58,319 nt of DNA from Parcubacteria group bacterium (lineage in GTDB: Bacteria > Patescibacteriota > Minisyncoccia > UBA6257 > Colwellbacteraceae), in the NCBI GenBank assembly GCA_041649615.1, contig JBAZMT010000005.1, positions 1 through 58,319 on the forward strand. The letters are read 5' to 3'. Positions within the stretch are counted from its first letter, which is position 1. Every line of letters starts with the position of its first letter. A program made the translations under genes and the position numbers. The notes under the pieces are model-generated. The model ran no database searches. It was not told where the DNA came from and saw only the letters and a program-made list of their open reading frames with translations. This document shows, one piece after another, positions 1-58,319 of this stretch.

Positions 1-441
1 TATTTCAAATTCTTCTATTGACTCCCCGGTGAGTTTTCGGTGCGTAAGATATTCGCGGGCAACGGGAGCGGAAGATAATCGGTCGCGAAAATAATCGGCG
101 GCGGCGCGGGAAATGTCATAAAGAACTCCGAATTCTTTTTGTTCGGACGGACTTACGCGGCTTAAAGGAACGTTGGCTTTTTCGGCAAGAAGTTTAAGGG
201 CTTCGTAAAACTCCAAATTCTCGTACTTCATCAAAAATTTGAATATGTCTCCCCCTTCGTTACAGCCGAAGCAGTGCCATATTTGCCTGTCGGGAGACAC
301 CATGAAAGAAGGGGTCTTCTCCTTATGAAACGGACAATTGGCTTTAAAATTAACTCCCGCGGGTTTGAGTTCCAGATAACCGCGCAGAAACTCCACAAGG
401 TCCAGTCTCTCTTTTATTTGTTGAGTGGCATTATCGGGCAT
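1..441 (-). CDS. dnaG: DNA primase DnaG, N-terminal part (rest of the gene lies beyond the left window edge)
   Basis: Own translation of the minus strand from ATG 441..439 gives MPDNATQQIKERLDLVEFLRGYLELKPAGVNFKANCPFHKEKTPSFMVSPDRQIWHCFGCNEGGDIFKFLMKYENLEFYEALKLLAEKANV..., the CHC2 zinc-finger N-terminus of bacterial primase. It is absent from the ORF track because it is open at the edge. In-frame ATGs also occur at 450 and 456, so the start is uncertain by about 15 nt. Confidence 0.85.
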   Translation of the reverse strand, partial: MPDNATQQIKERLDLVEFLRGYLELKPAGVNFKANCPFHKEKTPSFMVSPDRQIWHCFGCNEGGDIFKFLMKYENLEFYEALKLLAEKANVPLSRVSPSEQKEFGVLYDISRAAADYFRDRLSSAPVAREYLTHRKLTGESIEEFEI

Positions 442-514
442 GATGACCATAACCATTATCGCAAAAATAAGAGGGCTCAAAAAGAGCCTGTAACGACCCT
501 ATTAAAAGCTTTTT

Positions 515-1459
515 TTAGCGCCTATTTCTTCTTATAGCGGCAGCGATGATTTTGTCCAAAAGAGCTTTACTTGTAAGCCCCATGTAATTTGCTTCCTGCG
601 ATAAGAGAGTTTTCGGATCAAGGCCGGGAAGCGTATTAATTTCCAGGACGTAAATCTGGTTATCGTTTCCGATAATCATGTCCGTTCGAGAATAGCCGGA
701 TGCGCCTATAATCCGATGAACGGCAAGAGCGATCTTCTGAATGTCTTCCGTCTCTTTCCTGGTTATGGGAGCCGGAGTGATTTCTTTGGAGGCTCCCTCC
801 ACGTACTTGGCCTCGTAATCAAACAATTCCGTTTTGACGGGAAAGACTTCGGTCGGAGGCAAGGGAATATTTCCGCGCTCGTCTTCCAAAACTCCGCAGG
901 TGATTTCCCTTCCCGAAATGTATTTTTGGACCATGGCAACTCGGCTTATTTCAAACACTTTGCATAAAGCCTCGCGCATATCAAATTCATTTCGCACGAT
1001 GCTCGTGCCGAGGGAGGAACCGCGATCCGCGGGCTTCACCACCACCGGATAACCGAACGGCGAATTAAAGCGTGCCCAGTCGTCGTAGCGCGTGATTTCT
1101 TTCCAGGCGGGAACTAAGAGATCGTTCGCCGCAAAAAGCTTTGAGGAAGCAAGTTTGTTCATTCCGAGCGCGCTCGCTTCCGCCGAGGAACCCGTATATA
1201 GGAGACCAATGCTGTCTAAAAATTGTTGAATGGTTCCGTCTTCACCGTATTCGCCGTGAAGGGCGAGAAAAGCGATGTCCGCTTTATCAATCAATTCCTC
1301 AAAAGGGAGAGACCATTCGCCGTCCCGACCGATATGCACCGGAATTATTTCGTATCTTTCCTTGTCCAGGCTGTCGCAAACCGCCCGGCCGCTTGCCATG
1401 GAAACGTCGTGCTCGGAGGATGGTCCTCCCATTAATACGGCAACCCTGATCTTTCGCAT
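515..1459 (-). CDS. ddl: D-alanine--D-alanine ligase
   Basis: 314 aa. The N-terminus MRKIRVAVLMGGPSSEHDVSMASG and the ATP-grasp body (GYPVVVKPADRGSSLG, EINTLPG) are typical of Ddl. Confidence 0.9.
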   Translation of the reverse strand: MRKIRVAVLMGGPSSEHDVSMASGRAVCDSLDKERYEIIPVHIGRDGEWSLPFEELIDKADIAFLALHGEYGEDGTIQQFLDSIGLLYTGSSAEASALGMNKLASSKLFAANDLLVPAWKEITRYDDWARFNSPFGYPVVVKPADRGSSLGTSIVRNEFDMREALCKVFEISRVAMVQKYISGREITCGVLEDERGNIPLPPTEVFPVKTELFDYEAKYVEGASKEITPAPITRKETEDIQKIALAVHRIIGASGYSRTDMIIGNDNQIYVLEINTLPGLDPKTLLSQEANYMGLTSKALLDKIIAAAIRRNRR

Positions 1460-1525
1460 TTCGTATCTAAAAATTATACATCAAAAAACAAAAATCCCGC
1501 GATATTGCGGGATTTTTGCGTTGGA

Positions 1526-1822
1526 TTACCAGCTCTTTCCGAAGTCTCCTCCGTTATCACGCCTAGGGCGTTCTTCCATGGGGCGAGCCTCGTTCACTTT
1601 GATGGTGCGGCCACCGAGATCGGTGCCGTCAAACATCTCTATGGCGCGCTGTGCTTCCTCATCGGAGGCGAATTCAACGAATCCGAATCCTTTAGAGCGG
1701 CCGCTCATCTTATCAATGATGACGGTAGCCGACTCAACAGTACCAGCTTTGGAGAAAGCATCTTTCAGCTCTTCATCCCTAGTGGCATAAGGAAGGCCTC
1801 CTACGTAGAGTTTTTTGGCCAT
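1526..1822 (-). CDS. RRM-type RNA-binding protein with a short R/G-rich tail
   Basis: MAKKLYVGGLPYATRDEELKDAFSKAGTVESATVIIDKMSGRSKGFGFVEF carries the RNP2 (LYVGGL) and RNP1 (KGFGFVEF) motifs. I place the start at the internal ATG 1822, not the track start 1894. Confidence 0.85.
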   Translation of the reverse strand: MAKKLYVGGLPYATRDEELKDAFSKAGTVESATVIIDKMSGRSKGFGFVEFASDEEAQRAIEMFDGTDLGGRTIKVNEARPMEERPRRDNGGDFGKSW

Positions 1823-1949
1823 TAATTTTTCTTTTATAATTAGTAAGCCCGACCTCTTTCCTCTGGGGATTTCGCACTGACTGCTAACTTCCACGCACCG
1901 GAAACCTTGAACTTACAGTTTGAGATTATCCAAGAAAAGCTCCGTTTTG

Positions 1950-3200
1950 TCAATTGGCGGCAATCTTATACACCTTTCCCGTGTTGCTCCCCAGACCAAC
2001 CGTATCCGATGTTAAGAGGTACAATTCCCCTTTCTTGTCTTCACCAAATCCCAGGACAAAGGAATTGATTTTTTTGGTCTCAATGATATTCCAATTATTG
2101 TCTTTTTCTTCCGCCATCAATATCTTTCCTCCGGCACCTTCAAAACTATTGCTCCAGTCCCCGAAAACGTATTTCCCGTTCCATTTGGGGACTTTGCTGC
2201 CTCTATAAACAAATCCGCCGATGACCGATACTCCGTCCGAATGATTGTATTCAAGAATCGGCGGCACGAGTTCTTCTCCTGCATAACCCGTATTTGCGCA
2301 ATCTACCGGAGAATCATTGGGACTTTCGTGACTGAAACAATGAGTTCCTTCTTTGATGTTCCATCCGTAATTTTTCCCTTTTTCCACGATATCAACTTCT
2401 TCCCACAGATTTTGTCCTACGTCTCCGACAAAGAGCCTTCCTGTTTCTTTATCAAACGACATTCTGAATGGGTTCCTGAATCCATAGGCATAAATTTCGT
2501 CTCTTCCCGGTTTTCCCACGAACGGATTATCCGCCGGAATCCCCCCGTCTTCGTCAATTCGCAAGACTTTTCCGAGTAAATTGTTTAAATCTTGTCCGTT
2601 CCCGTTTATTGAGTGCCCCAAACCGAAATCATCCGCGTTTCCACCGTCACCCGTTGCCACGTACAAATAACCGTCCGGTCCGAAAATTATTTCTCCGCCA
2701 TTGTGATTGAATTGCGGTTCGTCAATTTCCAAGATTATCCTTTCCGAATTCAAATCTATTTTGTCCGGATTGTCGCCAGAAACTTTAAACACCGAGACTT
2801 TGCTTGTGTGGTTCCATCCGGCCATAGCTCCGATTCGTAGAGGCGCGCTGTAATAGACGTAAAACTTTTGATCGTTTTTGAAGTCGGGGCTAAAGGCCAT
2901 TCCCAAGAGTCCTCGTTCATCATAACTTTCCTGCAGTCCGGCCATTTTGTTCCTCAAATCCAAAAAGGGTTCGTCAATCACTTTCCCGTCTTTTATGATT
3001 TTTACCACGCCGATTTGATCAGCCACGAACAATCTGCCGCTATCGTCGGGCGATTCAATTATTTTCACGGGAGAAACAAAACCGTCTGCCAATAATTCCA
3101 AATTCATTGCCGCCGATCTTTTTGCGGGATTAAACAAAATAAAAAGCAAAGCCGCTAACGCTATGACGATAATCCCGATATAAATTAAAGTCTTTTTCAT
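1950..3200 (-). CDS. PQQ-dependent sugar (glucose/sorbosone-type) dehydrogenase, membrane-anchored or secreted
   Basis: 416 aa with an N-terminal TM/signal helix. Beta-propeller signatures are HNGGEIIFGPDGYLYVATGDGG, YAYGFRNPFRMSFD and GWNIKEG. Confidence 0.8.
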   Translation of the reverse strand: MKKTLIYIGIIVIALAALLFILFNPAKRSAAMNLELLADGFVSPVKIIESPDDSGRLFVADQIGVVKIIKDGKVIDEPFLDLRNKMAGLQESYDERGLLGMAFSPDFKNDQKFYVYYSAPLRIGAMAGWNHTSKVSVFKVSGDNPDKIDLNSERIILEIDEPQFNHNGGEIIFGPDGYLYVATGDGGNADDFGLGHSINGNGQDLNNLLGKVLRIDEDGGIPADNPFVGKPGRDEIYAYGFRNPFRMSFDKETGRLFVGDVGQNLWEEVDIVEKGKNYGWNIKEGTHCFSHESPNDSPVDCANTGYAGEELVPPILEYNHSDGVSVIGGFVYRGSKVPKWNGKYVFGDWSNSFEGAGGKILMAEEKDNNWNIIETKKINSFVLGFGEDKKGELYLLTSDTVGLGSNTGKVYKIAAN

Positions 3201-3577
3201 TGTACTATAATTTTACCCTTCATAAACGGATGAGGCACACAGTGATAGGAGTATTCTCCCGTTTCGTTAAAAGTATGCGAGTAACTCTCATTTTGACCGA
3301 GCAATTCCGTATATAGTTCATCCCCGCTGTCGGAGGCGACGTTGTGTTTAATTGAATCTTTATTCGTCCAAGTTACCGTTTCTCCTTTGGAAATCGTTAG
3401 TTCCTGCGGAGAATAGGCAAAATTTTCAATAGCGACCTTTTTTTCGCCTTCCTGCACAGCGGAACTTTCCGGCTCTCCCTGAACCTTTACTTGGGGCTTC
3501 GCCAAATAAAAATAAGCGGCCGCCCCGATGACCGCAATTACAACAATCGCGGCAATAACAATAAGCGCTTTTTTCAT
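3197..3577 (-). CDS. Cupredoxin (plastocyanin/amicyanin-like blue copper protein), membrane-anchored
   Basis: 126 aa with an N-terminal TM helix. The C-terminal type-1 copper ligand pattern is YHCVPHPFMKGKIIV, with the upstream ligand in KHNV. It overlaps the dehydrogenase start by 4 nt. Confidence 0.8.
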   Translation of the reverse strand: MKKALIVIAAIVVIAVIGAAAYFYLAKPQVKVQGEPESSAVQEGEKKVAIENFAYSPQELTISKGETVTWTNKDSIKHNVASDSGDELYTELLGQNESYSHTFNETGEYSYHCVPHPFMKGKIIVQ

Positions 3578-3682
3578 AATTTAATTTTACAACATACGGT
3601 GTTTATTGCTATAAATTAGCCGTACTGTTGGTCGTTTCTATTTCCATTTTGTCTTTCCCGCGGAAGGCGGAAATCCAGTATT

Positions 3683-3770
3683 GGAGAGGTCGCATAGTGG
3701 CCTAGTGCGCTCGCTTGGAAAGCGGGTATACCGCAAGGTATCGAGGGTTCGAATCCCTCCCTCTCCGCCA
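3683..3770 (+). tRNA. tRNA-Ser (anticodon GGA), CCA encoded
   Basis: GGAGAGG acceptor pairs with CCTCTCC. The anticodon stem is CTCGC/GCGGG with loop TTGGAAA. The long variable arm is ATACC-GCAA-GGTAT and the T arm is GAGGG-TTCGAAT-CCCTC. The discriminator is G, followed by CCA. Confidence 0.9.
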
Positions 3771-3798
3771 TGTTTCAAAATTAGGATTTTGAAATAAC

Positions 3799-4194
3799 AT
3801 GAACGAAGCATACAACTGGTATCAAACTTTAATAAAACCGAATTGGGCACCGCCGAGCTGGCTTTTTGGACCGGTCTGGACGGTTCTTTACGTTATTATC
3901 GTGATTTCTTTCGGCACGGTATTTCACAAAGCATTTACTAAACAAATCTCATGGCTTGTCGCACTTCCTTTTGTGCTTAATCTCATTTTCAACTTCGCAT
4001 TCACACCGATTCAATTCGGTCTTAAAAATAACTACTTTGCCGCGCTCGATATTCTTCTCGTTTTTGGCACGCTCATCTGGGCGCTTATCACCGTCTGGCC
4101 TCATGTGCGCTGGGTGGTTTTTGCCAACATTCCATATCTCCTCTGGGTTTTTTTCGCGACAGTCTTGCAACTGACGATAACGTATTTGAATTGA
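3799..4194 (+). CDS. tspO: TspO/MBR family tryptophan-rich sensory protein
   Basis: 131 aa. WYQTLIKPNWAPPSWLFGPVWTVLY and the multi-TM layout are typical of TspO. Confidence 0.8.
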   Translation: MNEAYNWYQTLIKPNWAPPSWLFGPVWTVLYVIIVISFGTVFHKAFTKQISWLVALPFVLNLIFNFAFTPIQFGLKNNYFAALDILLVFGTLIWALITVWPHVRWVVFANIPYLLWVFFATVLQLTITYLN

Positions 4195-4314
4195 AAAATA
4201 ATATGGCAACAAAAAGAGCAAATTCAAATTTACATAGAGCGGTTAATAAAAGATTAATAAATACAGCAACAGCCCTGAAATAAAAATTCATATTTATTTT
4301 ATGTTCTCGCTAGT

Positions 4315-4677
4315 TTAGTCGTGGCAGTAACTGCCAGTGAGCGTGTCCGTGTTGTGTAAATCGTAGTCAGTGCAGTTGTATTGCGGAGCGGTTCGCGTGT
4401 AAATGGCGCAATAGCAGGCGTCAAAAGCGTTGTTACAAGCTTGTACTTCGGCGCCGTAAGTATCACCAAACGGCTCTTTGCAGGTCTTCCAGGTGGTAGA
4501 ACAATCAGCACGTTCTTCCGGTGCGGAAGCCGTCCAGGCTTCGTAATCACAAGAAGAAGACAAGGGTTGTACAGTGCGGGAAGAAAGTCGTCCAGCGTAA
4601 ATCCAATAGCCCATTACAGCCACTAACACTATTCCTATCACTATCCATATCCATTTCTTAACCAATACTTTAGGCAT
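4315..4677 (-). CDS. Hypothetical membrane-anchored, Cys-rich (8 Cys) extracytoplasmic protein
   Basis: 120 aa with an N-terminal TM helix (WIWIVIGIVLVAVMGYWIY) followed by a Cys-rich domain. I recognise no family. Confidence 0.5.
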   Translation of the reverse strand: MPKVLVKKWIWIVIGIVLVAVMGYWIYAGRLSSRTVQPLSSSCDYEAWTASAPEERADCSTTWKTCKEPFGDTYGAEVQACNNAFDACYCAIYTRTAPQYNCTDYDLHNTDTLTGSYCHD

Positions 4678-4704
4678 AGTTTTTATATTATCACACTGGG
4701 TTTT

Positions 4705-5958
4705 CTACCTAATATTTTTTGGTCCTAGAGCGACAATAAGAAGATTATTTGGAGACAGATACTTTTTCGTCACTTCCATTAATTTCTCTTTGGCAATGCT
4801 TGAAATAGTGGAAATGTAGTCCTCCGTCGTATAAAGAGAATCCCTTAGGATGAATCCTCTCCCCAGATCTCTTATGCTAAGTGGATCAATGTTCCGAACT
4901 TTATAAAAATTAATAAGTCTCATCTTTAAATCTTCAAATTTTTCCTCCGATAAATATTTTTCTAGGTTTTTCATGATTTCTTTAACCGCATCAACCATTT
5001 CTTCTGGATTTTTGGTTGACGTACTGATACTGAATAATCCTGCATCGGAAAAAATACTAAACGGACAAGAAACACTATATGTGAGTTTTCTTTTGTCTCT
5101 TATTTCTTGGCTAAGAAGAGAACTCATGCCGTACCCTAAATAAGCGGCTATTATCTCAAGAGCGGCGTTGTCTTCATCTTTATCAATTCCGTTTATTATG
5201 TAACTGAACCAAAGTTGAGTTTCTTCTGTGTTCCTTTTTTCAAAAGAGTAAGATTCTTTTTCTCTTGGTAAAAATGGAGCATTATTTGCCAACGAAACAG
5301 CGTTTTGACTTTGCCAATTCCCGAAATGTTTTTTAGCTAATTTTTCGGAATCAGCGGGAGATAATCCTCCGGTAATGATGAGAATTGAATTTTGAGGGAT
5401 AAAAACTTTTTTGTGATAGTCCTCTAATGTTTTTATATCAGCTTTTAAGACGGTTTCTTCTGAACCAAGGGGATCGTTTGCGAGTGGATGCCCTTCAAAG
5501 TTTTTATTAAATGCTAAGTGAGCGGCCCACAACATAGGATTATCTCTACTACGCTGAATTTCCCTTAGGACGATTTGTTTTTCTTTCTCTAGGTCTTCTC
5601 TTTTAAGTAATGGGTTTAGAACTAAATGAGACAAGACATCAAATGAATCTTCCGCGTATTCAGCGGCTCCCTCAATATAAAACAGAACGTTGTCTCTCCC
5701 CGTAGCACCATTTATTTTGGCTCCTTTGGCTTCAACTGCGTTTGATATCTCAAACTTGTTCTTATATTTGTCATTTCCCAAAAATAACAAGTGCTCGAAA
5801 AGATGGCTGAATCCTAATTCGTTTTCATTTTCGTAACGAGACCCCGCTTTTAACCATACGGATACATGCACTCCCTCAAATTGAGAGGTATAGCTTGTGA
5901 TAACCTTGAGCCCGTTATTTAAAGTTGTGAGATTGTATTGTTTCACTGGTTTCTTCAC
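4705..5958 (-). CDS. M16 (pitrilysin/insulinase) family zinc peptidase
   Basis: 417 aa with the inverted zinc motif HxxEH in SHLFEHLLFLG. Confidence 0.85.
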   Translation of the reverse strand: MKKPVKQYNLTTLNNGLKVITSYTSQFEGVHVSVWLKAGSRYENENELGFSHLFEHLLFLGNDKYKNKFEISNAVEAKGAKINGATGRDNVLFYIEGAAEYAEDSFDVLSHLVLNPLLKREDLEKEKQIVLREIQRSRDNPMLWAAHLAFNKNFEGHPLANDPLGSEETVLKADIKTLEDYHKKVFIPQNSILIITGGLSPADSEKLAKKHFGNWQSQNAVSLANNAPFLPREKESYSFEKRNTEETQLWFSYIINGIDKDEDNAALEIIAAYLGYGMSSLLSQEIRDKRKLTYSVSCPFSIFSDAGLFSISTSTKNPEEMVDAVKEIMKNLEKYLSEEKFEDLKMRLINFYKVRNIDPLSIRDLGRGFILRDSLYTTEDYISTISSIAKEKLMEVTKKYLSPNNLLIVALGPKNIR

Positions 5959-6848
5959 TTCTCCATGTCCCTTAATGCTTTTACCCTGTCCTCAATCGGG
6001 GGGTGGGTCATAAAGAGTTTCATAATGCCCATATTCTTGCCGTCTTTTATCGGGCTTGAGAGCCAAAGATGAGCAGTGGCGGAAGAGATGTGACGCATGG
6101 GGGTCGGATCGTCTGCAATCTTTATAAGCGCGTTTGCGAGGCCTTCCGGGTAACGAGTTAAAAGCGCTCCTGAAGCATCCGCCAAAAATTCCCTTTTTCT
6201 TGAGACGGCCAGTTGAATGAGCATCGCGGCAAAGGGGGCAATGATCGCACCGATAACCGAGAGCAAAGCGAAAACATTGTCTTCCGAGTTTTTGTTCCGG
6301 CTCTTAAAGATATTCGCCCTAAGCAAAGTGTCTGAAATCACGGAAATGAATCCGACAAGTACGACTATCACCGTTCCAAGCAACATGTCCCTGTTACCTA
6401 TATGGGAAAGTTCGTGGGCGATGACTCCTTCAAGTTCACTGCGATCAAGACGATCTAATAATCCTTCCGTTACGGCAAGAGCGGCGTGATTCGGGTCGCG
6501 ACCGGTTGCAAAAGCGTTTGGGGCCATTTCCGGCACGATATAGACTTTCGGCATCGGGAGTCCCGCGGTAATTGCGAGATTTTCAACGATTCGGATAAGT
6601 TCGGGATTGGTTTTTATCGTAACTTCTTCCGCTCGCGTGGAAGCAATAACGAACTTATCCGAGAACCAATAACTTACGATACTCATAAGCGAGGCTATGC
6701 CGGCAAAGACATAAAGAATTGTCGGATTGTTATACGCTCTGGAGATTATCCAGCCGAAAGAAATTACGAGTACTAGAAAAACGGTAATGATAATCCAAGT
6801 CTTGCGGATATTTCTATCCTTGTATTCGTATATCGTCGCCATTGGCAA
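5955..6848 (-). CDS. htpX: M48 family membrane protease HtpX
   Basis: 297 aa with HEXXH in VIAHELSHIGNRD, multiple TM helices and the THPPIEDR C-terminal motif. Confidence 0.9.
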   Translation of the reverse strand: MPMATIYEYKDRNIRKTWIIITVFLVLVISFGWIISRAYNNPTILYVFAGIASLMSIVSYWFSDKFVIASTRAEEVTIKTNPELIRIVENLAITAGLPMPKVYIVPEMAPNAFATGRDPNHAALAVTEGLLDRLDRSELEGVIAHELSHIGNRDMLLGTVIVVLVGFISVISDTLLRANIFKSRNKNSEDNVFALLSVIGAIIAPFAAMLIQLAVSRKREFLADASGALLTRYPEGLANALIKIADDPTPMRHISSATAHLWLSSPIKDGKNMGIMKLFMTHPPIEDRVKALRDMEK

Positions 6849-7424
6849 CTAAAATTCCACCTTAACGTTTTGGCGTTCCTCTTCGCTTCCCGCTTCAAAG
6901 AAAGGCTCTTCTTTAAACTTGAAAATATTCGCAACAATCACCGAAGGGAAAGTATTAACTTTAATGTTAAGCTCCCGAACGTTTCCGTTGTAGAATCGGC
7001 GCGATGCCTGGATTTTATTTTCCGTATCGGTAAGTTCGCGTTGTAAATCAAGAAAATTAGCGTTCGCTTTGAGATCGGGATAATTTTCGGCAACGGCGAA
7101 AAGAGTTTTAAGCGTGGCCGAAAGATGATTCTCCGCTTCGGCGCGATTTATGGGATTTCCGCCGGCGCTTTGAATTTCCGCTCGAGCTTTCGTGACGTTT
7201 TCCAAGACGTCTTTTTCGTGAGACATATATCCCTTGACCGTTGAAACAAGATTCGGGATAAGGTCAAAACGGCGTTTTAGTTGAACGTCTATGTCCGAGA
7301 ATGCTTCTTTGACTCTCTTTTTTAAAACTATAAGGCGGTTGTAAGTTGCCGCGAACCAAATTAAAAGAACGGCAATGACCGCCAGAATTACGAAGATTAT
7401 GGTCATGCATTGATTATACATCAA
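6849..7424 (-). CDS. lemA: LemA family protein
   Basis: 191 aa with an N-terminal TM helix, [33 protein letters not shown] and [12 protein letters not shown]. It is adjacent to htpX, as is common. Confidence 0.85.
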
Positions 7425-7483
7425 AAACTGCAGAAACCTGGACCACCGCTTTCGCGGGGGTGACAGTAGAGAAAAGGGTCTTT

Positions 7484-9127
<1,644 letters not shown>

Positions 9128-9132
9128 TTATT

Positions 9133-9426
9133 TTATTCTTCTATAACGGCCAAAACATCATCTTCGCTTCCGATGAGATATTTTTTGCCGTCCATTTCCA
9201 GCTCGTCCGGACCGTATTTGCGGAAAAGTACTGTATCGCCGGGTTTGACGGACATCGGGACGAATTCCCCATTGTCATCTCTCTTCCCCGGTCCTACGGC
9301 CAAAATTTTGCCTTTTGTAGGCCTTTCTTTGTCCGCGGTATCGGGAATGACTATTCCCGACTTGGTGATTTTTTCCTCCTCCGCGGCCTCAAGAAGTATA
9401 TGATTTGAAAGAGGTTTGATGTTCAT
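9133..9426 (-). CDS. groS: Co-chaperonin GroES
   Basis: 97 aa. MNIKPLSNHILLE...SGIVIPDTA...GKILAVGPG is the typical pattern, and the gene sits directly upstream of groEL. Confidence 0.95.
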   Translation of the reverse strand: MNIKPLSNHILLEAAEEEKITKSGIVIPDTADKERPTKGKILAVGPGKRDDNGEFVPMSVKPGDTVLFRKYGPDELEMDGKKYLIGSEDDVLAVIEE

Positions 9427-9462
9427 TTTGTGTATTAGTTTTAATGATTTTTAAGTTTTTTG

Positions 9463-10092
9463 TCAATGGATATTGTAATAAGTTTCTATGCGATTGAGAC
9501 TGGTTATGACGCGCGTTTTCTGACCATTTTTTGCGAGTTCTTCGATGCGGCGTTGAATTTTTTTTGATTGTTTTTTGCGTGCAAAAGATTCAAATGTGTC
9601 GCCCAGTCTGCCTGAAAACATTTTTTCCGCGATTCGGATAAATCGGTTTTTTCCTCCGCCGACATAAAGCGAATATTCTCTGTAATCCGGAACTTTTTTG
9701 ATAACGTGAGTATTTGCCATAAAGAATTCTTCGCAGGCAGAATAGTCGCCATAAACGGGAAAAAGAAAAGGATATGATTCGGTCTCATAAGAATTTTCGG
9801 GGTCGTTCATTTTCAAATCGGACATACACATAAAGTGGCTGAGGCAGAGCTTGTTAGTTTCAGGTTTTGGAGGTTTGTTTCTTATATGAAGCAAGTCGCA
9901 AATGAAAAGCGTGAGAGCGCGGCAGAGATAGACCCGGTTATCTTTCACGCCGATGATTATATCAATGTCCGAACCGTTTTTGACGTTACCCGTGACGCAT
10001 GAGCCGGAAATGACAGCAAGTCTAACAAAAGGAACGTATCGGAATAGTGATATTCTTTTCTTGATTATTTTTTCTTTTTCCAAAGAGAGCAT
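9463..10092 (-). CDS. Nucleotidyltransferase-domain protein (Pol-beta superfamily)
   Basis: 209 aa. The GS...DxD signature appears in AVISGSCVTGNVKNGSDIDIIIG. Confidence 0.6.
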   Translation of the reverse strand: MLSLEKEKIIKKRISLFRYVPFVRLAVISGSCVTGNVKNGSDIDIIIGVKDNRVYLCRALTLFICDLLHIRNKPPKPETNKLCLSHFMCMSDLKMNDPENSYETESYPFLFPVYGDYSACEEFFMANTHVIKKVPDYREYSLYVGGGKNRFIRIAEKMFSGRLGDTFESFARKKQSKKIQRRIEELAKNGQKTRVITSLNRIETYYNIH

Positions 10093-10694
10093 TAGGCTCT
10101 TCTCAATGATTTCGGCTTTTTGCTTTTTTCAACGTAAACTCCTTCGTCCGCCTTTTTAATAAGATCGTCCAAAAAGTCTCTCCAGATTTTATCAAGCTTT
10201 TCGCGAGAAAACCCGAAGAAAGCGGTTTTTTCGGGAAATTCCGCTTGCGCAGAACCGAAGCTCCAACTCAAAGATTTTTTGGCGAGCGCTTTTTTAAGTT
10301 TTTCCATAACAATGTCGGCTCCCTCGCGATTCGTTCCCGGAAGCAAAATGATAAATTCGTCTCCTCCATACCGGCCGATGATGTCTGAATCGCGCGTAGC
10401 ACTTTGAAAGATTTCGGCCGAACGGCGGAGCATTTTGTCTCCTTCAATGTGGCCCTTCGTGTCATTAACTTTCTTAAGTCCGTCCATATCGGCGAGAATG
10501 AGACTTACGGAGAGATTATTTCTCTTGGCCGATTCAAGAGTTTTCAAGGCCATTTCCTTAAAAATGTTTCGGGTGTAAAGCTCCGTTCCTTCGTCGCGAA
10601 GCACGACGTCCGTACCGCTCCGTAAAATGAAAAGCGCCGCCTTTATGAAACTTTTGGCGCGACCAAGAAAGCTCCTTTTTATTTTTCTGATCAT
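10092..10694 (-). CDS. Stand-alone GGDEF-domain diguanylate cyclase
   Basis: 200 aa. It has LADMDGLKKVNDTKGH, an intact GGDEF (RYGGDEFIILLPG) and an RxxD I-site (RDSD) five residues upstream. No sensor domain is present. Confidence 0.8.
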   Translation of the reverse strand: MIRKIKRSFLGRAKSFIKAALFILRSGTDVVLRDEGTELYTRNIFKEMALKTLESAKRNNLSVSLILADMDGLKKVNDTKGHIEGDKMLRRSAEIFQSATRDSDIIGRYGGDEFIILLPGTNREGADIVMEKLKKALAKKSLSWSFGSAQAEFPEKTAFFGFSREKLDKIWRDFLDDLIKKADEGVYVEKSKKPKSLRRA

Positions 10695-11725
10695 TCCGCG
10701 TCAGGTTTTTCCAAGCTTACCGGTTCCATTCCGGGCGTCGTTCCCGTAATTCGGAGCACGTCTTTATCCACTTTACCGAGCTCCTTGTAAGCCTGGTTAT
10801 ACATACTGACGGAAGTTCCCAAATGTCCGCCTAATTTTTTCATATATTCTTCGTAACTTGCCAAATGTTTTCCCAGTTCTTCCACGCGGCGGCGGATTTC
10901 TTTGGCCGATTCTTCAATTTGCAAAGCGCGGAGACCTTGAAGGACGGTTTGAAGATACGCGAGAAAGCTTGTGGGTGAAACGATAATCACTTTCTTTTCC
11001 TTAAAAGCGTACTCAATCAAGTCCCTTGTCGCCACTTTAACCGCTCCCACTTTATTTACGAGAAGATCGTAATAAATCGCCTCCGAAGGAATGAACATAA
11101 AAGCGAAATCCATCGTGTTTTCTTCGGGACGAACGTATTTGGAGGTCTCGTCAATCCGGTTTTTGAGGTCGGTCTTGAACTGGCGCTCAAGTTCTTCCCT
11201 AGAGGCGGGGTCTTTCTCATTCAAAATTCGCTCGTAATTTTCCAGGCTGAATTTGGAATCAATGGGAATGATTTTGTCTTTCACAAAAACGACAGCATCA
11301 ACGATCTCGCCGTCCGAAAATTTATACTGCATTTCGTAAGAATTCGGCGGAAGAACGTTTTTTAAGGTTTCTTCCAAAAAATATTCGCCGAGCACTCCGC
11401 GTTGTTTCGGATTTTTTAAAATATCTTCAATGCCTTTAAGTTGGTCTGCAAGCGAAACAACCTGTTTTTGACCTTCGCTTACTTTGGTAAGTTCGCCCGT
11501 GATTTCCTTGATTATTTTCGCGCTTTCGCCGAATTGTTCCCTCATCATTTTGGGAACTTCGCCAAGGCGAGCGTCAAGCGTGCGAGAAAGCTCCGCCATC
11601 TGGTTTTGAAGAAGAATAAGCGAATCACTTTTGGGAGTTTCTTTGCGATTAGTGAATTTAAAAACAGCAAAAAGAATTGCCGCGCCGGCAACAACGCCCA
11701 AAACGACCGCCAAAACGATTTCCAT
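10691..11725 (-). CDS. rmuC: DNA recombination protein RmuC
   Basis: 344 aa with an N-terminal TM helix, a coiled coil, and the RmuC core (VDAVVFVKDKIIPIDSKF, FMFIPSEAIYYDL, IVSPTSFLAYLQ). Confidence 0.85.
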   Translation of the reverse strand: MEIVLAVVLGVVAGAAILFAVFKFTNRKETPKSDSLILLQNQMAELSRTLDARLGEVPKMMREQFGESAKIIKEITGELTKVSEGQKQVVSLADQLKGIEDILKNPKQRGVLGEYFLEETLKNVLPPNSYEMQYKFSDGEIVDAVVFVKDKIIPIDSKFSLENYERILNEKDPASREELERQFKTDLKNRIDETSKYVRPEENTMDFAFMFIPSEAIYYDLLVNKVGAVKVATRDLIEYAFKEKKVIIVSPTSFLAYLQTVLQGLRALQIEESAKEIRRRVEELGKHLASYEEYMKKLGGHLGTSVSMYNQAYKELGKVDKDVLRITGTTPGMEPVSLEKPDAE

Positions 11726-11754
11726 TGCCTAATTCTAAGGGAAAAGGAAGAAAA

Positions 11755-13053
11755 TCAAAATTCCACTCTTTTTATGTCCGCGCCTAAATCCCTGATTCTT
11801 TCGTCTATGCCTTCATATCCGCGATCAATGTGTTCCACGCCCGTTATTTCGGATTCGCTTGTCGCTACGAGAGCGGCGATAATATGCGCCATTCCGGCGC
11901 GAATGTCTTTCATCTCAAGTTCCGTTCCTTTAAGCGAAGTCGGTCCCTGAAAAATCGCGCTGTGATAATGATTTTCTCCCTGAAATCGACAGGGAAGATT
12001 CCCCAAACACTTAGTAACCACTTTTATCTTCGCTCCCATCCGGCGAAGATCCTCCGTGTAGCCGAATCGGTCTTCGTATACCGTTTCGTGAATAATTGAA
12101 GTGCCTTTCGCTTGCGTCATAAGAACGGCTAAAGGTTGCTGCCAGTCGGTTGCGAATCCGGGGTGGGTATCCGTTTCAAGCTGGACGGCTTGAAGGCGGC
12201 TACCCCTGAAAAAACGGATCCCCTCATTTTCCACGATATATTCCCCTCCCATGCGGCGAACCGTGTTCAAGAAGGTAATCATGTGTTCCTGATTCGCTCC
12301 CGAAACAAGAATATTCCCGTTTGTCGCGAGCGCCATAACGGCAAAAGAGGCGGCTTCAATTCTATCGGGTAAAAGCGCGTGTTCCGCTCCGTGAAGCGAC
12401 TTGACCCCTTCAATATATATTTCTCTGTTTGCACCGAGCTCAATAATAGCTCCCATTTTCTGAAGAAGCTTTATCATGTCTATTATTTCCGGTTCTTTGG
12501 CGGCGTTTTTAACAGTCGTGCTTCCCTCGGCCAAGACCGCTGCGAGGATGGTGTTTTCGGTCGCGCCAACCGAAGGATACGGGAGAATGATCAGAGACCC
12601 TTTAAGTTTTTGCGCTTTCGCAAAAATAGTGGATTCTTTTATCTCCACTTCGGCGCCAAGTTTTTCCAAAGCGGCCGTGTGAAAATTAACCGGCCGAGGA
12701 CCGATTTTGTCCCCGCCAACCATCGGCACTTCGCCTTCTCCCGAACGGGCAAGAAGCGGCCCCAACGCCAAAATGGGAATTCTGTTCCGGCGGGAAAGTT
12801 CCGTAACGCGAGAATTTTTTATTTTCGGAGTACGGATGGTAACCACCTCTCCCTCCATCTTAACTTCCGAGCCGATGTGCCGGCAGATTTCCATGGCTAT
12901 TTCCGTTTCTTGGTTCCGAGGTACGTTTTTCAGTATTACCTTGTCTTTCGTAAGCAAACTCGCCATAAGCATTTTGCCGATGGCGTTTTTGGTCCCTTTT
13001 ACTTGCACCGATCCCGTGAGTTTTTTACCTCCTTTGATTACAAGTTTTTCCAT
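11755..13053 (-). CDS. murA: UDP-N-acetylglucosamine 1-carboxyvinyltransferase
   Basis: 432 aa. EPSP-synthase-fold signatures include KGTKNA near the N-terminus, VGGDKIGPRPVNFH and ATDWQQPLAV. Confidence 0.93.
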   Translation of the reverse strand: MEKLVIKGGKKLTGSVQVKGTKNAIGKMLMASLLTKDKVILKNVPRNQETEIAMEICRHIGSEVKMEGEVVTIRTPKIKNSRVTELSRRNRIPILALGPLLARSGEGEVPMVGGDKIGPRPVNFHTAALEKLGAEVEIKESTIFAKAQKLKGSLIILPYPSVGATENTILAAVLAEGSTTVKNAAKEPEIIDMIKLLQKMGAIIELGANREIYIEGVKSLHGAEHALLPDRIEAASFAVMALATNGNILVSGANQEHMITFLNTVRRMGGEYIVENEGIRFFRGSRLQAVQLETDTHPGFATDWQQPLAVLMTQAKGTSIIHETVYEDRFGYTEDLRRMGAKIKVVTKCLGNLPCRFQGENHYHSAIFQGPTSLKGTELEMKDIRAGMAHIIAALVATSESEITGVEHIDRGYEGIDERIRDLGADIKRVEF

Positions 13054-13056
13054 GAT

Positions 13057-13956
13057 CTATTTCGGCTGGTTGCTTAAAATCCTGTCCCAATCACTCTTGT
13101 CCACCGTTTTGTTTTCTACCATTTTTAGGACAAGAGAGAAAATCTCGGGTAATTCACCGTTCGGAAGGTTTTTAAGAAGTCGCTCCGAAAGAGCGGTAAC
13201 AGAAATCATTCCTTCGCTCTGGCGTTCGGGAGTTTTGCCGGTCGCAAAACTGAATCCCGTTTTTCGATTGCTTGAGGCAGGACTAATGCTCGTTGCCATA
13301 AGATCGCCTATACCCGCGGTATTTGTAGCTCCGACTTTTCCGCGAAGGGTTTTTGCGGCCGCGTCCATTTCCGAAACCGCTTTTGAAAACAGGTAAGACT
13401 TAACGTTTTCATCATATCCGAGTCCTTCGGCCGCTCCGAGAGCCATCGCGTATATATTCTTTAGCACCCCCAAAACGGCTATAGAGTACGCGTCTTTCGC
13501 CGTTTCAACGGAAATATTGTCGCCCCTAAATATTTGACTTACGAAATCGACAGTTTCTTTGTGCCCGCCTAAAACGGCGTGTCCTCCTTTGCCGGCTAAG
13601 ATTTCTTCGGCAAGCATCGGACCGCCCATAAAAACGATTCTTTCTTCATTCGCGAATTCAGCGGCAATTTCGGGCGCCGTAAAACCGGTTTTTTCTTCAA
13701 GTCCTTTGGAAACAAAAACCAGTGGAACGTTTGACGGAATATTAGGCGATAATTCGGAGAGTACTGAACGAACGGCGGAAGTCGGGACACAAAAAAATAT
13801 AACTTCCGCATTTTCAAGAGCTCTTCCTGGAAAAGAAACGGAAGATTTTGACGGATCTTTGTCCCAAACGGCAAAAGCGATGTTTGCGCCCGAAGCGATG
13901 AAAGAAATCGCTTTGCCTATTTCTCCCCCGCCGATAATTGAGATTTTCTTGATCAT
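13057..13956 (-). CDS. gpsA: NAD(P)H-dependent glycerol-3-phosphate dehydrogenase
   Basis: 299 aa with a Rossmann N-terminus (ISIIGGGEIGKAI), VSKGLE, and LKNIYAMALGAAEGLG. Confidence 0.8.
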   Translation of the reverse strand: MIKKISIIGGGEIGKAISFIASGANIAFAVWDKDPSKSSVSFPGRALENAEVIFFCVPTSAVRSVLSELSPNIPSNVPLVFVSKGLEEKTGFTAPEIAAEFANEERIVFMGGPMLAEEILAGKGGHAVLGGHKETVDFVSQIFRGDNISVETAKDAYSIAVLGVLKNIYAMALGAAEGLGYDENVKSYLFSKAVSEMDAAAKTLRGKVGATNTAGIGDLMATSISPASSNRKTGFSFATGKTPERQSEGMISVTALSERLLKNLPNGELPEIFSLVLKMVENKTVDKSDWDRILSNQPK

Positions 13957-13965
13957 TCAAGCTAA

Positions 13966-14604
13966 TTATAGCTTCTCTTGAACCATAGCGTTACTCTTCC
14001 TAAATTTACCGACCCTATTCCTTGTAAGAGAAGACAAATATCCGCCGGTTCCAAGCTTATCGCCCAAATCGCGGGCTATGGCGCGGATATAAACCCCGGG
14101 ACCAGTAATGACGCTAAAAGAAACAAAAGGCCACTCATACGACAAAAGTTTTATTTTTTTAATTTCGGCTGGTCGCGACTTCATTTCCATTTTTTCTCCC
14201 TTGCGAACGCGTTTGTACGCTTCCTTTCCGCTTATTTTTATGGCGCTGTAGACCGGAGGAATTTGTTCGCGTTCATTTTTAAATGAACGCAACGCTTTTA
14301 AAACTGCTCTTCGCGTTGGAATTTTTGGATAGTAAATTTCGGTTTTTTTGCCCTCTTCATCATCCGTTTCGCTTACGACGCCGAGACGGACTACCCCCAT
14401 GTACTCTTTTTCCGATCCCGAAACGTTTGTAAGCAATTTCGTTCCTTTGCCGATACCCACAACAAGAATTCCTTCAGCCAAAGGATCAAGCGTTCCGGCG
14501 TGGCCGATTTTTTTGATACCATTTTCTTTTTTAATCTTGCGCAAAAAACCGGCCGAAGAAACGCCTTTCGGTTTCCAAAAAGCGTAAATTCCCTCGCCTA
14601 TCAT
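13966..14604 (-). CDS. truB: tRNA pseudouridine(55) synthase TruB (short form without an obvious PUA domain)
   Basis: 212 aa with the catalytic motif GHAGTLDPLAEGILVVGIGKGTK and, further on, YSAIKISGK. Confidence 0.88.
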   Translation of the reverse strand: MIGEGIYAFWKPKGVSSAGFLRKIKKENGIKKIGHAGTLDPLAEGILVVGIGKGTKLLTNVSGSEKEYMGVVRLGVVSETDDEEGKKTEIYYPKIPTRRAVLKALRSFKNEREQIPPVYSAIKISGKEAYKRVRKGEKMEMKSRPAEIKKIKLLSYEWPFVSFSVITGPGVYIRAIARDLGDKLGTGGYLSSLTRNRVGKFRKSNAMVQEKL

Positions 14605-14816
14605 AGAGAAAATAATTTGTTTCTATCACGCGCTCCTTTTAACAATTTTACCTGCGAAACGGGAACGCGGAAAAATTCGGCGAGCATTTTTGCAGCCGCT
14701 TTGTTCGCTTTTCCTCTCTCGGGAGATGCGGTCAGTCTGATTTCAAAAACATCGTCCCCTTTTTTAACGAGAGAATTTTTGGGAGAATTCGGAAACACTT
14801 TAACCGATAATTTCAT
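14601..14816 (-). CDS. DUF167 (YggU-like) family protein
   Basis: 71 aa. VKVFPNSPKNSL...ERGKANKAAAKMLAEFFRVPVSQVKLLKGARDRNK matches the YggU pattern. It shares ATGA-type overlaps with both neighbours. Confidence 0.75.
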   Translation of the reverse strand: MKLSVKVFPNSPKNSLVKKGDDVFEIRLTASPERGKANKAAAKMLAEFFRVPVSQVKLLKGARDRNKLFSL

Positions 14817-15604
14817 TCAGGAGTCACCGTTATGAGACCGACTTCCGCCCGATCCATAAACCGCACGGGGATTACGCTCGTACCAAGACCAACCGAAACA
14901 TAGAACCAAGTTCCATCGTCGTTTACGAGCCCATTTACAAGATTGGCGGGAATATTTTGATCAGGAAGAAGCAAGGCGCCAACAACGGGAAGTCTTATTT
15001 GCCCGCCGTGAGTGTGTCCCGCAAGAACGAGAGGGATGTTCAATCCGCGAATGGATTCGTTAATCGCCGGTGAGTGACTAAGGAGGATGTCGCAACGTCC
15101 GTTTGCCTCCATTGCCGCGGGAACGTCGGCTAGTCCCAAATTAATGTCGTCTACGCCGCAGATGGAGATACCGTTTATAATTCGGGAATCGTTTAGAAGG
15201 ACGGTGGCGCCGGAACGGCGAACCGAATTGATAAATAATTCTCCTTTGGGATTCGCGTGTTCATGATTCCCTGGAATGAATAGAACGGGATATGCGCCGG
15301 ATAACTCGCTAATCGTGTTTAAAACCGGGGTAAAATCGGTCGTTGATTTATCAATCATGTCTCCCGTTAAAACGACTACATCGGGAGAAAAAGAACGGAT
15401 GGCGCGAATCAAACGACCATTTTCAGATATTTCGCGACCGTGAGAGTCACTTATGTGAACTATTTTCAGTTTGCCGGGGAAATCAGCAAGAGGGATGTTT
15501 ATGTTTCTTATGGCAGGAACGTTCGTTTCCGACCAAATATAAATAACAAGTCCTGCGAACAAAAGCGTCAAAGCAATCAGCCATTTAGCGATTTTCCGAA
15601 TCAT
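14813..15604 (-). CDS. Calcineurin-like metallophosphoesterase, membrane-anchored (YkuE-like)
   Basis: 263 aa with HISDSHG, LTGDMID, GNHE and GHTHGGQ. The stop is TGA, overlapping the start of the next gene. Confidence 0.85.
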   Translation of the reverse strand: MIRKIAKWLIALTLLFAGLVIYIWSETNVPAIRNINIPLADFPGKLKIVHISDSHGREISENGRLIRAIRSFSPDVVVLTGDMIDKSTTDFTPVLNTISELSGAYPVLFIPGNHEHANPKGELFINSVRRSGATVLLNDSRIINGISICGVDDINLGLADVPAAMEANGRCDILLSHSPAINESIRGLNIPLVLAGHTHGGQIRLPVVGALLLPDQNIPANLVNGLVNDDGTWFYVSVGLGTSVIPVRFMDRAEVGLITVTPE

Positions 15605-15661
15605 TTTTCTTTAGTGGATTTTAATCTAAACCCAGGGCTACATCAAAAGAAAGAAAACAAT

Positions 15662-16684
15662 TTAATTTAAAGGATTATTCTTTTCTCCTTCAATCGTGAT
15701 GACAACGTTTTCCGTGGGAAATTGGCTCAAGGTTCTTACGATTTGCGTTCTTAAAGCAGAAGGACTGCAGCGGACAACGCTTGTGATGGAAGAATAAAAG
15801 TCAATGTAGACGGCATCAGCGCTTACGTTAATGGAACGAATGCGTTCCGTCGGTTTCGCAACAGAAAAAATGCCCGTCTTGGTTTCTTTAGCGTTCGGTC
15901 CTTTTAACATTTCCTCGATCGCGGCTCTTACCGGAGAACGGGAAGCCAAAATCACGCGCTCCACGTAATACGAAGTACTGCAAGAGTCTTTAAGAAAATA
16001 AACTTTTATGCGGGAAGTAAGCCCCGAATAATATCCCCATGAGACGGGAATATTTTCTTTTTCGCCGCAAACCGAAAGTTTTCCGTCAATCATATCGCCC
16101 GACATGGCGTCCAAGGCCGAAGAAAGATCAATAGGAATAGAAAATTTTCCGTCAGAGGAGATATCCGCCGAGAGATCGGTTTCATAGACGGTTCCCGTTC
16201 TTCGGTTATTGAGCTCAAGGCAGGCTTTTCCTTGTTTCCCGTAAGCGATACCTTCCACGTTAAAGGCAAGATTCGTGACGGAATTCAAGGTCGGGGAAAT
16301 CACGGCAATAGGCGGATTTTTGGTTACGTGCAAAGACAAGGCGTAACCCTTCTCCACAACCGCTTCCACATCCATACCGACAACCAGGTCGGTTGAGTTA
16401 ATCGGATTGTTATTGACGTCCGTTACGGCCGCCGAAAAAACGGAGAATGAATGTCCGCCGTCTTCCGATAAAACGGTTATGTCCGTTCGCTCAACCGAAA
16501 TGGAAGTTATCGTTCCTTTTCTCGTATAAGTCCCTTCGCTAACGGAAGTCGTGGTTCCGTTTCCGGTCGGTTCCGGCGATGTAGCGGATTTTTCTTTACC
16601 CGAAAAGAAAAGCAATGCGGTGATAATGACGGCCGCTACAAGAAGAGCCAATCCGACAAGCAATATTTTTATCTTATCGGACAA
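15662..16684 (-). CDS. Membrane-anchored protein with a C-terminal GerMN-like domain
   Basis: 340 aa with an N-terminal TM helix. The C-terminal ~110 aa (IKVYFLKD...VRAAIEEMLKGPN...IRSINVSADAVYIDF...QIVRTLSQFP..VVITIEGE) follow the GerMN pattern. Confidence 0.6.
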   Translation of the reverse strand: MSDKIKILLVGLALLVAAVIITALLFFSGKEKSATSPEPTGNGTTTSVSEGTYTRKGTITSISVERTDITVLSEDGGHSFSVFSAAVTDVNNNPINSTDLVVGMDVEAVVEKGYALSLHVTKNPPIAVISPTLNSVTNLAFNVEGIAYGKQGKACLELNNRRTGTVYETDLSADISSDGKFSIPIDLSSALDAMSGDMIDGKLSVCGEKENIPVSWGYYSGLTSRIKVYFLKDSCSTSYYVERVILASRSPVRAAIEEMLKGPNAKETKTGIFSVAKPTERIRSINVSADAVYIDFYSSITSVVRCSPSALRTQIVRTLSQFPTENVVITIEGEKNNPLN

Positions 16685-16690
16685 GGAAAT

Positions 16691-17458
16691 TTATTTTATT
16701 TCGTAAGTAAGGGTGACCGTAACCGTCAACTCTTGCGAACCGGGTTCAAGAGCAACGGGAGTTCTGGAAGAAAGAGCGGCTTCTTTATAGTAAGAATCCA
16801 TTACCGCTCCCGCCGCATAATAAGGAGTCGCATAACCTTCGTTTATAGAGAGCAATCTTCCAACTTTGAATCCGGCCGAGTCGGCGAGTTCTTTCGCTTT
16901 TATTTTCGCTTTGGATATGGCCTTATCTCTCGCTTCTTTTCGCGTGGCGTCCTCATCGTCAATCTTAAACGTAAGGCTTGAAACGGTGTTTGCTCCTTTT
17001 GTGATAACTCCCGAAAGAATGTCTCCGGTTTTGCTGAAATCGCGCATTTTGACCGTTATGGAAGAAGAAATCGTATAGCCAACAATTTGGCGCGGAGGAC
17101 AAATCCCGTCTCCGTAGCAAGTCGTATATCTCGGAGAAATATCATACCAGCTTGTTTTAACGTCTTTATCTTCCACGCCGTTTTCCTTGACGAAGGAAAT
17201 GATGGCGTTCGTTTTGGCGGTATTTTCGTCTTGAAGAGTTCCTATGTTCGTTCCCCCTTCAGTTACGACGCCGACCGTAAATTCGGCGACATCCGGAATA
17301 CCGACCGCTTCGCCTTCGGCCGACACGGAAAAGTTCCGGAACGACGAGGGCTCAATGGATTTTGAGTAAGTATTGACGTACGATGCGGCGCTTCCGGCGA
17401 GAATAATCGCGAATACCGCGCCCACAATGCCCAAAGCGTTCTTAATAGTCTTGTTCAT
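16691..17458 (-). CDS. SIMPL/DUF541 family periplasmic protein (copy 1)
   Basis: 255 aa with a signal anchor. The pattern is FSVSAEGEAVGIPDVAEFTVGV..., ending in the typical VTVTLTYEI. It is a paralog of 41957..42700. Confidence 0.75.
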   Translation of the reverse strand: MNKTIKNALGIVGAVFAIILAGSAASYVNTYSKSIEPSSFRNFSVSAEGEAVGIPDVAEFTVGVVTEGGTNIGTLQDENTAKTNAIISFVKENGVEDKDVKTSWYDISPRYTTCYGDGICPPRQIVGYTISSSITVKMRDFSKTGDILSGVITKGANTVSSLTFKIDDEDATRKEARDKAISKAKIKAKELADSAGFKVGRLLSINEGYATPYYAAGAVMDSYYKEAALSSRTPVALEPGSQELTVTVTLTYEIK

Positions 17459-17486
17459 TGGTATATCATACCAAATCTGTCGGAAT

Positions 17487-18311
17487 TCAAGGAGTCTTTC
17501 TTTTAAGAGCGTTTAAAACGTAATAAATAATCTGGATTGCGAGGAAAGATATTGCGCCGACAAGGACGATCGCCGATCCCGCACCGATGTTTAAGGAATA
17601 CGAGCTTATGAGACCGATACTTATGAATATTTCCGAGAAAACAATGGCAAGAATACTCATTGCCATAAACGATCGGGCGATGAGTTTGGCGCAAGACGCG
17701 GGAATTATTATGGCCGCCGAGACCAAGACGATCCCCAATACTTTAATGCCCAGAACCGTGGATATGGCCGTGATGATGTAAAAAAGCAATTTTATCGTTT
17801 TGGCTCTTTTGTCTTCGGCAGTGGCGAGTTCTTCACTTAAGGCCAAAAGCCCTATCCGCCTGCGAAGAACGAAAAGCACGATCGTAAACACGACGGCGAG
17901 AACGGCCGAAATAACGGCTTCCGATCTGCTTATCGCAAGAATATTTCCAAAAAGATACGACATAAGTTCCGTTCTGTATCCGGGCGCGAGGCCGATAAGA
18001 ATTAGTCCCAAAGCCATGCCGGAGGTAAATATTATGCCCAAAGCCGCGTCCCCCGAGGCTCCGAATTTTTCTTCAAGAATAAAGATCAGAATGGCAAAAA
18101 CAGCGGCGGCGGCGATGCCGCCGATAATGGGATTATTGCCCATAAGCACGGCGGCGGCGACTCCGGCAAGAGACGCGTGAGCGATACCGTCACCGAAAAA
18201 CGACATTTTTTTCAATACGACAAAAACGCCGACGTAAGAAAGAAGTATCCCAAGCGAAAGGCCGGCAAGGGCCGCGTTCTGCATGAAAGAATATCCAAAT
18301 ATTTCGGTCAT
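17487..18311 (-). CDS. Metal (Zn/Mn-type) ABC transporter permease
   Basis: 274 aa, polytopic, ABC-3 family look (FFGDGIAHASLAGVA, YLFGNIL). Confidence 0.85.
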   Translation of the reverse strand: MTEIFGYSFMQNAALAGLSLGILLSYVGVFVVLKKMSFFGDGIAHASLAGVAAAVLMGNNPIIGGIAAAAVFAILIFILEEKFGASGDAALGIIFTSGMALGLILIGLAPGYRTELMSYLFGNILAISRSEAVISAVLAVVFTIVLFVLRRRIGLLALSEELATAEDKRAKTIKLLFYIITAISTVLGIKVLGIVLVSAAIIIPASCAKLIARSFMAMSILAIVFSEIFISIGLISSYSLNIGAGSAIVLVGAISFLAIQIIYYVLNALKRKTP

Positions 18312-19003
18312 TTTTTTGATATGAAGCTGAATTCTTTCCCGTAAAGTTCTTTGAAATGAACCGAAGAAAGAGCTTCGTCCGGTTTTCCTTCAAAAATAAT
18401 CTCGTTGTTAAGCCCGATCACTTTGTCGGCAAGACGATGCACTATGTCCATCTCGTGAGAAACGACGATAATCCCCGATTTCCATTTATCTTTCATTTTA
18501 CGGACAAGATCAAAAAAGCCGGAAGTTTTAGCGGCATCAATTCCGCTCGTAGCCTCGTCCAAAAGCCAGAGCTTCGGTTTTTTGATGGCGGAGCGGGCTA
18601 TCAAAACTTTCTGCAATTCGCCGCCGGAGAGAGATCCCACCATCCGGTTCTCGAGATAAGTAATTCCGATCTCTTCCATCATTTTCCATTTCTCTTTTTT
18701 TTTCGGCGGCGGAGTGGACATTCCTATGAGCTCCGAGACGGTTATGGGGAATTTAGGGTCAAATTGAAATCTTTGCGGAACGTAACCGATGTTTTTATTG
18801 CCGGCGCGGATTTTGGGCAAAGTTATTTTTCCAGAATACGGGATGAGGCCAAGAATGGCCCTAAGGAGAGTTGTTTTTCCCGAACCATTCGGACCTATGA
18901 CGGCTACCACTTCGCCCATTGTGACGCTTAGCGATACGTCTCTTAAAACGTAGTTGTCGCCGAACAATACGGACAAATCTTTAATGTCTAAAACTTTTTT
19001 CAT
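18308..19003 (-). CDS. Metal ABC transporter ATP-binding protein
   Basis: 231 aa with Walker A GPNGSGKTT, signature LSGGELQK and Walker B LWLLDE. Confidence 0.9.
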   Translation of the reverse strand: MKKVLDIKDLSVLFGDNYVLRDVSLSVTMGEVVAVIGPNGSGKTTLLRAILGLIPYSGKITLPKIRAGNKNIGYVPQRFQFDPKFPITVSELIGMSTPPPKKKEKWKMMEEIGITYLENRMVGSLSGGELQKVLIARSAIKKPKLWLLDEATSGIDAAKTSGFFDLVRKMKDKWKSGIIVVSHEMDIVHRLADKVIGLNNEIIFEGKPDEALSSVHFKELYGKEFSFISKK

Positions 19004-19893
19004 TTTAAAGCATCCCTTATCGTCTTAGCGTTTTCCAGAATAGTATCAAGATACGCGCCTTTTGTTTCCAAAGGATTCAACGGTACTATCTTTATTCCTT
19101 CATCTTCACCTATCGCCCGGAGCGGCGCCGAAGAATACTGGATTTCGGAGAAAAACGTTCCGATGTCGTATTCTTTCGCCTTGTCTATAAGAGACTTAAC
19201 GTCCTGCGGAAGCGGTTCTTTTCCGGGAGAAGGTTCGTAAACCGCGACTACGTTTAAATCGTAATCCCTCGCAAAATATTCCCAAGCGTCATGGAAAGTG
19301 ATGATGTTCCGGTTTTTTATTCCCGAAAGAGTTTCTTTTATCTCGGTATCGGTTTCATCGGCTTTTTTAACGAAGGCGGTTAGGTTTGCGGCGTAATAAT
19401 CCGCGTTTTCTTTATCAAGACGGGTAAATTCCTCCGCGATGTTTTGAGCGATTATTTTTCCGTTTTTAATGGAAAGCCAGTAATGAGGATCTATTCCTTC
19501 GTTCGTTATAAGATCGGTTCCTTCGCCAACGTAAAATACGGGAATATTAAAAGAAGAAGCGACATCCGATGCCCAATCATCAATAATTCCGATCTTAAAA
19601 ACGGATGCGGCGCCGGAAACGTTTTTCATCGTTTCCGGAGTAGGCTCAAAAGTGTGAGGAGATTGGCCTTCGGGCACTATGAGCGTAAGCGTTACCTTAT
19701 CGCCTCCTATCTCCCGCGCGAGACTTTCAACCGGAATTACCGTGGTGGCTATTTTCAGTTTTTCCGCAGGCGCATTAACTTTCGTTCTTTCAGAAAAAGG
19801 ATTCAGAAACACGAAAATCGCGATAACGGCGAAAAAAACAATTGTCCCGATAAAAATTATCTTGTCGGACGAATTTTTGAAAATAGAGGGCAT
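19000..19893 (-). CDS. Metal ABC transporter substrate-binding protein (ZnuA/TroA-like)
   Basis: 297 aa with a signal anchor and the cluster-9 SBP pattern (SPHTFEPTP, DPHYWLS, HDAWEYFA). It overlaps the ATPase gene by 4 nt. Confidence 0.85.
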   Translation of the reverse strand: MPSIFKNSSDKIIFIGTIVFFAVIAIFVFLNPFSERTKVNAPAEKLKIATTVIPVESLAREIGGDKVTLTLIVPEGQSPHTFEPTPETMKNVSGAASVFKIGIIDDWASDVASSFNIPVFYVGEGTDLITNEGIDPHYWLSIKNGKIIAQNIAEEFTRLDKENADYYAANLTAFVKKADETDTEIKETLSGIKNRNIITFHDAWEYFARDYDLNVVAVYEPSPGKEPLPQDVKSLIDKAKEYDIGTFFSEIQYSSAPLRAIGEDEGIKIVPLNPLETKGAYLDTILENAKTIRDALK

Positions 19894-19913
19894 TTAACGC
19901 CCAAATTATAACA

Positions 19914-20591
19914 TCATCGGTGGTCGATTAGCAGCTTTGGAAAACGATTTCCGAGTTCTTCCGCCACGTTTTCGGCGAACAAATCAGTCTCCGCAAAAAT
20001 TTCTTCCAGGGTTTTTTCGCGTTTTATGTTCTGAACAAAATATTTGCTTCCGTCCTTTAAATATCCGGCAATGGAGAGAAAATCGTCCATCGTATGCACG
20101 CCCGGAAAAATGGTCGTCCGGAATTCATGATCGGTGCGAGAATTTTGGAGCACGGCAAGGGATTTCTTAACTTTGTCAGCGGAAGAATCCGGACGAGCGA
20201 TGCGCGAATAATTTTCCCAAGAGGATTTGATATCCATAGCCACGTAATCGGCGAGGCCTTTGTCTAGGATAAACCCAAGCATGTCGGGCTCCGAACCGTT
20301 CGTATCAAGTTTGACCTTAAACCCCATGTCTTTCAGTTTAGACAGGAATTCCGGAAGTTCGAGTTGAAGACAAGGTTCTCCTCCGGTAACGCAGACTCCA
20401 TCAAGCATTCGGCGATTTGCGAAAAGCATTGAGAAAAATTCTTCTTCCAAAACGATTCCTCCTTCCGCGGAAAGAAGCTCCGGATTATGACAATAAGGGC
20501 ACATAAAATTGCAGCCACGCAAAAAAACAACGGATGCGACAACGCCCGGGTAGTCTATGAGGCTAACCTTTTGATAACCGCCGAGAAACAT
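19914..20591 (-). CDS. nrdG: Anaerobic ribonucleoside-triphosphate reductase activating protein (radical SAM)
   Basis: The CxxxCxxC motif sits in GCNFMCPYCHNPE, preceded by SLIDYPG. I place the start at ATG 20591 (MFLGGYQK...), immediately after the nrdD stop. The track start 20663 would overlap nrdD by 70 nt. Confidence 0.85.
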   Translation of the reverse strand: MFLGGYQKVSLIDYPGVVASVVFLRGCNFMCPYCHNPELLSAEGGIVLEEEFFSMLFANRRMLDGVCVTGGEPCLQLELPEFLSKLKDMGFKVKLDTNGSEPDMLGFILDKGLADYVAMDIKSSWENYSRIARPDSSADKVKKSLAVLQNSRTDHEFRTTIFPGVHTMDDFLSIAGYLKDGSKYFVQNIKREKTLEEIFAETDLFAENVAEELGNRFPKLLIDHR

Positions 20592-20593
20592 AA

Positions 20594-22660
20594 TTATTGG
20601 TTTATAACGGGAACGACGTATTCTTTCCGGTCCTTGAATTCGGATTGCTTGCCTTTGTTCCAATGTTTAACCGGTCGATAATAACCGACTACTCTTGACC
20701 AGATTTCGCATTCCGAACCGCATTTGGGACAGTTCTCCACTTCGCCGTTCAAGTATCCGTCCTTACTGCAGATGCTAAAGGTGGGAGTAATCGTGAAATA
20801 AGGAAGCTTGTAATTATTCGCTACTTTTCTCGCGAAATCGCGGCAAGCGCGCCAATCGGGAACGCTTTCGCCGAAGAAAAGATGAGCGACCGTCCCGCCG
20901 GTATATTTCGTTTGAAGTTCGTCCTGATGGGTCAAAACGGCAAGTGGATCGTCCGTGTAGTTAACGGGCAGGTGGGTTGAGTTCGTGTAATAAGGAGCTT
21001 CGTTCGGCCCTTGATGAATGATACCGGGGAACCGGCTTACGTCTTCTTTGGCAAAACGATAGGTGGCTCCTTCCGCCGGAGTTGCTTCAAGATTGTAAAT
21101 ATTTCCCGTTTCTTCCTGATAATCGGAGAGTTTGTTGCGGATGTGATCAAGCACTTCCAAGGCGAATTTCTTGGCTTCGGGATCCGAAATGTCCTTGTCC
21201 ATGAAATTCATAAGCGCTTCGTTCATTCCGTTTATGCCGATCGTAGAGAAATGATTGTGGAGACTCCCCAAATACCTTTTGGTGTAGGGCAAAAGTCCGC
21301 GTTCCATGTTCTCGTCAACCACTTTTCTCTTCATTTCAAGAGATTGCTTTGCGATATCCATCAGTCGTCCGACACTGTCCAAAAATTCTTTTTTGGTCTT
21401 TGAAAGATATCCTATGCGGGCAAGATTCAAGGTTACTACGCCCAAAGAGCCGGTGAGTTCCGCCGAACCGAAAAGCCCTCCTTGGCGGGCGCGAAGTTCC
21501 CGAAGATCAAGCTGGAGCCTGCAGCACATGCTGCGGACATCGGAAGGATTTAAACTGGAATTCACGAAGTTCTGGAAATACGGAATGCCGTATTTTGCGG
21601 TCATTTCAAACAAGGGTTTTACGTTTTCGTTCTCCCAGTCAAAGTCACGCGTGATGTTATAGGTCGGAATGGGAAAAGTGAAAATCCGGCCGTGCATGTC
21701 TCCTTCGGTCAAAACCTCAATGAAGGCTTTGTTTATCATATCCATCTCTTTTTGGCAGTCGCTATAGGTAAAATTAAGCTCTTCTCCGCCGATCGTCGGA
21801 TGCTTCTCCTTCATGTCCGGCGGACAGACCCAATCAAAAGTAACGTTTACGAAAGGAGTTTGCGTTCCCCAGCGAGACGGAGTGTTAATGCTGAACACGA
21901 ATTGTTGAATGCACTGTTTGACCCGTTTTTGATCCAGATTATCAATTTTCACGAGAGGGGCCAGATAAGTATCAAAAGAAGAAAACGCTTGCGCTCCTGC
22001 CCATTCGTTTTGCAACGTACCCAGAAAATTAACCATTTGAGCAACGGCCACTTCCAAGTGTTTTGCCGGTTTTGATTCCACTTTCCCCGGGACGCCATTG
22101 AATCCTTCTTCCAAAAGCTGGCGCAAACTCCAACCGGCGCAATATCCGGCAAAGAAATCCAGATCATGAATGTGAATGTCGCCCGATTTGTGCGCTTCCC
22201 TGATCTCTTCCGTGTAAACGTAGTTTAACCAATAATTCGCGACTATTTTTCCTGCGATCCGAATAATGAGTCCGCCTAAGGAATAGTCCAAATTGGCGTT
22301 TTCTTTTACTCTCCAATCGGCTTGTTCCAAATATTCCTTCATCGCGTTCTCCACCTCAATGACGACTCCTTTGGTCGCCCGCGCTTGAGAACGTTTCTCG
22401 CGATAAACGATGTAAGCCTTAGCCGTTTTCCAATAGCCGGAGCTCATTAAGGCGAACTCCACCACGTCTTGGATTTCCTCAACGTGAACGTCCGCCTTGA
22501 ATTTCTCCGCTTTTCCGAGATAGTGGGTAACGATTTCCGTTATTTTCCTCGCTTCAGCTTCTTTTAGTTCGCCGGTCGTTTCGGCCGCCTTCATTATGGC
22601 GTTATAGATGCGACCCTTATCAAACTCGGCTTTGGTGCCGTCTCTTTTTATTACCGTCAT
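20594..22660 (-). CDS. nrdD: Anaerobic ribonucleoside-triphosphate reductase (class III), with N-terminal ATP-cone
   Basis: 688 aa. The ATP-cone is VIKRDGTKAEFDKGRI. The C-terminal Zn ribbon is CPKCGS, with the glycyl-radical motif RVVGYYRPV. Confidence 0.93.
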   Translation of the reverse strand: MTVIKRDGTKAEFDKGRIYNAIMKAAETTGELKEAEARKITEIVTHYLGKAEKFKADVHVEEIQDVVEFALMSSGYWKTAKAYIVYREKRSQARATKGVVIEVENAMKEYLEQADWRVKENANLDYSLGGLIIRIAGKIVANYWLNYVYTEEIREAHKSGDIHIHDLDFFAGYCAGWSLRQLLEEGFNGVPGKVESKPAKHLEVAVAQMVNFLGTLQNEWAGAQAFSSFDTYLAPLVKIDNLDQKRVKQCIQQFVFSINTPSRWGTQTPFVNVTFDWVCPPDMKEKHPTIGGEELNFTYSDCQKEMDMINKAFIEVLTEGDMHGRIFTFPIPTYNITRDFDWENENVKPLFEMTAKYGIPYFQNFVNSSLNPSDVRSMCCRLQLDLRELRARQGGLFGSAELTGSLGVVTLNLARIGYLSKTKKEFLDSVGRLMDIAKQSLEMKRKVVDENMERGLLPYTKRYLGSLHNHFSTIGINGMNEALMNFMDKDISDPEAKKFALEVLDHIRNKLSDYQEETGNIYNLEATPAEGATYRFAKEDVSRFPGIIHQGPNEAPYYTNSTHLPVNYTDDPLAVLTHQDELQTKYTGGTVAHLFFGESVPDWRACRDFARKVANNYKLPYFTITPTFSICSKDGYLNGEVENCPKCGSECEIWSRVVGYYRPVKHWNKGKQSEFKDRKEYVVPVINQ

Positions 22661-22775
22661 GTTAGGAGTTACTAGTTAACTTAATTTTAGTCCCCGAAGA
22701 AGAAAGGACAAGGACGCAAAAAGCGAGCATTGAAAGGGGTGCCTTCAGTTGTCCACAGACGGGAATAATTTTCGC

Positions 22776-23240
22776 TTAACCCGCGAGCGGATTTAACGCT
22801 TCGGAGAGAAGACGAAACAGTTCTTCCGGAGTCGCGTGAAGGTAATTTCCTTCCTTGATTACCCTTACTTTACCCTCTTTTTCGGTTTTTGGGATGTCAA
22901 AACAGCCGATAATTTCGTGTAAAACGTTTGAAGGAGCAAGTAGGGCAATATAATCAAATTTTTCATTCCTCAGCTCGTCGTATTTACGGGCTAGAAGCTC
23001 CATAAACTGTTTTTTCTCGCGTTCCGAGACGTCATCCAAAACGCTGCCGCCGCGAAATAGGCCGCCGGGGGCGTTGTAAGTCCCTTCTTTGTCGGAATAT
23101 TTTATTTTTTCCAGAGAAACTAAACCGATGTCTTCCATTTCTCCGTTTTGAGTTTTAAATAATTTGGCACGTTCAGTTCCCGAAACGACGACCAATACTT
23201 TTTCGTTTTTAAATTGGTAAAAAATGCTCGGTATCTTCAT
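22776..23240 (-). CDS. Hypothetical protein (possibly a small eRF1-like/host-attachment-like fold; unverified)
   Basis: 154 aa with no diagnostic motif. The family resemblance is only an impression from KVLVVVSGTERAKLF... Confidence 0.4.
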   Translation of the reverse strand: MKIPSIFYQFKNEKVLVVVSGTERAKLFKTQNGEMEDIGLVSLEKIKYSDKEGTYNAPGGLFRGGSVLDDVSEREKKQFMELLARKYDELRNEKFDYIALLAPSNVLHEIIGCFDIPKTEKEGKVRVIKEGNYLHATPEELFRLLSEALNPLAG

Positions 23241-23334
23241 ATACTTTTATTTTAGCTCATTTTGACAAAAAGGGCGCGGAGTAGTTTAATCACCGTACGT
23301 ATTCTTAAAAAATTTTAATAGGAGGTTTTTATTG

Positions 23335-23928
23335 ATGGCCAACGCACGTAAGATCAGCAGGAGAGGTCAAATGGTCCTCACGCAGACCGAAGAGCAGCTT
23401 TCCCGGTTGAAGAGAATGGGATGTGACGACAGACGCCATTTCATGAAAAGGGTAAGAACGCTTCTCCGAGACACGCTCTTTCGTTATCTCTCTGGAGCCG
23501 AAGGTAGGGATGTAGGAGGGCGAGTTTGCCTAGTACCCTGCGAGCCGGACCGGCTTATGGGACCGAGCTATCAGACTTCAGAGGTGGACTTGGAGCGAGT
23601 GAAAAATTTGATCGCTCCGCCGCCAACACCTTATATCGTGTATCACGTAAGACCCCATGCAAAAGACGAACTGGCAATCGCTCCGGAGCGGGAGAAGAGC
23701 AGAAGATACCTTACTCTCGCGGAACTTTTGTGGTGGTACGAATACATGATGAATGCCCAAGAGTCGGATATTGAACTTTTCGGTTCAACGGTCTTTGCTC
23801 TGGGTTCAAGGGTTGACGATAAATACGTTGGCGTAGACTTCTCTTCGGGTGGCAAACCCCGATTGATTCTTTCCACAAGAGCCGATGGCGAAACGTGGAC
23901 GTGCATGAGAAAAGTTGTTTCCTTCTAA
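23335..23928 (+). CDS. Hypothetical protein
   Basis: 197 aa from an ATG preceded by AGGAGG at 9 nt (the track starts one codon earlier, at TTG 23332). It is followed by a strong terminator and looks GC-richer than its flanks by eye. I recognise no family. Confidence 0.6.
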   Translation: MANARKISRRGQMVLTQTEEQLSRLKRMGCDDRRHFMKRVRTLLRDTLFRYLSGAEGRDVGGRVCLVPCEPDRLMGPSYQTSEVDLERVKNLIAPPPTPYIVYHVRPHAKDELAIAPEREKSRRYLTLAELLWWYEYMMNAQESDIELFGSTVFALGSRVDDKYVGVDFSSGGKPRLILSTRADGETWTCMRKVVSF

Positions 23929-23940
23929 ATAAAAACCAAA

Positions 23941-23969
23941 AACGGCTATCTCTAAGATAGCCGTTTTTA
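23941..23969. terminator. Bidirectional rho-independent terminator between convergent genes
   Basis: A perfect 10-bp stem AACGGCTATC/GATAGCCGTT with loop TCTAA, an A-run upstream and a T-run downstream. Confidence 0.85.
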
Positions 23970-23970
23970 T

Positions 23971-24996
23971 TTATTTACAAACCGATTTAAGAAAGGATAT
24001 ATCTTCCGCAGAGAGTTTCGCCTCCTGGCTTATCATCTTGGGATACATTACAGAATCTTCCGTAGTTGCGTGCGGGAGACCCAGAGCGTGACCCATTTCG
24101 TGAGCGAGAATAACCACCAGGTCTTTGTCGTCGTAAAACTGATAAACGTCAATTGATTTTTCGCCGTTTTGCACTTTGTAATTGCCCGTGACAAATTCCT
24201 CGCGATCCGCCTGCAAACGATTATAATCTTCTATGCCTACGTTTAACGAGTTGGCAAGCCGGTTTGTCATTCCCGCAACGGTATTTACCTGTGAAACCAA
24301 TTCGTTATACGCGGCAATTTTTTCATTCAAATTGGTTTCTCTTATCTTTAGCGTTTCTTCTTTGACTCTAATTTGTTCGTAAAGATTATCTAGTTCTTTT
24401 TTCTCCGACATAATCCGGGAATATTCCGGTTCAGAGGCACCGCCGCGAGCGTTCCAATAAGCAACTTCGCTCTCATAATTTTCAACTTTAGCGTTATAGA
24501 GAGTATTTGCGGAAACAAGCTCGTTCTTAAGCGAAGAATACGCGTTTTCCAAGAAATCTATTTCTAGTTTTCGTGAGGTAAGTCCCCCAGACAAACTAAG
24601 ATATTCGTTCCGGGCCGCTTCGTATTTTCCTTCCGCGGAATTTATTCCCTCAATCTTATTTTTAAGCGCGATTGTTCCGGCTTGCCTGTCATCAAAAACA
24701 AGGTTGATATCCATGCGATCGGGAGAAGTGCTTTCCACAAAAACATCTTTTCCCAGGGCTGATTCCCAGAGCGTTTCCGCTTTTTTCACCGCTTCGGTAA
24801 ATTCACTTTTCGAAATGCTGAATTCGGGGTCTATCGTACCGATGCCGTACGGTATTTCCCCCGTAACGCAAAACGAAGTCTTATCTTGCAGAAAAAAGAA
24901 ATTTCTCGCTTCCGGATAAAAAATAATCGTTCCGATCAAGGAAAGAAGAGTAACGCAAAAAACGAGTCCCAGAATGATTTTTCGACGTTCCGACAT
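23971..24996 (-). CDS. Membrane-anchored matrixin-like (M10-type) zinc metalloprotease with a central coiled coil
   Basis: 341 aa with an N-terminal TM helix and the extended zinc motif HEMGHALGLPH followed by SVMYP (Met-turn). Confidence 0.75.
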   Translation of the reverse strand: MSERRKIILGLVFCVTLLSLIGTIIFYPEARNFFFLQDKTSFCVTGEIPYGIGTIDPEFSISKSEFTEAVKKAETLWESALGKDVFVESTSPDRMDINLVFDDRQAGTIALKNKIEGINSAEGKYEAARNEYLSLSGGLTSRKLEIDFLENAYSSLKNELVSANTLYNAKVENYESEVAYWNARGGASEPEYSRIMSEKKELDNLYEQIRVKEETLKIRETNLNEKIAAYNELVSQVNTVAGMTNRLANSLNVGIEDYNRLQADREEFVTGNYKVQNGEKSIDVYQFYDDKDLVVILAHEMGHALGLPHATTEDSVMYPKMISQEAKLSAEDISFLKSVCK

Positions 24997-25017
24997 GGTC
25001 CATCTAAATGATAACCT

Positions 25018-26031
25018 TTGACCCCTACCCTTACTAGGATGTATACATGTGGGTGTATGAGACTCGTTCTCTATCAGGAAATAATTTCGGAAAAGCTCAA
25101 GCGCCAGCAGTCAATCAAGGGACTTGAGTTTCACGCTTCCGGACACGCGGTGCATATCGGCAAAATATCGCCCGGATGCCGGGGATGTTTTACGCCGGAA
25201 CTTTCAACCGGAATGCAAATCGGCGCTCAGTGCATGTGCCGCTGTCCTTATTGTTATTACGATCCCGCAAGAAGAGACCAAACTCAGGGGGAAATAGATC
25301 GGATGTTAACGGATGTTTTTGCGAAGTCCTTGAATCCCACTTGGCGACCGATAATAGTGGCTCTTCAAAGTTCGGGAGAGACTTTGCTTTACATGGATCA
25401 GCTTGAAAGATTCGTAAAAGTGATCCGGGAAGCCGAAGTCAAAAAGAGACTCAATACCTATTTATACGTTTACACGAATGGCATTTTGGCGAATGAAGAA
25501 AATCTCTTGCGAATGAAAGACTGGGGAGTGCAAGAGCTTCGGTTTCATATCGCCGCGAGCGGTTTTTCGGAAGAAGTTTATCAAAACTTGGAACGTGCAA
25601 TTAAAAAAGGATTTACGGGCACGGTGGAATTGCCTTCTTTGCCCCATTATCGCGATAAATTGTTTGCGGCACTTCCGCGCTTAAACGACATGGGCGTAAA
25701 ACATTTGGATTTGGTGGAATGCCAAGTTACCAATTTCAACAAAAATACCCTCCATACGATGTTCCCCAAGGGGAGAATATATCAAGATTTCTTCATTCAT
25801 TTCTACGATGAGGGAATGAGTTACGACGTGATTGAAGAGACATTAAACAAGGGTTACAAGTTTTCGGTGCTTGATTGCAATTCCGGCGTTGAACGTTGCC
25901 GTCACGGTCCCGGAAAAGAAGTGGCGTTTGATATGAATTCCATTGACGGAATGTGCGCTCCATGGGATTACTACAAAACGAGCGGAATAAATAATGCTTC
26001 GCCCAAGTATTCAAGCGGCGAGATAAAATAA
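25018..26031 (+). CDS. Radical SAM domain protein (function unknown)
   Basis: The CxxxCxxC motif is in GAQCMCRCPYCYY, with an upstream CRGC pair and the TIM-barrel-like SSGETLLY. The start is uncertain (TTG 25018, ATG 25039 or ATG 25057). Confidence 0.7.
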   Translation: MTPTLTRMYTCGCMRLVLYQEIISEKLKRQQSIKGLEFHASGHAVHIGKISPGCRGCFTPELSTGMQIGAQCMCRCPYCYYDPARRDQTQGEIDRMLTDVFAKSLNPTWRPIIVALQSSGETLLYMDQLERFVKVIREAEVKKRLNTYLYVYTNGILANEENLLRMKDWGVQELRFHIAASGFSEEVYQNLERAIKKGFTGTVELPSLPHYRDKLFAALPRLNDMGVKHLDLVECQVTNFNKNTLHTMFPKGRIYQDFFIHFYDEGMSYDVIEETLNKGYKFSVLDCNSGVERCRHGPGKEVAFDMNSIDGMCAPWDYYKTSGINNASPKYSSGEIK

Positions 26032-26057
26032 AAACCGCGTAAAGCGCGGTTTTTTTG
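26031..26057. terminator. Rho-independent terminator
   Basis: AAAAACCGCG-TAAAG-CGCGGTTTTTTT lies between convergent genes. Confidence 0.8.
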
Positions 26058-26078
26058 TTAATCCACGCTTAACGCGGG

Positions 26079-26642
26079 TTAATCGTTCCAGTTTCCCGGA
26101 TGCGGACAGTTGGGATTCGGGCATCTATCTCTCCCAAAAAAGATTTCCGCCGGAGCGACGTAACCGCACTCCCAGCAATATTCATCTCCGGGTGTGCATA
26201 CATCCCCTCTCGGTACGTTCTTAATTCTAACTTTGCGTTCTTTAAAAACGTGATCCGGGGCGGCAAGCAGGCCAATAAAGAATTTGGTCACATAAAAAGT
26301 CCCAGCCGCGTCTTTTAAGACATAACAGGGCGGAAAGGACCGAAAAGTAAAACGGGGGCCAATTGCGTCCACTTGATCTATGAGATTAGAAAAGTTGTCG
26401 TCGGGTTCGAGAAGACCATTTTTTAAGAGCATTGCCCTTTCGGTAATTGTGAGCGCGCCCCAAAATCCTTTCTTCTTGAAAACGGCAAGAAGGCCTTCGA
26501 CCGCTTTTGTTGAATTGCCGAATCGAACGCAGTGTTCTTTTGGAATATTTTCCGGACGAATGTGATAAAAACGATAATCGGGTTTTTCCGTAAGAATATC
26601 ATCGAGTAAGATAAGTCCGCTCGGTTCCGAAAGACGAAACAT
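26079..26642 (-). CDS. Hypothetical protein with a C-terminal Cys-rich (zinc-ribbon-like) tail
   Basis: 187 aa with a strong SD (AAGGAGGG, 6 nt before the ATG). The C-terminus reads CTPGDEYCWECG...CPNPNCPH. Confidence 0.6.
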   Translation of the reverse strand: MFRLSEPSGLILLDDILTEKPDYRFYHIRPENIPKEHCVRFGNSTKAVEGLLAVFKKKGFWGALTITERAMLLKNGLLEPDDNFSNLIDQVDAIGPRFTFRSFPPCYVLKDAAGTFYVTKFFIGLLAAPDHVFKERKVRIKNVPRGDVCTPGDEYCWECGYVAPAEIFFGRDRCPNPNCPHPGNWND

Positions 26643-26699
26643 AAAAATCCCTCCTTTTTAAAAAAGCTCCGCTAAAGTTAAACTATCGGGCAATAAACT

Positions 26700-27710
26700 T
26701 CAAGCTATCGTTTCTCCCGTAATTATTGTCGCGTTAATGTAGGGTAAAGTTTTCTCGAGTCCTTTCTCATCGTGAGCAATCGCGTTGTCGTCAAAGATAA
26801 CGTTTATTTTTCCATTATTACCAGTTCCGAAAATCGTCCGCAGTTCATCAAGCGTTTTGTCAATAGACCACATTTGATTTGAAAAATCAAAAACTTTTTT
26901 TCGGTTCAATCCCTCGGGGTCGGTGTCGCTTTCGGCGAGAGTGGCGATTACGTTATTAAATTCCTCGGGAGAATAGGCGGTGATGCAGTTAATAAACTGT
27001 TTGTGTTCTTCCTGTTCCGTTTCAAGCACTATCGGAATGCATCCGTTAACGAGCGCTTCGCCAGCAACAAGGGTGATACACTCGGTTGTTGAGGGCACGA
27101 GCAGATATTCTGTTTTTCTCAAATATCCGGCGATATCTCCGACATTTGCGTCTTTAAAGCCGGTTTTCGCGATCGTGTCGGGCGAATAGCCGTCATCTAT
27201 AATATTTACGAAAACAAAATCCATTTTGATTTTATTTTCTTCCATGAATTTTTTGACGGAGGGATGGAACTTGGCTTCGCACCAGCGTCCGGCATAAACG
27301 AATTTGTACGGCCGGTCGCGTTCATATTCCCGCTTGTCGTAGGCGTAAGGATAAGTAAGCGGAAAAATCACTTTGCGGGCGTTTTGCTCCGGAAGAAATT
27401 GGTACTGATGAAGATAGTTTAGGCTAAGCTGCTTACAGAATACTGGTAATTCGGTGCCATCGTGAGAAATGTTAAAAATGTTATCCGCCGGAGATTTTAT
27501 AATCCGGTCAAAAGACAGTTTGTGGGCGGCGTTTAAGAAAACCATGTCGTAGTTACCGACCGTTTTGGATATGAAATTTTCCTGTTGATTGGCGCATTGG
27601 GTGTTCCATAAATCAATCTCATGACCGAGCTTTTTTAAAAGCAAAAGAAAAATGTAACCGATCTGTTCAATCCCCGATCCGCAAGTGGGGTTATGGTAGA
27701 GAATTCTCAT
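26700..27710 (-). CDS. GT-B fold glycosyltransferase-like protein (GT4-like C-terminal half)
   Basis: 336 aa. YLLVPSTTECITLVAGEALVNGCIPIV resembles the E-x7-E region of GT4 enzymes. The assignment is tentative. Confidence 0.5.
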   Translation of the reverse strand: MRILYHNPTCGSGIEQIGYIFLLLLKKLGHEIDLWNTQCANQQENFISKTVGNYDMVFLNAAHKLSFDRIIKSPADNIFNISHDGTELPVFCKQLSLNYLHQYQFLPEQNARKVIFPLTYPYAYDKREYERDRPYKFVYAGRWCEAKFHPSVKKFMEENKIKMDFVFVNIIDDGYSPDTIAKTGFKDANVGDIAGYLRKTEYLLVPSTTECITLVAGEALVNGCIPIVLETEQEEHKQFINCITAYSPEEFNNVIATLAESDTDPEGLNRKKVFDFSNQMWSIDKTLDELRTIFGTGNNGKINVIFDDNAIAHDEKGLEKTLPYINATIITGETIA

Positions 27711-27763
27711 ACGCTGATTTTACCTCACTCCGGAATGACTTGGGTAGTCCTCGAAAGAAAGGC

Positions 27764-28642
27764 TTAAAACGCACGTAAAGGATTTCCCGCAATGATTTGC
27801 TCCACTTCCTCAAATCCTACGGGAAAGGCAAAGTTATATCTCGCGGGAAGAGCAAACACGTAATTCGTGTTTTGACCAAGTTCGCTCGGAGGAATAGGCG
27901 CTGCTCCGACACTAAGACGTTCGGCTACGACAGCTTCCCATTCGGAATGGGTGAAAATCATAATGGGGATATCTTGCCTTGGCACATCTTCTGACCAGTC
28001 GGGATGTCTTATTGAAAGAAGCGGTCCCGATGTCGTTCCGGAAGAGCTATCTATGAAGTTTCCTTCCCAACCGCCTTTAACGATGGAGTACCCTTCCCAG
28101 CTATCAGGCAGGGTAAAATAAAAACCGTAGGTGTCGTTTCTATATTCCAAAGAAGGATTTTCATCAAACATAACCGCATTGATGAGCCATTTTTTTTCTT
28201 GCTTAACGATAGCGAGCGAAATGGGAATTCTCGCGGCTTTTCCTCCTTCCGTAGTTTCTACGCTCGTGAGCTCAATAATAAAGCCCTCAACCTTATAAGT
28301 GTCGTTTGACCTACTCATGCTCGTTATTTCAATGCGATCGGGCCAAGGACTAGAAGTGAGTCTCCCCGGTGTAATACTCGGGTCCGCTTCCCAAGCAGAT
28401 AAAAGAGCGGGTACGACTAATTCTTTGTAATTTTTCTCCATACTTTGCTTTAGTACATCCGCGGGAGCAAGCAAAGAAACGTTTTTAAGACGCGAACCAA
28501 ATTCCTCTATTACTTTTCTTGCGGCCTCTTCATCGTTTGTCGCTGGCACGCTCAAACGATTCATTCCGTAATAGACGAGACCCGCAAGAACGCTAAGTCC
28601 CAATAAAACCGTGATGATTTTAACTGCTAGTTTCATAGGCAT
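27764..28642 (-). CDS. Hypothetical membrane-anchored extracytoplasmic protein
   Basis: 292 aa with an N-terminal TM helix. I recognise no family. Confidence 0.55.
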   Translation of the reverse strand: MPMKLAVKIITVLLGLSVLAGLVYYGMNRLSVPATNDEEAARKVIEEFGSRLKNVSLLAPADVLKQSMEKNYKELVVPALLSAWEADPSITPGRLTSSPWPDRIEITSMSRSNDTYKVEGFIIELTSVETTEGGKAARIPISLAIVKQEKKWLINAVMFDENPSLEYRNDTYGFYFTLPDSWEGYSIVKGGWEGNFIDSSSGTTSGPLLSIRHPDWSEDVPRQDIPIMIFTHSEWEAVVAERLSVGAAPIPPSELGQNTNYVFALPARYNFAFPVGFEEVEQIIAGNPLRAF

Positions 28643-28705
28643 AATTATAACACCAAAAACCCGAACGTTTCGTTCGGGTTTTTGAATACAATCAGACTTC
28701 GGTAA

Positions 28706-29188
28706 CTATTCTCCAGGGCAAGCTGGAAATTCACAGTTTGGCCCTTCTCTTCCAACAGCCGTTCCGTCAGAGCAAAGTTTCGCGTCTTGAGTGCAAGCCG
28801 TAACTTGCGTAGCGACTTTACAATTCCTGAAATCCGCTTCTTCGCCGTTTTCAAGAATCAGGGCGTCATCTCCCTTATTCCAAAAAACAAACGATTCGTC
28901 GCTGTTCGCATATCTCGCGCCGGAAGCGGCAATAACTTGAGTCAAGTCAAATTTGCGGCCATCGCTTAAGACGAGTTTAACGCTGTCCGTAGAAACCGGC
29001 ATTTCTTCGGGTTCCACCGGAACAGATTCGCCTTTAAAGAACGAAGCTTCAATCGTCTTGTCATTTTCGCAAACGAAAGTGGCCGTCAGGGACGGAGTGG
29101 GAGAAGCTTTTTTCTCACCAAAGAAATACCAAGCGCCCGCTCCGAGCAAGAGCAAGACCACGATCAATATTATTATCTTTTTGATCAT
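28706..29188 (-). CDS. MliC-like (membrane-bound lysozyme inhibitor of C-type lysozyme) domain protein with a Cys-rich C-terminal tail
   Basis: 160 aa with a signal anchor. TFVCENDKTIEASF...VKLVLSDGRKFDLTQVIAASGARYANSDESFVFWNKGDDALILENGEE..NC follows the MliC pattern. Confidence 0.7.
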   Translation of the reverse strand: MIKKIIILIVVLLLLGAGAWYFFGEKKASPTPSLTATFVCENDKTIEASFFKGESVPVEPEEMPVSTDSVKLVLSDGRKFDLTQVIAASGARYANSDESFVFWNKGDDALILENGEEADFRNCKVATQVTACTQDAKLCSDGTAVGREGPNCEFPACPGE

Positions 29189-29982
29189 TGGATTTCCGTT
29201 AAAACTAATGTTTTGCCGCTTCCCGAAAGGGTTAACGTATCACCCGAGAGCGAAGCGGAGGCACCCGAGGTCAAAAGAGATTTCAACGCGTCTTCAATGT
29301 TCATCATTTCGGCCGGTTCAATGCAATACATGAGGGTTGAGGCCAACATTCCTCTTAGAGTGCTGTTTGTAAGAGCGAATCCGCCAAACATCGCATTGCA
29401 AACGTGCGCGTTAATGGAATTCTCGCTAAAGGCAACGGTATATTCGTAATCGAGATCGGTCGCAACGCCGTTATAGGAAGCTATGCGGAACGTTTTTCCT
29501 TCCAAGTCTTCCGTCTTGAGCGCTCCTTCGGAAGAGGTACTGGTGGCAGAAAGCATCAAATCAACGTTTTGTATCGGTTCTTCTTCTTCAAGAAGGAAGG
29601 TGGGAGTGTCGGTAACCCATCTCAATTCGTCATCCATAAAGATGCGCGCAAAGACGGTATAAACGTGACCGGAAATAATATCTTCGGGATTGTATTTTAT
29701 CGCGAAAGGAATCGGGACGTTTTCGCCGCTGGTGACGATATTTTCTTCGGCCACGATTTTTGCGGTCGCGTTGTCATCTTCTTCCGAAACGTCCCTTATC
29801 TGAACGTCAATAATGCTGCCTGAAGGCAACGCGATGCGTTCGCGATAGGACACGGTTCCCGTGAGTTCCGCGCTCGGGGCTTCGGGAACGGAAGGAGAAG
29901 GCTTCCAAACAAATATCGCGTAGATGGCAATCGCGACTATAATTACGCCGACAATAATTCCTAAGATTACTTTTTTATTCAT
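29185..29982 (-). CDS. YbaY-like plus META (HslJ-like) two-domain lipoprotein-type protein
   Basis: 265 aa. GTVSYRERIALPSGSIIDVQIRDVS is the YbaY-like part. LEGKTFRIASYNG...NSINAHVCNAMFGGF...TLMYC is the META-like part. Confidence 0.65.
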   Translation of the reverse strand: MNKKVILGIIVGVIIVAIAIYAIFVWKPSPSVPEAPSAELTGTVSYRERIALPSGSIIDVQIRDVSEEDDNATAKIVAEENIVTSGENVPIPFAIKYNPEDIISGHVYTVFARIFMDDELRWVTDTPTFLLEEEEPIQNVDLMLSATSTSSEGALKTEDLEGKTFRIASYNGVATDLDYEYTVAFSENSINAHVCNAMFGGFALTNSTLRGMLASTLMYCIEPAEMMNIEDALKSLLTSGASASLSGDTLTLSGSGKTLVLTEIQ

Positions 29983-30114
29983 TCGCTTATTTTTTATTTA
30001 AAACCTTTATTTAATTATACAATAAGCGCAATTTGGGTTGTGGATAAACATTTGCAACAGGAGTGCGCGAGTCAGCCGATAAAAAGACAGGGGCTATGAT
30101 AAAATGAAGTCGTT

Positions 30115-31968
30115 ATGAAACTTTCCGTCCGGTATCGTCTGGACGCCGTTTTGTCTTTCTTTTTAATCGTTACCCTTACCCTTCATTTCAGTCGGATGCT
30201 TTCGGGTATAGGCGTTTACGTGCTTCCCATTATGGCCGTTATCGGTTTGGTACCCGTACTCTTGGGAGTAATTCGTTCGTTCCGCGAGAAAGAGTGGGCT
30301 TCAATGGATTCACTCGCTTCGGTGGCTCTTATATTTTCACTTTTAAGCCGTGAATGGATGTCCGCCGTTTTTATTGAGTTGATGCTTGCCGCCGCGCGAA
30401 TACTTGATGACGTTACGCGCGACAGGACGGAAAAGAGCGTTCGCGGTCTTTTGAAATTGCGGCCGGAAATCGCGCGGGTCGAAAAAGACGGAATGTTGGT
30501 TGATGTCCATATCCGGAGCGTTAAAATCGGCGATATTGTTGCCGTGGGAATAGGAGAACGCATGCCGGTAGACGGCATAGTGCTTTCGGGAAATGCGGCC
30601 GTCGATGAGTCGTCACTGACCGGCGAGTCGATTCCCGTGGATAAATCGGAGAAAAGTCGCGTAATGAGCGGAACGCTTATGCAATCGGGCAGTTTGCGCG
30701 TCAAAACGACTCACGTGGGTAAAGACACGACAATAGAGAGAGTGATAGCGCTCGTTGAATCGGCGCAGAATGAAAAACCTTCGGCGCAGACTTTGGGCGA
30801 ACGATTTGGGAAAATATATCTTATTTCCGTGTTTTTGGGAGTAATCGTTCTTTTTGCGATAACTCGTAATTTACCTCTTGTTTTAGCCGTAGTACTCGTG
30901 GTCTGCGCGGACGATCTCGCCATCGCCATACCCATTACCTATTTGCGAGCCATTCACGCGGCGGCCAATCTAGGAATTATCGTAAAAGGCAGCCGGCATT
31001 TGGAAATGTTCGGCAAGCTCCGGACGATCGTTTTTGACAAGACGGGAACGCTTACGACCGGCGTTCTTTCCGTAGCCTCGATTATCAGGACGAAAGGACA
31101 CTCTGAAGACGACGTGCTTGAATGGAGCCTCTTCGCCGATTCTTTTTCCAATCACCCAATATCGCGCGCTATCGTGAATTACGCCCTGGAGCGCGGATTT
31201 AAGACCACCGCTCCCGATTCCGCCGAAGAGAAGGGAGGTAAAGGGGTCGTAGCGAAGACAGGGAAAAACAAAATCGTTACCGGGAAAAGAATTTTTTTGG
31301 AGGAACAGGGCATCACTTTTCCTCCGGAAATCATTGAAGCCGCGGACAGGGAAGCTTCTCTTGGACGCAGCGTTTCTTACGTTTCCAAAAATGGGCGCGT
31401 TATCGGATGTATTACAGCGGCCGACACGATAAGAGAAAACGCCAAAAAATCGATAAAGGAGCTCCGAGAGCTTGGCATCCAAAAAATAGTCATGCTTACG
31501 GGCGACAATAAACGCGCCGCGGAAGCAATCGCTGAACAATTAGGCGTAGACGAGTGGCACGCCGAGCTCATGCCCGAAGAAAAAGTAGAAATTATAAGAC
31601 AACTTCAAAAAAATGATTTAGTCGCCATGGTCGGCGACGGAGTGAACGACGCAGCGGCGCTTTCAATTGCCGGCGTCGGTGTTGCCATGGGAGGTCTCGG
31701 CGCCGAGGGGACGATCGATTCGGCGCAAATTGTTCTAATGCGGGACAATCTCTTGACTCTTCCCGCAGCCATGCGCATCGCTCGGGCGGCGCGCCGAGTT
31801 TCAATTGAGGACTTCGGAATATGGGGAGCCACGAACGCTTGCGGACTCGCGCTTGTTTTTCTCGGATTTATCGGACCCGCGGGCGCGGCGGCTTATAATT
31901 TTCTTTCAGATTTTTTGCCCCTTTTTAATTCTATGAGAATAAAAATAAAACGACGTCAATTGTCGTAA
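30115..31968 (+). CDS. P1B-like P-type ATPase lacking an N-terminal metal-binding domain, with a non-canonical TM6 motif
   Basis: 617 aa with TGES, DKTGTLT, MLTGDN and GDGVNDA. Where CPC/SPC is expected, the sequence reads VVCADDLAIAIP. Confidence 0.85.
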   Translation: MKLSVRYRLDAVLSFFLIVTLTLHFSRMLSGIGVYVLPIMAVIGLVPVLLGVIRSFREKEWASMDSLASVALIFSLLSREWMSAVFIELMLAAARILDDVTRDRTEKSVRGLLKLRPEIARVEKDGMLVDVHIRSVKIGDIVAVGIGERMPVDGIVLSGNAAVDESSLTGESIPVDKSEKSRVMSGTLMQSGSLRVKTTHVGKDTTIERVIALVESAQNEKPSAQTLGERFGKIYLISVFLGVIVLFAITRNLPLVLAVVLVVCADDLAIAIPITYLRAIHAAANLGIIVKGSRHLEMFGKLRTIVFDKTGTLTTGVLSVASIIRTKGHSEDDVLEWSLFADSFSNHPISRAIVNYALERGFKTTAPDSAEEKGGKGVVAKTGKNKIVTGKRIFLEEQGITFPPEIIEAADREASLGRSVSYVSKNGRVIGCITAADTIRENAKKSIKELRELGIQKIVMLTGDNKRAAEAIAEQLGVDEWHAELMPEEKVEIIRQLQKNDLVAMVGDGVNDAAALSIAGVGVAMGGLGAEGTIDSAQIVLMRDNLLTLPAAMRIARAARRVSIEDFGIWGATNACGLALVFLGFIGPAGAAAYNFLSDFLPLFNSMRIKIKRRQLS

Positions 31969-32036
31969 GGACAATTTTGTGCTTTACTTTCGTCCAGTCC
32001 GTTACAAACTAAAAAAGCGCGAAAGGAGGAAACTCA

Positions 32037-32438
32037 ATGTTTTCCATAAAAGATGCAGGGTCGGTAATTTCTGGCATCGCTTTTTGCAACAATGCACGGC
32101 ATAGACGCCGCTCCAGAAAGACACTTAACCGGCTGGCAGAAGAAATAGAGGCATTCAAGAACTATCTCGCGGTTCGGGAAGAAGCGATTAAGGATACGGT
32201 GATCCTCATCTTGAATACTTCGGATGCAAACGGCCAGGAGCTTCAAAAACTTTCGGGAAGATTTTGGAGCAAATACAATTTGGGAAAAAGCAATTTTGTA
32301 ATCAAGTCCGTTTCGCGCGAAGATGTGAGAAGGGCGCTCGCCTCTTTTGACGGAGAAGCGGCAATGAATTTGAATCTTTCAAATGAGTTCGTTGCCATTG
32401 TCGTTGATCGCGGTGTGGCCGGAGTTTTCGCCATATGA
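32037..32438 (+). CDS. Hypothetical protein
   Basis: 133 aa with a strong SD (AAGGAGGA, 7 nt before the ATG). A hairpin ATCCCCTT-CTTC-AAGGGGAT plus T-run lies downstream. Confidence 0.6.
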   Translation: MFSIKDAGSVISGIAFCNNARHRRRSRKTLNRLAEEIEAFKNYLAVREEAIKDTVILILNTSDANGQELQKLSGRFWSKYNLGKSNFVIKSVSREDVRRALASFDGEAAMNLNLSNEFVAIVVDRGVAGVFAI

Positions 32439-32532
32439 CGCTTATGTTTCGCATTTTAGAATCCCCTTCTTCAAGGGGATTTTTATTAATAAAAAAGCCC
32501 CGATGTTAAAATCGAGGCTTTGCCGCAAGGAA

Positions 32533-34098
32533 TTATTTCCTTTTGGCATCGAACAAGTAAAGAACTTTCAGGCCATAGACCCAATAACAAATACGATTTT
32601 CGTCAAAGGAATCCATATAGAAATGAACCGCGGCTCCTTCGTCAGATGCCACTCCTTCAAGGGCTTCCATTGAATGCTCATACTGCCGAGGGCCCGTCCA
32701 TTGCGCGGAAATGTCTTCGAGCGACCGCCGATAGCTTTTTTTCGTAAGCTCGCGTTCTTTCTGCTTCAACAGACACTCTTTCGACGTTTCGTTTGATGCG
32801 GGCTTCTTTTTTAGGAATACGCCCACTAGCAGCAGAATAACGCTTGCGGGAAGCGAAATATACATGAGCACGATAAAAGCTTCGTATAAACCCGTGAGCC
32901 AACCGGCGCGCGTTTTTTCCGTTTCCTTCACCGCTCCCTGCTTTTCCACTTCGGGGCCGGTGTTCCAGACGATTTTGCCTCCTTCCAGTTTTCCCGTGAG
33001 GGATTCGGAAAGAAATTCATCGCTCACATTGGCTTCCGCGACAGAAGCCTCCAAATGAAGTTTCGCTTTGACCTTCAGGTCAACCGACATCGACGGGCGA
33101 TGGTCAGCAGAGTCAAGGAGATTTACTGCCGTTTTAATGTCTTCCGAATTGAGCGGAATGACCATTTTCCCTTCCGCCGAATCGAACTGCAGGTTTTTCG
33201 AGAGAATGACCTTTTGCCACCTATCAAGGCTCGTTCCTTCCACTTCAACCGTTCCGGAAATTTTTACATTTCCGATTTCCTTATCGGAAGTCAGATCGTA
33301 GAGGAAGATTAGGTCAGCCGCGTTTTCTCCTTGGGTAACGGAGAAGGCTCCCTTCTCCACGGGCTCCGGTTTTTCCGTCTCCGCTTTTTTGCTTATTTTG
33401 GAGACGGAGATGAGCGCGTTTTCGCGGATTTGGGCATCATAGCCGAAGCCGTAAAGGGCCCAACATCCTTCGCCGCGGTGAGCGCCGCTCAATTGATCTT
33501 CTATTTCAAAAACCGAAGAATTGAGCTTTCCGCCTACCGAGGCGACGAGCGTTTCTTTCCCGTCAGTCACCGTCGCTATGATGTCCAGACGGTAGGTGTT
33601 GTCCATGAAGTACTCTATCTGGGAGTTGTATCGCGGGTTTAAGTCCCTTTCGATTTGGGCTCCCGTAGCGAGAATGTTTCCGAAGTCCAGCGGGAAAGAG
33701 ATTTCCATTTTGTCGGAGCGCTTTTTTACTTCGTCCGTTTGGAGAACTTCCTTTTGCCATTTCCCGTTGACTTCCGAAAGTACCGCTCTTACGGAGACAG
33801 TCTTTTCCGACGGTTCGGCTTTTGTGGCTTCATCGCGCGCCAAGACATAGGCGAAATTCATCGTCATATTTTCCGTTATAGGCGGGAAAATGGTCTCGGC
33901 GGCGTTTTGATGATTGCCGTAGGGTTGCAAGGTGAAGCTTCCCGTTTGCTTATAGGAAGCGATTGTCTTTTCTTTTCCGTCTCCCGCGGCGGGGCCGATG
34001 ATGAGCGAACCCACCAGGGACACGACAAAGATAAAAAGAAGAACGAACGGCGCGAGGGTGATGAACGGACGCTTTGTCCGCCACTTTGGAATTCTCAT
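32533..34098 (-). CDS. Bitopic membrane protein with a large ectodomain, partner of the SipW-like peptidase (possibly DUF5305-like; unverified)
   Basis: 521 aa with an N-terminal TM helix (FITLAPFVLLFIFVVSLVGSLII) and a second TM helix near residue 410 (FIVLMYISLPASVILLLVGVF), then a cytoplasmic tail of ~85 aa. Its ATG overlaps the peptidase TGA (ATGA at 34095-34098). Confidence 0.7.
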   Translation of the reverse strand: MRIPKWRTKRPFITLAPFVLLFIFVVSLVGSLIIGPAAGDGKEKTIASYKQTGSFTLQPYGNHQNAAETIFPPITENMTMNFAYVLARDEATKAEPSEKTVSVRAVLSEVNGKWQKEVLQTDEVKKRSDKMEISFPLDFGNILATGAQIERDLNPRYNSQIEYFMDNTYRLDIIATVTDGKETLVASVGGKLNSSVFEIEDQLSGAHRGEGCWALYGFGYDAQIRENALISVSKISKKAETEKPEPVEKGAFSVTQGENAADLIFLYDLTSDKEIGNVKISGTVEVEGTSLDRWQKVILSKNLQFDSAEGKMVIPLNSEDIKTAVNLLDSADHRPSMSVDLKVKAKLHLEASVAEANVSDEFLSESLTGKLEGGKIVWNTGPEVEKQGAVKETEKTRAGWLTGLYEAFIVLMYISLPASVILLLVGVFLKKKPASNETSKECLLKQKERELTKKSYRRSLEDISAQWTGPRQYEHSMEALEGVASDEGAAVHFYMDSFDENRICYWVYGLKVLYLFDAKRK

Positions 34099-35045
34099 TC
34101 AGTTATCCTCCTTTTGATTCTTTCTTTCCGTCGAGGTTTTTTAACCGCCACGAGGACGATTACTACGCCGACCGGAATGAGTATTTCGAGAGTCATCGCG
34201 GCCACCACTGCATAGGGCGACCATTTGAAAAGATTGTGAACAAGAGAGAGCGGCAAGGGCAGCAACGGGAGAAACGAACCGCTTTTGAGCGTGATATTTT
34301 TTTTATCCGACTCAATCGCGATTATTTTTTCTTCTCCCGGAATCAAAAGAAAGTTATCTTCCGATAGCGTGCCGTCGGAGACAAGAAAGATCTCCATGGG
34401 CAACAGGGTTGTCACTTTTTTTTCCATCACATATCCGCCATCGGGATGTTCAATGAGAACCGTTCTCTGTTCGGTCACACCGTGGCCAATCATTGACCAC
34501 GCGCATATTCCGATGACCGCGAGAATAACCAAAGCGTTTTTCATCGAGAACGCTTCGGCACGCGTCGGTCTCCTCTTTTCCTTTTCAAGAAGAATGACGA
34601 GAATCAGCGCACTTCCCAGAACAAAGAGAAGGCTCATTAGGGCGATCTTGTTTCCAAGAACGAATCCGAGAAGAGGAATTCTTCCGCGAGCTTTCCCGAG
34701 AAAATTGTCTTTAGTGACAACTTTCTGGTCAGGCGTTTTGTTGGCGTCTCCTTTCGTCGTTATGAAGATGTCCTCCCCGCGTTTTTCGATGCTTACGGCT
34801 CTATGCACCGTCAAATCGGTGCTGTCGTTAGGGCTACTGAAGACGATTATGTCTCCGATTTCCACTTTGGATATGTCGGTTTTGATACAAAGATGTTCGT
34901 CTCCAAGACATAGGGTCGGAACCATGCTTTCGCTCGTGACATGATGAAAGCTCCAGCCGACAAGAGGCATTACAACGGCGATAAAAAAGAAGATGAAAAG
35001 AGCTATTACGGTGAGTGCATCGGGAACGATTTTTTTGAGAGTCAC
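34095..35045 (-). CDS. SipW/archaeal-type signal peptidase I (S26B) with extra C-terminal TM segments
   Basis: The boxes are HHVTSESMVPTL (Ser), VHRAV (His) and TTKGDANKTPD. I place the start at GTG 35045 (MTLKKIVPDAL...), 10 nt after AAGGAGG. The track start TTG 35156 is itself the -35 hexamer TTGACA. Confidence 0.8.
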   Translation of the reverse strand: MTLKKIVPDALTVIALFIFFFIAVVMPLVGWSFHHVTSESMVPTLCLGDEHLCIKTDISKVEIGDIIVFSSPNDSTDLTVHRAVSIEKRGEDIFITTKGDANKTPDQKVVTKDNFLGKARGRIPLLGFVLGNKIALMSLLFVLGSALILVILLEKEKRRPTRAEAFSMKNALVILAVIGICAWSMIGHGVTEQRTVLIEHPDGGYVMEKKVTTLLPMEIFLVSDGTLSEDNFLLIPGEEKIIAIESDKKNITLKSGSFLPLLPLPLSLVHNLFKWSPYAVVAAMTLEILIPVGVVIVLVAVKKPRRKERIKRRITE

Positions 35046-35126
35046 TACGCACGAACCTCCTTTACGCGAATTATTTATCTTATTTGGTTGAAAAAGGCCT
35101 GGCTCCGGTGTTCCAGAGTTCGGGTT

Positions 35127-35156
35127 AGAATAATCAGAAAAAGTAGTTTTTGTCAA
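35127..35156 (-). promoter_or_regulatory. Putative sigma70-type promoter of the sipW-like operon
   Basis: On the minus strand, TTGACA (35156..35151), an 18-nt spacer, then TATTCT (35132..35127). Confidence 0.45.
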
Positions 35157-35171
35157 GTAACAAATTTAAAA

Positions 35172-35190
35172 CCCCTCTTTAAGAGAGGGG
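35172..35190 (-). terminator. Rho-independent terminator after TasA-like gene A
   Basis: CCCCTCT-TTAAG-AGAGGGG followed by a T-run on the minus strand. The same 19-nt hairpin recurs at 35992..36010. Confidence 0.8.
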
Positions 35191-35243
35191 CTTATGGGAA
35201 GCGGAGAGAAGAAGAAATTGCTGGCTACTTAGGCCGGTAGTTT

Positions 35244-35855
35244 TTACTGCGCAGTCGTCTGGCCTATCTGGAATTCGAAGCTCACGGTGACCTTATCGGT
35301 CTGAGCAAGATCGTCGTTCGGGCTGGACCACCAGTCTATCAGAGGCCTGATGCTTATTTCCTGGCCGGGAGCCAAAGGCTCATTCAGTTCAAACGACGCG
35401 GGTAAATTGTCCAGCTTGCCGTCATAGATGACCTTGTCGCCCGCGGATATCCATCCGTTCAAGTCATAGTCAATGAAGAGCCTCAAATTGACCAGCGAGC
35501 CGAGTTCGCCGACATCGCTCGTAGTGTCGCCGGCGAGGATTTCGGGGTTCGTGAGACCTTTCTCTTCGTTCACCACGCTGAAGTTTTCGAGGTCAAGGTA
35601 ACCCGGCTTGGTGCCGATGTTTTTGACCTTATACGACAGGTGGCTGATCTGGCTCGGGCCCATATTCTCCACGGCGAAAACAGCGACATTGTCCTGCTTG
35701 CCGTTCACCGTGATATCCAAGCTGCCTGCCTGGAAGTAGTTGCCGATGGAGGTCCCGATGTCGCTGAAGCTAGCGCCCGTGCCGAGGCTTAAGCCGCCTA
35801 CGACCATTATGGCCGCTAACGCAATGACAAGCAGGATTTTGCTGCGGTTTTTCAA
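35244..35855 (-). CDS. TasA/camelysin-like secreted fibre-subunit candidate A (SipW-type signal peptide)
   Basis: 203 aa. The TTG start lies 7 nt after AGGAGGA. The N-terminus is MKNRSKILLVIALAAIMVVGGLSLGTGASFSDIGTSIGNYFQAGSLDITVNGK, matching the TasA/CalY-type signal plus the N-terminal strand motif. Confidence 0.75.
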   Translation of the reverse strand: MKNRSKILLVIALAAIMVVGGLSLGTGASFSDIGTSIGNYFQAGSLDITVNGKQDNVAVFAVENMGPSQISHLSYKVKNIGTKPGYLDLENFSVVNEEKGLTNPEILAGDTTSDVGELGSLVNLRLFIDYDLNGWISAGDKVIYDGKLDNLPASFELNEPLAPGQEISIRPLIDWWSSPNDDLAQTDKVTVSFEFQIGQTTAQ

Positions 35856-35880
35856 GATTGATTCCTCCTAAAGATATTTT

Positions 35881-35910
35881 GAAATGGATTTCTTCTTCCC
35901 CTTCCGCAAA
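35881..35910 (-). repeat. Conserved 5'-leader element, copy A
   Basis: GAAATGGATTTCTTCTTCCCCTTCCGCAAA (plus strand) matches 36788..36817 at 26 of 30 positions. On the mRNA it is purine-rich (UUUGCGGAAGGGGAAGAAGAAAUCCAUUUC). Confidence 0.7.
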
Positions 35911-35944
35911 TTTGGATTTGTTAAATAGCCAGCAAACGAGGTTG

Positions 35945-35973
35945 AAAATAATATATATTATAATATTTGTCAA
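35945..35973 (-). promoter_or_regulatory. Putative sigma70-type promoter of TasA-like gene A
   Basis: On the minus strand, TTGACA (35973..35968), a 17-nt spacer, then TATTTT (35950..35945). Confidence 0.5.
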
Positions 35974-35990
35974 TAGAGCGGATATGAAAA

Positions 35991-36011
35991 GCCCCTCTTT
36001 AAGAGAGGGGC
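35991..36011 (-). terminator. Rho-independent terminator after TasA-like gene B
   Basis: GCCCCTCT-TTAAG-AGAGGGGC followed by TTTT on the minus strand. Confidence 0.8.
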
Positions 36012-36064
36012 TTTGAGGAAAGGCGAAAGAAAGAAGAGATTTCATCAGCTGCCGGCGCCGCGCG

Positions 36065-36760
36065 TCAGGGCTGTTCGAGGACGAACTCCACGTCGAAACC
36101 GAGCGAATCGGTCATCGACATATTTTGGTGATAATTGTTGTCCGTGGTCTCCGTCGGGAACTGCCAGGGAATGACTATGTCAACCGAGGCGCCCGGGGCG
36201 AGGATCATAATGCTATTCCAGCGCGCTGCATAGGAATTCAGGCCGCTCCAGTAAGGAACGCCGCTCCGGAAGCCCGGATAGGGGGTGGACTGGCCGTTGT
36301 AGGCAAGCTGGATATCGCCGGCATCAAATACCCTGTCGCTGTTCAGATCGGCATAAGGCGCGAACTGCATAAAGATGTCCAGCTCGCCGCCATTGCCCGG
36401 GTAGTCTCCCGTTGTGAGCCCGGGGCCGCCGAGAGGTCTTGGGTAGGCTTTGGCTTCGGGGTCAAGGATGCCGTTTTCCTCATCGATGGTTTTGGTCCAG
36501 TCCATGGCCAATCTGGCATCGATGCTGCCATCGTTCGTGATGGTCACGAAGCCCATGCCGTTGTCGCCCGGTTTGATGTTCTCGAGGGCGAAGGGCAGGG
36601 TCGCGGATTCTCCGACGCGCAGTACGAGCGAACCGGCTACGAACGTGTTGTTCTCGATCTTCTTCGAGTCCACCCACGAGGCGGACACGCCGAGGCTGCC
36701 GATGGCGACGACCATGATGAGCGCGATCAGAATGGCGATGAGGGTTTTCTTGTTCTTCAA
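36065..36760 (-). CDS. TasA/camelysin-like secreted fibre-subunit candidate B
   Basis: The TTG start at 36760 lies 7 nt after GAGGAGGA. The track start 36862 would read through the conserved leader. The N-terminus is (M)KNKKTLIAILIALIMVVAIGSLGVSASWVDSKKIENNTFVAGSLVLRV, followed by ENIKPGDNGMGFVTITNDGSIDARL. The gene is visibly GC-rich. Confidence 0.75.
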   Translation of the reverse strand: MKNKKTLIAILIALIMVVAIGSLGVSASWVDSKKIENNTFVAGSLVLRVGESATLPFALENIKPGDNGMGFVTITNDGSIDARLAMDWTKTIDEENGILDPEAKAYPRPLGGPGLTTGDYPGNGGELDIFMQFAPYADLNSDRVFDAGDIQLAYNGQSTPYPGFRSGVPYWSGLNSYAARWNSIMILAPGASVDIVIPWQFPTETTDNNYHQNMSMTDSLGFDVEFVLEQP

Positions 36761-36787
36761 AGTATCTTCCTCCTCTGAAATATTGTT

Positions 36788-36817
36788 GGAATAGATTTCT
36801 TCTTCTCCTTCCGCAAA
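36788..36817 (-). repeat. Conserved 5'-leader element, copy B
   Basis: GGAATAGATTTCTTCTTCTCCTTCCGCAAA, a paralog of 35881..35910, occupies the same position relative to the promoter and SD. Confidence 0.7.
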
Positions 36818-36846
36818 CTTGTTAAGGCAACTGATAAACGGAGGGT

Positions 36847-36875
36847 AGAATAATATATGCACAAACCATTGTCAA
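36847..36875 (-). promoter_or_regulatory. Putative sigma70-type promoter of TasA-like gene B
   Basis: On the minus strand, TTGACA (36875..36870), a 17-nt spacer, then TATTCT (36852..36847). Confidence 0.5.
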
Positions 36876-36898
36876 GAGGGCTAATAAAGATATAAAAA

Positions 36899-36922
36899 GC
36901 CCCTTACCAGACGGTATGGGGC
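36899..36922 (-). terminator. Rho-independent terminator after TasA-like gene C
   Basis: On the minus strand, GCCCCATACC-GTCT-GGTAAGGGGC (one mismatch) followed by TTTTT. Confidence 0.6.
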
Positions 36923-36936
36923 GAGGTTAGGGGTTT

Positions 36937-37515
36937 TTATCCCCAGTAGCTGAAGGTGTTCATCGGCATAACAGTGAACGTATAGGTAAACGTAGCTTCA
37001 ACGTTTTGAGAGGTATTGTCTGCGGCATCATCGAGCTTGAATTCCCAGATAAAACAGTGGATGGCACCGGAATTTAGGTTTCCCAATGTTTCAGCCGAGT
37101 CAATATGAAGGTTATTTAATTTCCCCTCATAAATTATCGGCCAATCGCTAGCGTCGGTTGTCCCGCCGTTCGTTTTGCGAATGCAAACCATAATCGCGTC
37201 CGCGAAGCCGGGAAACGATTCAGAACTGGCCTCTGCGCTGATTTTATATCTGACGGGCAGAAGGCCGAGGTTCTTTATAGTCATCGGTTTGGGTTCACTC
37301 CAAACGCCAGGAGCCAGTTTTCCGTCTGGAGACGGCGAGCCGGTAATTGTTATTCCCGTGGCGTTTATCTTCGCGTTTGCACCAGCGGATGCGACGTCTA
37401 TCGAGACTTTGTTGCAAAGAAGGCAAATGATGTTCCCGATAGCGGTGACAAGAAGCAGGAAAACTAAGACGATAAAGATAATAGTCGAGACGGGCGTCTT
37501 TTTCTTCTCATCCAC
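36937..37515 (-). CDS. Divergent TasA-like secreted protein C (minor subunit candidate)
   Basis: 192 aa. The GTG start lies 7 nt after AGGAGGA. It has a K-rich n-region and a long hydrophobic helix. The body (PGVWSEPKPMTIKNLGLLPVRYKISAEAS) resembles the PGD...N.G strand of copies A and B. This assignment is weaker than for A and B. Confidence 0.55.
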   Translation of the reverse strand: MDEKKKTPVSTIIFIVLVFLLLVTAIGNIICLLCNKVSIDVASAGANAKINATGITITGSPSPDGKLAPGVWSEPKPMTIKNLGLLPVRYKISAEASSESFPGFADAIMVCIRKTNGGTTDASDWPIIYEGKLNNLHIDSAETLGNLNSGAIHCFIWEFKLDDAADNTSQNVEATFTYTFTVMPMNTFSYWG

Positions 37516-37591
37516 GGATGATTCCTCCTAGTCTTTCAATTTTAAAAGATGCGGCTACCGTATCACGAAAATATTATCTTGTCAAAATGAG

Positions 37592-37714
37592 CTAGGTTCT
37601 CATCTTACTGATCAAACACAGGATCACGCCTATGGCCGTAAGCACTATGATGGCGATTAAAAATATTTCTCGCCATTTTTCTTGATTGGAAACAGCTTTT
37701 TTCTTTTTCTTCAT
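37592..37714 (-). CDS. Possible 40-aa single-TM micro-protein
   Basis: Own translation gives MKKKKKAVSNQEKWREIFLIAIIVLTAIGVILCLISKMRT. It is below the track length cut-off and has no clear SD. Confidence 0.3.
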   Translation of the reverse strand: MKKKKKAVSNQEKWREIFLIAIIVLTAIGVILCLISKMRT

Positions 37715-37732
37715 CGCTTTAATAATTATACC

Positions 37733-37766
37733 AACAAAGACACCGCGATCGCGGTGTCTTTGTTGT
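37733..37766. terminator. Perfect 34-nt palindrome (17-bp arms), likely the terminator of 37778..39268
   Basis: CAACAAAGACACCGCGA|TCGCGGTGTCTTTGTTG sits directly after the stop codon of the upstream gene. Confidence 0.6.
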
Positions 37767-37777
37767 TTAATGTCTGC

Positions 37778-39268
37778 TTATGGCTTTTGTATGCAATAGG
37801 TGTTATAGGCGGCGTTAAAGTAATGAGTTATCTGGGACGAGACAGTATTTTGTTTTGATGGATCCTTAAAATAAACAATATTAGTGTCTGGATTAATCTT
37901 GCCTGTCGCGTCAAGAGTAAGGGACATTCCGTCCAAGACAAGGTAATGATTCCCGAAACGAGGTTGCCAGGTAAGGTCGCTTAGAGAAAATTTGATGCTG
38001 TTGGTTTTTGTGTGTCCGATCGCTACTCCTCCCGATTCAAAACAAGTTTTCAGGTCTTCCGGCGTTTCCGGTATAACGTAAGAAGTAAGCCCATATTGAG
38101 CGGGAATATTTTGAGAAACAAAAGCTCTTTCCACCGTGCCCTTGCCGCATATTCGATACCCTTTAGTGGTCATCAGGCTTCCAACTGTTGTAACGGCGTT
38201 TTCGGAAGTGGCGTATTGATTGCCCGTGAAGTAAAGAAGAACCATGGCAAAAGAAGTGGGAGCGCATCCGGACCAGGAGAAATTTTTGCATCCTGCTTTG
38301 CCGTATCTTATTTTCCCCCAGCGGGGATCTCCCTGCGCCAAGCGAATAACTCCCATTTGGATAGTAGGAATCTCATCGTTAGGTTTCTTTATGGGAATAG
38401 GTTCTACTGCCAAACAGTATTTTTGACTCGTGGGCTTGTTAAAAACGGGGCCGGTAGTGAAATTAATGCTGCTCGGGTTATTTGTGACTGGCGTGAATAA
38501 TTTATTCACGATGGCTTGCAGGCTTTGACCCGTTTGATTAAAAGCGATAATTATGCGTACGGTTTTTCCTTTGGATTCGTTTCGCAGTTCTTTTATGGGT
38601 ATGCATCTGTTGCTTATTCGAGTGTTTAAATCAGCGAGTATTTTTGCAACCGTTACGTTAGTAGGAATATTTATGATGGCAATGGTGCGGCTTCTTTCAT
38701 CCAATTTCATTTTTTTAGAGTCAACTTTCAAGTCCCCCGTCTTCGGATCACGCCCTAAAATATAAAATCTTTCCGGTTCGTAAGAATTGTCATCTCCGAC
38801 AAGAGGACTGTCAGCGGGTGGATCCATGTCTATGTCTTCATCCACCGAACCGATTTTTGGATCAATCTTCGGGGTACCTATAACCGCACCAAGATTCGTA
38901 ATGGATGGAAGAGAGATTCCTCCTATAGACGCTCCCAATTTTTCAAAAATATTAAGCGTTTGGGATATTGCTCCCATCTTCAGGCTCGTACCGGTTTTAG
39001 CAAGACTCGGATTTGTCCGATCATTTATCGTTGAAAGTCCGATGTCTACAGCTGAAATGATTAAATAACTTCCTGTGATTATCACGAGTCCTTGGATGGC
39101 CGCCCATGTCCAGGTCTCTTTTTCTTTGAGGCTTTTTTTCTTAGCGGTAGCTCTTTTTATCGCTCCATACGCAACAAGTCCGAGCGCAAATATCGCACTG
39201 ATCCCTAAAGCATAGAGAAAGATATTTTGAACAGGATTATTCGGGGAAAGCCATTCGGTAATGTTCAT
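37778..39268 (-). CDS. Pilin-hairpin / GyrA-tower-like / C39-like cysteine peptidase fusion protein, paralog 1
   Basis: 496 aa. The N-terminus (NPVQNIFLYALGISAIFALGLVAYGAIKR...AAIQGLVIITGSYLIISAV) has the two-TM VirB2/TrbC-like pilin layout. The C-terminus carries SGCAPTSFAMVLLYF (Cys), GNHYLVLDG (His) and KDP. Confidence 0.7.
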   Translation of the reverse strand: MNITEWLSPNNPVQNIFLYALGISAIFALGLVAYGAIKRATAKKKSLKEKETWTWAAIQGLVIITGSYLIISAVDIGLSTINDRTNPSLAKTGTSLKMGAISQTLNIFEKLGASIGGISLPSITNLGAVIGTPKIDPKIGSVDEDIDMDPPADSPLVGDDNSYEPERFYILGRDPKTGDLKVDSKKMKLDERSRTIAIINIPTNVTVAKILADLNTRISNRCIPIKELRNESKGKTVRIIIAFNQTGQSLQAIVNKLFTPVTNNPSSINFTTGPVFNKPTSQKYCLAVEPIPIKKPNDEIPTIQMGVIRLAQGDPRWGKIRYGKAGCKNFSWSGCAPTSFAMVLLYFTGNQYATSENAVTTVGSLMTTKGYRICGKGTVERAFVSQNIPAQYGLTSYVIPETPEDLKTCFESGGVAIGHTKTNSIKFSLSDLTWQPRFGNHYLVLDGMSLTLDATGKINPDTNIVYFKDPSKQNTVSSQITHYFNAAYNTYCIQKP

Positions 39269-39305
39269 CGGTGTGTTTTATTTTGTTTTTCTGCCGCTAT
39301 TTGTA

Positions 39306-40721
39306 TTAATACCTAAGAGTTGAATTACAGGTATTTGCGGGTCCAAAAGCGCCGCAGACCTCATAATATCCGCATGAACCGCATGAACTGACTGTTCGTT
39401 GCTTTCCACAGTTGTCAGGACCGGTGAAAGACCCGCATTCTAAACCGCGTCTGGAACAAAACGCGGTATCTGTTTCCGAAGTGCATCCGTTTTCGCAAAC
39501 CGCGTTAATATTCACGTCCGCTTTTTTGCCGCCCGCTCCTGTGCCGCTGATGCACCAGGTTGCCCTGTCGCGTTTAAAATAGTGCGCTATTTCCGATGAT
39601 TTAGTGCGACCCCCGGGGTCGGCTATGATAAATAAATTTTTAGTTTCGTCTATGCCTTTAACCACAATGTAGTGAGCATAATCCGTGAATTGAGGATGCC
39701 ACGTGTGGTCTTTTGGATCATCGTTTGAAGCCGCCATCGAACCGATCATCACTCCTCCTTTAAGGAAACAATTTTTCGCTTCTTTTTGATTATTAACTTC
39801 GGTGGATGTTAGGCCGTAGCTTTTGGGAATTCTCGTGAATGCCGATGAGTACACTCCGCTTGGCTCGTTACCGTTGCATTTTTTCATTCCGCCTTTAACT
39901 ATCTGCGCTCCTATGGTTTGAACAGCGGTGCTTTTAGTCAAATATTGGTTTTTTGTAAGATAAAGGATAGTCATGGCGAGAGACGTCGGTCCACATCCTC
40001 TGTTTCTAAACGTGTGTTGAGTCGGACAACCCGGCACGCATATTGGTTTGTCTCCCCAGGGGCTTTGGCCTTGATATAATTGCGGCACTGCGGCGGTGTA
40101 AACTAATTTATCGGACGGCGCTAATTCACCCGTTTCTCGAGGTGTAAGAAGTTGTCCGGCAATAGTATTTGCGTCAAAACCATCTTTGATGGTGATAACA
40201 ATTGAAATATTGTTTCCAACGGACTCATCTTTTATTGAATCCACTCCTTGAATGTTCGCTTCCGTTATGCGCGCGTTCAGATCGTTGATTAATTCTTCCT
40301 TCGTTACCCCTTCCGGCAACCATTTCAACGTGATTTTGCCCGGCTCTATCAGGACTTTACTTGTGTCATATATGGGAAGGCCGGTCCCAAAATCAATTCC
40401 TTCAAAAAAAGAGCCTTCAAGCGGTGGAGGAATTTCTAACGGGTCAACTAAAAGATCAAGAGGAGCGGAGCTAATTGTTAATATCCCGGGATTTACAACG
40501 GAGAGAATAATGAATCCACCGGCAAGAATCATAAGTCCTTTGGCGGCAGACCATATCCAGGACATCGCTTCTTTTTTTTGACTCGCATTATCTCGCGAGA
40601 GGATATATCTTATGCCTCCGTACATTACGACTCCGAAAGAGACAACGGCTCCCAGTCCAAGACCGAACAGGAATATATTCTGGACTCCTCCGATTGCTCC
40701 AAACCAGTCGTTGATGTTCAT
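39306..40721 (-). CDS. Pilin-hairpin / GyrA-tower-like / C39-like cysteine peptidase fusion protein, paralog 2, with a Cys-rich C-terminal tail
   Basis: 471 aa with GGVQNIFLFGLGLGAVVSFGVVMYGGIRY...AAKGLMILAGGFIILSVV, then RGCGPTSLAMTILYL, AHYIVVKG and ADPGG. The last ~70 aa contain 10 Cys. Confidence 0.7.
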   Translation of the reverse strand: MNINDWFGAIGGVQNIFLFGLGLGAVVSFGVVMYGGIRYILSRDNASQKKEAMSWIWSAAKGLMILAGGFIILSVVNPGILTISSAPLDLLVDPLEIPPPLEGSFFEGIDFGTGLPIYDTSKVLIEPGKITLKWLPEGVTKEELINDLNARITEANIQGVDSIKDESVGNNISIVITIKDGFDANTIAGQLLTPRETGELAPSDKLVYTAAVPQLYQGQSPWGDKPICVPGCPTQHTFRNRGCGPTSLAMTILYLTKNQYLTKSTAVQTIGAQIVKGGMKKCNGNEPSGVYSSAFTRIPKSYGLTSTEVNNQKEAKNCFLKGGVMIGSMAASNDDPKDHTWHPQFTDYAHYIVVKGIDETKNLFIIADPGGRTKSSEIAHYFKRDRATWCISGTGAGGKKADVNINAVCENGCTSETDTAFCSRRGLECGSFTGPDNCGKQRTVSSCGSCGYYEVCGAFGPANTCNSTLRY

Positions 40722-40774
40722 AAAGTTAATTGTAACATAGAAAAACGCCCCATTTTTACGTGGGGCGTTATGAT

Positions 40775-41212
40775 TTATGTGGAATACTCCGTTCCGATTT
40801 CGTGGCCGCCGTCGCAGATGTCACCGTCTCCGAATGATCTGCCGCAGATGTTGCATTTGTTCCCGTTCGCCTTACAAAGCACCCTTTGAAGCTTCTCGCT
40901 GTTCCAGTATTCCTCTGCCTCGGAAAAAATAACAGAGACTTTGGATTCCGAATAAAGTCTCTTTACGGCTTTTCCGATCATTCGGGCGAGTTGATGGCAA
41001 ATTTCTGCTTTTCCCTGCAAGGTTATTTCTACAAGAATTGTTTCGCCTAATCCGAACTCCATGAGATTGGCCGAAAAAAGGCATAGCATCTCATCCTCGT
41101 TCGCTACCCCGAGTGCGGAAAGGCTGGTGCACACACTCGTGATCGCTCCAAAAAGGTATTTGAGTTGCACTTTCGAACTTTTCAGCGAGCACCAGACTCT
41201 GACGGTCAACAT
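40775..41212 (-). CDS. Hypothetical protein with a C-terminal CCCH zinc-ribbon-like motif (paralogous tail to 53380..53715)
   Basis: 145 aa with SD AAGGAGA. The tail is RVLCKANGNKCNICGRSFGDGDICDGGHEIGTEY. Confidence 0.6.
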   Translation of the reverse strand: MLTVRVWCSLKSSKVQLKYLFGAITSVCTSLSALGVANEDEMLCLFSANLMEFGLGETILVEITLQGKAEICHQLARMIGKAVKRLYSESKVSVIFSEAEEYWNSEKLQRVLCKANGNKCNICGRSFGDGDICDGGHEIGTEYST

Positions 41213-41234
41213 TTTCGCGTTCTCCTTTCTCCAG

Positions 41235-41471
41235 TCACCCTATTCGTCCATCAAACCAAGCTGCATAGAGGCCGTCTTTTTCGAGCCTCATGCCAACAAT
41301 CGTCTCGATTACCCACGGTTCAACGTAACCGTAGAGCAATAAGTGCTGCGTCGCGAGTCTTTTTGCGGTCTCGATTCTCCGATTTAGCACGATTATTTCC
41401 ATCGGGCGAGGCTGGTAAAACAGATAAGCGGCACGTTGGGCTATTTCTGGAGTGAATTTAATCGCGGGCAT
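41235..41471 (-). CDS. Hypothetical small protein
   Basis: 78 aa with SD AAGGAGG 7 nt before the ATG. I recognise no family. Confidence 0.55.
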   Translation of the reverse strand: MPAIKFTPEIAQRAAYLFYQPRPMEIIVLNRRIETAKRLATQHLLLYGYVEPWVIETIVGMRLEKDGLYAAWFDGRIG

Positions 41472-41509
41472 ATCAAAACCTCCTTATTACGAATTTAAAA
41501 ATCTGTGGA

Positions 41510-41803
41510 CTAAACGAGTTCACAACAGTCTTTGTTGAAGCGCAGATAGCGCCCGATAGGTAAGCTTTCCCAAAAATCGGCTGCTTCGTTTTTTCCGGCA
41601 TGTCGTAGGGCTTTGATGGCTTGCGATCTGAGAACAAAATAGCCTCCCCTATTTTCCGCACCGATGCTTATATTGCTCGGCGGGTCTTCTTTCAACTCTT
41701 CGGGCGTAGCCAGTGGAATTTGGAGTCCACACCATTGCTTGCGAATTCTTTCTTCGGCAAAGCCGGGTGGCATTTTCACGATAACAATCTTCTCACTCAT
41801 CAC
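41510..41803 (-). CDS. Hypothetical small protein
   Basis: 97 aa with SD AAGGAGG 6 nt before GTG 41803 (9 nt before ATG 41800). I recognise no family. Confidence 0.55.
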   Translation of the reverse strand: MMSEKIVIVKMPPGFAEERIRKQWCGLQIPLATPEELKEDPPSNISIGAENRGGYFVLRSQAIKALRHAGKNEAADFWESLPIGRYLRFNKDCCELV

Positions 41804-41956
41804 AATTATCCTCCTTTTTACGTTGTTAATGTTCCTTGGTTTTACAGCTTAAGAGTTGTTTTGTCAAAAAAAACGCGCTAAGCGTGATTGTTGGAGTTAC
41901 GCTTAACGCGGTTACAGAAGCCGCGTTGATTACATGTGGCGCATTAAGAAAAGAAA

Positions 41957-42700
41957 TTATCTTAACGAGAATGAAGCGCGGACAATCGCGTTAATCTGTT
42001 TTTCTATGGAAGTCGTGTCGTAATATCCGTAATCGGATATCTCGGTCGAGTTTGGCGGAGTGATTTGCATTACGCCCATGCTCGCGGCTCTAATATCGCC
42101 AAGACGAGAACCGGCGCTTTCAGCGATTTTTTCGGCTCTGGCACGAGCATCTTTAGTCGCTTCGGCGAGCATTTCCACTTTAAGATCGGCTATTTTGCTG
42201 TAGTAATATTCAAGCGGCTGGCTTGAAAAAAGTATTCCCTGGTCAACAATCGGTCCGGTGTTGTTAGCCAAGTCAGTTATTTCCTGGACCTTATTTGATT
42301 CCACTTTAATGTTTTGACTCAAATTATATCCGCTGATTACTCCGCCGCCGCCATAGTAATATTTGCCTTCCATCTGTTCGTATACCGGATTGATGGATAC
42401 GGGAAAAACAGTGATGTCTTTATCTTCCACTCCGTTGTCTTTTAAAAATTTTAGAACGGCGTCTAAATCGCTCTTGATTTGGGTGTTGCCTTGCCTCAAT
42501 CCATCAGCTCCGGTGTTTCTAGAAAAGCTTGCCTGCCACTTAACCACGTCGGAGGTGATGTTCTTTTGTGCCGAACCGGTAACGGAAATAAGATCGCTTA
42601 AAGATTTTACTTTATAAAAAGTCCCGCCGATTATGAGCGTTCCGACAATAATGGCGGCGCTAAAAATTGCAACTGGAATAATGAAATTATTCTTGGGCAT
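41957..42700 (-). CDS. SIMPL/DUF541 family protein (copy 2)
   Basis: 247 aa with a signal anchor and the same architecture as 16691..17458 (ISVTGSAQKNITSDVVKWQASF...VRASFSL). Confidence 0.75.
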   Translation of the reverse strand: MPKNNFIIPVAIFSAAIIVGTLIIGGTFYKVKSLSDLISVTGSAQKNITSDVVKWQASFSRNTGADGLRQGNTQIKSDLDAVLKFLKDNGVEDKDITVFPVSINPVYEQMEGKYYYGGGGVISGYNLSQNIKVESNKVQEITDLANNTGPIVDQGILFSSQPLEYYYSKIADLKVEMLAEATKDARARAEKIAESAGSRLGDIRAASMGVMQITPPNSTEISDYGYYDTTSIEKQINAIVRASFSLR

Positions 42701-42820
42701 AACTATATTGTAGTCTTCCGGGAAAAAATTTCATATGCGTCGCGCGCGGGTCGAACAGATTAGCTGAATCTTCATATCACGAAATTAGATATCACCGCAG
42801 AGATATTCCGGTTTTTGAAT

Positions 42821-43120
42821 CTATTTCTTGGCGCCGATTTCCAGTTTAAGGAGTTTTTTGGCAATTATGAATATGATAAAGGCGAGAATGACGAAATTAA
42901 AAAGTTCGGCTGCAAATGATCCGATCGCAAGGCGGATCGGGCCGATGTTCCACACGACGTCTGTCCATGATTCGACTCCCATAAAAGGAGCAATAAACGG
43001 CATAAGCACGTCGTTTACCATCGATTTCACGAGAGAAGTCGAAGCGGTCCCCATCACAAAGCCGACAGCTAAGGAGATGATGTTGAAATCCTTTAAAAAT
43101 TTAGCGAATTCCTTGAACAT
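42821..43120 (-). CDS. mscL: Large-conductance mechanosensitive channel MscL (short form)
   Basis: 99 aa. FKEFAKFLKDFNIISLAVGFVMGTASTSLVKSMVNDVLMPFI aligns with the MscL N-terminus and TM1, and a second TM helix is present. Confidence 0.8.
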   Translation of the reverse strand: MFKEFAKFLKDFNIISLAVGFVMGTASTSLVKSMVNDVLMPFIAPFMGVESWTDVVWNIGPIRLAIGSFAAELFNFVILAFIIFIIAKKLLKLEIGAKK

Positions 43121-43184
43121 TTATCGTCCATGAATTATAGCACTTTCGTTTGACCAGAGAACGGTTTACATACAGGGTCTTTCT

Positions 43185-43610
43185 TCATTTTAACGCTATA
43201 AGTATCGCGCCGGAAACCATGAGAAGGGCACCGACAACGGATTTCCAACCGAGACTTTCACCTAGGAGAATGACGGCGAGAACCACGACAAACACAATGC
43301 TCAGTCGGTCTACGGCAACGACTTTAGTTGCCTGTCCGCCTTTCAATGCGAGGAAATAAAAGAGCCAGGAAAGTGCGCCGGCAACGCCCGCGAGAGCGAT
43401 AAAGATCCAATCTGCGGAGTCCATGCTTTTAAACGAAAATCCCTGGAATTTCTTCAGAAAGAAACTGACTATGACGAGAAACCCCGCCATGATTATGGAA
43501 CGGATGGTAGTAGCAAGCGTCGGATCAATACCTTTGAGTCCCATCTTCCCAAAGATTGCCACCAAAGCGGCGGTAATGGCGGAGAGAAAAGCAAAAATCA
43601 TCCAGGTCAT
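43185..43610 (-). CDS. Half-size EamA/DMT family transporter
   Basis: 141 aa with 4-5 TM helices and an EamA-like pattern (FLSAITAALVAIFGKMGLKGIDP). Confidence 0.7.
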   Translation of the reverse strand: MTWMIFAFLSAITAALVAIFGKMGLKGIDPTLATTIRSIIMAGFLVIVSFFLKKFQGFSFKSMDSADWIFIALAGVAGALSWLFYFLALKGGQATKVVAVDRLSIVFVVVLAVILLGESLGWKSVVGALLMVSGAILIALK

Positions 43611-43642
43611 ATGTTAATAAGTATAAACTTTTTTGAATTTCT

Positions 43643-43804
43643 TTAGATTTTAATTCCCTTTTTCTTTATTTCTTCCGAGATTTTTCCGCCCAAGGGGCGG
43701 CATTTACAATTTTTGGCATGTTCTATATGCCATTTAACTTTTTCGTCTAAAGTTGGATTTTTAGGCATTTTGTGAGTTAAATGCCATTTGGCGTTTAGTT
43801 TCAT
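43643..43804 (-). CDS. Small conserved-looking protein (53 aa) with a WH...H...C.C motif
   Basis: Own translation gives MKLNAKWHLTHKMPKNPTLDEKVKWHIEHAKNCKCRPLGGKISEEIKKKGIKI. It is below the track cut-off. Confidence 0.45.
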   Translation of the reverse strand: MKLNAKWHLTHKMPKNPTLDEKVKWHIEHAKNCKCRPLGGKISEEIKKKGIKI

Positions 43805-43813
43805 TTTAAGAGG

Positions 43814-44452
43814 TCATATGGCGGATTTGGTGTTAAGAACGGTTTCTGGTTCTTTCCCAAAGAAGGTTGTATTATCGTCCTCAATCAGTATGCCTTGTCC
43901 GTCTTTTAGCAACCGAATTGGGTATTTGGAATTCTTCATGTTTTCTTTTACTTCCGTTTCTTTTTCATCCGTGTAATGAGCCTTTAGTACGAAAGAAACA
44001 TAATTTAGAGCAGTAAAGTCTGTTACTCCGAATCTGTCTTTTCCTGTTCTATCCCAATCGGATACTTCGATAGTCGGACACATAATGTATGATCCCGCGC
44101 TTGTACCTATGTATATCTTTCCTTCCTCAAGAAATTCTTTAAGAACTTCCGCAAATCCGCTTTTTCTGATCGCTCTCAATAGATAAAATGTGCTGCCACC
44201 TTCAATGTGAATTATATTTTTGTCTTTAAACAGATTTATTAGTTCCTCTTTTGTTTTGCCTTCAATGTCTATTTCTTCAAAAGAATATCCATTGTCCTTA
44301 ATAATCTGCTTTAGCTTTTTATTAAAATCCGTCCTATCTCCTTTGGAAGCGGTCGTGATGTAGCCGATTTTCATCTGCTCTTTTGGAATACCTGTTAGAT
44401 TATAACCGTATTCTAGAAGGAAACTGATATCTGAACCAAGAATTAATTTCAT
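43814..44452 (-). CDS. Peptidase E-like S51 family peptidase
   Basis: 212 aa with IHIEGGSTFYLL and the nucleophile motif YIGTSAGS. Confidence 0.75.
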   Translation of the reverse strand: MKLILGSDISFLLEYGYNLTGIPKEQMKIGYITTASKGDRTDFNKKLKQIIKDNGYSFEEIDIEGKTKEELINLFKDKNIIHIEGGSTFYLLRAIRKSGFAEVLKEFLEEGKIYIGTSAGSYIMCPTIEVSDWDRTGKDRFGVTDFTALNYVSFVLKAHYTDEKETEVKENMKNSKYPIRLLKDGQGILIEDDNTTFFGKEPETVLNTKSAI

Positions 44453-44572
44453 TTCTCCGTTTTAAACATTTTTTCAAGTCCGGGAATTATATAATATAGT
44501 CTGCTATTTCAATAATTTCTTCTCTGCTTTTCTTAAGTTGTTTTTCGTTTTTAACATAAGGGTCTTCAATTT

Positions 44573-44998
44573 CTAACTAATACCGGCTAAGAATTCCAAA
44601 ACTTTCGGATGGAGAGATGTGGTAAAATATTGCGTTACATCTGTCGGCTTCACCCACTTGATTTCCGTAAATTTTTCACCTGCTTGTTCTGTGCCACCGG
44701 ATATCTCACAGAAATAATAGATGGAAAGAAATTCTCTTTTTTCCGGATATGTCTTTGCAAAGAAAACATTCTTTACGTTGACCTCCAGTCCTGTCTTAAT
44801 GCGGATTTGTTCTTTGAGATATTTTTCCAAGTCCTCTTCGTATGCGGGTCTCCCGCCGGGGAAAGTTCATGAGAGCTCTTTAATGAAGGGGTCGTTTTCG
44901 CGATGACCAATAAGAATCAGTTTTGTCTTGGGATCATAAACGACGCCAAGGACATTGACTATAAAAACTCCCTTATCAAATTGATTAAAATCAATCAT
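44573..44998 (-). pseudogene. NUDIX-fold protein gene interrupted by one in-frame TGA at the conserved Trp position
   Basis: Own translation from ATG 44998 gives MIDFNQFDKGVFIVNVLGVVYDPKTKLILIGHRENDPFIKELS-TGA(44869..44867)-TFPGGRPAYEEDLEKYLKEQIRIKTGLEV..., continuing in the same frame into track ORF 44573..44830. The Nudix box itself is degenerate. Confidence 0.7.
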
Positions 44999-45092
44999 TT
45001 TTGCTCCGGGAACATAATAACATTATGACTGTCCTTTCCGACTCGTGTCTTTGGATGTTTAGTTAGTTTATTTCATAATTCCAACCCGGTTG

Positions 45093-45604
45093 TCAAGATT
45101 TGGTTTTCCGCCAGTCTTCGGCGAATACTTGCTCCCACGTTTTACCTTTAAGTAGCACATCTAAGGCTAATTGAGGCGCTTTATGAGCAACGATAGCCAC
45201 ATGCTTTCCTCCGTAGTTTTGTTTTAGAAATTCTAAAAAATGGCAATACGGACTTTAACATCTTCATAACTTTCGCCATTTGGAAATTTTTCCGTGATCA
45301 TCTTTTCTTGAAGAGGTTCAACCGTTTCCGAGGGTTTGCCATTGTAGTCACCATAATTGCATTCACGAAGACGGGCGTCCTGGATTATTGGATAGATACC
45401 ATTCCAGGTAATAGTCGCTGACTGGACTGCTCTTTTCAGATCGGAGCAAAAGACGACATTAAACTTTTTGTCTTTTGTTTGGCCCCTTAATGCCTCCGAC
45501 TGCTCTATCCCTTTTTCGGATAGTTTTACATCCGACCAACCGGAAGAAACATCTCTTTGATTATCTGTCGTCATGCCATGGACAAAATATGTAATCTTTA
45601 TCAT
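45093..45604 (-). pseudogene. Histidine phosphatase (phosphoglycerate mutase family) gene with a frameshift in a homopolymer
   Basis: The first frame reads MIKITYFVHGMTTDN...RIAIF, then stops. Adding one T to the T6 run (plus-strand A6 at 45235..45240) continues as LEFLKQNYGGKHVAIVAHKAPQLALDVLLKGKTWEQVFAEDWRKTKS, ending at 45093. SD GAGGGAG precedes ATG 45604. Confidence 0.7.
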
Positions 45605-45897
45605 TGCTCCCTCGGTAGGAATTTCACTGCTCAATAAATTGCATCCGCAATTTATCTGCGTTTTAAAACCTTACGATTTTAATATTTACACCATGGAAAA
45701 TCTCTCGGTTTTCCGACCCATCTCGCCGAAGGCTAGCCGAGGCGGACCCTTTCCCTGTTCGATCCCTTCCGATACAAGTGTACAGAAAAAGTAGAAAACA
45801 AAAAAGCGCACATGCTCCTTTTTGTTTTCGGCTATGAACATGTCTGAAGCTTAAAATCGTTATTTTAAGCGTAGCGGTTTATATCGTTATGTGGAAC

Positions 45898-46254
45898 TTA
45901 TTTGTTCGAGTCTTTTTTGTCCTTTTCGTCTTTATCACTATTCCCTTCTCTTCTTTCCTTGGTCATAAAGTCATAATATCCTTCAAAGAATCCTTCCTCG
46001 TGGCTTCCTCTCCTTACAAAAAGATAAAACGGATAAATAAGAATGATGAGACCAATGATGTCGAAGAAATTATTTTTGAAATAGAGAATTATAAAGACGC
46101 CTATCAAGGCCAGAACAAGAAGCAGTGGAGAATTTATTGTCTCTACGTTGCCCATAAGCTTATGGTATTCTTCTCGGAACCGGCTGATTTCTTCCTCACT
46201 CGCGTTTTTAATGTTCCTTGCGTGTTTTTTAATGTTTTTGGAGTTTATCTTCAT
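45898..46254 (-). CDS. Hypothetical two-TM membrane protein
   Basis: 118 aa with a central hydrophobic hairpin and K/D/E-rich termini. The gene is AT-rich. Confidence 0.5.
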   Translation of the reverse strand: MKINSKNIKKHARNIKNASEEEISRFREEYHKLMGNVETINSPLLLVLALIGVFIILYFKNNFFDIIGLIILIYPFYLFVRRGSHEEGFFEGYYDFMTKERREGNSDKDEKDKKDSNK

Positions 46255-46264
46255 ATCTTATTTT

Positions 46265-46405
46265 TCACTTCTTCCTAATTATTCTTATGATGACCGAAGC
46301 GACCGCTGCGATCAGGAGCAGGTGAATAAGCCACCCTGCCGTTTTTAAAACGAAAACCCCAAGAGCCCAAGAAATGGCAAGAACAATTGCTACCGCCCAA
46401 AGCAT
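46265..46405 (-). CDS. lmo0937-like small two-TM membrane protein
   Basis: Own translation gives MLWAVAIVLAISWALGVFVLKTAGWLIHLLLIAAVASVIIRIIRKK. An alternative start at 46423 would add MLKIKN. It is below the track cut-off. Confidence 0.55.
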   Translation of the reverse strand: MLWAVAIVLAISWALGVFVLKTAGWLIHLLLIAAVASVIIRIIRKK

Positions 46406-46691
46406 ATTCTTTATTTTAAGCATTGATTGATGAAAGACACACGACCAGATGTCTTAATGCTGATTATACCAGAAAGTGCCATGCTGATCTCGCTTATCCA
46501 GTAAAATTTTCCGTGTCGGTGGGAATTATATGGCAGATTTGTGGAATCGGGTATTTTGTAATAACAAACTATAATAACTTTTTAATTAAACTAACGCGAG
46601 AATGGCCAGATGGAAAAAACTCTTCTTGTCGGACAAATACTTTGTAACCGTTTTTTTACTGTCGTTGAGACGAATGCGTTGGTGAAAAATA

Positions 46692-46835
46692 ATGCTCCAA
46701 ACTCTGGACGCCGTTAGAACTATCATCCTGCAGGGTCGGAGGCCCTACGAGATGGAAGCGGCCGTTAAAATGTTAAGAGGAGAGGAACCTTTCGCTGGAG
46801 AAACGATCAAGTGGATGGAGGCCGCAAAGCATTAG
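46692..46835 (+). CDS. Possible 47-aa ORF (or gene remnant)
   Basis: MLQTLDAVRTIILQGRRPYEMEAAVKMLRGEEPFAGETIKWMEAAKH, with GGTGA 6 nt upstream. It is GC-richer than its flanks and convergent with the 1178-aa gene. Confidence 0.25.
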   Translation: MLQTLDAVRTIILQGRRPYEMEAAVKMLRGEEPFAGETIKWMEAAKH

Positions 46836-46849
46836 GCCGACTTATTTTC

Positions 46850-49800
46850 TTAATCACCGTTTATTACTTCTTTAAGATTCCAAAACATACTGTTGCCTTT
46901 TTCAATCAAAAGGTTAATAAGATCGATAACTTTCTGCTTCATCGCTGTATCGCCAGCCTTATAAATTATGTCGAGGGATTGTTTAATTTCATTGTCGAGA
47001 TTAAATAATGGCGCACGTCGATTCTGGTTCAAATTACCAGTTGAATCCAATAGGAAATGCTGGATTATTTCTAAAGTCTTTTCTCCATTTTTTTGAGCAA
47101 AGACGGGGAGCCTTCTCATAAGACCGTAATCCCAGTCGATATCTCCATTTGATTTCTCAAGCGTCTCTGCTACTCGTCCAATCACCTCTTCATCACTCAA
47201 GACTTCTTTATTTGGATTTATCCAAAATCCAAAACCCGCAAGGGGCTCCGGCTCCCTAACGTTCTCCAATGCCCAATCCCAAAACTTCAATAGTTTATCC
47301 TTACTAACTTTATTTTCATTTAGCCATTCATCTCCAGCTTGATCTCGAATTAAGCAGCTGCGACCAATGAAGGATATGAACTCTTGATATCTCTTAGAAT
47401 TAGACGTGCTCCAAAATTGCTGAAATAGCGAGTCCTCGATTTCAAGACCTAAATGAGCGAAAGCAAGCGCGATGTGGACCGCTAGGGATTCATCAAGCCC
47501 CTTGGAGTACTTTCGCCCTGTGTAGATCTTCGGATCAAGAGTAATCGCGTGGCTATAATAAGCACTAAGGTCGATAAAAAGTTTATCGTAGAGAGTATTG
47601 GAAAGATATCCTTCCCAGCTTGCTAGATAAAGGTCTTTTTTAGCAGGATCATCTTTAGGGAATATTTCCGGCAAAAGCCCAGTAACAAATTCCTTATCTC
47701 GAAAATAAAAGGTCGCCAAGTATCGACCAATGACAAACCGAACCGCAAGCGAATCATCAGCAAGAGCCTGCTTAAATAAAGCCTTTGTATCGTCGGCCAA
47801 AGTCTTGCCATCATTCTCAGTGAACACGACAAACGCCTCGTATGCCCGGCCACGCACAGAATTAATCGCCACATGATAAGGCTCACCGTACTCTGGTTTC
47901 TCATGCTCCTTGGAAGGACTATCTTTTATAGACAGAAGGTATGAAATTAAATCCTTTATTTTTATTCGGTTTTGTTTGTGATTATCATCTCGTGTTTCTT
48001 TATTCTCGAGAATGTATAACAGAGCGTCGGTTATTACCTTATGAACTTCAATCCAGTCTGCAAGCCATGATTTATCGTCTTTACGCCTAAAAGGAGTTGC
48101 CTCGCCGCTTTTTTTGATCGCGTCGCAGAGACCTAATAATTGTTCTATCTGAATTAGCGTCAATATTTGTTTATTACGAAGCATCTCTTCAATGCCGCGC
48201 AGAAGTGAATATACATAAGCAGGATGAATATTATCTCGATCGAAGAAAGAAGTGATTTTGCTTAGGTATTCATCGGTGCGCTTTTTAACGTCCTCTTTAA
48301 TAGAATCACCCAAACCTTCCACACCTCGAGGGCTAAGAAAATCGTCATCTTTAAACTGCTCCTTTAATTTCTCTGGAGACCAGTCTGATTTTAGATTTGC
48401 AATAATTTGGTCAACAGCGTAATCCGCTACATTCACCGGGGACCTGTGAGCAACAAAACCAGATTGAATTTTTCCTACAGAAGGCTGAGGAGTATATTCT
48501 GCGTCACACTTGCTTCCAAATATTTCTTCACATTTTTCCGCCTCTTCTACTGTAAGGTGAGTACAAATGCTAGATATAATCTCCCAGCCTGTACGTTTAT
48601 GCCAGGCCTGATCTGGATGCTCCTCCGCTTTCTTCGAAAAATAACTGAATACCTGAGCGACATAAGTACGCTGATCAGCGTCGTCAAGGTAATAAAATCC
48701 AATTTTTAGAGTTTTTTTGTATTCAGTCCCACCTTCAATATCGTAGTAATTTTCTACCTCAAATAATTTGAAAAAGGCGGCCTTAAGTTCTGTCTTAAAT
48801 ACAGTCGGGCATTGAGAAAGAGCAAACATTCTTAAACGCCATGTTGCCCGACAAGTTGGAAGAGTATCAATATATTCAAACAGCCTCTTGGCATTAGCAG
48901 GAGTATCACATTTCTTGCCGATCGTTCCTTCGATCAATTTCTTTATAATCGCAGCAAGATTTTTTATATCCTCTCGGTATGAATAACTGTGTTTATCTTC
49001 AATCTCTAAGGTGAAAATATCGACATCATACAAAGAAAATAGATCTGAATATTGAAATGCTCCAGAATCGTCTGGCGTAGCTAACTTAACAATCTCACTC
49101 ATGACGGCCGTAGTTATTTGCAAGGCTTTTTCCTTATGCAAATCATCAATACCTTCTAATGCCTCAAAAATACCGGAAGCATCAAGATCACTAGCATAGA
49201 ACGGATCGTCCATACCAAAACCAGCAGCTTTTTCAGCCATCTCCGCTTTGCTTTTAGCTAACAGCATCGCCTGTGCTAATTCCAAAATAGCGTCATTCTC
49301 TCTTTTCTCTACTAACTTTTCTACGATTCGAGTAAATTCATAACCGCTTTTACGGAAACTGCGCATAAGATAAACCCACTTCTCATCACGAATCTTTGCT
49401 GTGAGCGTCTTTATTTGTTCTGCCGGAAGCGAACCGATAATCCACATAAAGCGGTCTACCACTTCAGGATTGAAATTTGCTTCAGAGATCGAAGCAGATG
49501 TAATAATCTCAGCAACCTTGATTGGGTTCTTATTGACCATTCGAAGCAGATATTCCAATTCTGAAAGTCGATAAGAATAACTAGTTGTATTTTCTGCTTT
49601 CTTTTTTATCTCATCGAGAAAGCCGTTCTTCCAAAGCCACTCAATCCGAGTTTCATTGGCCTGCGAAAAGAAGTAACGCTTAGCGTCATAGCTCAAAGAG
49701 AACAGTAACCACAAGTATGACGCATCCTGATTATTCTCTTTAAGGAAAGCGTCGATCTTCTCGTGAATCTTGAGAGGATCAAGCGATGATTCCTTCAGTG

Positions 49801-50386
49801 TATTTTCAAATACTTGAACAAGATTATTAAAATCTTTTTCTGTGGGAAAATCCTTCTCATCTACAGTTATCCCAAGCTGTTTAAATATTCTTATAGCACC
49901 TTCCTTACTTTTCTTTTCTGCAAAGTGATGCGAGATTTTTGTAAAAGCTAAATGGGTTTTATATAGGGTGTTGGCAATGATTTTTGCACGTTTCTGTTCG
50001 TGAAGGACTTCAAGGACGCCTCCAATTTTCTCTCTTTTTGTCTGAAGGTTAAGAAGCTTATTGAGAGAATTATTTTTAAACCCAAACTTACTTAACAATG
50101 AATAAAGCTTAACCTTAATTTTGAAATAAACATTCTGATCCTTTTGGCCCCCTAGTCTATAAAGCAGTTCCCGGTAAGAATGAGCAGACTGAGCCATCCA
50201 ATCAGGGTTAGAAGTGGCACTATGTACAACAGCTAGCGCACCTTTAATCAGGTCAGATGGCAAAACTCCATCCGGACAAATTTTTTCTTTCTCGTTAAGA
50301 CGATCCAAATAATTACAAATCCACTCTTGATGTGACTCAAGTTTAAGTGGTCGATCTATCTTGATGTCTAAGTCCTTATCTTCCAT
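46850..50386 (-). CDS. 1178-aa orphan protein, apparently all alpha-helical repeat, with no catalytic or NTP-binding motif recognised
   Basis: It is one uninterrupted ORF in an AT-rich island. I found no Walker A, HEXXH, PD-(D/E)XK, HNH or TM segment. It is divergently transcribed from the LexA-methyltransferase gene. Confidence 0.75.
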   Translation of the reverse strand: MEDKDLDIKIDRPLKLESHQEWICNYLDRLNEKEKICPDGVLPSDLIKGALAVVHSATSNPDWMAQSAHSYRELLYRLGGQKDQNVYFKIKVKLYSLLSKFGFKNNSLNKLLNLQTKREKIGGVLEVLHEQKRAKIIANTLYKTHLAFTKISHHFAEKKSKEGAIRIFKQLGITVDEKDFPTEKDFNNLVQVFENTLKESSLDPLKIHEKIDAFLKENNQDASYLWLLFSLSYDAKRYFFSQANETRIEWLWKNGFLDEIKKKAENTTSYSYRLSELEYLLRMVNKNPIKVAEIITSASISEANFNPEVVDRFMWIIGSLPAEQIKTLTAKIRDEKWVYLMRSFRKSGYEFTRIVEKLVEKRENDAILELAQAMLLAKSKAEMAEKAAGFGMDDPFYASDLDASGIFEALEGIDDLHKEKALQITTAVMSEIVKLATPDDSGAFQYSDLFSLYDVDIFTLEIEDKHSYSYREDIKNLAAIIKKLIEGTIGKKCDTPANAKRLFEYIDTLPTCRATWRLRMFALSQCPTVFKTELKAAFFKLFEVENYYDIEGGTEYKKTLKIGFYYLDDADQRTYVAQVFSYFSKKAEEHPDQAWHKRTGWEIISSICTHLTVEEAEKCEEIFGSKCDAEYTPQPSVGKIQSGFVAHRSPVNVADYAVDQIIANLKSDWSPEKLKEQFKDDDFLSPRGVEGLGDSIKEDVKKRTDEYLSKITSFFDRDNIHPAYVYSLLRGIEEMLRNKQILTLIQIEQLLGLCDAIKKSGEATPFRRKDDKSWLADWIEVHKVITDALLYILENKETRDDNHKQNRIKIKDLISYLLSIKDSPSKEHEKPEYGEPYHVAINSVRGRAYEAFVVFTENDGKTLADDTKALFKQALADDSLAVRFVIGRYLATFYFRDKEFVTGLLPEIFPKDDPAKKDLYLASWEGYLSNTLYDKLFIDLSAYYSHAITLDPKIYTGRKYSKGLDESLAVHIALAFAHLGLEIEDSLFQQFWSTSNSKRYQEFISFIGRSCLIRDQAGDEWLNENKVSKDKLLKFWDWALENVREPEPLAGFGFWINPNKEVLSDEEVIGRVAETLEKSNGDIDWDYGLMRRLPVFAQKNGEKTLEIIQHFLLDSTGNLNQNRRAPLFNLDNEIKQSLDIIYKAGDTAMKQKVIDLINLLIEKGNSMFWNLKEVINGD

Positions 50387-50407
50387 AATTTCAGTTTCTA
50401 ATTATCC

Positions 50408-50448
50408 ACACTTACATTTTCGTAAGATTTTCGGTATACTATAAGTGT
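50408..50448. promoter_or_regulatory. Divergent control region: putative promoter embedded in nested inverted repeats (candidate operator)
   Basis: On the plus strand, TTACAT (50412-50417), a 17-nt spacer, then TATACT (50435-50440). The inner inverted repeat is CTTAC(50411-15)-N6-GTAAG(50422-26). The outer one is ACACTTA(50408-14)...TAAGTGT(50442-48). Confidence 0.4.
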
Positions 50449-50479
50449 ATCACCTAAATTTAAAAACATCGATCAATCT

Positions 50480-52009
50480 ATGCCTATACCAATTACTAAA
50501 AGACAAAAAGAGGCTCTGGACTTTATAAAGAAGTTTATCCGTAAGAAAAAATACCCTCCAACATTGGAGGAAATATGTTTGGGGCTTAAGCTTTCGGCGG
50601 TCTCAACTGTCCATCAGCATATAAAGGCCTTGGCCGAAAAGGGTTATTTAAAAAAGGTTGGAAATAATGCTCGAGCTATTCATATCTACGAATCTGAGCC
50701 TATGATCCAAATTCCCTTCTTGGGAACAATCGCGGCAGGAGAGCCAATCGAAGCAATCAGACAAAACGAGTTTATATCAGTACCAAAGGCAAAACTACCG
50801 AAAAGCGGGCAAGTTTATGCTTTGCGTGTGAGCGGCAATAGTATGATTGATGAAAATATTAAAGACGGAGATGTTGTTTTGGTAAAACAGCAAGAGGTGG
50901 CAGAAAACGGCCAGCGAGTAGTTGCTTTGATAGATAACTATGAAGCAACCCTAAAGAAATTTTATAAAGAGCGTGCGCAAATTAGATTACAACCCGCAAA
51001 TTCAGCCTACGAGCCGATAATCATTAGAAAAGATCGGGATATAAAAATTCAGGGAATTGTTGTTGACGTTATTCAAAATGAAAAAGAACTACTAGCGGAG
51101 AAGATAGAAACAGCGACTGTAAAAAGAACAAAAACTTTGCCACTCAATAAAATTATTTTAGGAGACGCGGTGGCAGAACTAAAAAAGCTCCCAAGTGAAA
51201 GTTGTGATGTTATCATAATCGACCCCCCTTACAATATCGGCAAAGATTTTGGGAATAATATTGATAAAAGAGAATTGAGCGAATACGTTGCTTGGTGTAA
51301 AGAATGGATAAACGAGTGTATTCGTGTGATGAAGCCGACAGCAACTATGTTTATTTACGGTTTTAGCGAAATCCTTGCTCATTTGTCGGTAGGGATACCA
51401 ATAAACAAACGTTGGCTTATTTGGCACTACACAAACAAAAATATTGCCTCTCTTAATTTTTGGCAAAGAAGCCACGAGGCAATTATTTGTGCGTGGAAAG
51501 ATAAACCGACTTTTAATCGCGATGAAGTTAGAGAGCCATACACCGAAGGGTTTTTGAATGGAGCCGCGGGGAAAGTGAGGAGAGGAACACTCGGCAGATT
51601 TAGTAAAAATGGAATAGAAACTGTTTACAAAGCACATGAAGGCGGAGCATTACCTCGCGATGTCATTAAAATTGCCGCTTTAGCCGGTGGAGCGGGAATG
51701 GTTGAAAGGTGGTTTTTGTGCAAAACTTGCAATGATGTTTTTGAACCGCAAGAACTACAAAAACACAGCGGACACAAAATTATGAAGCACCCAACACAAA
51801 AACCGCTTGAACTTTCGCGAAAACTTATAAAATCGGCAATGCCTAAAAAAGACGGGGTTGTCTTAGTGCCGTTCGTTGGTACTGGCTCGGAGTGTGCGGC
51901 CTCAAAAGAATTAGGACAATCTTACATCGGATTTGAAATAAACCCGGACTATGTGCGAATAGCGGAAAAAATGGTTGATAGTGTAAGAATTGCTCCTAAA
52001 TTATTTTAG
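50480..52009 (+). CDS. Fusion protein: full-length LexA (wHTH + S24 autopeptidase) joined to a beta-class N6A/N4C DNA methyltransferase
   Basis: Residues 1-200 carry the LexA wHTH, the FLGTIAAGEPIEA cleavage site (A-G), the Ser box RVSGNSM, the Lys in EATLKKF and the ending IQGIVVDVI. Residues ~215-509 carry motif IV IIIDPPYNIG, HPTQKPLEL and motif I VLVPFVGTGSE. Confidence 0.85.
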   Translation: MPIPITKRQKEALDFIKKFIRKKKYPPTLEEICLGLKLSAVSTVHQHIKALAEKGYLKKVGNNARAIHIYESEPMIQIPFLGTIAAGEPIEAIRQNEFISVPKAKLPKSGQVYALRVSGNSMIDENIKDGDVVLVKQQEVAENGQRVVALIDNYEATLKKFYKERAQIRLQPANSAYEPIIIRKDRDIKIQGIVVDVIQNEKELLAEKIETATVKRTKTLPLNKIILGDAVAELKKLPSESCDVIIIDPPYNIGKDFGNNIDKRELSEYVAWCKEWINECIRVMKPTATMFIYGFSEILAHLSVGIPINKRWLIWHYTNKNIASLNFWQRSHEAIICAWKDKPTFNRDEVREPYTEGFLNGAAGKVRRGTLGRFSKNGIETVYKAHEGGALPRDVIKIAALAGGAGMVERWFLCKTCNDVFEPQELQKHSGHKIMKHPTQKPLELSRKLIKSAMPKKDGVVLVPFVGTGSECAASKELGQSYIGFEINPDYVRIAEKMVDSVRIAPKLF

Positions 52010-52693
52010 AGATTGATCTATTTCTGCCCTCTCTCTTTCAAAAGCAAAAGGAGTAAAAACAACAAATCCATTGGGAAGTCTCTTTAATTCTTTATTCGTC
52101 ATAAATCTTGAATAGGGCAACTTATATGCACCGTCTTTTTTCTTTGGATTAACAAAATAATCATCGCTCGGTACTTCGTATTTTATATCAATAAATTTTC
52201 CGTCTATAATTTTCTTTGATTTTTTCTCCGCTCTAACCTCTCTGCTAAAAGTCGCTTTCTTAACTTGATAATTCAATATCACTCCATGGTATTTGACTTG
52301 AAAGTCGGCCCCTTGATGATCTAACTCCGCTGACATTGCAACCGTTCCGTCGCCGTAGACTGATTCCGCAACATAACCGGCATGAATTTGCGTAATGATG
52401 CTTGCCCATGTGCGATAAATTCTCGCCGGAAGTCCGCGATAAAAACAATCCTTGCACATTGTTATCTTTTGTCGGAATGATTCAATTTCTGATTTTTTAG
52501 AACCGAGATACTCTTCATAAAAATCCTCAAAGTCTAAAAATTTCTTTTGGTCCCAATAGACTTTGTACAGCATTTCTATCACCTGTATTTCTTTGGGCAA
52601 GTCCATTTCAACGAGTTTAATTGGCCTATATTTTTCGCGATAGACCTTAAGATCAACCGACTCTAAAAATTTTGTAAATTTATTTAGCAACAT
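52001..52693 (-). CDS. Putative type II restriction endonuclease (cognate of the fused methyltransferase)
   Basis: 230 aa, directly downstream of a C-protein gene and convergent with the methyltransferase (9-nt overlap). A possible PD-(D/E)XK-like core is ELDHQGADFQVKY...NYQVKK. The call rests mainly on context. Confidence 0.5.
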   Translation of the reverse strand: MLLNKFTKFLESVDLKVYREKYRPIKLVEMDLPKEIQVIEMLYKVYWDQKKFLDFEDFYEEYLGSKKSEIESFRQKITMCKDCFYRGLPARIYRTWASIITQIHAGYVAESVYGDGTVAMSAELDHQGADFQVKYHGVILNYQVKKATFSREVRAEKKSKKIIDGKFIDIKYEVPSDDYFVNPKKKDGAYKLPYSRFMTNKELKRLPNGFVVFTPFAFERERAEIDQSLK

Positions 52694-52696
52694 AAG

Positions 52697-52915
52697 TTAT
52701 ACGAAATACGAAACAGGCTTTTTGTAAATTTCCGCAATATTTTTTAACTCGGCAACATCAAGACGCCTTTCGCCGGACTCTATTTTTGAGATATAGGATT
52801 GCGGTTTGCCTAATTTATCGGCTACCGCCTGTTGGGATAAGCCAGCTTCAATACGCGCCGTTTTTAAACGCTCTATAATGTCTTTGTAATCTTTTGAGTA
52901 AGCTGACTTGCTCAT
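52697..52915 (-). CDS. XRE-family HTH controller (C) protein of the R-M system
   Basis: 72 aa. ARIEAGLSQQAVADKLGKPQSYISKIESGERRLDVAELKNIAEIY has the size and position (4 nt upstream of the R gene) typical of C proteins. Confidence 0.75.
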   Translation of the reverse strand: MSKSAYSKDYKDIIERLKTARIEAGLSQQAVADKLGKPQSYISKIESGERRLDVAELKNIAEIYKKPVSYFV

Positions 52916-52949
52916 AGTTATTTCTATGATATATCCTATTGTGGTATAA

Positions 52950-52962
52950 TCCCAAAATGGGA
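52950..52962. promoter_or_regulatory. Candidate C-box palindrome upstream of the C gene
   Basis: TCCCA-AAA-TGGGA is a perfect inverted repeat, flanked by TATAAT-like hexamers (52945-50 and 52963-68), about 35-50 nt upstream of the C start. Confidence 0.35.
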
Positions 52963-53178
52963 TATAATATGTTTATAGATCTAGTTGCCGAAAATTTTTT
53001 GCAAAGCCTAAGCGATCTGTCCGCTGAAGCATTAGGGCAGGCGGGAGTGAGGTGGTTAAATAAGGTTCCGCTTTTTGGATTTGTGTATTAGATTTGGCAA
53101 AGTGATTTCAAAAGCATGCCCCGTAAGGAGCTTGCTTTCCTGTGGGGTTTGCGAAGGTTTTAATTCGGGAGCAAACGC

Positions 53179-53208
53179 AAAAAAGATGCCACAAAAGCAT
53201 CTTTTTTT
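53179..53208. terminator. Bidirectional hairpin terminator downstream of tRNA-Asn
   Basis: AAAAAAGATGC-CACAAAA-GCATCTTTTTTT is enclosed by an outer inverted repeat GGGAGCAAA (53167-75)/TTTGCTCCC (53212-20) that reaches into the tRNA 3' end. Confidence 0.7.
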
Positions 53209-53215
53209 ACATTTG

Positions 53216-53287
53216 CTCCCCCGGTAGGATTCGAACCTACAACCCACTCCTTAACAGGGAGTCGCTCTACCATTGAGCTACAGGGGA
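53216..53287 (-). tRNA. tRNA-Asn (anticodon GUU), no encoded CCA
   Basis: On the minus strand: acceptor TCCCCTG, TA, D arm GCTC-AATGGTA-GAGC, G, anticodon arm ACTCC-CTGTTAA-GGAGT, variable GGGTT, T arm GTAGG-TTCGAAT-CCTAC, acceptor CGGGGGA, discriminator G. Confidence 0.9.
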
Positions 53288-53379
53288 ATATTTTGTTCTA
53301 AAGAACAGGGTTATATTACAGAATACATACGCGATTTTCAAATAAAAAGACCCTGGGTTATAGACCAGGGTCTTTGGTA

Positions 53380-53715
53380 TTACTCCATTTCCAGGAACAG
53401 GTTTGCCCAATGATCGCCGAATAGTTTGCGGCACGGATAATCCTTGCCGATCTTGTGGTTGTTGCGACACACGGTGTCTCCATAAGGAAGGTCACCTCCA
53501 CATACGGAGCATTTTTCACCATCTCGTTCACAAAACACCCTGATGTTCCTTTCCCTTAGACGGCCAGTTAGATTCCCGACACTGATGCCCACAAGCTCGT
53601 GTTTCTCGTTTGTGATTAACAGCTTTTCGCCGTCATCTGAAAGATTGGCCAATACTTTCTTCCCTAGAGAGTACTGTTTCCGCAAATAGGATGGCAGTCC
53701 AATCAGTTTAAGCAT
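53380..53715 (-). CDS. Hypothetical protein with the same CCCH zinc-ribbon-like tail as 40775..41212
   Basis: 111 aa with SD AAAGGAG. The tail is RVFCERDGEKCSVCGGDLPYGDTVCRNNHKIGKDY. Confidence 0.6.
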   Translation of the reverse strand: MLKLIGLPSYLRKQYSLGKKVLANLSDDGEKLLITNEKHELVGISVGNLTGRLRERNIRVFCERDGEKCSVCGGDLPYGDTVCRNNHKIGKDYPCRKLFGDHWANLFLEME

Positions 53716-53798
53716 CCGACACGCTCCTTTATTAGATTATTTTTGAACTAACCGTTTTATAACGGTTTTTCACAAAACAAGTCAAATGTTTTTGCTCT

Positions 53799-55169
53799 TT
53801 ATTTTTTCTTTCTCCTTCTCAAAAAGGCGGGAATGTCCCAGATGTCGTGTTTGTCTTCTTCCTCTTCCTTTTTAACTTCTCTCGTCGCTTCTCCGCTCGT
53901 GAAAAGGTTTTCAATTCTTTTATCCTCTTCGGAAGAAACAGGTTTTATCTCTTCTTCTTTCGGTTTTACGATCGGCTTAATCGGCGTTGGTTCGTCCGCA
54001 AATCTTGCGGGAGAGAAAAGAGCGATGTCTTTTTCCCTTTCTTTGGCGACACCGAGCCCGTTGAATCCGGTGGCTATCAAATTTATTTTCAGATGTCCTT
54101 TGGGAACTTTTCGGTCAAAATAAGCGCCGAAGATTATCCGCGCGCCCGGATCGGTATTCTCGGTAATGATTTTCGCCGCTTCGTTAACTTCGGACATTTT
54201 AAGGTCCGCGCCACCGGAAATGCCAAAAAGCACTCCCTTTGCTCCTTCTATGGAGCGTTCGAGAAGCGGAGAGTTAATGGCTTGCGTGGCGGATTTGATG
54301 GCGCGATCCGCGCCGGAAGATTGGCCGACTCCGACAATGGCGACCCCCGTTCCCTGCATGATCGCCCTGATGTCGGCAAAATCAACGTTTACGAGTCCGG
54401 GACTTGAAATTATTTCCGAAACTCCCTGAACGGTGCTTTTAAGCACGTCGTCAATTTTCAAAAAAGCTTTGTTAATGGAAGTATCGTTTCCGATAATGGA
54501 AAATACGCGATCGTTCGGAATAACGATAAGCGAATCAACTTTGTCGCGGAGACGAAGAACTCCGTCCTCGGCGATTCTCGTTCTTTGCGAACCTTCAAAA
54601 GCGAACGGTTTCGTTACCACCGCAACCGTGAGCGCTCCCACTTCGCGCGCCGCTTCAGCAACTATGGGCGACGCTCCCGTACCCGTTCCGCCTCCCATGC
54701 CGGCCGTAAGAAAAATAAGATCGGCTCCCTGAAGCGCTTCAATGATTTCGGCGCGGGATTCTTCGGCCGATTGTCTTCCGATTTCCGGATTCATTCCGGC
54801 TCCCAGTCCTCTCGTCAGATTACGACCGATATTTATCCGGTGTCTTACGCTCGCTTTTTCCAAATCCTGAATATCGGTGTTAAGGGCAATAAAATCTATT
54901 CCGCGGGGAAAATCATCGTACATTCGGGAAACCGCGTTGTTTCCGCAGCCGCCAACGCCGACAACTTTAATTTTTACAACCGGCATATCGCCCAGTTCTT
55001 TATTTAAAACATAAAGCTTGGGCGTAGAGATAACGGAAGAAGTTTTTCGTGAACGTTTTTTTCTGGAATATGATTTTCTTGCAGGAGATTTCTTTGAACG
55101 ACGTGTCGTTCTTTTATTTGTTCTTTTTGTTTTTTTCGGAGTGCGCTTGGAAGTTCTTTTTTTGGCCAT
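53799..55169 (-). CDS. ftsZ: Cell division protein FtsZ with a ~45-60 aa K/R/S/T-rich N-terminal extension
   Basis: 456 aa with the core IKVVGVGGCGNNAV, GGTGTG and NVDFADI, and the C-terminal peptide DIPAFLRRRKK. The ATG overlaps the ftsA stop (TAATG). Confidence 0.93.
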   Translation of the reverse strand: MAKKRTSKRTPKKTKRTNKRTTRRSKKSPARKSYSRKKRSRKTSSVISTPKLYVLNKELGDMPVVKIKVVGVGGCGNNAVSRMYDDFPRGIDFIALNTDIQDLEKASVRHRINIGRNLTRGLGAGMNPEIGRQSAEESRAEIIEALQGADLIFLTAGMGGGTGTGASPIVAEAAREVGALTVAVVTKPFAFEGSQRTRIAEDGVLRLRDKVDSLIVIPNDRVFSIIGNDTSINKAFLKIDDVLKSTVQGVSEIISSPGLVNVDFADIRAIMQGTGVAIVGVGQSSGADRAIKSATQAINSPLLERSIEGAKGVLFGISGGADLKMSEVNEAAKIITENTDPGARIIFGAYFDRKVPKGHLKINLIATGFNGLGVAKEREKDIALFSPARFADEPTPIKPIVKPKEEEIKPVSSEEDKRIENLFTSGEATREVKKEEEEDKHDIWDIPAFLRRRKKK

Positions 55170-56392
55170 TATGGCAATATGTTCTTTAATATTCTCGTTA
55201 AACGGGCCTTTCCGCTAGATTTTACCCTTAAATTTCCGTCATCGCTTGAGAGAAGAATAAGTCCCAGAACGGCGGCATAATCCGGCGATTCCACGTATTC
55301 TAGCAGACTCTGGTCTTGAACTTCAAAACTGCTCGCCTGGGGTAATCCGACCATGGCGGTGATTTTCAAGCGATCCTTAGCAAGGTCCACAATTCCTGGC
55401 AATTTGGCTCCTCCGCCCGCTAAAACGGCCCCGGCCGGGAGCTTGCCCGAAAAACCAACGGCCTTAAGATCGTTATCCACGAATTCAAAAATCTCCTCAA
55501 GACGGGATTCAATGACTTCGGCCACAAATCTCCTTGACGGGGCGCCGATCATGTTCAAATCCACTTTGCGGAGGTCTATCGTTTCCCTGCTCGGCACGTC
55601 TTTTGCCACGGCGTAGCCGTAGGCTATTTTTATTTTTTCGGCGATTGTTACCGGAATTTTAAGAGCCACTGCGATGTCGTTTGTAATGTGTCCCGCGCCT
55701 ACCGGATAAATAGCCGCGTGAATAAGTTTATCTTCCTCATATACCGCCACTCCGGTCGTGCCAAAGCCGATGTCTATCATCACCACGCCGAGTTCTTTTT
55801 GATTTTTAGTGAGAACCGCACGTGCCGAAGCGAGAGGACTATAAATCAATCCGCCTATACTGCCGCTCGTAATCTCCACGCATTTTCTCAAATTTTTGAC
55901 GGAAGGCGTAAAAGCGTCAACGAGAAAACTCGTAACTTCCAGTCTGGATCCGATCATACCCAAAGGGTCTTTAATGTCTGAAATGCCATCAACCGTAAAT
56001 TCTTTGGTAATGGTGTGGAGAATCATCCTGTTCGGCCCCAAATTAATCGCTTCGGAAGCTTGAGTGGCGCGAGCGATGTCATCCGTTCCGATTTCGGAGT
56101 TCGCGCGCGCAACGGCAACGATGCCTTTAGAAAGCTGCGTCCTTACATCCGTTCCGCCGATGTTTAAGAATATATTCTTGATCGCCGGCCGGTAAAAATT
56201 TCTTATTTCCTGCAAAACGTTCCCGACCGCTTTGGCCGCATCGTCAATGCTTACGACAATCCCCTTCCTTATGCCGGCGGAAGGTTTTGTCAATCCGTAA
56301 ACAAGTTTAATTTTGTCTTTTACCGGTTCGGCAACAACAGCTTTAATGCTGTCTCCGCCGATGTCTAGACCTAAAACCGTGTTGTGCGCCAT
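55169..56392 (-). CDS. ftsA: Cell division protein FtsA
   Basis: 407 aa with the actin-fold phosphate-1 motif VLGLDIGGDSIKAVV, then IDIGFGTT and the C-terminal part. Confidence 0.9.
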   Translation of the reverse strand: MAHNTVLGLDIGGDSIKAVVAEPVKDKIKLVYGLTKPSAGIRKGIVVSIDDAAKAVGNVLQEIRNFYRPAIKNIFLNIGGTDVRTQLSKGIVAVARANSEIGTDDIARATQASEAINLGPNRMILHTITKEFTVDGISDIKDPLGMIGSRLEVTSFLVDAFTPSVKNLRKCVEITSGSIGGLIYSPLASARAVLTKNQKELGVVMIDIGFGTTGVAVYEEDKLIHAAIYPVGAGHITNDIAVALKIPVTIAEKIKIAYGYAVAKDVPSRETIDLRKVDLNMIGAPSRRFVAEVIESRLEEIFEFVDNDLKAVGFSGKLPAGAVLAGGGAKLPGIVDLAKDRLKITAMVGLPQASSFEVQDQSLLEYVESPDYAAVLGLILLSSDDGNLRVKSSGKARLTRILKNILP

Positions 56393-56774
56393 TTAAAATT
56401 CTTTTTTCCGATAATTTTTTCATTACCTCCTCTTCCTTTTCCTCCATCTCTTTCGCGGCTTTTTTCCCCCACTCGTGATCATAACCCAAAAGATGAAGCA
56501 CTCCGTGAATAAGGAGGCGCGATATATCTTCATTATGAGCGGAGATGTAATTAGGCGCAAGATATATTTCTCCCAAATGGCGCAGTTTTTCCCCGGGACG
56601 AGGAACGTCGGCCGCCTCAAAAGACAAAATGTTGGTTTCTTTATCCCTACCTCGGTATCCCTTGTTAATATCGCGCATAATTTTGTTGGAAACCAAAAAA
56701 ATTTCCAAGTGACACCCGGAAATTTTAAGAATTTTAAGAATCTTTTTCGCCGCTTCCGCCAGTTTTTTTTCCAT
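56343..56774 (-). CDS. ybeY: rRNA maturation endoribonuclease YbeY
   Basis: 143 aa with the zinc motif HGVLHLLGYDH. The 3' end overlaps ftsA by 50 nt. Confidence 0.88.
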   Translation of the reverse strand: MEKKLAEAAKKILKILKISGCHLEIFLVSNKIMRDINKGYRGRDKETNILSFEAADVPRPGEKLRHLGEIYLAPNYISAHNEDISRLLIHGVLHLLGYDHEWGKKAAKEMEEKEEEVMKKLSEKRILNGAQHGFRSRHRRRQH

Positions 56775-56779
56775 AACTA

Positions 56780-57223
56780 TTAAAGAAGCGATTTAACCAC
56801 TTCGGAGACAACTTTTCCGTCCGCCGTTCCCTTAAATTCCGCCATGACGATTTTCATAACCGAAGGAAAATCTTTGGCGCCCGAATCAATCGCTTTTTTT
56901 GCTGCTTCTTCTATTTCTTCTCTTTTCGGTTCGGCGGGTAAATATTCTCCGATCAGTTTAAGTTCTCTTTCCTCTTGCTCGGCCAAGTCCGAACGATTTC
57001 CCTCCGAGTAGGCCAAAATGGATTCTTTTCTTTTTTTAGCTTCGCGTTTTAAAACGGCGATTACCTCTTCTTCCGTAAGATCTCCTTCTTCACTTTTCGT
57101 TCGTTTCGCGATGGCTTCATTCTGAAGCGAGGAAGTGATTAAACGCAAAACGCCGAGTCGGAAACTATCGGCGTTTTTGAGGGCTGTTTTTAAATCAGAG
57201 GCTATTCTTTCTTTAAGAAGCAT
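56780..57223 (-). CDS. GatB/YqeY domain protein
   Basis: 147 aa with a YqeY-like pattern (LKERIASDLKTALKN...EEREL..IGEYLP). Confidence 0.8.
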   Translation of the reverse strand: MLLKERIASDLKTALKNADSFRLGVLRLITSSLQNEAIAKRTKSEEGDLTEEEVIAVLKREAKKRKESILAYSEGNRSDLAEQEERELKLIGEYLPAEPKREEIEEAAKKAIDSGAKDFPSVMKIVMAEFKGTADGKVVSEVVKSLL

Positions 57224-57233
57224 CAGTCCGAAA

Positions 57234-57449
57234 TTATAACAAACCTTCTTTTCTCATTCTCTCGTATTCGGCTTTTTTATTTAACCGATGAAGAGCGGAG
57301 AGATGACGAGCTCGGTCGTTTTGGCTTCTTTTTTCAAACCTTCTTTTCTTGGCTTCCAAAAGAACGCCCGATTGCTGTACTTTCTTGGTAAAGCGAAAAA
57401 TGAGCGATCCGGCCGATTCTGATTCCTTCTTTTTGACTGTGATTGGCAT
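57234..57449 (-). CDS. rpsU: 30S ribosomal protein bS21
   Basis: 71 aa, strongly basic, with ...ESAGSLIFRFTKKVQQSGVLLEAKKRRFEKRSQ... typical of S21. Confidence 0.85.
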   Translation of the reverse strand: MPITVKKKESESAGSLIFRFTKKVQQSGVLLEAKKRRFEKRSQNDRARHLSALHRLNKKAEYERMRKEGLL

Positions 57450-57493
57450 AAACGCTAAGTATTCATATCATTTAAGCCCAAATTCGGCAAGAG

Positions 57494-57901
57494 CTAGAGC
57501 GTAAGCTTCTCTCTTACAACGGAAAGAGGCTCTCCCGATGAAAAATGAGCGATAGACTGAATGGGCCTGCCGCCGTCACCATTGTAACGAGGGATGACGT
57601 GAACGTGAATATGTTTAACCCCCTCAACTTCTCCGTGATTGATGCCAATGGTAAATCCTTTTGGTTTTAGTTTTTCTTTGACAAGAGCCGTAATTTTTTT
57701 GACGGTACCGAAAAGCGGAGCAATTTCTTCATCGGGCAGAGCGATGATGTTTTCCGCGTGAAATTTCGGAATGATGACAACGTGTCCCGGAGTAACGGGC
57801 TTAATGTCTAAAAACGCGAATGTTTTTTTGTCTTCGTAAACAACTTCGGAAGGAATTTCTTTTGCCGCAATTTTGCAGAATAAGCAGTTTTTATTTTCCA
57901 T
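57494..57901 (-). CDS. HIT family (histidine triad) protein
   Basis: 135 aa with CLFCKI near the N-terminus and the triad HIHVHVIPR. Confidence 0.9.
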   Translation of the reverse strand: MENKNCLFCKIAAKEIPSEVVYEDKKTFAFLDIKPVTPGHVVIIPKFHAENIIALPDEEIAPLFGTVKKITALVKEKLKPKGFTIGINHGEVEGVKHIHVHVIPRYNGDGGRPIQSIAHFSSGEPLSVVREKLTL

Positions 57902-58319
57902 GCAACCTTTTTTTGACTTCTTCCACGATTTTTCCCGTCGGAACGTTTTCTTGAACGCCGGTCTTCATGTCGCGAACGATGATCGTTTCTTCATAAACTT
58001 CTTTTTGCCCGATTATAAGGGCGATGGGACAGCCTTCTTTATCGGCTACCTTAAGCTGCGTTTGAAGGGAATCTTTGCCCAGCGCTTCAATCACTTTGAC
58101 GCCGTTTTTGTAAAACTCGTCAATCAAAGCGAAAGCTTTGCGGCGCGCGGTGTCTCCCACGTGAGCGATAAAGGCTCTTTCCTTTTTTTTCGGTTCGGCG
58201 CCAATTTCTCTTTCCTTTAAAATGCCGATTATCCTATCAAGACCCAAGGCGACTCCGATCGCCGGAGTGCTTCGGCCGCCGATCATTTCAGCAAGATAAT
58301 CGTACCGGCCTCCTCCACC
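57891..58319 (-). CDS. hisS: Histidine--tRNA ligase, C-terminal part (5' end beyond the right window edge)
   Basis: The minus-strand frame is open to the edge: ...GGGRYDYLAEMIGGRSTPAIGVALGLDRI (motif 3 region), followed by the anticodon-binding domain (AFIAHVGDTARRKAFALIDEF...GCPIALIIGQKE). Confidence 0.85.
   Translation of the reverse strand, partial: GGGGRYDYLAEMIGGRSTPAIGVALGLDRIIGILKEREIGAEPKKKERAFIAHVGDTARRKAFALIDEFYKNGVKVIEALGKDSLQTQLKVADKEGCPIALIIGQKEVYEETIIVRDMKTGVQENVPTGKIVEEVKKRLHGK

Follow-up and report, generated by a model that had tools for sequence, protein, structure and literature searches.

A TasA-superfamily gene cassette with a TafD-type signal peptidase and a probable divergent DUF5305 protein in a Parcubacteria-group bacterium

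Five co-directional open reading frames occupy positions 32533-37515, on the minus strand, of the 58,319-nucleotide stretch of DNA that was analysed (hereafter the window), as direct reading of the sequence confirms. The locus contains genes for three paralogous secreted jelly-roll proteins, a signal peptidase I, and a probable DUF5305/TafG-type membrane protein. In order of transcription, these are gene A (36937-37515, 192 aa), a divergent TasA-superfamily paralog; gene B (36065-36760, 231 aa), a "B type" TasA-like subunit; gene C (35244-35855, 203 aa), a "C type" TasA-like subunit; the gene for an archaeal/ER-type, TafD-like signal peptidase I (34095-35045, 316 aa); and the gene for a probable, divergent DUF5305 (TafG-like) membrane protein (32533-34098, 521 aa). 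Gene B starts at TTG 36760 rather than at the start of a 265-aa open reading frame, and the peptidase gene starts at GTG 35045, behind the ribosome-binding site AAGGAGG, rather than at the start of a 353-aa frame; both starts match the gene calls of orthologs. The genome is that of a Parcubacteria-group relative, in line with the CPR-like genome that an earlier sequence-only reading had recognised.

Promoter-like sites on the minus strand precede gene B (TTGACA-17-TATTCT, 36847-36875) and gene C (TTGACA-17-TATTTT, 35945-35973), both conserved in locus L001, as well as the peptidase-DUF5305 pair (TTGACA-18-TATTCT, 35127-35156). On the same strand, terminator-like hairpins follow gene B (CCTCTCTTAAAGAGGGG plus a T-run, 35992-36008), gene C (35169-35193, with a stem sequence identical to that after B), and the DUF5305 gene (32494-32521). 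The sequence-only reading had described three individually promoted subunits. This holds for B and C, whose sites, like that of the peptidase, score 10/12, while A is preceded only by a weak site scoring 9/12.

The B and C proteins are 30% identical to each other (E 6e-13) and both exceed the Pfam cut-off of 22.5 bits for the camelysin family Peptidase_M73 (PF12389), with 27.8 bits for B and 28.1 bits for C, as had been anticipated; the matches are confined to the N-terminal 80 residues. B, a subunit of the B type, carries the YPRPLGGPGLTTGDY insertion, and B-type homologs exist. The N-terminal motifs first quoted for these two proteins are exact (...LGTGASFSDIGTSIGNYFQAGSLDITV in C and ...LGVSASWVDSKKIENNTFVAGSLVLRV in B), and cleavage is predicted after A27 in B (LGVSA|SWVD) and after A28 in C (LGTGA|SFSD). 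With the SipW-cognate signal peptide model TIGR04088, which had been suggested as a check, B scores 22.8 against a cut-off of 19, C falls slightly under it at 17.0 although its ASFSD motif aligns, and A gives no match. None of the three n-regions (MDEKKK, MKNKK, and MKNRSK) carries the RR (twin-arginine) motif. Against the TasA equivalog model NF046066, B reaches 15.2 bits where the cut-off is 450. The subunit genes of the locus belong to the family without being TasA orthologs.

An AF2 model of C (pLDDT 82.4, pTM 0.71) predicts the TasA jelly-roll fold. In a Foldseek search, the fold check that the sequence-only reading had put forward, its best PDB match was the TasA fibre 8aur_A (E 1.1e-4, prob 1.00, TMq 0.50) and its second-best the TasA monomer 5of1_A, and the model also matched the Sulfolobus thread (prob 0.98). 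The TM-scores to TasA are moderate (0.44-0.50), and residues 1-45, comprising the signal peptide and a putative donor strand, were left unplaced in the monomer model. A profile of the B/C family matches 8AUR with E 4e-5, the mature N-terminus of TasA being aligned to the SFSD region, and conservation across the 32-sequence family peaks in the N-terminal mature segment.

Gene A is more distant. Its product, which has no direct match in Pfam, begins with a K-rich n-region and continues into a long hydrophobic segment (uncharged run 7-35). It lacks the G-x-x-A-x-F-x-D motif (GNIICLLCNKVSIDVASAGANAKI) and has ICLLCNK in its place, so the claim that all three N-termini follow the SipW-cognate pattern is correct for B and C and wrong for A. 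The ortholog of A likewise lacks the canonical cleavage motif; apart from A, only a few others are without it. In a full-library HMMER search, 24 remote relatives of A came up, and 14 of the 25 members of the resulting family match Peptidase_M73. The A-family profile aligns with the B/C family over 182 columns (hhalign prob 99.4, E 5e-22) and with TasA 8AUR at E 1e-6, and the A-family HMM finds B and C directly at 1e-10. By these profile alignments, A is a very divergent member of the TasA superfamily that is detectable only profile-to-profile.

The peptidase carries the boxes SESMVP, HRAV, and TKGDAN, and scores 75.7 bits with TIGR02228 (archaeal/ER-type, S26B; cut-off 51.85). Its S40, H81, and D100 align with the SGSMEP, VHR, and KGDNN segments of human SEC11A/C (7P2P/7P2Q; E 6e-5), and the catalytic Ser/His/Asp, present in place of Ser/Lys, is kept in the ortholog. 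The protein was thus rightly called an archaeal-type signal peptidase I, and the aligned catalytic Ser/His, on which the sequence-only reading had staked its case beforehand, is present. Four hydrophobic segments (2-36, 123-157, 163-191, and 276-304) give a layout of TM1, catalytic ectodomain, TM2-TM3 hairpin, second ectodomain of about 85 aa, TM4, and basic tail. Alignment with the peptidase of the Haloferax mediterranei taf cluster (hhalign prob 97.5, E 5.8e-12, columns 33-266 to 33-326) is co-linear through the second ectodomain, to residue 266. The enzyme is of the TafD type, with four TM segments and two ectodomains.

At 34095-34098, the sequence ATGA contains both the stop of the peptidase gene and the start of the partner gene, and AGGAGG lies 8 nt upstream; this overlap bears out the translational coupling noted earlier. 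The partner has, as described, two hydrophobic segments (8-41 and 403-431) flanking an ectodomain, which measures about 365 aa rather than the estimated 400; the full layout is TM1, beta-rich ectodomain, TM2, and a cytoplasmic alpha/beta tail of about 90 aa. Since its AF2 model is of low confidence (pLDDT 54, with generic beta-sandwiches as Foldseek matches), only secondary structure was taken from it. The 521-aa protein itself has no direct Pfam match and does not reach the cut-off for DUF5305 (PF17231), nor does its ortholog P0002 (18.5 bits, cut-off 29). The homolog P0003, however, is 34% identical to the partner over 96% of the length (E 5e-85) and scores 33.1 bits with DUF5305, above the cut-off. 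As P0003 is above the cut-off and the partner has no match of its own, membership is assigned by transitive homology, and the partner is probably a divergent DUF5305 (TafG-like) protein. [quoted passage not shown] The protein had been presented as a partner of unknown function; the accompanying suggestion to look for DUF5305 was right, by transitive homology.

All five genes are syntenic, in the same order, in a Parcubacteria MAG, in which the C ortholog bears the NCBI name "TasA family protein". The genes are under purifying selection, with dN/dS values of 0.10-0.23 against this second genome (A 0.18, B 0.16, C 0.10, and the DUF5305 gene 0.17). Since gene order is conserved there and dN/dS is in this range, the five-gene set is not a chance grouping. 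A probable archaeal contig holds a cassette of two PF12389 genes, a peptidase, and a DUF5305 gene, with 47% identity to C. More broadly, peptidases of this type are linked to TasA-like genes in Parcubacteria, other CPR-like contigs, a probable archaeon, haloarchaea, and Firmicutes, a conserved association. Homologs of the subunits are named at JGI [quoted passage not shown].

Taken as a whole, the locus probably provides a Parcubacteria-group (CPR) bacterium with an extracellular fibre (or matrix) system of the TasA superfamily. In the mechanism that we propose, B and C would be transcribed from their own strong promoters and the peptidase and DUF5305 genes as a bicistron. B and C would be exported via Sec, in keeping with lysine-rich n-regions without twin arginine, and the peptidase would cut B after Ala27 and C after Ala28, at positions that fall, in alignment, on the mature N-terminus of TasA. 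DUF5305 may be a non-catalytic accessory to the enzyme, in loose analogy to the accessory subunits that eukaryotes have in their signal peptidase complex. The freed and highly conserved N-terminal segment (S-F/W-x-D...GN-x-F-x-AGSL-x-L) could then serve as a donor strand that completes the beta-sandwich of the next subunit, yielding a chaperone-free fibre as in TasA, AbpA, AbpX, and Tafi. Fibre formation by donor-strand exchange is what we infer for this locus. In the archaeal counterpart, deletion of tafD blocks both TafA processing and fibre formation (PMC11821415), and TafG/DUF5305 is found together with such peptidases, in some cases as a fusion (PMC11821415; bioRxiv 10.64898/2026.01.04.697558).

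It is possible that the subunits fold as predicted and do not polymerise. TasA is also known as a stable monomer (5OF1, the second-best fold match), and the JGI label of the homologs evokes small secreted products; A, B, and C might on these grounds be TasA-fold proteins that are secreted or displayed at the surface as monomers, as a loose coat or matrix, or as small secreted factors. We consider this unlikely, as all structurally characterised members of the superfamily (TasA, AbpA, AbpX, Tafi, and threads) form donor-strand filaments and conservation in the family is highest in the strand that follows the cleavage site, while folded 200-aa domains are not RiPPs. The Pfam name Peptidase_M73 might also suggest metalloproteases of the camelysin type, a reading that is scarcely credible for proteins that contain neither HExxH nor another zinc-binding motif (C has a single histidine) and whose solved relatives are structural jelly-roll proteins.

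A different doubt concerns the peptidase, which the sequence-only reading had called dedicated. The peptidase-DUF5305 pair could be the general signal peptidase complex of the cell, located beside abundant substrates: the pair has its own promoter and terminator, CPR genomes are reduced, a second signal peptidase I was not found within the 58-kb window, and the architecture is like that of the eukaryotic multi-subunit complex. The conserved linkage between such peptidases and TasA-like genes, from Parcubacteria to Firmicutes, argues for a special role instead, as do the specialised SipW-cognate motif of the substrates and the specific requirement of TafA for TafD (PMC11821415). We regard a general role as quite improbable, and the peptidase as probably dedicated to the TasA-like proteins.

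Returning to the fibre interpretation, the cleavage motif of A is replaced by a longer hydrophobic stretch, and A may remain tethered to the membrane, perhaps as a base or nucleator, a role held elsewhere by TapA and TafF; this is speculative. In its widest form, A would be an uncleaved, membrane-tethered TasA-fold nucleator or anchor of a B/C fibre that replaces TapA or TafF, and the whole cassette would have been exchanged between archaea and CPR bacteria sharing a habitat, giving an epibiont its host-attachment fibre. We offer this scenario as a doubtful one, with rather little prospect of being right in full.

Of the systems described so far, it is the Tafi-like and AbpX-like loci of archaea, with a TafD-type four-TM peptidase and DUF5305/TafG, that come closest, rather than Bacillus tapA-sipW-tasA. 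Tafi and Sec-dependent tafi-like clusters (TafA/C/E subunits, TafD peptidase, and TafG DUF5305) occur in Haloarcula hispanica, Natrinema, Thermococcales, and Archaeoglobus. They share with the present locus a four-TM, two-ectodomain signal peptidase I with Ser40/His/Arg at the same positions, an adjoining gene of DUF5305 type (a probable one here), and two or three small (150-230 aa) beta-rich secreted subunits for which donor-strand assembly is predicted or shown. The host here, however, is a CPR bacterium rather than an archaeon, and the subunits are of PF12389/TasA type with the SipW-cognate motif rather than of TafA/E or DUF1102 types. Export appears to be of Sec type, whereas haloarchaeal Tafi uses Tat, and the n-regions resemble those of Sec-dependent tafi-like clusters. 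The locus has no homolog of the TafB regulator, TafC tip, or TafF anchor, and its DUF5305 protein, besides being very divergent, has about 150 aa more. AbpX-like loci (Pyrodictium abyssi and bacterial/archaeal homologs) also have signal peptidase I with a DUF5305 accessory, but the B/C profile matches AbpX weakly (E 0.01) and TasA better, and AbpX-associated peptidases reportedly have ten TM helices against four here.

With Bacillus subtilis tapA-sipW-tasA, the locus has in common a subunit of TasA fold in which the cleavage and donor-strand region aligns, and an ER/archaeal-type signal peptidase in the same locus. The peptidase nevertheless scores only 53.3 bits with the SipW equivalog model NF046067 (cut-off 190), and at 316 aa, against about 190 aa for SipW, it exceeds that enzyme by 130 aa and has two additional TM helices along with a second ectodomain. 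The DUF5305 partner and the three subunit paralogs are further differences, and B and C look like separate transcription units, each with a promoter-like site and terminator. Searches with family models matched no TapA homolog among the genes in or beside the locus, as the sequence-only reading had stated, nor any family beyond those named here. The likeness to the eukaryotic signal peptidase complex is of another kind: the catalytic subunit is homologous to SEC11, and the pairing with a non-catalytic membrane protein having lumenal and cytoplasmic domains is a likeness of topology only, no homology between DUF5305 and SPC accessory subunits having been detected.

Life in attachment to other cells is assumed for CPR bacteria, in which type IV pili are, to our knowledge, the only adhesive appendage studied so far. 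A conserved and apparently complete TasA-type fibre cassette is a second candidate surface structure to seek in Parcubacteria. It places a TafD/TafG-type processing module, known mainly from archaea, alongside bacterial-type TasA subunits in a reduced genome, and provides a compact test case for DUF5305 function. The first claim of novelty went too far: a 2022 paper had already noted PF12389 in Patescibacteria (PMC9245690), and the accessory module of signal peptidase I and DUF5305 in TasA-like loci was described in 2025-2026 (PMC11821415, PMC12337348, bioRxiv 10.64898/2026.01.04.697558). Because such systems are already described in archaea and other bacteria, the locus is a new example rather than a new kind, and opens no new class of system.

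Variation on this theme is seen in four other CPR-like TasA loci (L006, L007, L009, and L020), in which PF12389 subunits of B or C type are likewise encoded ahead of an archaeal-type signal peptidase. These loci differ in that they have one subunit gene, their peptidase is short (196-226 aa), and a lamin-tail-domain protein stands where the studied locus has DUF5305.

The five genes read directly from the sequence between positions 32533 and 37515, all on the minus strand, are best read as a TasA-type fibre locus with its own signal peptidase, and in this the sequence-only reading holds up, as does every motif that it quoted. However, the Bacillus operon, with which the locus had been compared, is not the nearest system; Tafi-like loci (Tafi being archaeal Tat-fimbriae) and AbpX-like loci are closer. 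The locus is a new CPR-borne example of a kind of system described between 2022 and 2026.

Gene A (36937-37515, 192 aa), gene B (231 aa, starting with TTG at 36760) and gene C (35244-35855, 203 aa) are accompanied by a signal peptidase I gene (316 aa, starting with GTG at 35045) and a 521-aa partner gene (32533-34098). The start codon of B is preceded by GAGGAGG and that of the peptidase by AAGGAGG, and both starts agree with the gene calls in a syntenic relative; the starts of the 265-aa ORF for B and of the 353-aa ORF for the peptidase are not the true ones. The ATG of the partner overlaps the peptidase stop codon as ATGA, which confirms the overlap on which translational coupling had been proposed. 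Promoter-like sequences (TTGACA-17/18-TATTCT/TATTTT, 10 of 12 matches) lie upstream of B, C, and the peptidase, and G+C-rich hairpins with T-runs lie downstream of B, C, and the partner, the last gene. Thus, B and C each appear to form a transcription unit of their own, and the peptidase and partner genes appear to be translationally coupled. Individual promoters had been suggested for all three subunit genes; this stands for B and C, but the promoter-like site of gene A is a weaker one. Near-duplicate cassettes precede B (36761-36936) and C (35856-36064), each running from a terminator hairpin through a TTGACA promoter and ATATATTA to a purine-rich leader, CAAATTTGCGGAAGG(A/G)GAAGAAGAAATC. 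The leader/promoter cassette is also kept ahead of B in the relative, and the leader gave no consensus RNA structure (-0.41 kcal/mol) and no Rfam match.

This relative is Parcubacteria group bacterium isolate SO_2017_LW4_59, in which a homolog 50% identical to the partner lies on a contig where all five genes recur in unchanged order, with matching flanking genes. It belongs to a group within the Patescibacteria, and the description of the genome as CPR-like was correct. The five gene pairs share 50-79% identity with dN/dS values of 0.10-0.23 and saturated synonymous sites; judged from this synteny, identity, and selection, the five genes are real and constrained.

Both B and C exceed the cut-off of the Pfam camelysin/TasA model (Peptidase_M73, PF12389), as the sequence-only reading had anticipated, while in the SipW-cognate signal model TIGR04088 B lies above the cut-off and C just under it. 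The two are paralogs (30% identity, E 6e-13), and a profile search recovered 34 homologs, nearly all matching PF12389, in two subfamilies: a "C type" of about 203 aa and a "B type" of about 230 aa with a YPRPLGGPGLTTGDY insertion. The best-conserved stretch of the family, G-T-x-A-[YWS]-F-S-D-x-E-T-S-x-G-N-x-F-x-A-G-S-L-D-L, directly follows the hydrophobic helix. The family profile matches solved TasA structures (8AUR and 5OF1; E 4e-5) and, weakly, AbpX. Because the start of mature TasA falls on the SFSD region of the family in the profile alignment, cleavage is predicted after Ala28 in C and after Ala27 in B.

The TasA fold is present in the AlphaFold2 model of C (pLDDT 82.4, pTM 0.71), which from residue 48 on forms an all-beta sandwich and leaves residues 1-45 unplaced. 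Its best match in the PDB is the TasA fibre 8aur_A (E 1.1e-4, probability 1.00, TM 0.50), followed by the TasA monomer and then a Sulfolobus thread subunit (probability 0.98). An alignment of 32 homologs (A4) also contains invariant or nearly invariant acidic and polar residues (E98, N99, E105, D110, E117, and D187 in C numbering). A metal (Ca2+) site has been reported in AbpX and in cannulae, and by analogy these residues might form a similar one.

Gene A has no match in Pfam, its BLASTP comparison with B and C gave nothing past a short IIYEGKLNNL / VIYDGKLDNL match, and a word-index search found only its ortholog. A profile of the two A sequences gave E 0.0014, and the relationship to B and C became solid only once a full-library HMMER search had added 24 distant relatives, each about 190 aa long. 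The A and B/C families then aligned over 182 columns (hhalign probability 99.4, E 5e-22), 14 of the 25 A-family members matched PF12389, and the A-family profile matched TasA (E 1e-6), while its HMM matched B and C of the window at about 1e-10. On these profile-level matches, gene A belongs to the TasA superfamily as a third paralog, and a very divergent one. The canonical A-[YW]-F-T-D is present in most of its relatives, but at this position A has ICLLCNK and its ortholog ICFLSRK, a replacement that in both proteins makes the uncharged hydrophobic run longer, at 28-29 residues. The SipW-cognate motif ascribed to all three N-termini is thus found as quoted in B and C and is replaced in A, where cleavage at the canonical position may not take place.

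The peptidase scores 75.7 bits against TIGR02228 (archaeal/ER-type signal peptidase I), well above the cut-off, and does not match the equivalog model of Bacillus SipW. Its Ser40, His81, and Asp100 align with the catalytic SGSMEP, VHR, and KGDNN of human SEC11A/C and are kept in the ortholog, in agreement with the archaeal-type assignment made earlier. The protein exceeds SipW in length by 130 aa, and from its four hydrophobic segments (2-36, 123-157, 163-191, and 276-304) one can predict a further ectodomain of about 85 aa, the second, and a basic tail in the cytoplasm. This predicted layout is the same as that published for TafD of haloarchaeal Tat-fimbriae, which has four TM helices, two external domains, and Ser40/His83/Arg84, and whose deletion stops TafA processing and fibre formation (PMC11821415). 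Alignment with a Haloferax mediterranei peptidase, the cluster of which also holds an annotated DUF5305 gene, was co-linear through the second ectodomain (hhalign probability 97.5, E 5.8e-12).

The partner had been described as a protein of unknown function with two TM helices and an ectodomain; the architecture is present, but the protein is identifiable as DUF5305/TafG-like. Neither Pfam nor NCBIfam gave a direct match, and the link comes through a homolog (34% identity over 96% of the length) that exceeds the DUF5305 cut-off, while the ortholog falls below it. Direct comparisons by hhalign were not significant with the Haloferax DUF5305 protein and weak (E 0.0015) with that of contig L019, and the partner is therefore regarded as a divergent member. 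A preprint on AbpX presents DUF5305 as a putative accessory of signal peptidase I that occurs widely among archaea and bacteria, in some cases as a fusion with the peptidase, and is named TafG in Tafi loci (bioRxiv 10.64898/2026.01.04.697558; also PMC11821415, PMC12337348); in that literature the function is inferred from context. The layout described in the preprint matches that of the partner: a TM helix, two beta-rich blocks, a second TM helix, and a cytoplasmic helix with an alpha/beta domain. Only this secondary-structure layout was used from the AlphaFold2 model, as it was built from three sequences and is of low confidence (pLDDT 54). No sequence relative of the partner turned up in the PDB. 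Its Foldseek matches were generic tandem beta-sandwiches (complement C3, VPS26, and factor XIII; TM <0.2), and no conclusion was based on them, nor was any likeness to the macroglobulin-like domain of TapA read into them.

In the best-supported model, B and C would be exported by Sec and cleaved by the TafD-like peptidase together with the DUF5305 protein, and the freed N-terminal strand would join subunits by donor-strand complementation. B and C would serve as major and minor, or as alternative, subunits, and A would possibly be a membrane-tethered base. The analysis establishes the homology, fold, catalytic residues, topology, coupling, synteny and selection, and from these the model goes on to infer the cleavage sites, the accessory role, polymerisation and the role of A. 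It is less likely that the three TasA-superfamily proteins are surface proteins that do not polymerise, or that the peptidase complex is a general one rather than dedicated to them. A protease function for A-C, as metalloproteases, was rejected, since they have no metal-binding motif.

Directly upstream of the locus, two minus-strand paralogs (37778-39268 and 39306-40721) each combine an N-terminal two-TM pilin-like hairpin with a C-terminal Peptidase_C39_2 domain, and the relative has one of the two in synteny. Between this pair and gene A lies a perfect palindromic terminator (37732-37765). A 40-aa minus-strand ORF between the C39_2 gene and gene A (37592-37714) has a single hydrophobic helix (MKKKKKAVSNQEKWREIFLIAIIVLTAIGVILCLISKMRT); as it shows no conservation in the relative, it was left out of the system. 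Convergent with the partner gene, a plus-strand ORF of 133 aa (32037-32438) has no family match; the copy in the relative is 51% identical, with dN/dS 0.32. MliC-like lysozyme-inhibitor and YscW/META lipoprotein genes also lie nearby, and a 1178-aa ORF gave no match to Pfam (28706-29982 and 46850-50386).

The C ortholog is already named "TasA family protein [Parcubacteria group bacterium]" in NCBI, and Wang et al. (2022) included Patescibacteria in their list of phyla with PF12389 (PMC9245690). Beyond that study, a search of one literature library did not find TasA/camelysin together with CPR terms, and no TasA-type appendage appears to have been characterised so far in CPR. Scans of genome contigs with the peptidase alignment and of metagenomes with the partner alignment returned known relatives only, both patterns being too lineage-specific to gauge spread across phyla, and tblastn of the partner against plasmids gave nothing. 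The peptidase query retrieved mostly haloarchaeal megaplasmid peptidases, aligned over the catalytic domain only, and the Halorubrum, Halobellus, and Enterococcus loci examined were without DUF5305. Four CPR-like loci with a B- or C-type subunit (L006:8001-10725, L007:8001-10729, L009:8001-10714, and L020:1709-5223) have an accessory set other than that of the window, with one TasA-like gene, a short peptidase of 196-226 aa, and a lamin-tail-domain protein whose N-terminus weakly matches TasA-like profiles. Adjoining another C-type subunit, a 442-aa protein (L004:8675-10003) with a signal-peptidase domain (Peptidase_S24/S26) and a C-terminal Peptidase_M73-like region appears to be a peptidase fused to a TasA-like domain.

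A further counterpart lies on another contig (L019:6001-9252; ena ERZ27248082 k141_125669), where a TIGR02228 peptidase gene and the DUF5305 gene that overlaps it accompany a pair of PF12389 genes, one of which shares 47% identity with C. The genes beside this cassette, for NucS (archaeal equivalog), a HerA-like protein, and NurA, indicate that the contig is probably archaeal, and the cassette type is thus common to both domains. The possible archaeal connection of the cassette and the motif-less paralog A are both worth following. The sample accession of this contig is close to those of the samples of the CPR relative, which, with the same cassette in a probable archaeon, hints at transfer between domains.

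Follow-up and report, generated by a model that had tools for sequence, protein, structure and literature searches.

Two tandem genes, designated par2 and par1, were identified in the window, the term used here for the whole 58,319-nt stretch of DNA that was analyzed, which probably comes from a bacterium of the candidate phyla radiation (CPR, Patescibacteria). Both open reading frames lie on the minus strand, at the positions and in the shared orientation given by a first-pass annotation, and all protein domains described below are encoded on that strand. par2 (39306..40721) encodes a 471-aa protein comprising a pilin-like hairpin, a GyrA-tower-like module, a Peptidase_C39_2 domain and a Cys-rich tail, while par1 (37778..39268) encodes a divergent 496-aa paralog with a par1-specific longer linker at aa 82-167. 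The tandem paralogy proposed earlier was borne out by BLASTP, which aligned the two proteins over their full length (E=7e-37, 27% identity). The homolog P0002 shares 57% identity with par2, of which it is the ortholog, and 31% with par1. In the public annotation, par2 (P0001, 419 aa) begins at Met53 and omits helix 1; this start is wrong, because helix 1 is kept in frame across all homologs. Such proteins are annotated merely as "C39 family peptidase", and their combination of a pilin hairpin, a captured GyrA piece and a papain-type peptidase is apparently a design that has so far gone undescribed. A terminator-like hairpin followed by a T-run (40744..40769, minus strand) marks the end of the upstream gene. 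The par2 start is preceded by TACAAT about 8 nt 5' of the ATG and lacks a Shine-Dalgarno sequence, and it may therefore be leaderless. At the other end, a 15-bp perfect palindromic hairpin (37732..37765, no strand given) lies 13 nt past the par1 stop and is likely the 3' limit of the par2-par1 unit.

The N-terminal region of each protein is a VirB2-like type IV secretion system (T4SS) pilin hairpin, spanning aa 1-88 in par2 (40458..40721) and aa 1-81 in par1 (39026..39268). The motifs originally quoted for this region were found in both proteins, as GGVQNIFLFGLGLGAVVSFGVVMYGGIRY in par2 and NPVQNIFLYALGISAIFALGLVAYGAIKR in par1. Hydropathy analysis delineated segments 8-41 and 55-88 in par2 and 12-38 and 55-81 in par1, and the AF2 model of par2 places helices at approximately residues 12-41 and 46-76. 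The basic interhelix loop noted earlier contains four K+R residues in par2 and seven in par1, and the N-tail contains none. Residues 11-69 of par2 share 49% identity (E=7e-19) with a 112-aa standalone pilin that adjoins VirB4 in locus L003, and the same pilin is 68% identical to the fusion protein P0005. This homology to pilins of VirB4 loci upholds the VirB2-like assignment. par2 scores 14.4 bits (E=0.041) against T4SS_pilin (PF18895), below the gathering cutoff of 26.6 bits, and par1 gives no match to this family at E<=1. At that same threshold, five of six family members match PF18895 (best E=5.7e-6); for the L003 pilin, the source database lists a weak PF18895 match. Searches with the family profile additionally bring up many standalone proteins of pilin size (90-150 aa). 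Like the Patescibacterial VirB2-like pilins (PF18895), including the Southlakia epibionticum array, the par1/par2 family combines a two-helix hairpin and the signature Y..SGD...K..A..WI..A..GL with tandem paralogy and, in relatives of the window proteins, proximity to VirB4 and dnaA (PMC12102498; PMC10633639). Canonical pilins, however, are approximately 100-140 aa long and carry no enzymatic domain, whereas par1/par2-type proteins add 300-400 aa at the C-terminus.

The two hydrophobic segments, the N-tail without positive charge, the basic loop, the AF2 helices and the pilin homology together favor a retained hairpin over a cleaved signal peptide, as had been supposed. The hairpin is thus predicted to form two transmembrane helices, with the N-tail outside, the loop in the cytoplasm and the C-terminus outside. 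An extracytoplasmic location of the peptidase is favored by this positive-inside charge pattern, by the extracytoplasmic types of partner domain found in relatives, and by a signal peptide ahead of the hairpin in L056, L029 and L010.

The middle module is derived from the GyrA/ParC tower, an origin newly identified here and absent from the first-pass annotation. That annotation had correctly recognized a module shared by the two proteins but put its size at ~65 aa; it measures ~95 aa, covering aa 101-195 in par2 (40137..40421) and aa 168-259 in par1 (38492..38767). In par2, it includes FFEGIDFGTG, a GPDFPTGG-like motif. Matches to the Pfam family DNA_topoisoIV (PF00521) fall under the 31-bit cutoff in both par2 (23.7 bits, E=2.6e-5) and par1 (26.9 bits, E=2.8e-6) and are confined to profile positions ~204-301 of 432. 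The family profile retrieved PDB GyrA at E=1.5e-6, BLASTP aligned the module with a CPR GyrA at E=1e-10, and Foldseek superimposed it on 4ddq with an rmsd of 2.0 Å and 31% identity. The par1 module further gave NCBIfam ParC/GyrA matches and a tower sub-HMM match at E=4e-29. Its likeness to the tower (PF00521, approximately residues 220-323 of GyrA) extends in sequence and structure over ~75-105 residues, including the GPDFPTGG region. Unlike GyrA/ParC, the module is a fragment that lacks the winged-helix domain, the catalytic Tyr and the dimer interfaces, it resides in a predicted extracytoplasmic protein, and it cannot work as a topoisomerase. The reuse of a gyrase A fragment as a module of a surface protein would represent an unusual domain exaptation.

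The C-terminal domain is a papain-fold peptidase of the C39_2 type, located at aa 206-393 in par2 (39543..40106; Gln217, Cys243, His350 and Asp368) and at aa 303-494 in par1 (37787..38362; Gln312, Cys335, His441 and Asp469). The diagnostic motif reads GCGPTSLAM...HYIVVKG...ADP in par2 and GCAPTSFAM...HYLVLDG...KDP in par1, in agreement with the pattern reported at first. par2 matches Peptidase_C39_2 (PF13529) with 48.4 bits (E=1.9e-12; cutoff 24 bits). par1 alone reaches 18.6 bits, under this cutoff, but matches the family sub-HMM at E=4e-83; together with the BLASTP paralogy, this makes it an unambiguous homolog of par2. PF13529 matches all six family members, and in an alignment of 32 diverse sequences the invariant columns are limited to Q, C, G, H and D, which include the oxyanion Gln and the catalytic Cys, His and Asp of par2 and par1. 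In a PDB profile search, LahT was the top sequence match (E=9.6e-9), PeiR matched significantly (E=5.5e-8), and ComA and 3ERV were also retrieved; the Cys, His and Asp residues of par1 and par2 align with all four, including the catalytic residues of LahT, PeiR and ComA. The AF2 model of the par2 C-terminal domain adopts a papain fold with high confidence (pLDDT 94.6, pTM 0.91), which, along with the aligned triad and the Pfam score, supports the C39-like identity claimed originally. Foldseek placed the pseudomurein endoisopeptidase PeiR first among PDB structures (E=1.2e-6), with further matches to 3ERV, ComA, PCAT1, phytochelatin synthase and staphopain; the closest viral models were a tape-measure protein, phi29 gp13-like tail hydrolases and endolysins (E down to 6e-11). 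A PHROGs search returned no match, PF03412 scored only E=0.018, and neither par1 nor par2 contains an ABC transporter, SLT or CHAP domain according to Pfam.

Two groups of related enzymes are relevant for comparison. With PeiR/PeiW/PeiP and Peptidase_C39_2 (PF13529; 3ERV), the window proteins share the papain fold and the Cys/His/Asp triad, and PeiR, a lytic wall enzyme (PMC4592898, PMC6189367), is the nearest structure. PeiR nevertheless shows ~17% sequence identity, and it is a soluble phage enzyme that acts on archaeal pseudomurein and carries different wall-binding repeats. C39_2 is catalogued among the catalytic domains of endolysins (PMC8223927), and its function is described as without experimental proof (PMC10318531). 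The C39 leader peptidases of ABC exporters (ComA, LahT, PCAT1; PF03412) likewise have the same fold, and their catalytic residues align with those of par1 and par2. In contrast to these cytoplasmic domains, par1 and par2 have no ABC transporter fusion, and their predicted location is outside the membrane; leader peptidases act on GG-leader substrates, a substrate type that is unsupported across the par1/par2 family.

The same fusion, whose presence in other CPR genomes had been raised as a point to check, was found in many CPR proteins, and its architecture is modular. Extra modules in relatives are PG_binding_1 (E=2e-15), which co-occurs with the GyrA-derived module in P0003 and P0011, or CBM5/12, which stands in place of that module in P0004, P0005 and P0007. 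In P0011, the chassis of hairpin, tower and PG_binding_1 ends in a C-terminal Peptidase_M23, and P0012 and P0013 join the pilin hairpin to SLT. In at least six lineages (L003, L088, L090, L010, L021 and L029), VirB4 is followed within a few genes by the fusion, and the gene order in L088 is VirB4, pilin-M23, pilin-C39_2, pilin. VirB4 was not among the window ORFs of at least 500 aa, and the window contains no other hairpin gene or standalone pilin; the T4SS linkage thus comes from relatives and not from par1 and par2 themselves. P0003 is likewise outside any visible T4SS locus.

Adjacency to a TasA-like locus on the same strand was confirmed, with Peptidase_M73 (TasA/camelysin-like) genes adjoining the pair. 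The order of fusion, 192-aa ORF, M73-like genes and P-type ATPase is kept in the closest relative, a Parcubacteria MAG; the other relatives examined have no TasA-like neighbors. Of the initial proposal that the whole region forms one island, the adjacency holds, but common transcription or linkage is weakly supported, given synteny in one relative, the hairpins on both sides of par2-par1, and the T4SS loci in which most relatives reside. The TasA-like genes are also preceded by a separate promoter-like site and Shine-Dalgarno sequence, and their locus encodes its own S26/SipW-like peptidase.

We propose, with moderate confidence, that par1 and par2 are pilin-anchored cell-wall endopeptidases that act outside the membrane in a VirB1-like capacity and have been duplicated beside TasA-like genes. 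Both ends of the VirB2-like hairpin, the short N-tail and the C-terminus, would face outward and its basic loop would lie in the cytoplasm, thereby setting the GyrA-tower-derived module and the PeiR-like C39_2 peptidase on the cell surface. There, the peptidase would most likely cut peptide or isopeptide bonds in cell-wall peptidoglycan. A wall substrate is favored by the structural neighbors (PeiR and phage lysins), by the PG_binding_1 and CBM5/12 partners, and by the M23 and SLT swaps; against an exclusively wall-directed reading, the top PDB sequence match is the GG-leader protease LahT, so that a protein substrate is possible. Since its anchor is paralogous to pilins, the enzyme would probably mix with the pilins that gather in the membrane where the T4SS pilus is assembled, and it could possibly enter the pilus itself. 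At that site, the activity might open the wall locally, as VirB1 does, or be turned against the host bacterium's wall. In the present genome, the gene has been tandem-duplicated beside a TasA-like/SipW-like fiber locus rather than a T4SS, with par2 gaining a Cys-rich tail.

Several alternatives were weighed against this proposal. If the pilin domain is assembly-competent, the fusion could serve as a minor or tip subunit, producing a "lysin-tipped pilus" that brings C39_2, M23 or SLT to the host wall, comparable to phage tails with tip lysins. Pilin-hydrolase fusions would then be a general means by which CPR epibionts penetrate their hosts, and the lack of a recognizable VirB1 in most such genomes would be explained; we regard this as unlikely, and the C-terminal load of ~300-400 aa may be too bulky for VirB2-type filament packing. 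Equally doubtful is the view that the hairpin is a mere inherited anchor for ordinary autolysins or wall remodelers without a T4SS role, perhaps opening the wall for TasA-like fibers. The absence of VirB4 and a standalone pilin from the window, the conserved gene order from the fusion to the P-type ATPase in the closest relative, and the isolation of P0003 from a visible T4SS locus are consistent with it. However, 49% identity to a true pilin exceeds what a simple anchor needs, the TasA synteny occurs in one other genome only, the par2-par1 pair is bounded by hairpins and the TasA-like genes have separate expression signals, and the window is part of a genome that may encode a T4SS elsewhere.

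The C39-like domain might instead, like the classical C39 leader peptidases, be a processing protease, acting on the outer face to mature pilins (at the N-tail after GG) or further secreted proteins, for instance the nearby TasA-like subunits, a role we consider improbable. The rank of LahT in the PDB search, with ComA also retrieved, agrees with such a role, as do the "(I/L)PGG" that directly precedes helix 1 in both the fusions and the adjacent standalone pilins of this subfamily, the prediction of pilin N-tail and peptidase on one side of the membrane, and the secreted TasA-like proteins encoded next door. Yet of 127 hairpin proteins only 30 carry the GG, par1 has NN just ahead of helix 1 where relatives have GG, and most other hairpin-C39 fusions show "LP(E/D/Q)YI(K/A)" at this position. 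Furthermore, the accessory modules belong to wall- or glycan-binding families, the same chassis swaps in the wall hydrolases M23 and SLT, an S26/SipW-like peptidase is already present in the TasA-like locus, and the nearest structures are wall hydrolases. It is very improbable that the proteins are T4SS-delivered interbacterial toxins in which the GyrA-like module docks host GyrB/ParE for cleavage by the C39-like peptidase. The idea draws on Cpe1, a C39-related, papain-like protease whose targets GyrB/ParE are cut at a GG motif (PMC12136450), on the appearance of the Cpe1 structure 9l5u and the related CdiA-CT toxin 8ssk among the structural matches, and on the truly GyrA-derived middle module. 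These toxin matches are weaker than those to PeiR and 3ERV, the protein is integral to the membrane, and no immunity gene is evident; in addition, the module occurs with PG_binding_1 in P0003 and P0011, where it precedes the M23 wall hydrolase in the latter, and gives way to CBM5/12 in three other fusions.

The preferred reading, of pilin-anchored wall endopeptidases, is best compared with the VirB1-type hydrolases (TraG of pIP501, PrgK of pCF10 and CwlT of ICEBs1), modular enzymes that hydrolyze the wall, are anchored in the membrane and have their genes next to VirB4. These often pair a papain-clan Cys peptidase (CHAP or NlpC/P60) with M23 or SLT and are needed to open the wall for secretion (PMC12102498). 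Relatives of par1 and par2 resemble them in placing C39_2, M23 or SLT modules directly downstream of VirB4. The par1/par2 proteins differ from the VirB1-type enzymes in using a VirB2-like pilin hairpin as anchor where those have a plain transmembrane helix, in having a C39_2/PeiR-like Cys-peptidase rather than CHAP or NlpC/P60, and in their GyrA-derived module; in addition, the par1 and par2 copies lie outside a T4SS locus. Patescibacteria (CPR) live in dependence on host bacteria. Their T4SSs feature VirB2-like pilin arrays, and a recognizable VirB1 is missing in most such genomes (PMC12102498); in the sole genetically tractable member, the T4SS and these arrays are essential for epibiotic growth (PMC10633639). 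The fusions of pilin hairpin with C39_2, M23 or SLT directly downstream of VirB4 are thus concrete candidates: they could supply the activity of the missing VirB1 or act against the host wall.

The Cys-rich tail of par2 (aa 394-471; 39309..39542) has an AF2 pLDDT of ~30 with no confident fold. It is missing from all homologs in the alignment, and none of the other retrieved proteins is significantly similar to it. A 10-Cys tail had been described at 39306-39530; the tail itself is present, but that range holds nine Cys residues, and the tenth is the conserved Cys390 inside the peptidase domain.

The window encodes two adjacent minus-strand genes, par2 (39306..40721, a 471-aa ORF) and par1 (37778..39268, a 496-aa ORF), which are clear paralogs sharing 27% identity end to end (BLASTP, E=7e-37). 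The first-pass annotation had described them as tandem paralogs; both ORFs and every motif it quoted were found, and its observation as a whole was confirmed, with corrections to the length of the shared module, the cysteine count of the par2 tail and the public par2 start. In the public annotation, the par2 gene (P0001) begins at Met53 and thus leaves out helix 1 of the N-terminal pilin hairpin. Because all homologs retain this helix in frame, the ATG at 40721 is the real start. At this start (40721-40769, minus strand), TACAAT is located about 8 nt upstream of the ATG, and a Shine-Dalgarno sequence is absent, suggesting that the par2 mRNA is leaderless or near-leaderless. P0002, from the closest relative, is 57% identical to par2 and 31% identical to par1, and par2 is its ortholog. 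Since this relative has the fusion gene in single copy, the window carries a tandem duplication.

Strong hairpins bracket the gene pair. Upstream of the par2 ATG, a terminator-like hairpin in the 40744-40769 region (minus strand) ends the preceding gene, while 13 nt past the par1 stop lies a palindrome with a perfect 15-bp stem (37732-37765, CAACAAAGACACCGCGATCGCGGTGTCTTTGTTG), directly followed by GGTATAAT; these two elements may represent a terminator and then a -10 element. Promoter and terminator scans gave counts no higher than shuffled expectation; only the two strong hairpins adjoining the genes were used, as weak evidence. The 145-aa ORF upstream of par2 (40775-41212, minus strand), rich in Cys and His at its C-terminus (CNICGRSFGDGDICDGGHE) and without a Pfam match, stops at the terminator-like hairpin.

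The C-terminal domain of par2 matches Peptidase_C39_2 (PF13529) above the Pfam cutoff (E=1.9e-12), and par1 scored alone falls under it. An alignment of this domain from 32 sequences of diverse fusion proteins is invariant at just five columns (par2 Q217, C243, G289, H350 and D368), which correspond to the predicted papain-type catalytic residues and one Gly. Searched against the PDB, the domain profile matched LahT (6mpz, E=9.6e-9), the pseudomurein endoisopeptidase PeiR (8z4h, E=5.5e-8), ComA (3k8u, E=2e-6) and the C39_2 type structure 3ERV (E=2.3e-6); the catalytic residues of LahT, PeiR and ComA align with the Cys, His and Asp of the family. AlphaFold2 (AF2) modeled the domain from the 32-sequence alignment with high confidence (pLDDT 94.6, pTM 0.91), and Foldseek placed PeiR first among its PDB neighbours (E=1.2e-6), followed by 3ERV, ComA, phytochelatin synthase, PCAT1 and staphopain. 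The papain-like fold with aligned Cys and His proposed in the first-pass annotation is thus borne out by model, structural neighbours and profile.

At the N-terminus, hydropathy identified two transmembrane segments in each protein (8-41 and 55-88 in par2; 12-38 and 55-81 in par1). The N-tails contain no Lys or Arg, the connecting loops contain 4 (par2) and 7 (par1), and AF2 places long helices at 12-41 and 46-76. Such a pattern is unlike that of a cleavable Sec signal peptide, agrees with the retained hairpin originally suggested, and predicts a topology with the N-tail outside, the loop inside and the C-terminus outside. Scored against Pfam T4SS_pilin (PF18895), par2 alone reaches 14.4 bits, under the 26.6-bit cutoff; the same model matches five of six family members (best E=5.7e-6). 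In the loci of two relatives, P0005 and P0004, a standalone pilin gene of 109-112 aa comes after the fusion gene and is a weak PF18895 match according to the source database. The standalone pilin of the P0005 locus (L003), where a VirB4/TraC-like ATPase lies immediately upstream of the fusion gene, shares 68% identity with P0005 residues 1-84 and 49% with par2 residues 11-69 (E=7e-19). Despite the sub-cutoff Pfam score, the par1/par2 hairpin can be regarded, on sequence grounds, as a direct homolog of T4SS pilins.

The shared middle module, previously put at ~65 aa, measures about 95 aa. Both paralogs match the DNA_topoisoIV profile consistently, at positions of about 204-301, and NCBIfam GyrA/ParC models as well, all at sub-threshold scores, and the family profile matched GyrA chains in the PDB (E=1.5e-6). 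Residues 101-195 of par2 align with residues 220-323 of a CPR GyrA (E=1e-10) across the GPDFPTGG region (FFEGIDFGTGLPIYD versus FIKGPDFPTGGVVYD), and the AF2 model of the module (pLDDT 78-90) can be superposed on GyrA of B. subtilis with 2.0 A rmsd over 75 columns at 31% identity. The module is a piece captured from the GyrA/ParC tower; par1 and par2 are not topoisomerases. Among the matches listed, it occurs in four representative clusters only: the par2 cluster, P0002, P0003 and P0011. Sister proteins (L093 9836-11314, L094 1795-3273, L095 373-1848 and P0011) carry a chassis of pilin hairpin, GyrA-like module and PG_binding_1, with Peptidase_M23 where C39_2 would be; a true gyrA shares the contig with the L093 sister gene (15703-18150).

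Word-indexed single-sequence and profile searches each returned only five relatives, and the family became visible only with an exhaustive profile search of representatives, which retrieved 9805 proteins at E<=1e-3. The best 150 of these 9805, together with five proteins from earlier searches, were classified with separate sub-profiles into 52 proteins with hairpin and C39 domain, 80 with the hairpin only (74-891 aa) and 23 with the C39 domain only. The 52 fusions establish hairpin-C39_2 as a recurrent architecture, and all those with taxon labels belong to Patescibacteria, Saccharibacteria included. The variable accessory modules belong to wall-binding types: Pfam assigns PG_binding_1 to P0003 (E=2e-15) and CBM5/12 to both P0004 and P0005, and inspection of the sequence showed CBM5/12 in P0007 too. 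Additionally, P0011 combines hairpin, GyrA-like module, PG_binding_1 and Peptidase_M23, P0012 and P0013 join pilin hairpins to an SLT lytic transglycosylase, and locus L088 has the gene order VirB4, pilin-M23, pilin-CBM-C39_2, pilin. The catalytic module is swappable among C39_2, M23 and SLT on one chassis. Some Patescibacterial proteins (P0010, P0020 and P0025, as well as P0012 and P0013) carry three tandem T4SS_pilin hairpins per polypeptide, and two of this set end in SLT.

A context census, in which local HMMs were run over every locus retrieved, placed the fusion gene at most a few genes downstream of VirB4 in L003-5, L088, L090, L010, L021 and L029, with Saccharibacteria among the last three; L090, on a 941-kb contig, also has PrgI, DsbA and more pilins. 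L007 was left out of this count because the fragment upstream of P0004 was ruled out as a VirB4 C-terminus. Neither VirB4 nor TasA-like genes were seen in L006, L056, L085, L097 and L098, and the fusion lies beside TasA-like (Peptidase_M73) genes in the window and in the closest relative (P0002; L001/L002/L008). No VirB4 or other pilin was found in the window. Directly downstream of par1, a 192-aa ORF (36937-37515, minus strand), syntenic in the relative, has its own Shine-Dalgarno sequence and promoter-like site; Pfam gave no match for it, and BLAST no similarity between it and the two Peptidase_M73 ORFs. Its match to the local 'tasa' HMM is circular, as the ORF sat in the seed alignment, and it is not demonstrably TasA-like. 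A 353-aa protein resembling S26 signal peptidases (SipW-like), with additional membrane segments at its C-terminus (34095-35156), and a 521-aa protein without a Pfam match (32533-34098), both on the minus strand, complete the TasA-like cluster, in an order that L001 keeps. The single cell-surface island originally proposed to join the gene pair to the TasA-like locus is tentative, because hairpins bracket par2-par1 and the 192-aa ORF has its own signals. Between par1 and this ORF lies a 40-aa ORF (MKKKKKAVSNQEKWREIFLIAIIVLTAIGVILCLISKMRT, 37592-37714, minus strand) with one predicted membrane helix and no equivalent in the syntenic L001.

We consider it fairly probable that par1 and par2 are pilin-anchored cell-wall endopeptidases acting outside the membrane and tied to T4SS or pilus biology. 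The original interpretation is supported, its TasA-like component weakly; the cell-wall substrate, the topology and any incorporation into a pilus are what we infer. The nearest solved structure, PeiR, is a wall endoisopeptidase (PMC4592898, PMC6189367), relatives carry wall-binding partner modules, and M23 or SLT can take the place of the catalytic domain. Catalogued endolysin catalytic domains include C39_2 (PMC8223927, PMC10541714), and the nearest viral models comprised phi29 gp13-like 'morphogenesis protein 1' hydrolases, endolysins and a tape-measure protein, with E-values as low as 6e-11 and TM scores reaching 0.75; a PHROGs scan of par1 and par2 gave zero matches. The similarity to LahT and ComA, together with a 'PGG' motif before helix 1, would also fit a protease that matures pilins at this motif. 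However, 'PGG' is restricted to one subfamily (30/127 proteins) and absent from par1 and most other hairpin-C39 fusions, so the double-glycine leader idea is retained as a minor alternative only. For a toxin, Cpe1 offers a precedent, as a protease related to C39 that cuts GyrB/ParE (PMC12136450); the possibility is intriguing because the middle module is GyrA-derived, but the wall-binding modules in relatives and the M23 swap on the same chassis speak against it.

In Patescibacteria the T4SS is similar to the machinery that monoderm (single-membrane) bacteria use for conjugation, and it has VirB2-like pilin arrays, often near dnaA, with a recognisable VirB1 missing in most genomes with these pilins (PMC12102498); in Southlakia the pilin array is essential (PMC10633639). 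Neither these two papers nor the Southlakia supplements mention pilin-hydrolase fusions or C39, and a literature search of incomplete coverage found no described pilin-C39 or pilin-hydrolase fusion, an absence that is not proof. NCBI names P0002 merely 'C39 family peptidase'. Homologs of PF18895 and PF13529 that fall outside the ABC-linked C39 family, par1 and par2 were filed as a variant form of T4SS-associated wall hydrolase, pilin-anchored and of the C39_2/PeiR type, with a GyrA-derived module.

The Cys-rich tail noted for par2 (39306-39530) is present, with nine cysteines rather than ten; none of the retrieved proteins resembles it significantly (best E=0.11), and AF2 gives it a pLDDT of about 30. 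Other pilin-hairpin proteins also end in Cys-rich tails (L088 9881-10291; P0006, P0028, P0127; L090 7925-8593; L056 3008-3664), one of them having as many as 46 Cys, and DsbA/thioredoxin-like genes adjoin the fusion gene in two loci. The two features together suggest extracellular appendages rich in disulfides, a possibility that may bear on the tail of par2. Elsewhere in the window, a 1178-aa ORF (46850-50386, minus strand) has no Pfam match at E<=0.001. A 509-aa protein (50480-52009, plus strand) combines LexA DNA-binding, Peptidase_S24 autocleavage and N6/N4 DNA methylase domains, and the 3' end of its gene overlaps convergently with a TaqI-like restriction endonuclease gene (52001-52693, minus strand); the 50480-52693 region looks like a restriction-modification system with a methylase fused to a LexA-type repressor.

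Follow-up and report, generated by a model that had tools for sequence, protein, structure and literature searches.

The window (the whole stretch of DNA that was analyzed, 58,319 nucleotides) encodes a restriction–modification (R-M) system whose methyltransferase is fused to LexA. Such LexA–methyltransferase R-M fusions are real, are carried by hundreds of bacteria of the candidate phyla radiation (CPR), and appear to be undescribed so far. The first-pass annotation knew of no R-M system with a LexA-carrying methyltransferase, and no prior account of one was found in full-text literature searches. Judging from the sequences, we give a slightly better than even chance to the explanation that the locus is a mobile Type II R-M system with its methyltransferase (M) under a dedicated LexA, in which DNA damage would shift the balance from restriction to modification. 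R-M systems are the commonest bacterial immune systems and are hazardous to their own host. How a cell with a Type II system survives damage and the ensuing repair by recombination is poorly understood, and the alleviation known so far concerns Type I enzymes. With a self-cleaving SOS sensor in or before its protective methyltransferase, such a system would have a simple, portable safeguard, one distributed over at least four methyltransferase classes and hundreds of species. The arrangement would also be relevant to the ultra-small bacteria of the CPR, which depend strongly on R-M and possess few regulators.

The LexA–methyltransferase fusion protein

The four genes proposed in the first-pass annotation were confirmed at 46850-50386 (minus strand), 50480-52009 (plus), 52001-52693 (minus), and 52697-52915 (minus), as were the 93-bp intergenic region and the tRNA-Asn gene. 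The latter (53215-53287, minus strand) flanks a low-GC island at about 43.8-53.2 kb (GC 0.389 vs 0.456). The plus-strand gene encodes a protein of 509 aa with Pfam and NCBIfam matches, in which both LexA-family domains were found, namely, an N-terminal LexA_DNA_bind winged helix-turn-helix (wHTH; PF01726, 3e-16; residues 4-66, 50489-50677, plus strand) and a C-terminal Peptidase_S24 protease/dimerization domain (PF00717, 4e-32; residues 79-195). The protein scored 190.8 bits against the NCBIfam model TIGR00498 lexA, for which the cut-off is 110.95. The proposal that the fusion has its cleavage residues complete also held, with a predicted cleavage site A86-G87 (50735-50740, plus strand) and the Ser/Lys catalytic dyad of the S24 domain, S121 (50840-50842) and K159 (50954-50956, both plus strand). 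The enzyme part (N6_N4_Mtase, residues 243-497) is a beta-class N6-adenine-type methyltransferase with a DPPY motif at 51221-51232 (plus strand), not an M.TaqI-type gamma-class enzyme with Eco57I/TaqI_C domains. It has a possible Zn site (C414/C417/H429/H432), and its nearest solved structures are M.MboIIA, M.RsrI, and CcrM. The AF2 model of the whole fusion was of too poor quality for domain geometry.

Among related LexA parts, 85/85 had the Ala-Gly site, the Ser, and the Lys, all of which were likewise invariant in a comparison of 12 homologs, and they were also unchanged in 46 distant fusions that cover four methyltransferase classes at 23-42% overall identity. The LexA part of the fusion is thus strongly predicted to keep everything that RecA*-stimulated self-cleavage requires, and the invariance across close and distant fusions makes selection on cleavage likely.

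The divergent control region and predicted autorepression

The divergent control region (50387-50479, 93 bp) is common to the fusion gene and the large gene on the opposite strand, and a 39-nt block of it is 100% identical to that of locus L088. A promoter-like match in the scan placed the −35 element of the fusion promoter (CTTACA) at 50411-50416 and the −10 element (TATACT) at 50435-50440, both on the plus strand. Between these elements sits the predicted LexA operator, a hexamer direct repeat TTTTCG-N5-TTTTCG with an 11-bp period (50417-50422 and 50428-50433, plus strand). The same repeat/promoter geometry was found 5′ of about 80 fusion genes and 6 unfused LexA genes. Recognition helices of the F type went with the hexamer type TTCTA (49/49 loci), and those of the Q/E type went with TCG/TAG-G (21/21 loci), so that the co-variation was perfect in 70/70 classifiable loci, although these counts are not phylogenetically independent. 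This co-variation is strong in-silico evidence for autorepression by LexA-M and supports the earlier suggestion of a wHTH target within the control region, the predicted operator being matched to this domain. Since the predicted repeat also overlaps the −35/−10 spacer, we strongly infer that the LexA moiety binds the hexamer repeat in its own promoter and represses transcription of its fused methyltransferase.

The fusion of the window is chimeric, with a wHTH and operator of the L088 type and an S24–methyltransferase part of the beta-class type. The wHTH is 67% identical to the L088 type compared with ≤58% to 80 beta-class fusions, and the S24–methyltransferase part is 88-97% identical to beta-class fusions, indicating that wHTH and operator travel together as a unit. 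The wHTH/operator variants would constitute a natural set of orthogonal, damage-inducible repressor–operator pairs.

In R-M systems of the M.SsoII/M.Ecl18kI type, the methyltransferase itself also acts as a repressor, binding an operator in the promoter region of the R-M genes and thereby limiting its own synthesis (PMC3978073, PMC6100179). The fusion of the window resembles these enzymes in the predicted operator within its own promoter. However, their regulator is an HTH of about 70 aa, whereas that of the window is a full LexA of about 200 aa with a self-cleaving S24 protease and dimerization domain; M.SsoII-type systems have a C5 methyltransferase, a divergent endonuclease (R) gene, and a regulatory site between the two genes, whereas the window has an amino-type methyltransferase and a convergent R gene. 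LexA fusions, moreover, recur on beta, alpha (D12), gamma, and C5 methyltransferases. The window system therefore works in a similar way without being a member of that type. The precedent of methyltransferases with N-terminal regulatory domains (PMC3978073, PMC6100179) and the operator that co-varies with the helix are both consistent with plain autoregulation, in which the LexA part would be a dimeric self-repressor that sets the level and timing of M at establishment, as in M.SsoII, and the protease would be a passenger. We consider this unlikely, since an HTH of 70 aa would be enough for the purpose and the invariance of Ala-Gly, Ser, and Lys across 85 close and 46 distant fusions is improbable absent selection.

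Distribution of LexA-headed R-M systems

Full-length homologs of the fusion (66-83% identity) were found in 181 species-level genomes, nearly all of them Patescibacteria, and when sequences are clustered at 90% identity, over 100 clusters have the architecture. This recurrence rules out an assembly artefact as the source of the fusion. Among 46 representatives, the methyltransferases joined to LexA were N6_N4 (31), D12 (5), Eco57I/N6_Mtase/MmeI (about 5), and C5 (2), which amounts to at least four unrelated classes of DNA methyltransferase. Other R-M operons begin with a LexA gene that is not fused. At L096, L252, L253, L255, L256, and L257, an unfused LexA gene is directly followed by an M gene convergent on R, and these operons have the same promoter head as the fusion genes.

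The LexA of the window shares with canonical LexA, especially the alphaproteobacterial form with GTTC-N7-GTTC operators, the domain pair, the cleavage site, the Ser-Lys dyad, autoregulation, and an 11-bp-period operator, the window's autoregulation and operator being predicted ones; the direct-repeat LexA boxes of Caulobacter (GTTCN7GTTC) have the same period (PMC9578287). Unlike canonical LexA of the SOS response, it is dedicated and often joined to an R-M methyltransferase, moves horizontally with R-M, and gives no sign of a regulon, the exact operator occurring once in the 58-kb window and once per 12-17-kb locus. Neither a second operator copy, nor a recA gene, nor a second LexA was found in the 58-kb window.

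The absence of another LexA from the window and a score above the NCBIfam lexA equivalog cut-off would also be expected if this LexA were the global SOS repressor of the cell, with R-M cassettes landing downstream of or fusing to lexA, for example by site-specific recombination, and M hitch-hiking on the lexA promoter. Consistent with this, the window gene is a recombinant within lexA, the LexA gene of L254 is followed 3 nt on by a large serine recombinase, and pilM/N/O and T2SS genes are found close to LexA-R-M at L001, L253, L254, and L256, a hint of a conserved chromosomal site. However, LexA parts from many candidate phyla share 66-89% identity while their promoter-side flanking genes are unrelated, a pattern consistent with LexA and R-M having been transferred horizontally as one. 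Two LexA-R-M copies were found in single MAGs (L046/L047 and L042/L057), and there is one operator per locus, with none elsewhere in the 58 kb of host DNA. A host LexA is accordingly an improbable origin of the arrangement.

The TaqI-family endonuclease, the C protein, and TCGA avoidance

The gene at 52001-52693 (minus strand), first annotated as a putative endonuclease, was confirmed as encoding a TaqI-family Type II restriction endonuclease (REase) of 230 aa (RE_TaqI 3e-38, PADLOC REase_II). It is convergent with the fusion gene, with a 9-nt tail-to-tail overlap (52001-52009). The REase gene adjoins and converges on the fusion gene in 59/70 loci, and LexA-M tail-to-tail with a TaqI-family endonuclease is the conserved core of these systems. 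The M/R overlap is 9 nt in 52/64 loci and 4 nt in 6/64 (58/64 together).

From its family and the composition of the host DNA, the REase probably has the specificity TCGA. Among 4-mer palindromes, TCGA is avoided most strongly in the host DNA of the window (O/E 0.31). It is also the most avoided one around the R-M genes of 50 loci that have the REase, where the median O/E in the flanks was 0.34 compared with 0.80 in controls (p = 7e-12); within the R-M genes of the window, O/E was 0.37. Such strong avoidance in host DNA is indirect evidence for an active TCGA system, and the core of the window is probably a mobile Type II R-M module with this specificity.

Control by a C protein, as first annotated, was likewise supported. 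The controller (C) protein has 72 aa (52697-52915, minus strand; HTH_3 1e-16, PADLOC Control_protein models), and its gene lies 3 nt upstream of the REase gene in the same orientation. Upstream of it, a C-box of two adjacent palindromes was found at 52932-52963 (minus strand), ATCCCA-TTT-TGGGAT at 52949-52963 and TATACC-N5-AGGATA at 52932-52948. The C-box is kept upstream of C genes at more than 15 loci, and other C-protein lineages have variant half-sites. C-controlled Type II systems such as Esp1396I, Kpn2I, and PvuII also have an HTH_3 C gene just upstream of R and a two-palindrome C-box (PMC3488213, PMC6237814). Unlike in those systems, C is optional here (23/66 loci), and the M gene of the window has its own regulator, LexA, which differs from their C proteins in that these have no damage sensor.

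Proposed damage-induced methylation

Under the damage-induced shift toward modification that we prefer, LexA-M would keep the level of M low and self-limited at steady state. DNA damage would give rise to RecA–ssDNA filaments, and its sources would include the system's own endonuclease cutting unmethylated TCGA after repair, recombination, or under-methylation; R-M imbalance is known to trigger SOS, with RecA/RecBCD mending the breaks (PMC3874152). Cutting of LexA at A86-G87 would remove the wHTH and derepress the promoter, and the methyltransferase would rise, its S24–methyltransferase fragment still being an enzyme and able to dimerize. Because the stop codons of the convergent M and R genes overlap, leaving no space for a terminator, stronger transcription of M should also dampen R through transcriptional interference or antisense. 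The arrangement suggests that LexA-M cells raise DNA methylation upon DNA damage, and the net outcome would be a Type II counterpart of Type I restriction alleviation. In a new host, the circuit would deliver M first and R later, and the C protein, present in a third of loci, would impose a second delay on R.

The first-pass annotation had predicted that damage would sever the wHTH from the enzyme. The unfused LexA→M operons have the same promoter architecture, and the common logic would therefore be transcriptional induction of M rather than separation of the enzyme. Some considerations count against induced methylation itself. The 58-kb window yielded neither recA nor a second operator copy that would tie LexA-M to a cellular SOS system. 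LexA cleavage might destabilize the methyltransferase instead, E. coli LexA fragments being degraded by ClpXP (references in PMC4231737), and an increase in M amid phage infection would weaken defense.

Type I systems require restriction alleviation after damage and recombination (PMC4231737), and the purpose proposed here is the same, namely, protection of the chromosome when damage or repair makes unmodified sites (PMC4231737, PMC11109961). Type I alleviation operates by ClpXP proteolysis of HsdR, whereas in the window a RecA*-sensing repressor would bring about transcriptional induction of M and might also interfere with R. To our knowledge, Type II systems have no established restriction-alleviation mechanism of such a kind. 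In CBASS, CapH/CapP make immune genes responsive to DNA damage by way of a repressor that is cleavable or of LexA type. LexA-repressed toxin–antitoxin and toxin genes (tisB, symE, and yafNO) are also wired to the damage signal (PMC3874152). In these cases, the toxic or effector arm is induced, whereas in the window, it is the protective, antitoxin-like arm that is LexA-controlled and LexA-fused.

The 1178-aa solenoid protein

The large gene (46850-50386, minus strand) encodes an 1178-aa protein first described as a helical orphan. Its helical nature was upheld by the AF2 model (pLDDT 89.3, all helices), an all-alpha HEAT/ARM-like solenoid; it is not an orphan, as about 190 homologs were found. 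Foldseek matched importins, CAND1, and SF3B1 (E 6e-6 to 2e-4) with TM scores of just 0.12-0.22, and on the basis of the model, the protein is a HEAT/ARM alpha-solenoid in fold class only, with no function implied. Searches against PADLOC-DB 2.0, Pfam, and NCBIfam gave 0 family matches, a PDB profile search gave nothing beyond a designed helical repeat (E 0.53), and no nuclease, NTPase, or other effector domain was recognized by profile and fold searches.

Elsewhere, split forms were found in which two genes, A and B, make up the unit that is fused into one gene here; in the window, the A part (about 200 aa) corresponds to roughly 49787-50386 and the B part (about 980 aa) to 46850-49786 (minus strand). 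The A/B unit is attached to Type I, II, IIG, and III R-M operons of Patescibacteria, and the genes upstream of it are R-M components. With its links to every R-M type, this large conserved family offers a second lead. PrrC, with EcoprrI, is a non-R-M gene embedded in or appended to an R-M operon, and its product, an anticodon nuclease, has a known effector domain. Like PrrC, the A/B unit is appended to R-M operons, but it is a HEAT-like solenoid without a catalytic signature and is attached to all R-M types.

The compact four-gene unit initially proposed was not conserved. The large protein was found at 0/51 beta-class fusion loci with enough upstream DNA, and TCGA O/E in its gene was 1.31, against values of 0.37 for the R-M genes and 0.31 for host DNA, indicating a newcomer beside the R-M system of the window. 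Its suggested tie to LexA R-M failed for the beta-class fusions but stood elsewhere, since homologs lie head-to-head with four other LexA-headed R-M systems of differing types, 90-94 bp apart, and the family is R-M-linked. The gene is a separate, generic R-M add-on of recent arrival, a neighbor and not a built-in member of the module. Because it is divergent and shares the operator region, it is probably co-induced with the fusion gene.

This shared region, here and at the four other loci, together with the consistent R-M linkage of the family, would suit a suicide or second-line defense, in which RecA* cleavage disables or destabilizes the methyltransferase and derepresses the large protein, and either the endonuclease kills the unprotected cell or the large protein serves as a reserve effector. 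The invariant cleavage residues also agree with it, as does the fate of LexA fragments as protease substrates in E. coli (references in PMC4231737). However, unfused LexA→M operons with the same promoter cannot act by severing an enzyme, the large protein was missing from all 51 beta-class loci and has no recognizable effector domain, and a simple scan found no promoter-like site for its gene. The damage-triggered second line of defense first proposed is thus a doubtful reading, weaker than induced methylation.

A broader version of induced methylation, which we hold tentatively and rate somewhat below an even chance, is that LexA is the standard R-M controller of Patescibacteria, whether joined to the methyltransferase or leading the M operon, with a portable matched operator, and that RecA-sensed damage raises modification and lowers restriction via convergent transcription. 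This would be the first transcriptional Type II alleviation circuit, and the HEAT-like A/B unit would be an unrecognized universal add-on of Type I/II/IIG/III R-M operons, placed here under the same SOS switch.

The control region between the two genes also contains TTATCCACA (50402-50410, plus strand), which is identical to the DnaA-box consensus. This DnaA-box-like 9-mer occurs 2 times in the window compared with 0.24 expected, and TGTGGATAA/TGGGGATAA or the complement was found ≤110 nt upstream in 68/84 loci.

Domain Architecture and Spread of the LexA–Methyltransferase Fusion

ORF calling confirmed exactly the positions of the four genes reported in the first-pass annotation. The fusion protein (509 aa, 50480–52009, plus strand) contains LexA_DNA_bind (residues 4–66), Peptidase_S24 (79–195), and N6_N4_Mtase (243–497) domains, bearing out the claim of a complete LexA joined to a methyltransferase (M), and it scored above the NCBIfam lexA equivalog cutoff (190.8 versus 110.95 bits). 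The other genes encode a TaqI-family endonuclease (R) of 230 aa on the minus strand (3e-38), an HTH_3 regulator of 72 aa that also matches PADLOC controller-protein models, and a 1178-aa protein with no match in Pfam, PADLOC, or NCBIfam; a tRNA-Asn is located at 53215–53287 (minus strand). The AF2 model of the fusion was unusable (pLDDT 56), the alignment being too low in diversity.

Word-indexed searching retrieved over 100 clusters of 501–513-aa proteins with the same three domains and 74–83% identity; their sources include Falkow-, Jorgensen-, Gribaldo-, Taylor-, and Parcubacteria, and NCBI labels most of them "transcriptional repressor LexA". With each species represented by a single genome, the full-length fusion was present in 181 species, nearly all of them Patescibacteria. 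Because the same architecture recurs in these independent clusters and species, an assembly artefact or frameshift fusion was excluded. Among related fusions, A86-G87, S121, K159, and the DPPY motif were invariant, in agreement with the earlier statement that the cleavage site, Ser, and Lys are all present, and the winged helix-turn-helix (wHTH) was the most variable part. When 1.84 billion representatives were searched exhaustively, proteins of 430–840 aa that carry LexA at the N-terminus fell into dozens of clusters with no more than 50% identity between them. Both LexA domains and a DNA methyltransferase were found in 46/46 such proteins scanned (N6_N4, 31; D12, 5; Eco57I/N6_Mtase/MmeI, about 5; C5, 2). 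As judged from sequence, the LexA–methyltransferase link is general.

There is precedent for methyltransferases with regulatory N-termini, for C proteins, for LexA-regulated toxins, and for Type I alleviation. Neither LexA–methyltransferase fusions nor LexA-headed R-M operons were described in the full-text literature covered, including a 2026 preprint on methyltransferases of the candidate phyla radiation (CPR); this coverage is incomplete and absence is not proof, but within it the claim that no R-M system with a complete LexA on its methyltransferase was previously known still stands. The LexA link to R-M is widespread and open to direct test.

A phage origin was rejected, as viral contigs carried only the unfused methyltransferase domain (50–56% identity) and the 1178-aa protein was essentially absent from IMG/VR. 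The closest unfused relatives of this domain were common on viral contigs in IMG/VR (L171–L250), many labelled as giant-virus MAGs.

Several minor features were also observed. C414, C417, H429, and H432 (51719–51775, fusion residues 414–432) are invariant and lie in an insertion of the methyltransferase domain (CKTC...H..H) that may bind zinc as part of the target-recognition region. The wHTH-coding region contains a perfect hairpin with a 6-bp stem (CCTCCA-ACAT-TGGAGG, 50555–50570), followed by T/A-rich tracts; it had a terminator-like score on both strands and may simply reflect the PPTLEE codons. The locus is part of a low-GC island (43800–53200; GC 0.389 versus 0.456) that ends at the 3′ side of the tRNA-Asn. 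Besides the large solenoid gene and the R-M genes, the island includes a peptidase S51 gene, small ORFs, and a fragment of a histidine phosphatase; no integrase was seen within it.

Conserved Partners and Specificity

Eighty genomic loci of the fusion were searched for the other three proteins of the window, with denominators restricted to loci with room for the partner. A TaqI-family endonuclease, abutting and convergent, was present in 59/70 loci and a C protein in 23/66, and the 1178-aa protein was found in 0/51. The stop codons of M and R overlapped by 9 nt in 52/64 loci (52001–52009 in the window) and by 4 nt in 6/64. These partner counts and the overlap indicate that the conserved unit is LexA-M converging on R, with C optional. 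The earlier description of the system as C-controlled was supported by the match of the HTH_3 protein to controller models and by a two-palindrome C-box upstream of the C gene (52932–52963; ATCCCA-TTT-TGGGAT and TATACC-N5-AGGATA). This C-box is kept in more than 15 loci, and its half-sites vary in other C lineages.

In host DNA of the window, avoidance of TCGA (72 observed versus 231 expected; observed/expected ratio (O/E) 0.31) far exceeded that of any other 4-mer palindrome, the next-lowest being at 0.73, and the R-M genes of the window also avoided TCGA (O/E 0.37). It ranked first in avoidance across the flanks of 50 endonuclease-bearing loci, with a median O/E of 0.34 compared with 0.80 in control CPR loci (p = 7e-12). 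Combined with the DPPY motif and the closest structurally solved relatives of M (M.MboIIA, M.RsrI, and CcrM), this avoidance points to a probably active TCGA system with N6-adenine methylation. M is not of the M.TaqI class.

Fusions without a detectable TaqI-family endonuclease were observed at L024, L029, L030, L041, L050, L051, L061, L072, L074, L085, and L086, and TCGA was still avoided in their flanks (pooled O/E 0.47). These loci could reflect endonuclease loss, replacement by an unrelated endonuclease, or solitary LexA–methyltransferases.

Predicted Operator and Promoter Head

Whether LexA is fused or not, its gene is preceded in nearly all loci by one layout: TGTGGATAA(C), a spacer of about 10 nt, the −35 element, a hexamer direct repeat of 11-bp period, and the −10 element. 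In the window, the predicted operator is TTTTCG at 50417–50422 and 50428–50433, between CTTACA (−35) and TATACT (−10). The hexamer varies by locus, in step with the recognition-helix residue that the two histidines flank: F was paired with TTCTA repeats in 49/49 loci and Q or E with TCG/TAG-G repeats in 21/21, with no cross cases among the 70 loci. A direct repeat of the same period, GTTCN7GTTC, is used by Caulobacter LexA (PMC9578287). The palindrome CTTAC-N6-GTAAG (50411–50426) was also considered as an operator; it occurs once in the window versus 0.72 expected and is not kept in other loci, so the direct repeat kept everywhere was preferred.

The wHTH of the window was closest to that of comparison locus L088 (67% identity versus at most 58% for the 80 beta-class fusions, which carry N6_N4_Mtase as in the window), and the two loci have a common 39-nt intergenic block at 100% identity. 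The S24 domain, however, shared about 50% identity with L088 and 88–97% with L009, the best beta-class fusion. The fusion gene of the window is, on this pattern, evidently recombinant, which argues that operator and wHTH move together. There is thus strong in silico evidence for a cognate pair of operator and wHTH and for predicted autorepression, and plain autoregulation is one rival reading of the system. No second LexA, RecA, or further exact operator copy was found within the 58-kb window.

TGTGGATAA(C) matches the DnaA-box consensus TTATCCACA exactly and precedes the −35 element in 68/84 LexA-R-M loci (upstream regions of L008–L087 and L252–L257); its orientation is reversed in the window, L088, and L142. 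Within the window, TGTGGATAA occurs only at 50402–50410 and 30039–30047, the latter about 70 nt ahead of a P-type ATPase gene (30115–31968). A DnaA site, a site for another factor, and a cassette boundary are candidate roles. Separately, two MAGs (L046/L047 and L042/L057) each have two copies of the beta-class LexA-M, R, and C module, with near-identical recognition helix and operator type within each MAG (identical in L046/L047); either cross-regulation or mixed strains in the bins could explain this.

Unfused LexA Heading R-M Operons and a Proposed Mechanism

A family of unfused LexA proteins of about 208 aa (75–89% mutual identity) was found in Patescibacteria, with the next gene 3–27 nt downstream or overlapping. 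In 6/7 loci examined, a DNA methyltransferase that converges tail-to-tail on an endonuclease follows LexA, with a Vsr gene between LexA and methyltransferase at L255. Alw26I-type endonucleases are present at L096 and L252, a HindVP-type enzyme accompanied by a C protein at L253, a BsoBI-type enzyme at L257, and endonucleases of unassigned type at L255 and L256. At the seventh locus, L254, which has the same promoter head, a large serine recombinase gene takes the place of the methyltransferase and begins 3 nt after the unfused LexA (7001–9202); this may be a clue to cassette movement or a LexA-controlled mobile element. Host lexA as a landing pad is a further rival explanation.

The promoter head common to the fused and unfused forms implies that the logic they share must be, as predicted from sequence, LexA-repressed, damage-inducible transcription of M. 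SOS is induced by R-M imbalance and post-segregational killing, with the breaks repaired by RecA/RecBCD (PMC3874152), and Type I systems depend on restriction alleviation once damage and recombination have given rise to unmodified sites (PMC4231737). By analogy, a Type II counterpart of restriction alleviation is favoured over the rival model of suicide or second-line defence. In such a Type II alleviation, RecA* would trigger LexA cleavage, M would be upregulated, and obligatory read-through of M transcription into the convergent R gene would lower R.

Neighboring genes were also recorded. A CBASS pair (CD-NTase and Cap15) lies directly upstream of the module at L257 (4063–5584), and the Vsr mismatch endonuclease gene of L255 (6602–7003) precedes a C5 methyltransferase. 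In four unrelated contigs (downstream flanks of L001, L253, L254, and L256), pilM/pilN/pilO and type II/IV secretion ATPase genes occur a few kb from the LexA-headed R-M, which could mark a chromosomal hotspot beside pilus/DNA-uptake genes.

The Large Protein and the A/B Unit

The 1178-aa protein (46850–50386, minus strand) had been regarded as an orphan, a view overturned by its roughly 190 homologs. Every one of these comes from a Patescibacteria-type contig, and their lengths fall into two classes (about 980 and about 1180 aa). A gene of about 210 aa invariably precedes and overlaps the gene of the shorter class; it matches the first ~200 aa of several homologs of the longer class (E down to 4e-8). 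There are also split forms that match the N-terminus of the window protein itself (E 1e-8 to 1e-10). These matches indicate that the window protein is, by homology, the fused form of a two-gene A+B unit. AF2 gave a confident all-alpha solenoid (pLDDT 89.3); for function, Pfam, PADLOC, NCBIfam, a PDB profile search, and Foldseek yielded only a generic HEAT/ARM solenoid.

The genes around the unit were overwhelmingly R-M. The two upstream positions in about 52 loci held roughly 30 DNA methyltransferases and 9 ResIII, and also type I S subunits, DpnII, AlwI, GmrSD, and HNH. Operons ending in the unit included DpnII endonuclease–methyltransferase–unit, Type I HsdR–YgjP–unit, SNF2 helicase–MmeI-type methyltransferase–unit (twice), and Type III Mod–Res–A–B; no conserved third gene was found downstream. 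The head-to-head pairing noted in the first-pass annotation recurred in four loci besides the window, each with a LexA-headed R-M of different type (spacing 90–94 bp in L088, L096, and L142 and about 370 bp in L097; unit 38 to 91% identical to the window protein), and did not extend to the 51 beta-class fusion loci. The proposed LexA control of the divergent region likewise stood in part: the fusion promoter has a matched predicted operator, and the large gene is only plausibly co-regulated through the shared operator region.

The large gene contains 24 TCGA sites (O/E 1.31), although the genome and adjoining R-M genes avoid TCGA about threefold. This lack of depletion, together with the 0/51 co-occurrence, ruled out the four genes as a single module, and we conclude that the large protein is probably a generic R-M add-on and not a conserved member. 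The undepleted sites further imply that the gene is a recent arrival beside this TCGA system. If R is active, all 24 sites must be kept methylated.

Follow-up and report, generated by a model that had tools for sequence, protein, structure and literature searches.

Introduction

The immune protein DSR2 consists of a SIR2 effector head and a long HEAT-type solenoid, which binds the phage tail tube, and it contains no NTPase. Different phage proteins are recognized by different Avs-type sensors. A sensor of the Avs7/Dsr1 superfamily is expected to be a sharply bent solenoid of two lobes that wraps around its ligand, and to trigger cell death or defence on binding the major capsid protein. The abortive-infection gene of PrrC is embedded in the EcoprrI restriction-modification (R-M) locus. 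Patescibacteria (CPR bacteria) have tiny genomes, in which few defences beyond R-M have been recognized. In the STAND protein SeAvs7, residues 561-1523 form the sensor, to which the major capsid protein of the phage binds, as published in 2026 (PMC13581612). The Avs7-type sensor is common to several NTPase-less proteins, among them Dsr1 and the HEPN, TM, EAD and 'Unk' fusions, and the homologous sensors of Dsr1 and Avs7 work autonomously (PMC13581612).

The DNA analysed here, called the window, is a stretch of 58,319 nucleotides from a Parcubacteria group bacterium. It encodes P0001, a protein of 1178 amino acids. With a probability of roughly 0.55, P0001 is a Dsr1-type immune receptor, a single chain without an NTPase that consists of a capsid-type sensor and an uncharacterized helical head and forms an autonomous module beside R-M operons.

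The Gene and Its Genomic Setting

The initial annotation described the P0001 gene as the largest of the window, placed head-to-head with an R-M regulator fusion, and both statements hold. The open reading frame, starting with ATG, is the longest of the window, and its divergent neighbour encodes a LexA-S24 protein fused to an N6_N4 methyltransferase (Table 1). This neighbour is part of a complete TaqI-type R-M cassette with M, R and C genes. P0001 itself has no methyltransferase, nuclease, translocase or specificity domain according to Pfam, NCBIfam, PADLOC and motif checks. Its identification as an R-M subunit was therefore rejected, all the more as the cassette already has its M, R and C genes.

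The GC content of the region at ~44-54 kb is 0.38-0.40, versus ~0.45 in the rest of the window. This island was searched for an att-like direct repeat of the end of tRNA-Asn, and none was found. Beyond the tRNA lie ftsZ and ftsA (53799-56392). After the P0001 gene, nothing effector-like is encoded within the window.

Table 1. Features of the P0001 locus, with positions in the window.
Feature	Position	Strand	Remarks
Whole P0001 gene, 1178 aa	46850..50386	-	N-terminal head and predicted Avs7/Dsr1-type solenoid sensor
N-terminal head, residues 1-200	49787..50386	-	Helical bundle, putative effector or adaptor
Sensor body, residues 201-1178 and stop codon	46850..49786	-	Predicted alpha-solenoid
Most conserved core, residues ~835-955	47522..47884	-	AINSVRGR ... 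SLAVRFVIGRYL ... WEGYLS; approximate, mapped via the full-length homolog P0253
93-bp divergent intergenic region	50387..50479	none	Candidate shared promoter and operator
LexA (wHTH and S24 peptidase) fused to N6/N4 DNA methyltransferase	50480..52009	+	Neighbour
TaqI-family restriction endonuclease	52001..52693	-	Neighbour; PF09573, E 3e-38
HTH_3 controller (C) protein of the R-M cassette	52697..52915	-	Neighbour
tRNA-Asn	53215..53287	-	At the border of the low-GC island

Sequence and Predicted Fold

P0001 has no match in Pfam, NCBIfam or PADLOC at E≤1, and its sequence gave nothing significant against PDB chains (a single match, E 0.78). Searches of PDB chains by sequence or profile with P0001, A1, A4 and P0282 (A1 being the family alignment and P0282 an archaeal homolog, see below) gave nothing useful. 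Walker A, HD, CxxC and DEAD motifs are absent by regular-expression check, and a hydropathy check found no transmembrane (TM) segment. The protein is acidic, with a net charge of -24, which is, together with the lack of a DNA-binding motif among those sought, compatible with a protein ligand.

The AlphaFold2 model is all-alpha, with a mean pLDDT of 87.8 and a pTM of 0.58. Two low-confidence stretches, at residues 387-391 and 638-643, appear as flexible linkers. Foldseek of this model against the PDB returned 148 matches at E≤0.001. The best 50 of these are all long helical-repeat proteins, mostly of the HEAT/ARM type, including the solenoids of TBCD, FANCI, CRM1, SF3B1, CAND1 and importins, with TM values of only 0.15-0.23. 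The predicted structure confirms a HEAT/ARM-type alpha-solenoid, a superhelix of paired helices, in line with the HEAT/TPR-like solenoid first guessed from the letters of the sequence. Two other parts of that early description need to be revised. "Motif-less" is correct for known motifs only, since the family shows strong motifs that are proper to it, among them AINSVRGR, WEGYLS and, in the head, R72/E73/H153. Nor is the protein one uniform scaffold: a head of 200 aa precedes a sensor of ~975 aa.

A Sensor Body Homologous to Those of Avs7 and Dsr1

Collinear homology across more than 700 residues identifies residues ~201-1178 as a predicted Avs7/Dsr1-type sensor. In hhalign, the family alignment (A1 columns 240-1057) was matched to residues 593-1388 of P0282, an archaeal STAND protein of Natronorubrum (1510 aa), with a probability of 98.2% and an E of 2.7e-14 over 724 collinear columns. 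BLASTP aligned residues 277-950 of P0001 with residues 607-1268 of P0283, a Haloferax protein of 1483 aa (E 8e-20, 724 columns). TM helices are found at the N-terminus of both archaeal proteins, which also have a P-loop (GxGGVGKSG), and the relatives of these proteins have Pfam nSTAND5, nSTAND1 or AAA_16. The sequence link from P0001 to STAND-attached sensors is direct, and the archaeal intermediates are presumably Avs7 proper.

The PADLOC Dsr1 model (PDLC04166) is matched by 12 of 43 distant family members (best E 2.8e-23); P0001 itself lies below the reach of this model, and its link to Dsr1 is transitive, via relatives at 24-34% identity. For two members the match was inspected individually, and it falls at ~897-1013 of the 1227 profile positions, far from the SIR2 N-terminal part. 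The stretch of the family that aligns there is the most conserved core (residues ~835-955). As a unit, the sensor body is equivalent to the stand-alone proteins of 975-985 aa that are found in split relatives.

The earlier suggestion of a sensor in an anti-phage system is supported by this homology to Avs7/Dsr1-type sensors (PMC13581612).

Distribution and Modular Architecture of the Family

More than 1000 related clusters were found at 50% identity, mostly from the ultra-small Patescibacteria. The distribution across phyla is patchy, reaching Omnitrophota, Aminicenantes and Caldilineaceae. A phage origin is unsupported, as tblastn gave 0 matches in 50,697 phage records; relatives occur on only 2 of 2.9 million IMG/VR contigs.

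The family is modular, with fused and split forms. The fused form, as in P0001, is present in 28 of 74 unique loci. A translationally coupled upstream partner precedes the sensor in ~30 of the 74, and the gap between both genes is, with one exception, -22 to +12 nt. This partner can be the same R..H head, which in some loci carries an extra TM helix, or else a CHAT protease or another TM-anchored protein; in relatives, the head is thus also encoded as a separate gene. L003 is one of the loci with a split pair. Four split relatives have the CHAT protease, with PF12770 above the cutoff in two of them (L035 and L046) and below it in L051 and L019. A Pfam scan of eight divergent or extended members for informative fusions gave nothing above threshold. 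Its sole sub-threshold match was pP_pnuc_1 in P0185.

The identity within Patescibacteria is high (45-91%), and the position downstream of ftsZ recurs in the window, L007 and L026, as could be expected of a housekeeping structural scaffold of CPR bacteria, for instance one tied to cell division, given the proximity of ftsA and ftsZ. This explanation is very improbable. A pattern scan of 185,579 species representatives confirmed the family in only 72 loci, the relatives extend to unrelated phyla, and the surrounding genes vary greatly, recombinases and R-M genes being among them. The island that harbours the gene in the window is low in GC and adjoins a tRNA, and the homology of the body is to sensors of STAND immune proteins. 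The defence genes at the ftsZ-proximal site differ from genome to genome, which indicates an insertion hotspot.

The N-Terminal Head

The head was modelled separately by AlphaFold2 with a pLDDT of 87.3 and a pTM of 0.81. It carries the motifs NPDW..Q.A.S.RE and HH. An alignment of 43 homologs, both fused and split, shows R72 and H153 to be invariant and E73 to be conserved at ≥90%, at a mean column identity of 17% across these very divergent heads. No known enzymatic fold was found for it: Foldseek against the PDB and BFVD gave nothing significant, the best E being 0.68 and 0.52, respectively. In both libraries, the non-significant top matches include HD-type (p)ppGpp hydrolases at a probability of ≤0.16, and they were not relied on. 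A SIR2 domain is absent from P0001 (Pfam, NCBIfam and PADLOC, E≤1), and so is a CHAT domain with its His/Cys dyad. An assignment to HEPN was rejected, as no Rx4-6H is conserved and the invariant R and H are ~80 residues apart. When the head was sought in other architectures, all 23 matches were fused members of the same family.

The body is more conserved than the head, with a mean pairwise identity of 39-47% versus 30%, an uncommon pattern for a protein whose head would be a conserved catalytic warhead. In an alternative reading, for which the lack of a structural match and of a recognizable catalytic motif would speak, the head is only an adaptor or membrane tether of the sensor. It could then recruit a separate effector, either the variable nuclease-type gene that lies just downstream in some loci or the R-M nuclease, and the role of R72, E73 and H153 could be docking instead of catalysis. 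The N-terminal TM helix of several split partners would fit such a tether. The adaptor role is nevertheless unlikely. CHAT proteases are established effectors, and they hold exactly the position of the head in four split relatives. In the window, no candidate effector follows the gene. An invariant R and H and an E conserved at ≥90%, across 43 divergent heads, form a pattern typical of an active site.

Association with Restriction-Modification Genes

The family is associated with R-M genes. An R-M-like gene is found within 6 kb in 41 of the 53 loci with usable flanks, which places the homologs in defence contexts. This enrichment is polar, upstream and on the same strand: R-M-like genes make up 19-26% of the ORFs in the 6 kb upstream, versus 1-5% elsewhere. 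Together with a second head-to-head arrangement (L079, see below), these counts bear out the initial annotation, which had regarded the adjacency as more than chance. A large serine recombinase is present within 6 kb in 15 of the 53 loci. In L010, the homolog has a prophage of the SU10 type as its neighbour. Variable nuclease-like genes (DpnI-like, Mrr_cat, SNase or DUF2779) lie just downstream of the sensor in some loci.

The R-M type differs between sister sensors and can be type I, type III, PLD-SNF2/Eco57I, GmrSD or LexA-MTase; on a tree of 63 tips, the context must have changed at least 29 times. This pattern speaks for an autonomous module that is co-regulated with R-M genes or transferred together with them, rather than for a dedicated partnership with the methyltransferase of the window. 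In 11 loci, the operon has the order PLD-SNF2, Eco57I-type MTase, sensor. A reading of these operons as DISARM or BREX was rejected, because the sensor moves between R-M types; no DUF1998, PglZ or BrxC-like neighbours were seen beside them.

The co-directional gene often overlaps the 3' end of the R-M operon or nearly so (an 8-nt overlap in L007 and a 5-nt gap in L008). This polar order might point to an accessory or guard that works physically with the adjoining R-M enzymes. It would watch, for example, their integrity or anti-restriction proteins, as PrrC does for EcoprrI, and then mount a backup response. The head-to-head LexA-MTase arrangement, with its conserved promoter block, occurs in two distant clades and would agree with such a guard. 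We consider it rather improbable, somewhat more so than an adaptor role of the head. The many R-M types behind which sister sensors stand, and the number of context changes, are hard to square with a specific protein partnership, and an R-M-like gene is missing from the surrounding 6 kb in 12 of the 53 loci with usable flanks. Moreover, the homologous Dsr1 and Avs7 sensors are autonomous (PMC13581612).

The Divergent Intergenic Region

Between the P0001 and LexA-methyltransferase genes, a block at 50411-50448 consists of TTACAT-N17-TATACT with a tandem ATTTTCG repeat. A conserved counterpart of this block exists in the corresponding region of L079, a distantly related locus that repeats the head-to-head LexA-methyltransferase arrangement. 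The P0001 gene, divergent from the LexA-methyltransferase gene, probably shares its operator region, and the sensor gene may be under LexA control.

Proposed Function and Significance

If P0001 is a Dsr1-type receptor that works like SeAvs7 and EcDsr1, its sensor (~201-1178) would clamp around a newly synthesized structural protein of the phage, the most likely one being the major capsid protein with its HK97 fold. The head (1-200) would occupy the place taken by SIR2 in Dsr1 and by the effector and the NTPase in Avs7. Binding of the ligand would release or assemble this head, which would then stop the infection at the cost of the cell. Repeatedly set beside R-M operons, and presumably co-transcribed behind them in most cases, the module would provide a second line of defence after restriction.

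A bolder version of this receptor can be proposed only tentatively. The R72/E73/H153 head would be a new immune effector with a chemistry unseen in defence, coupled to a capsid-type sensor without an NTPase switch in a general rider of CPR restriction operons. In the window, the operator shared with the self-cleaving LexA-methyltransferase would wire the expression of the sensor to DNA damage. If so, failed restriction or prophage induction would raise the second-line sensor.

On the receptor reading, Patescibacteria widely carry an Avs7/Dsr1-related receptor of the pattern-recognition type, without an NTPase and with an exchangeable output module. The family offers a new candidate effector domain, and its fused and split forms provide a natural set for how an NTPase-less sensor activates its head. 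It is also a clear case of a sensor stacked transcriptionally behind restriction systems of every type. More than 1000 clusters of 'hypothetical protein' gain a family assignment.

Comparison with Known Systems

P0001 resembles Dsr1 in being a single-chain, NTPase-less protein, with an N-terminal module and a C-terminal helical sensor of ~900-1000 aa, and in its residence in a defence island. In Dsr1, the N-terminal module is SIR2, whereas the head of P0001 is an unrelated helical domain. The P0001 family, in addition, is centred on Patescibacteria, and its head is often split and exchangeable for CHAT or TM partners.

With Avs7, P0001 shares a homologous sensor of similar size and the presence of variable N-terminal modules, and its collinear alignment with the sensor of archaeal TM-STAND-sensor proteins extends beyond 700 residues. 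In contrast to Avs7, it has neither a STAND NTPase nor a Walker A motif, and its sensor begins right after the 200-aa head. The ATP-driven tetramerization mechanism of Avs7 can therefore not apply in its published form.

The design of DSR2, a head followed by a long HEAT-type solenoid without NTPase, is also that of P0001. However, P0001 has no SIR2 and gave no match to DSR2 by sequence or in the top 50 of Foldseek, and its sensor is of a different lineage. In the four split relatives that couple the solenoid with a CHAT protease, the helical-repeat and caspase-like design of TPR-CHAT (Csx29) is echoed. P0001 differs by having no CHAT domain and no CRISPR association, and its solenoid belongs with those of Avs7 and Dsr1 rather than with the TPR of Csx29. 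Like PrrC, it would be a second-line module attached physically and transcriptionally to restriction operons. Unlike PrrC, it has no anticodon-nuclease or ABC-ATPase domain, and its family attaches to many R-M types.

Gene, Fold and Distribution of P0001

P0001, the product of the minus-strand gene under study, is encoded by the longest ORF of the window. No match at E ≤ 1 was found in Pfam, NCBIfam or PADLOC, and a comparison with PDB chain sequences returned nothing significant (a single match, E 0.78). Motif and hydropathy checks detected no Walker A, HD, CxxC or DEAD motif and no transmembrane (TM) segment; the net charge is -24. The AlphaFold2 model, based on 56 homologs, is all-alpha and confident (mean pLDDT 87.8, pTM 0.58); it includes two linkers of low confidence (residues 387-391 and 638-643). 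Foldseek aligned it with long HEAT/ARM solenoids of the PDB, including TBCD, FANCI, CRM1, SF3B1, CAND1 and importins, with E-values down to 1e-6. As the TM-scores reach only 0.15-0.23 among the best 50 of 148 matches, this indicates a common fold class rather than a specific relative. The initial annotation, which recognised no catalytic, nucleotide-binding, transmembrane or secretion motif in the largest gene of the window and found its sequence consistent with HEAT/TPR-like solenoids, is thus correct.

A word-indexed search identified 244 relatives, nearly all from Patescibacteria, the top matches being 45-91% identical; wherever a source named the protein, it was called "hypothetical". When 1.8 billion cluster representatives were scanned exhaustively with HMMER, 1044 clusters scored E ≤ 1e-3, of which 233 reached E ≤ 1e-30. 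Among GTDB species representatives, a pattern scan provided 72 loci, the majority in Patescibacteria and the minority in Omnitrophota, Aminicenantes and Caldilineaceae. No relative was found in the phage records searched, and only two IMG/VR contigs carry one. On one of these, L085, three ORFs lie in the same direction and encode 1090, 1020 and 1165 aa, sizes that match the PLD-SNF2/Eco57I-MTase/sensor operon ("sensor" denoting P0001 or a homolog); this stretch is therefore probably a defence island within a predicted provirus.

Coordinates of the features discussed in the window and in homologous loci (L-numbers)
Feature	Locus	Position	Strand	Remark
P0001 gene	window	46850-50386	-	ATG start, 1178 aa
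LexA (wHTH + S24)-N6/N4-methyltransferase fusion	window	50480-52009		head-to-head with P0001 gene, 93 bp between
TaqI-family endonuclease	window	52001-52693		next after LexA-methyltransferase
HTH_3 controller protein	window	52697-52915		beyond TaqI-family endonuclease
tRNA-Asn	window	53215-53287		beyond HTH_3 controller; ftsZ and ftsA further on
LexA-methyltransferase promoter block	window	50411-50448
LexA-methyltransferase promoter block	L079	9845-9885
214-aa ORF	L079	7708-8352	-	4-nt overlap with LexA-methyltransferase
His_Phos_1 ORF	window	45233-45634	-	133 aa
48-codon ORF	window	46690-46835	+	begins MLQTLDAVRTI
Two tandem paralogs	window	37778-40721	-	496 and 471 aa
ftsA-ftsZ site	window	53799-56392		cargo: C/R/LexA-M + sensor
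ftsA-ftsZ site	L007	1-2378		cargo: Fic, PLD-SNF2, Eco57I-MTase, sensor
ftsA-ftsZ site	L026			cargo: sensor + small genes of unknown kind
Three co-directional ORFs	L085	1629-11435

The Body Is Homologous to Avs7/Dsr1 Sensors

The long body that follows the first 200 residues (the head) is homologous to the sensors of known immune proteins. In a PADLOC scan of 43 distant members, 24-34% identical to P0001, 12 match the profile of defence-associated sirtuin 1 (Dsr1, PDLC04166; best E 2.8e-23). In P0253 and P0249, two of these distant members, the match covers profile positions ~897-1013 of 1227, well away from the N-terminal SIR2 domain of Dsr1. In P0001 the equivalent residues are ~835-955, which form the most conserved block. 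A tblastn search of plasmids with P0253 retrieved proteins of ~1500 aa from Natronorubrum and Haloferax, each combining TM helices at the N-terminus with a GxGGVGKSG P-loop and an extended C-terminal region. With hhalign, the alignment of the close family of P0001 (columns 240-1057) matches residues 593-1388 of the 1510-residue Natronorubrum protein over 724 collinear columns (probability 98.2%, E 2.7e-14). BLASTP aligns P0001 residues 277-950 with residues 607-1268 of the Haloferax protein (E 8e-20). Relatives of the archaeal protein carry Pfam nSTAND5, nSTAND1 or AAA_16, which identifies them as STAND NTPases bearing a P0001-type sensor.

The sensor of Avs7 (SeAvs7 residues 561-1523) is bilobed and helical and envelops the phage major capsid protein, and EcDsr1 has a homologous sensor with the same trigger (PMC13581612, 2026 Nature). 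A total of 9,097 proteins carry an Avs7-type sensor, which is also found in NTPase-less proteins with HEPN, TM, EAD, MBL or unknown N-terminal domains (PMC13581612). Given this homology and these published proteins, P0001 fits, at the sequence level, as an NTPase-less member of the Avs7/Dsr1 sensor superfamily.

The Head Is an Exchangeable Module

Homologs fall into a long class of about 1150-1200 aa and a short class of about 975-985 aa, which is devoid of the first ~200 residues. In almost all short homologs, a same-strand gene lies directly upstream; the gap is -22 to +12 nt at every locus but one. The majority of these upstream partners can be aligned to P0001 residues 1-200, sharing the motifs NP[DE]W..[QH].A.S.RE and HH, and some add an N-terminal TM helix. 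Across 43 fused and split heads with a mean column identity of 17%, R72 and H153 do not vary, and E73 reaches a conservation of 90% or more. Among fused proteins, mean pairwise identity is 30% for the head, 39-41% for the body and 47% for the 830-1060 core. At four loci the head is replaced by a CHAT protease, with PF12770 scores of 33.2 (L035) and 31.4 bits (L046), above the cutoff of 24, and 21.8 (L051) and 18.3 bits (L019). A different TM-anchored helical protein is the partner in about five loci.

Modelling of the head by itself gave a confident structure (pLDDT 87.3, pTM 0.81), for which no significant structural neighbour was found in the PDB (best E 0.68) or BFVD (best E 0.52). The non-significant best neighbours (probability ≤ 0.16, TM about 0.2) include HD-type (p)ppGpp hydrolases, namely Mesh1 5vxa and 3nqw among PDB entries and, from BFVD, a Clandestinovirus (p)ppGpp synthetase/hydrolase. 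The resemblance is only a weak lead to the chemistry of the head.

It is proposed that the solenoid would bind a phage structural protein produced during infection, the default guess by homology being the capsid protein. A conformational change would free or oligomerise the head, which would then halt infection. That the head acts as an adaptor rather than as this effector is possible but unlikely.

Sensors Ride on Restriction Operons

ORFs were called in 74 non-redundant loci, and neighbours within 6 kb were clustered, with cluster representatives annotated by Pfam. The most frequent neighbours, by number of loci, are N6/N4 methyltransferases (22), large serine recombinases (18), the split head (13), PLD-SNF2 helicase-nucleases (11), Eco57I/TaqI_C-type methyltransferases (11), type III Res (5), other ResIII (3), and Schlafen-type helicases, Dam methylases, GmrSD/HNH, HTH-SocA and SNase (3 each). 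Pre-computed Pfam calls on single contigs agree with this picture. Gene orders include type III Mod-Res, head, sensor; MmeI-type enzyme, 215-aa gene, head, sensor; Fic, PLD-SNF2, Eco57I-MTase, sensor (8-nt overlap); type I HsdS, DUF4238, HsdR, sensor; and EcoRI-MTase, GmrSD/HNH, sensor. A DUF2779 protein of ~490 aa recurs one to several genes 3' of the sensor in L005 and L009.

When all R-M-like clusters are used as phmmer seeds, the three 2-kb bins upstream of the sensor contain 19-26% R-M-like ORFs, against 1-5% in every downstream bin and in bins more than 6 kb upstream. Usable flanks were available for 53 loci: in 41 of them an R-M-like gene lies within 6 kb, in 21 a co-directional one ends ≤ 1.5 kb upstream, and in 15 a serine recombinase lies within 6 kb; only six have neither R-M-like gene nor recombinase. 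With its patchy distribution, mobile contexts and immune homology all contradicting such a role, a housekeeping scaffold is highly improbable.

The tree of 63 sensor bodies requires at least 29 changes of upstream context and at least 17 of the fused/split state. Well-supported sisters are associated with differing systems: L010 (type I) and L014 (type III), L058 (type III-like) and L079 (LexA-MTase), and L068 and L066. These switches indicate that the sensor is an autonomous module, repeatedly placed at the tail of restriction operons and a subunit of none. The same partner-swapping weakens the alternative that P0001 guards R-M enzymes, which we regard as improbable.

The Island and Its LexA-Methyltransferase

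GC content is 0.38-0.40 across ~44-54 kb of the window versus ~0.45 elsewhere, and a search of the window for an att-like repeat of the tRNA-Asn found none. The site just 3' of ftsA-ftsZ holds differing defence cargo in three genomes and appears to be a hotspot of integration that is conserved in these bacteria. On its other flank, the P0001 gene is followed by ordinary small genes (histidine phosphatase, S51 peptidase, EamA, MscL, SIMPL). The His_Phos_1 ORF has homologs of 206-322 aa 3' of the sensor in L034, L064 and L072, and may be a truncated gene at the island edge. The relatively GC-rich 48-codon ORF faces the sensor gene's 3' end in convergent orientation. The tandem paralogs combine a weak DNA_topoisoIV (GyrA-like) segment with Peptidase_C39_2.

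The head-to-head arrangement is seen again in L079, from a distant clade of the sensor tree, where the LexA-N6/N4-MTase is 37% identical to that of the window. The two loci, whose proteins share only 37-39% identity, have a conserved intergenic block on the methyltransferase side, TTACAT[T/C]TTCG..A.AT.TTCGGTATACT...AGTGTA. Within this TTACAT-N17-TATACT promoter, the spacer holds a tandem AT[T/C]TTCG repeat at 11-bp spacing. The block is a candidate for the operator of the LexA-type domain and is unlike classical SOS boxes. As the block in the window ends 25-60 nt from the sensor start codon, shared control of sensor and LexA-methyltransferase is plausible there. In L079, the place of the TaqI enzyme is taken by an unrelated 214-aa ORF, presumably a different restriction endonuclease, so that the LexA-MTase design would serve more than one R-M specificity.

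Comparison with Known Systems

Dsr1 is defined by its SIR2 domain and Avs7 by its NTPase, both of which P0001 lacks. As the sensor superfamily and its NTPase-less members are already published, no new kind of system is described here. As far as checked, three features are undescribed: the CPR-centred clade with its unmatched R72/E73/H153 head; the frequent splitting into coupled genes, where CHAT or TM proteins can replace the head; and the way in which the gene is systematically attached to restriction operons, the LexA-methyltransferase arrangement included.
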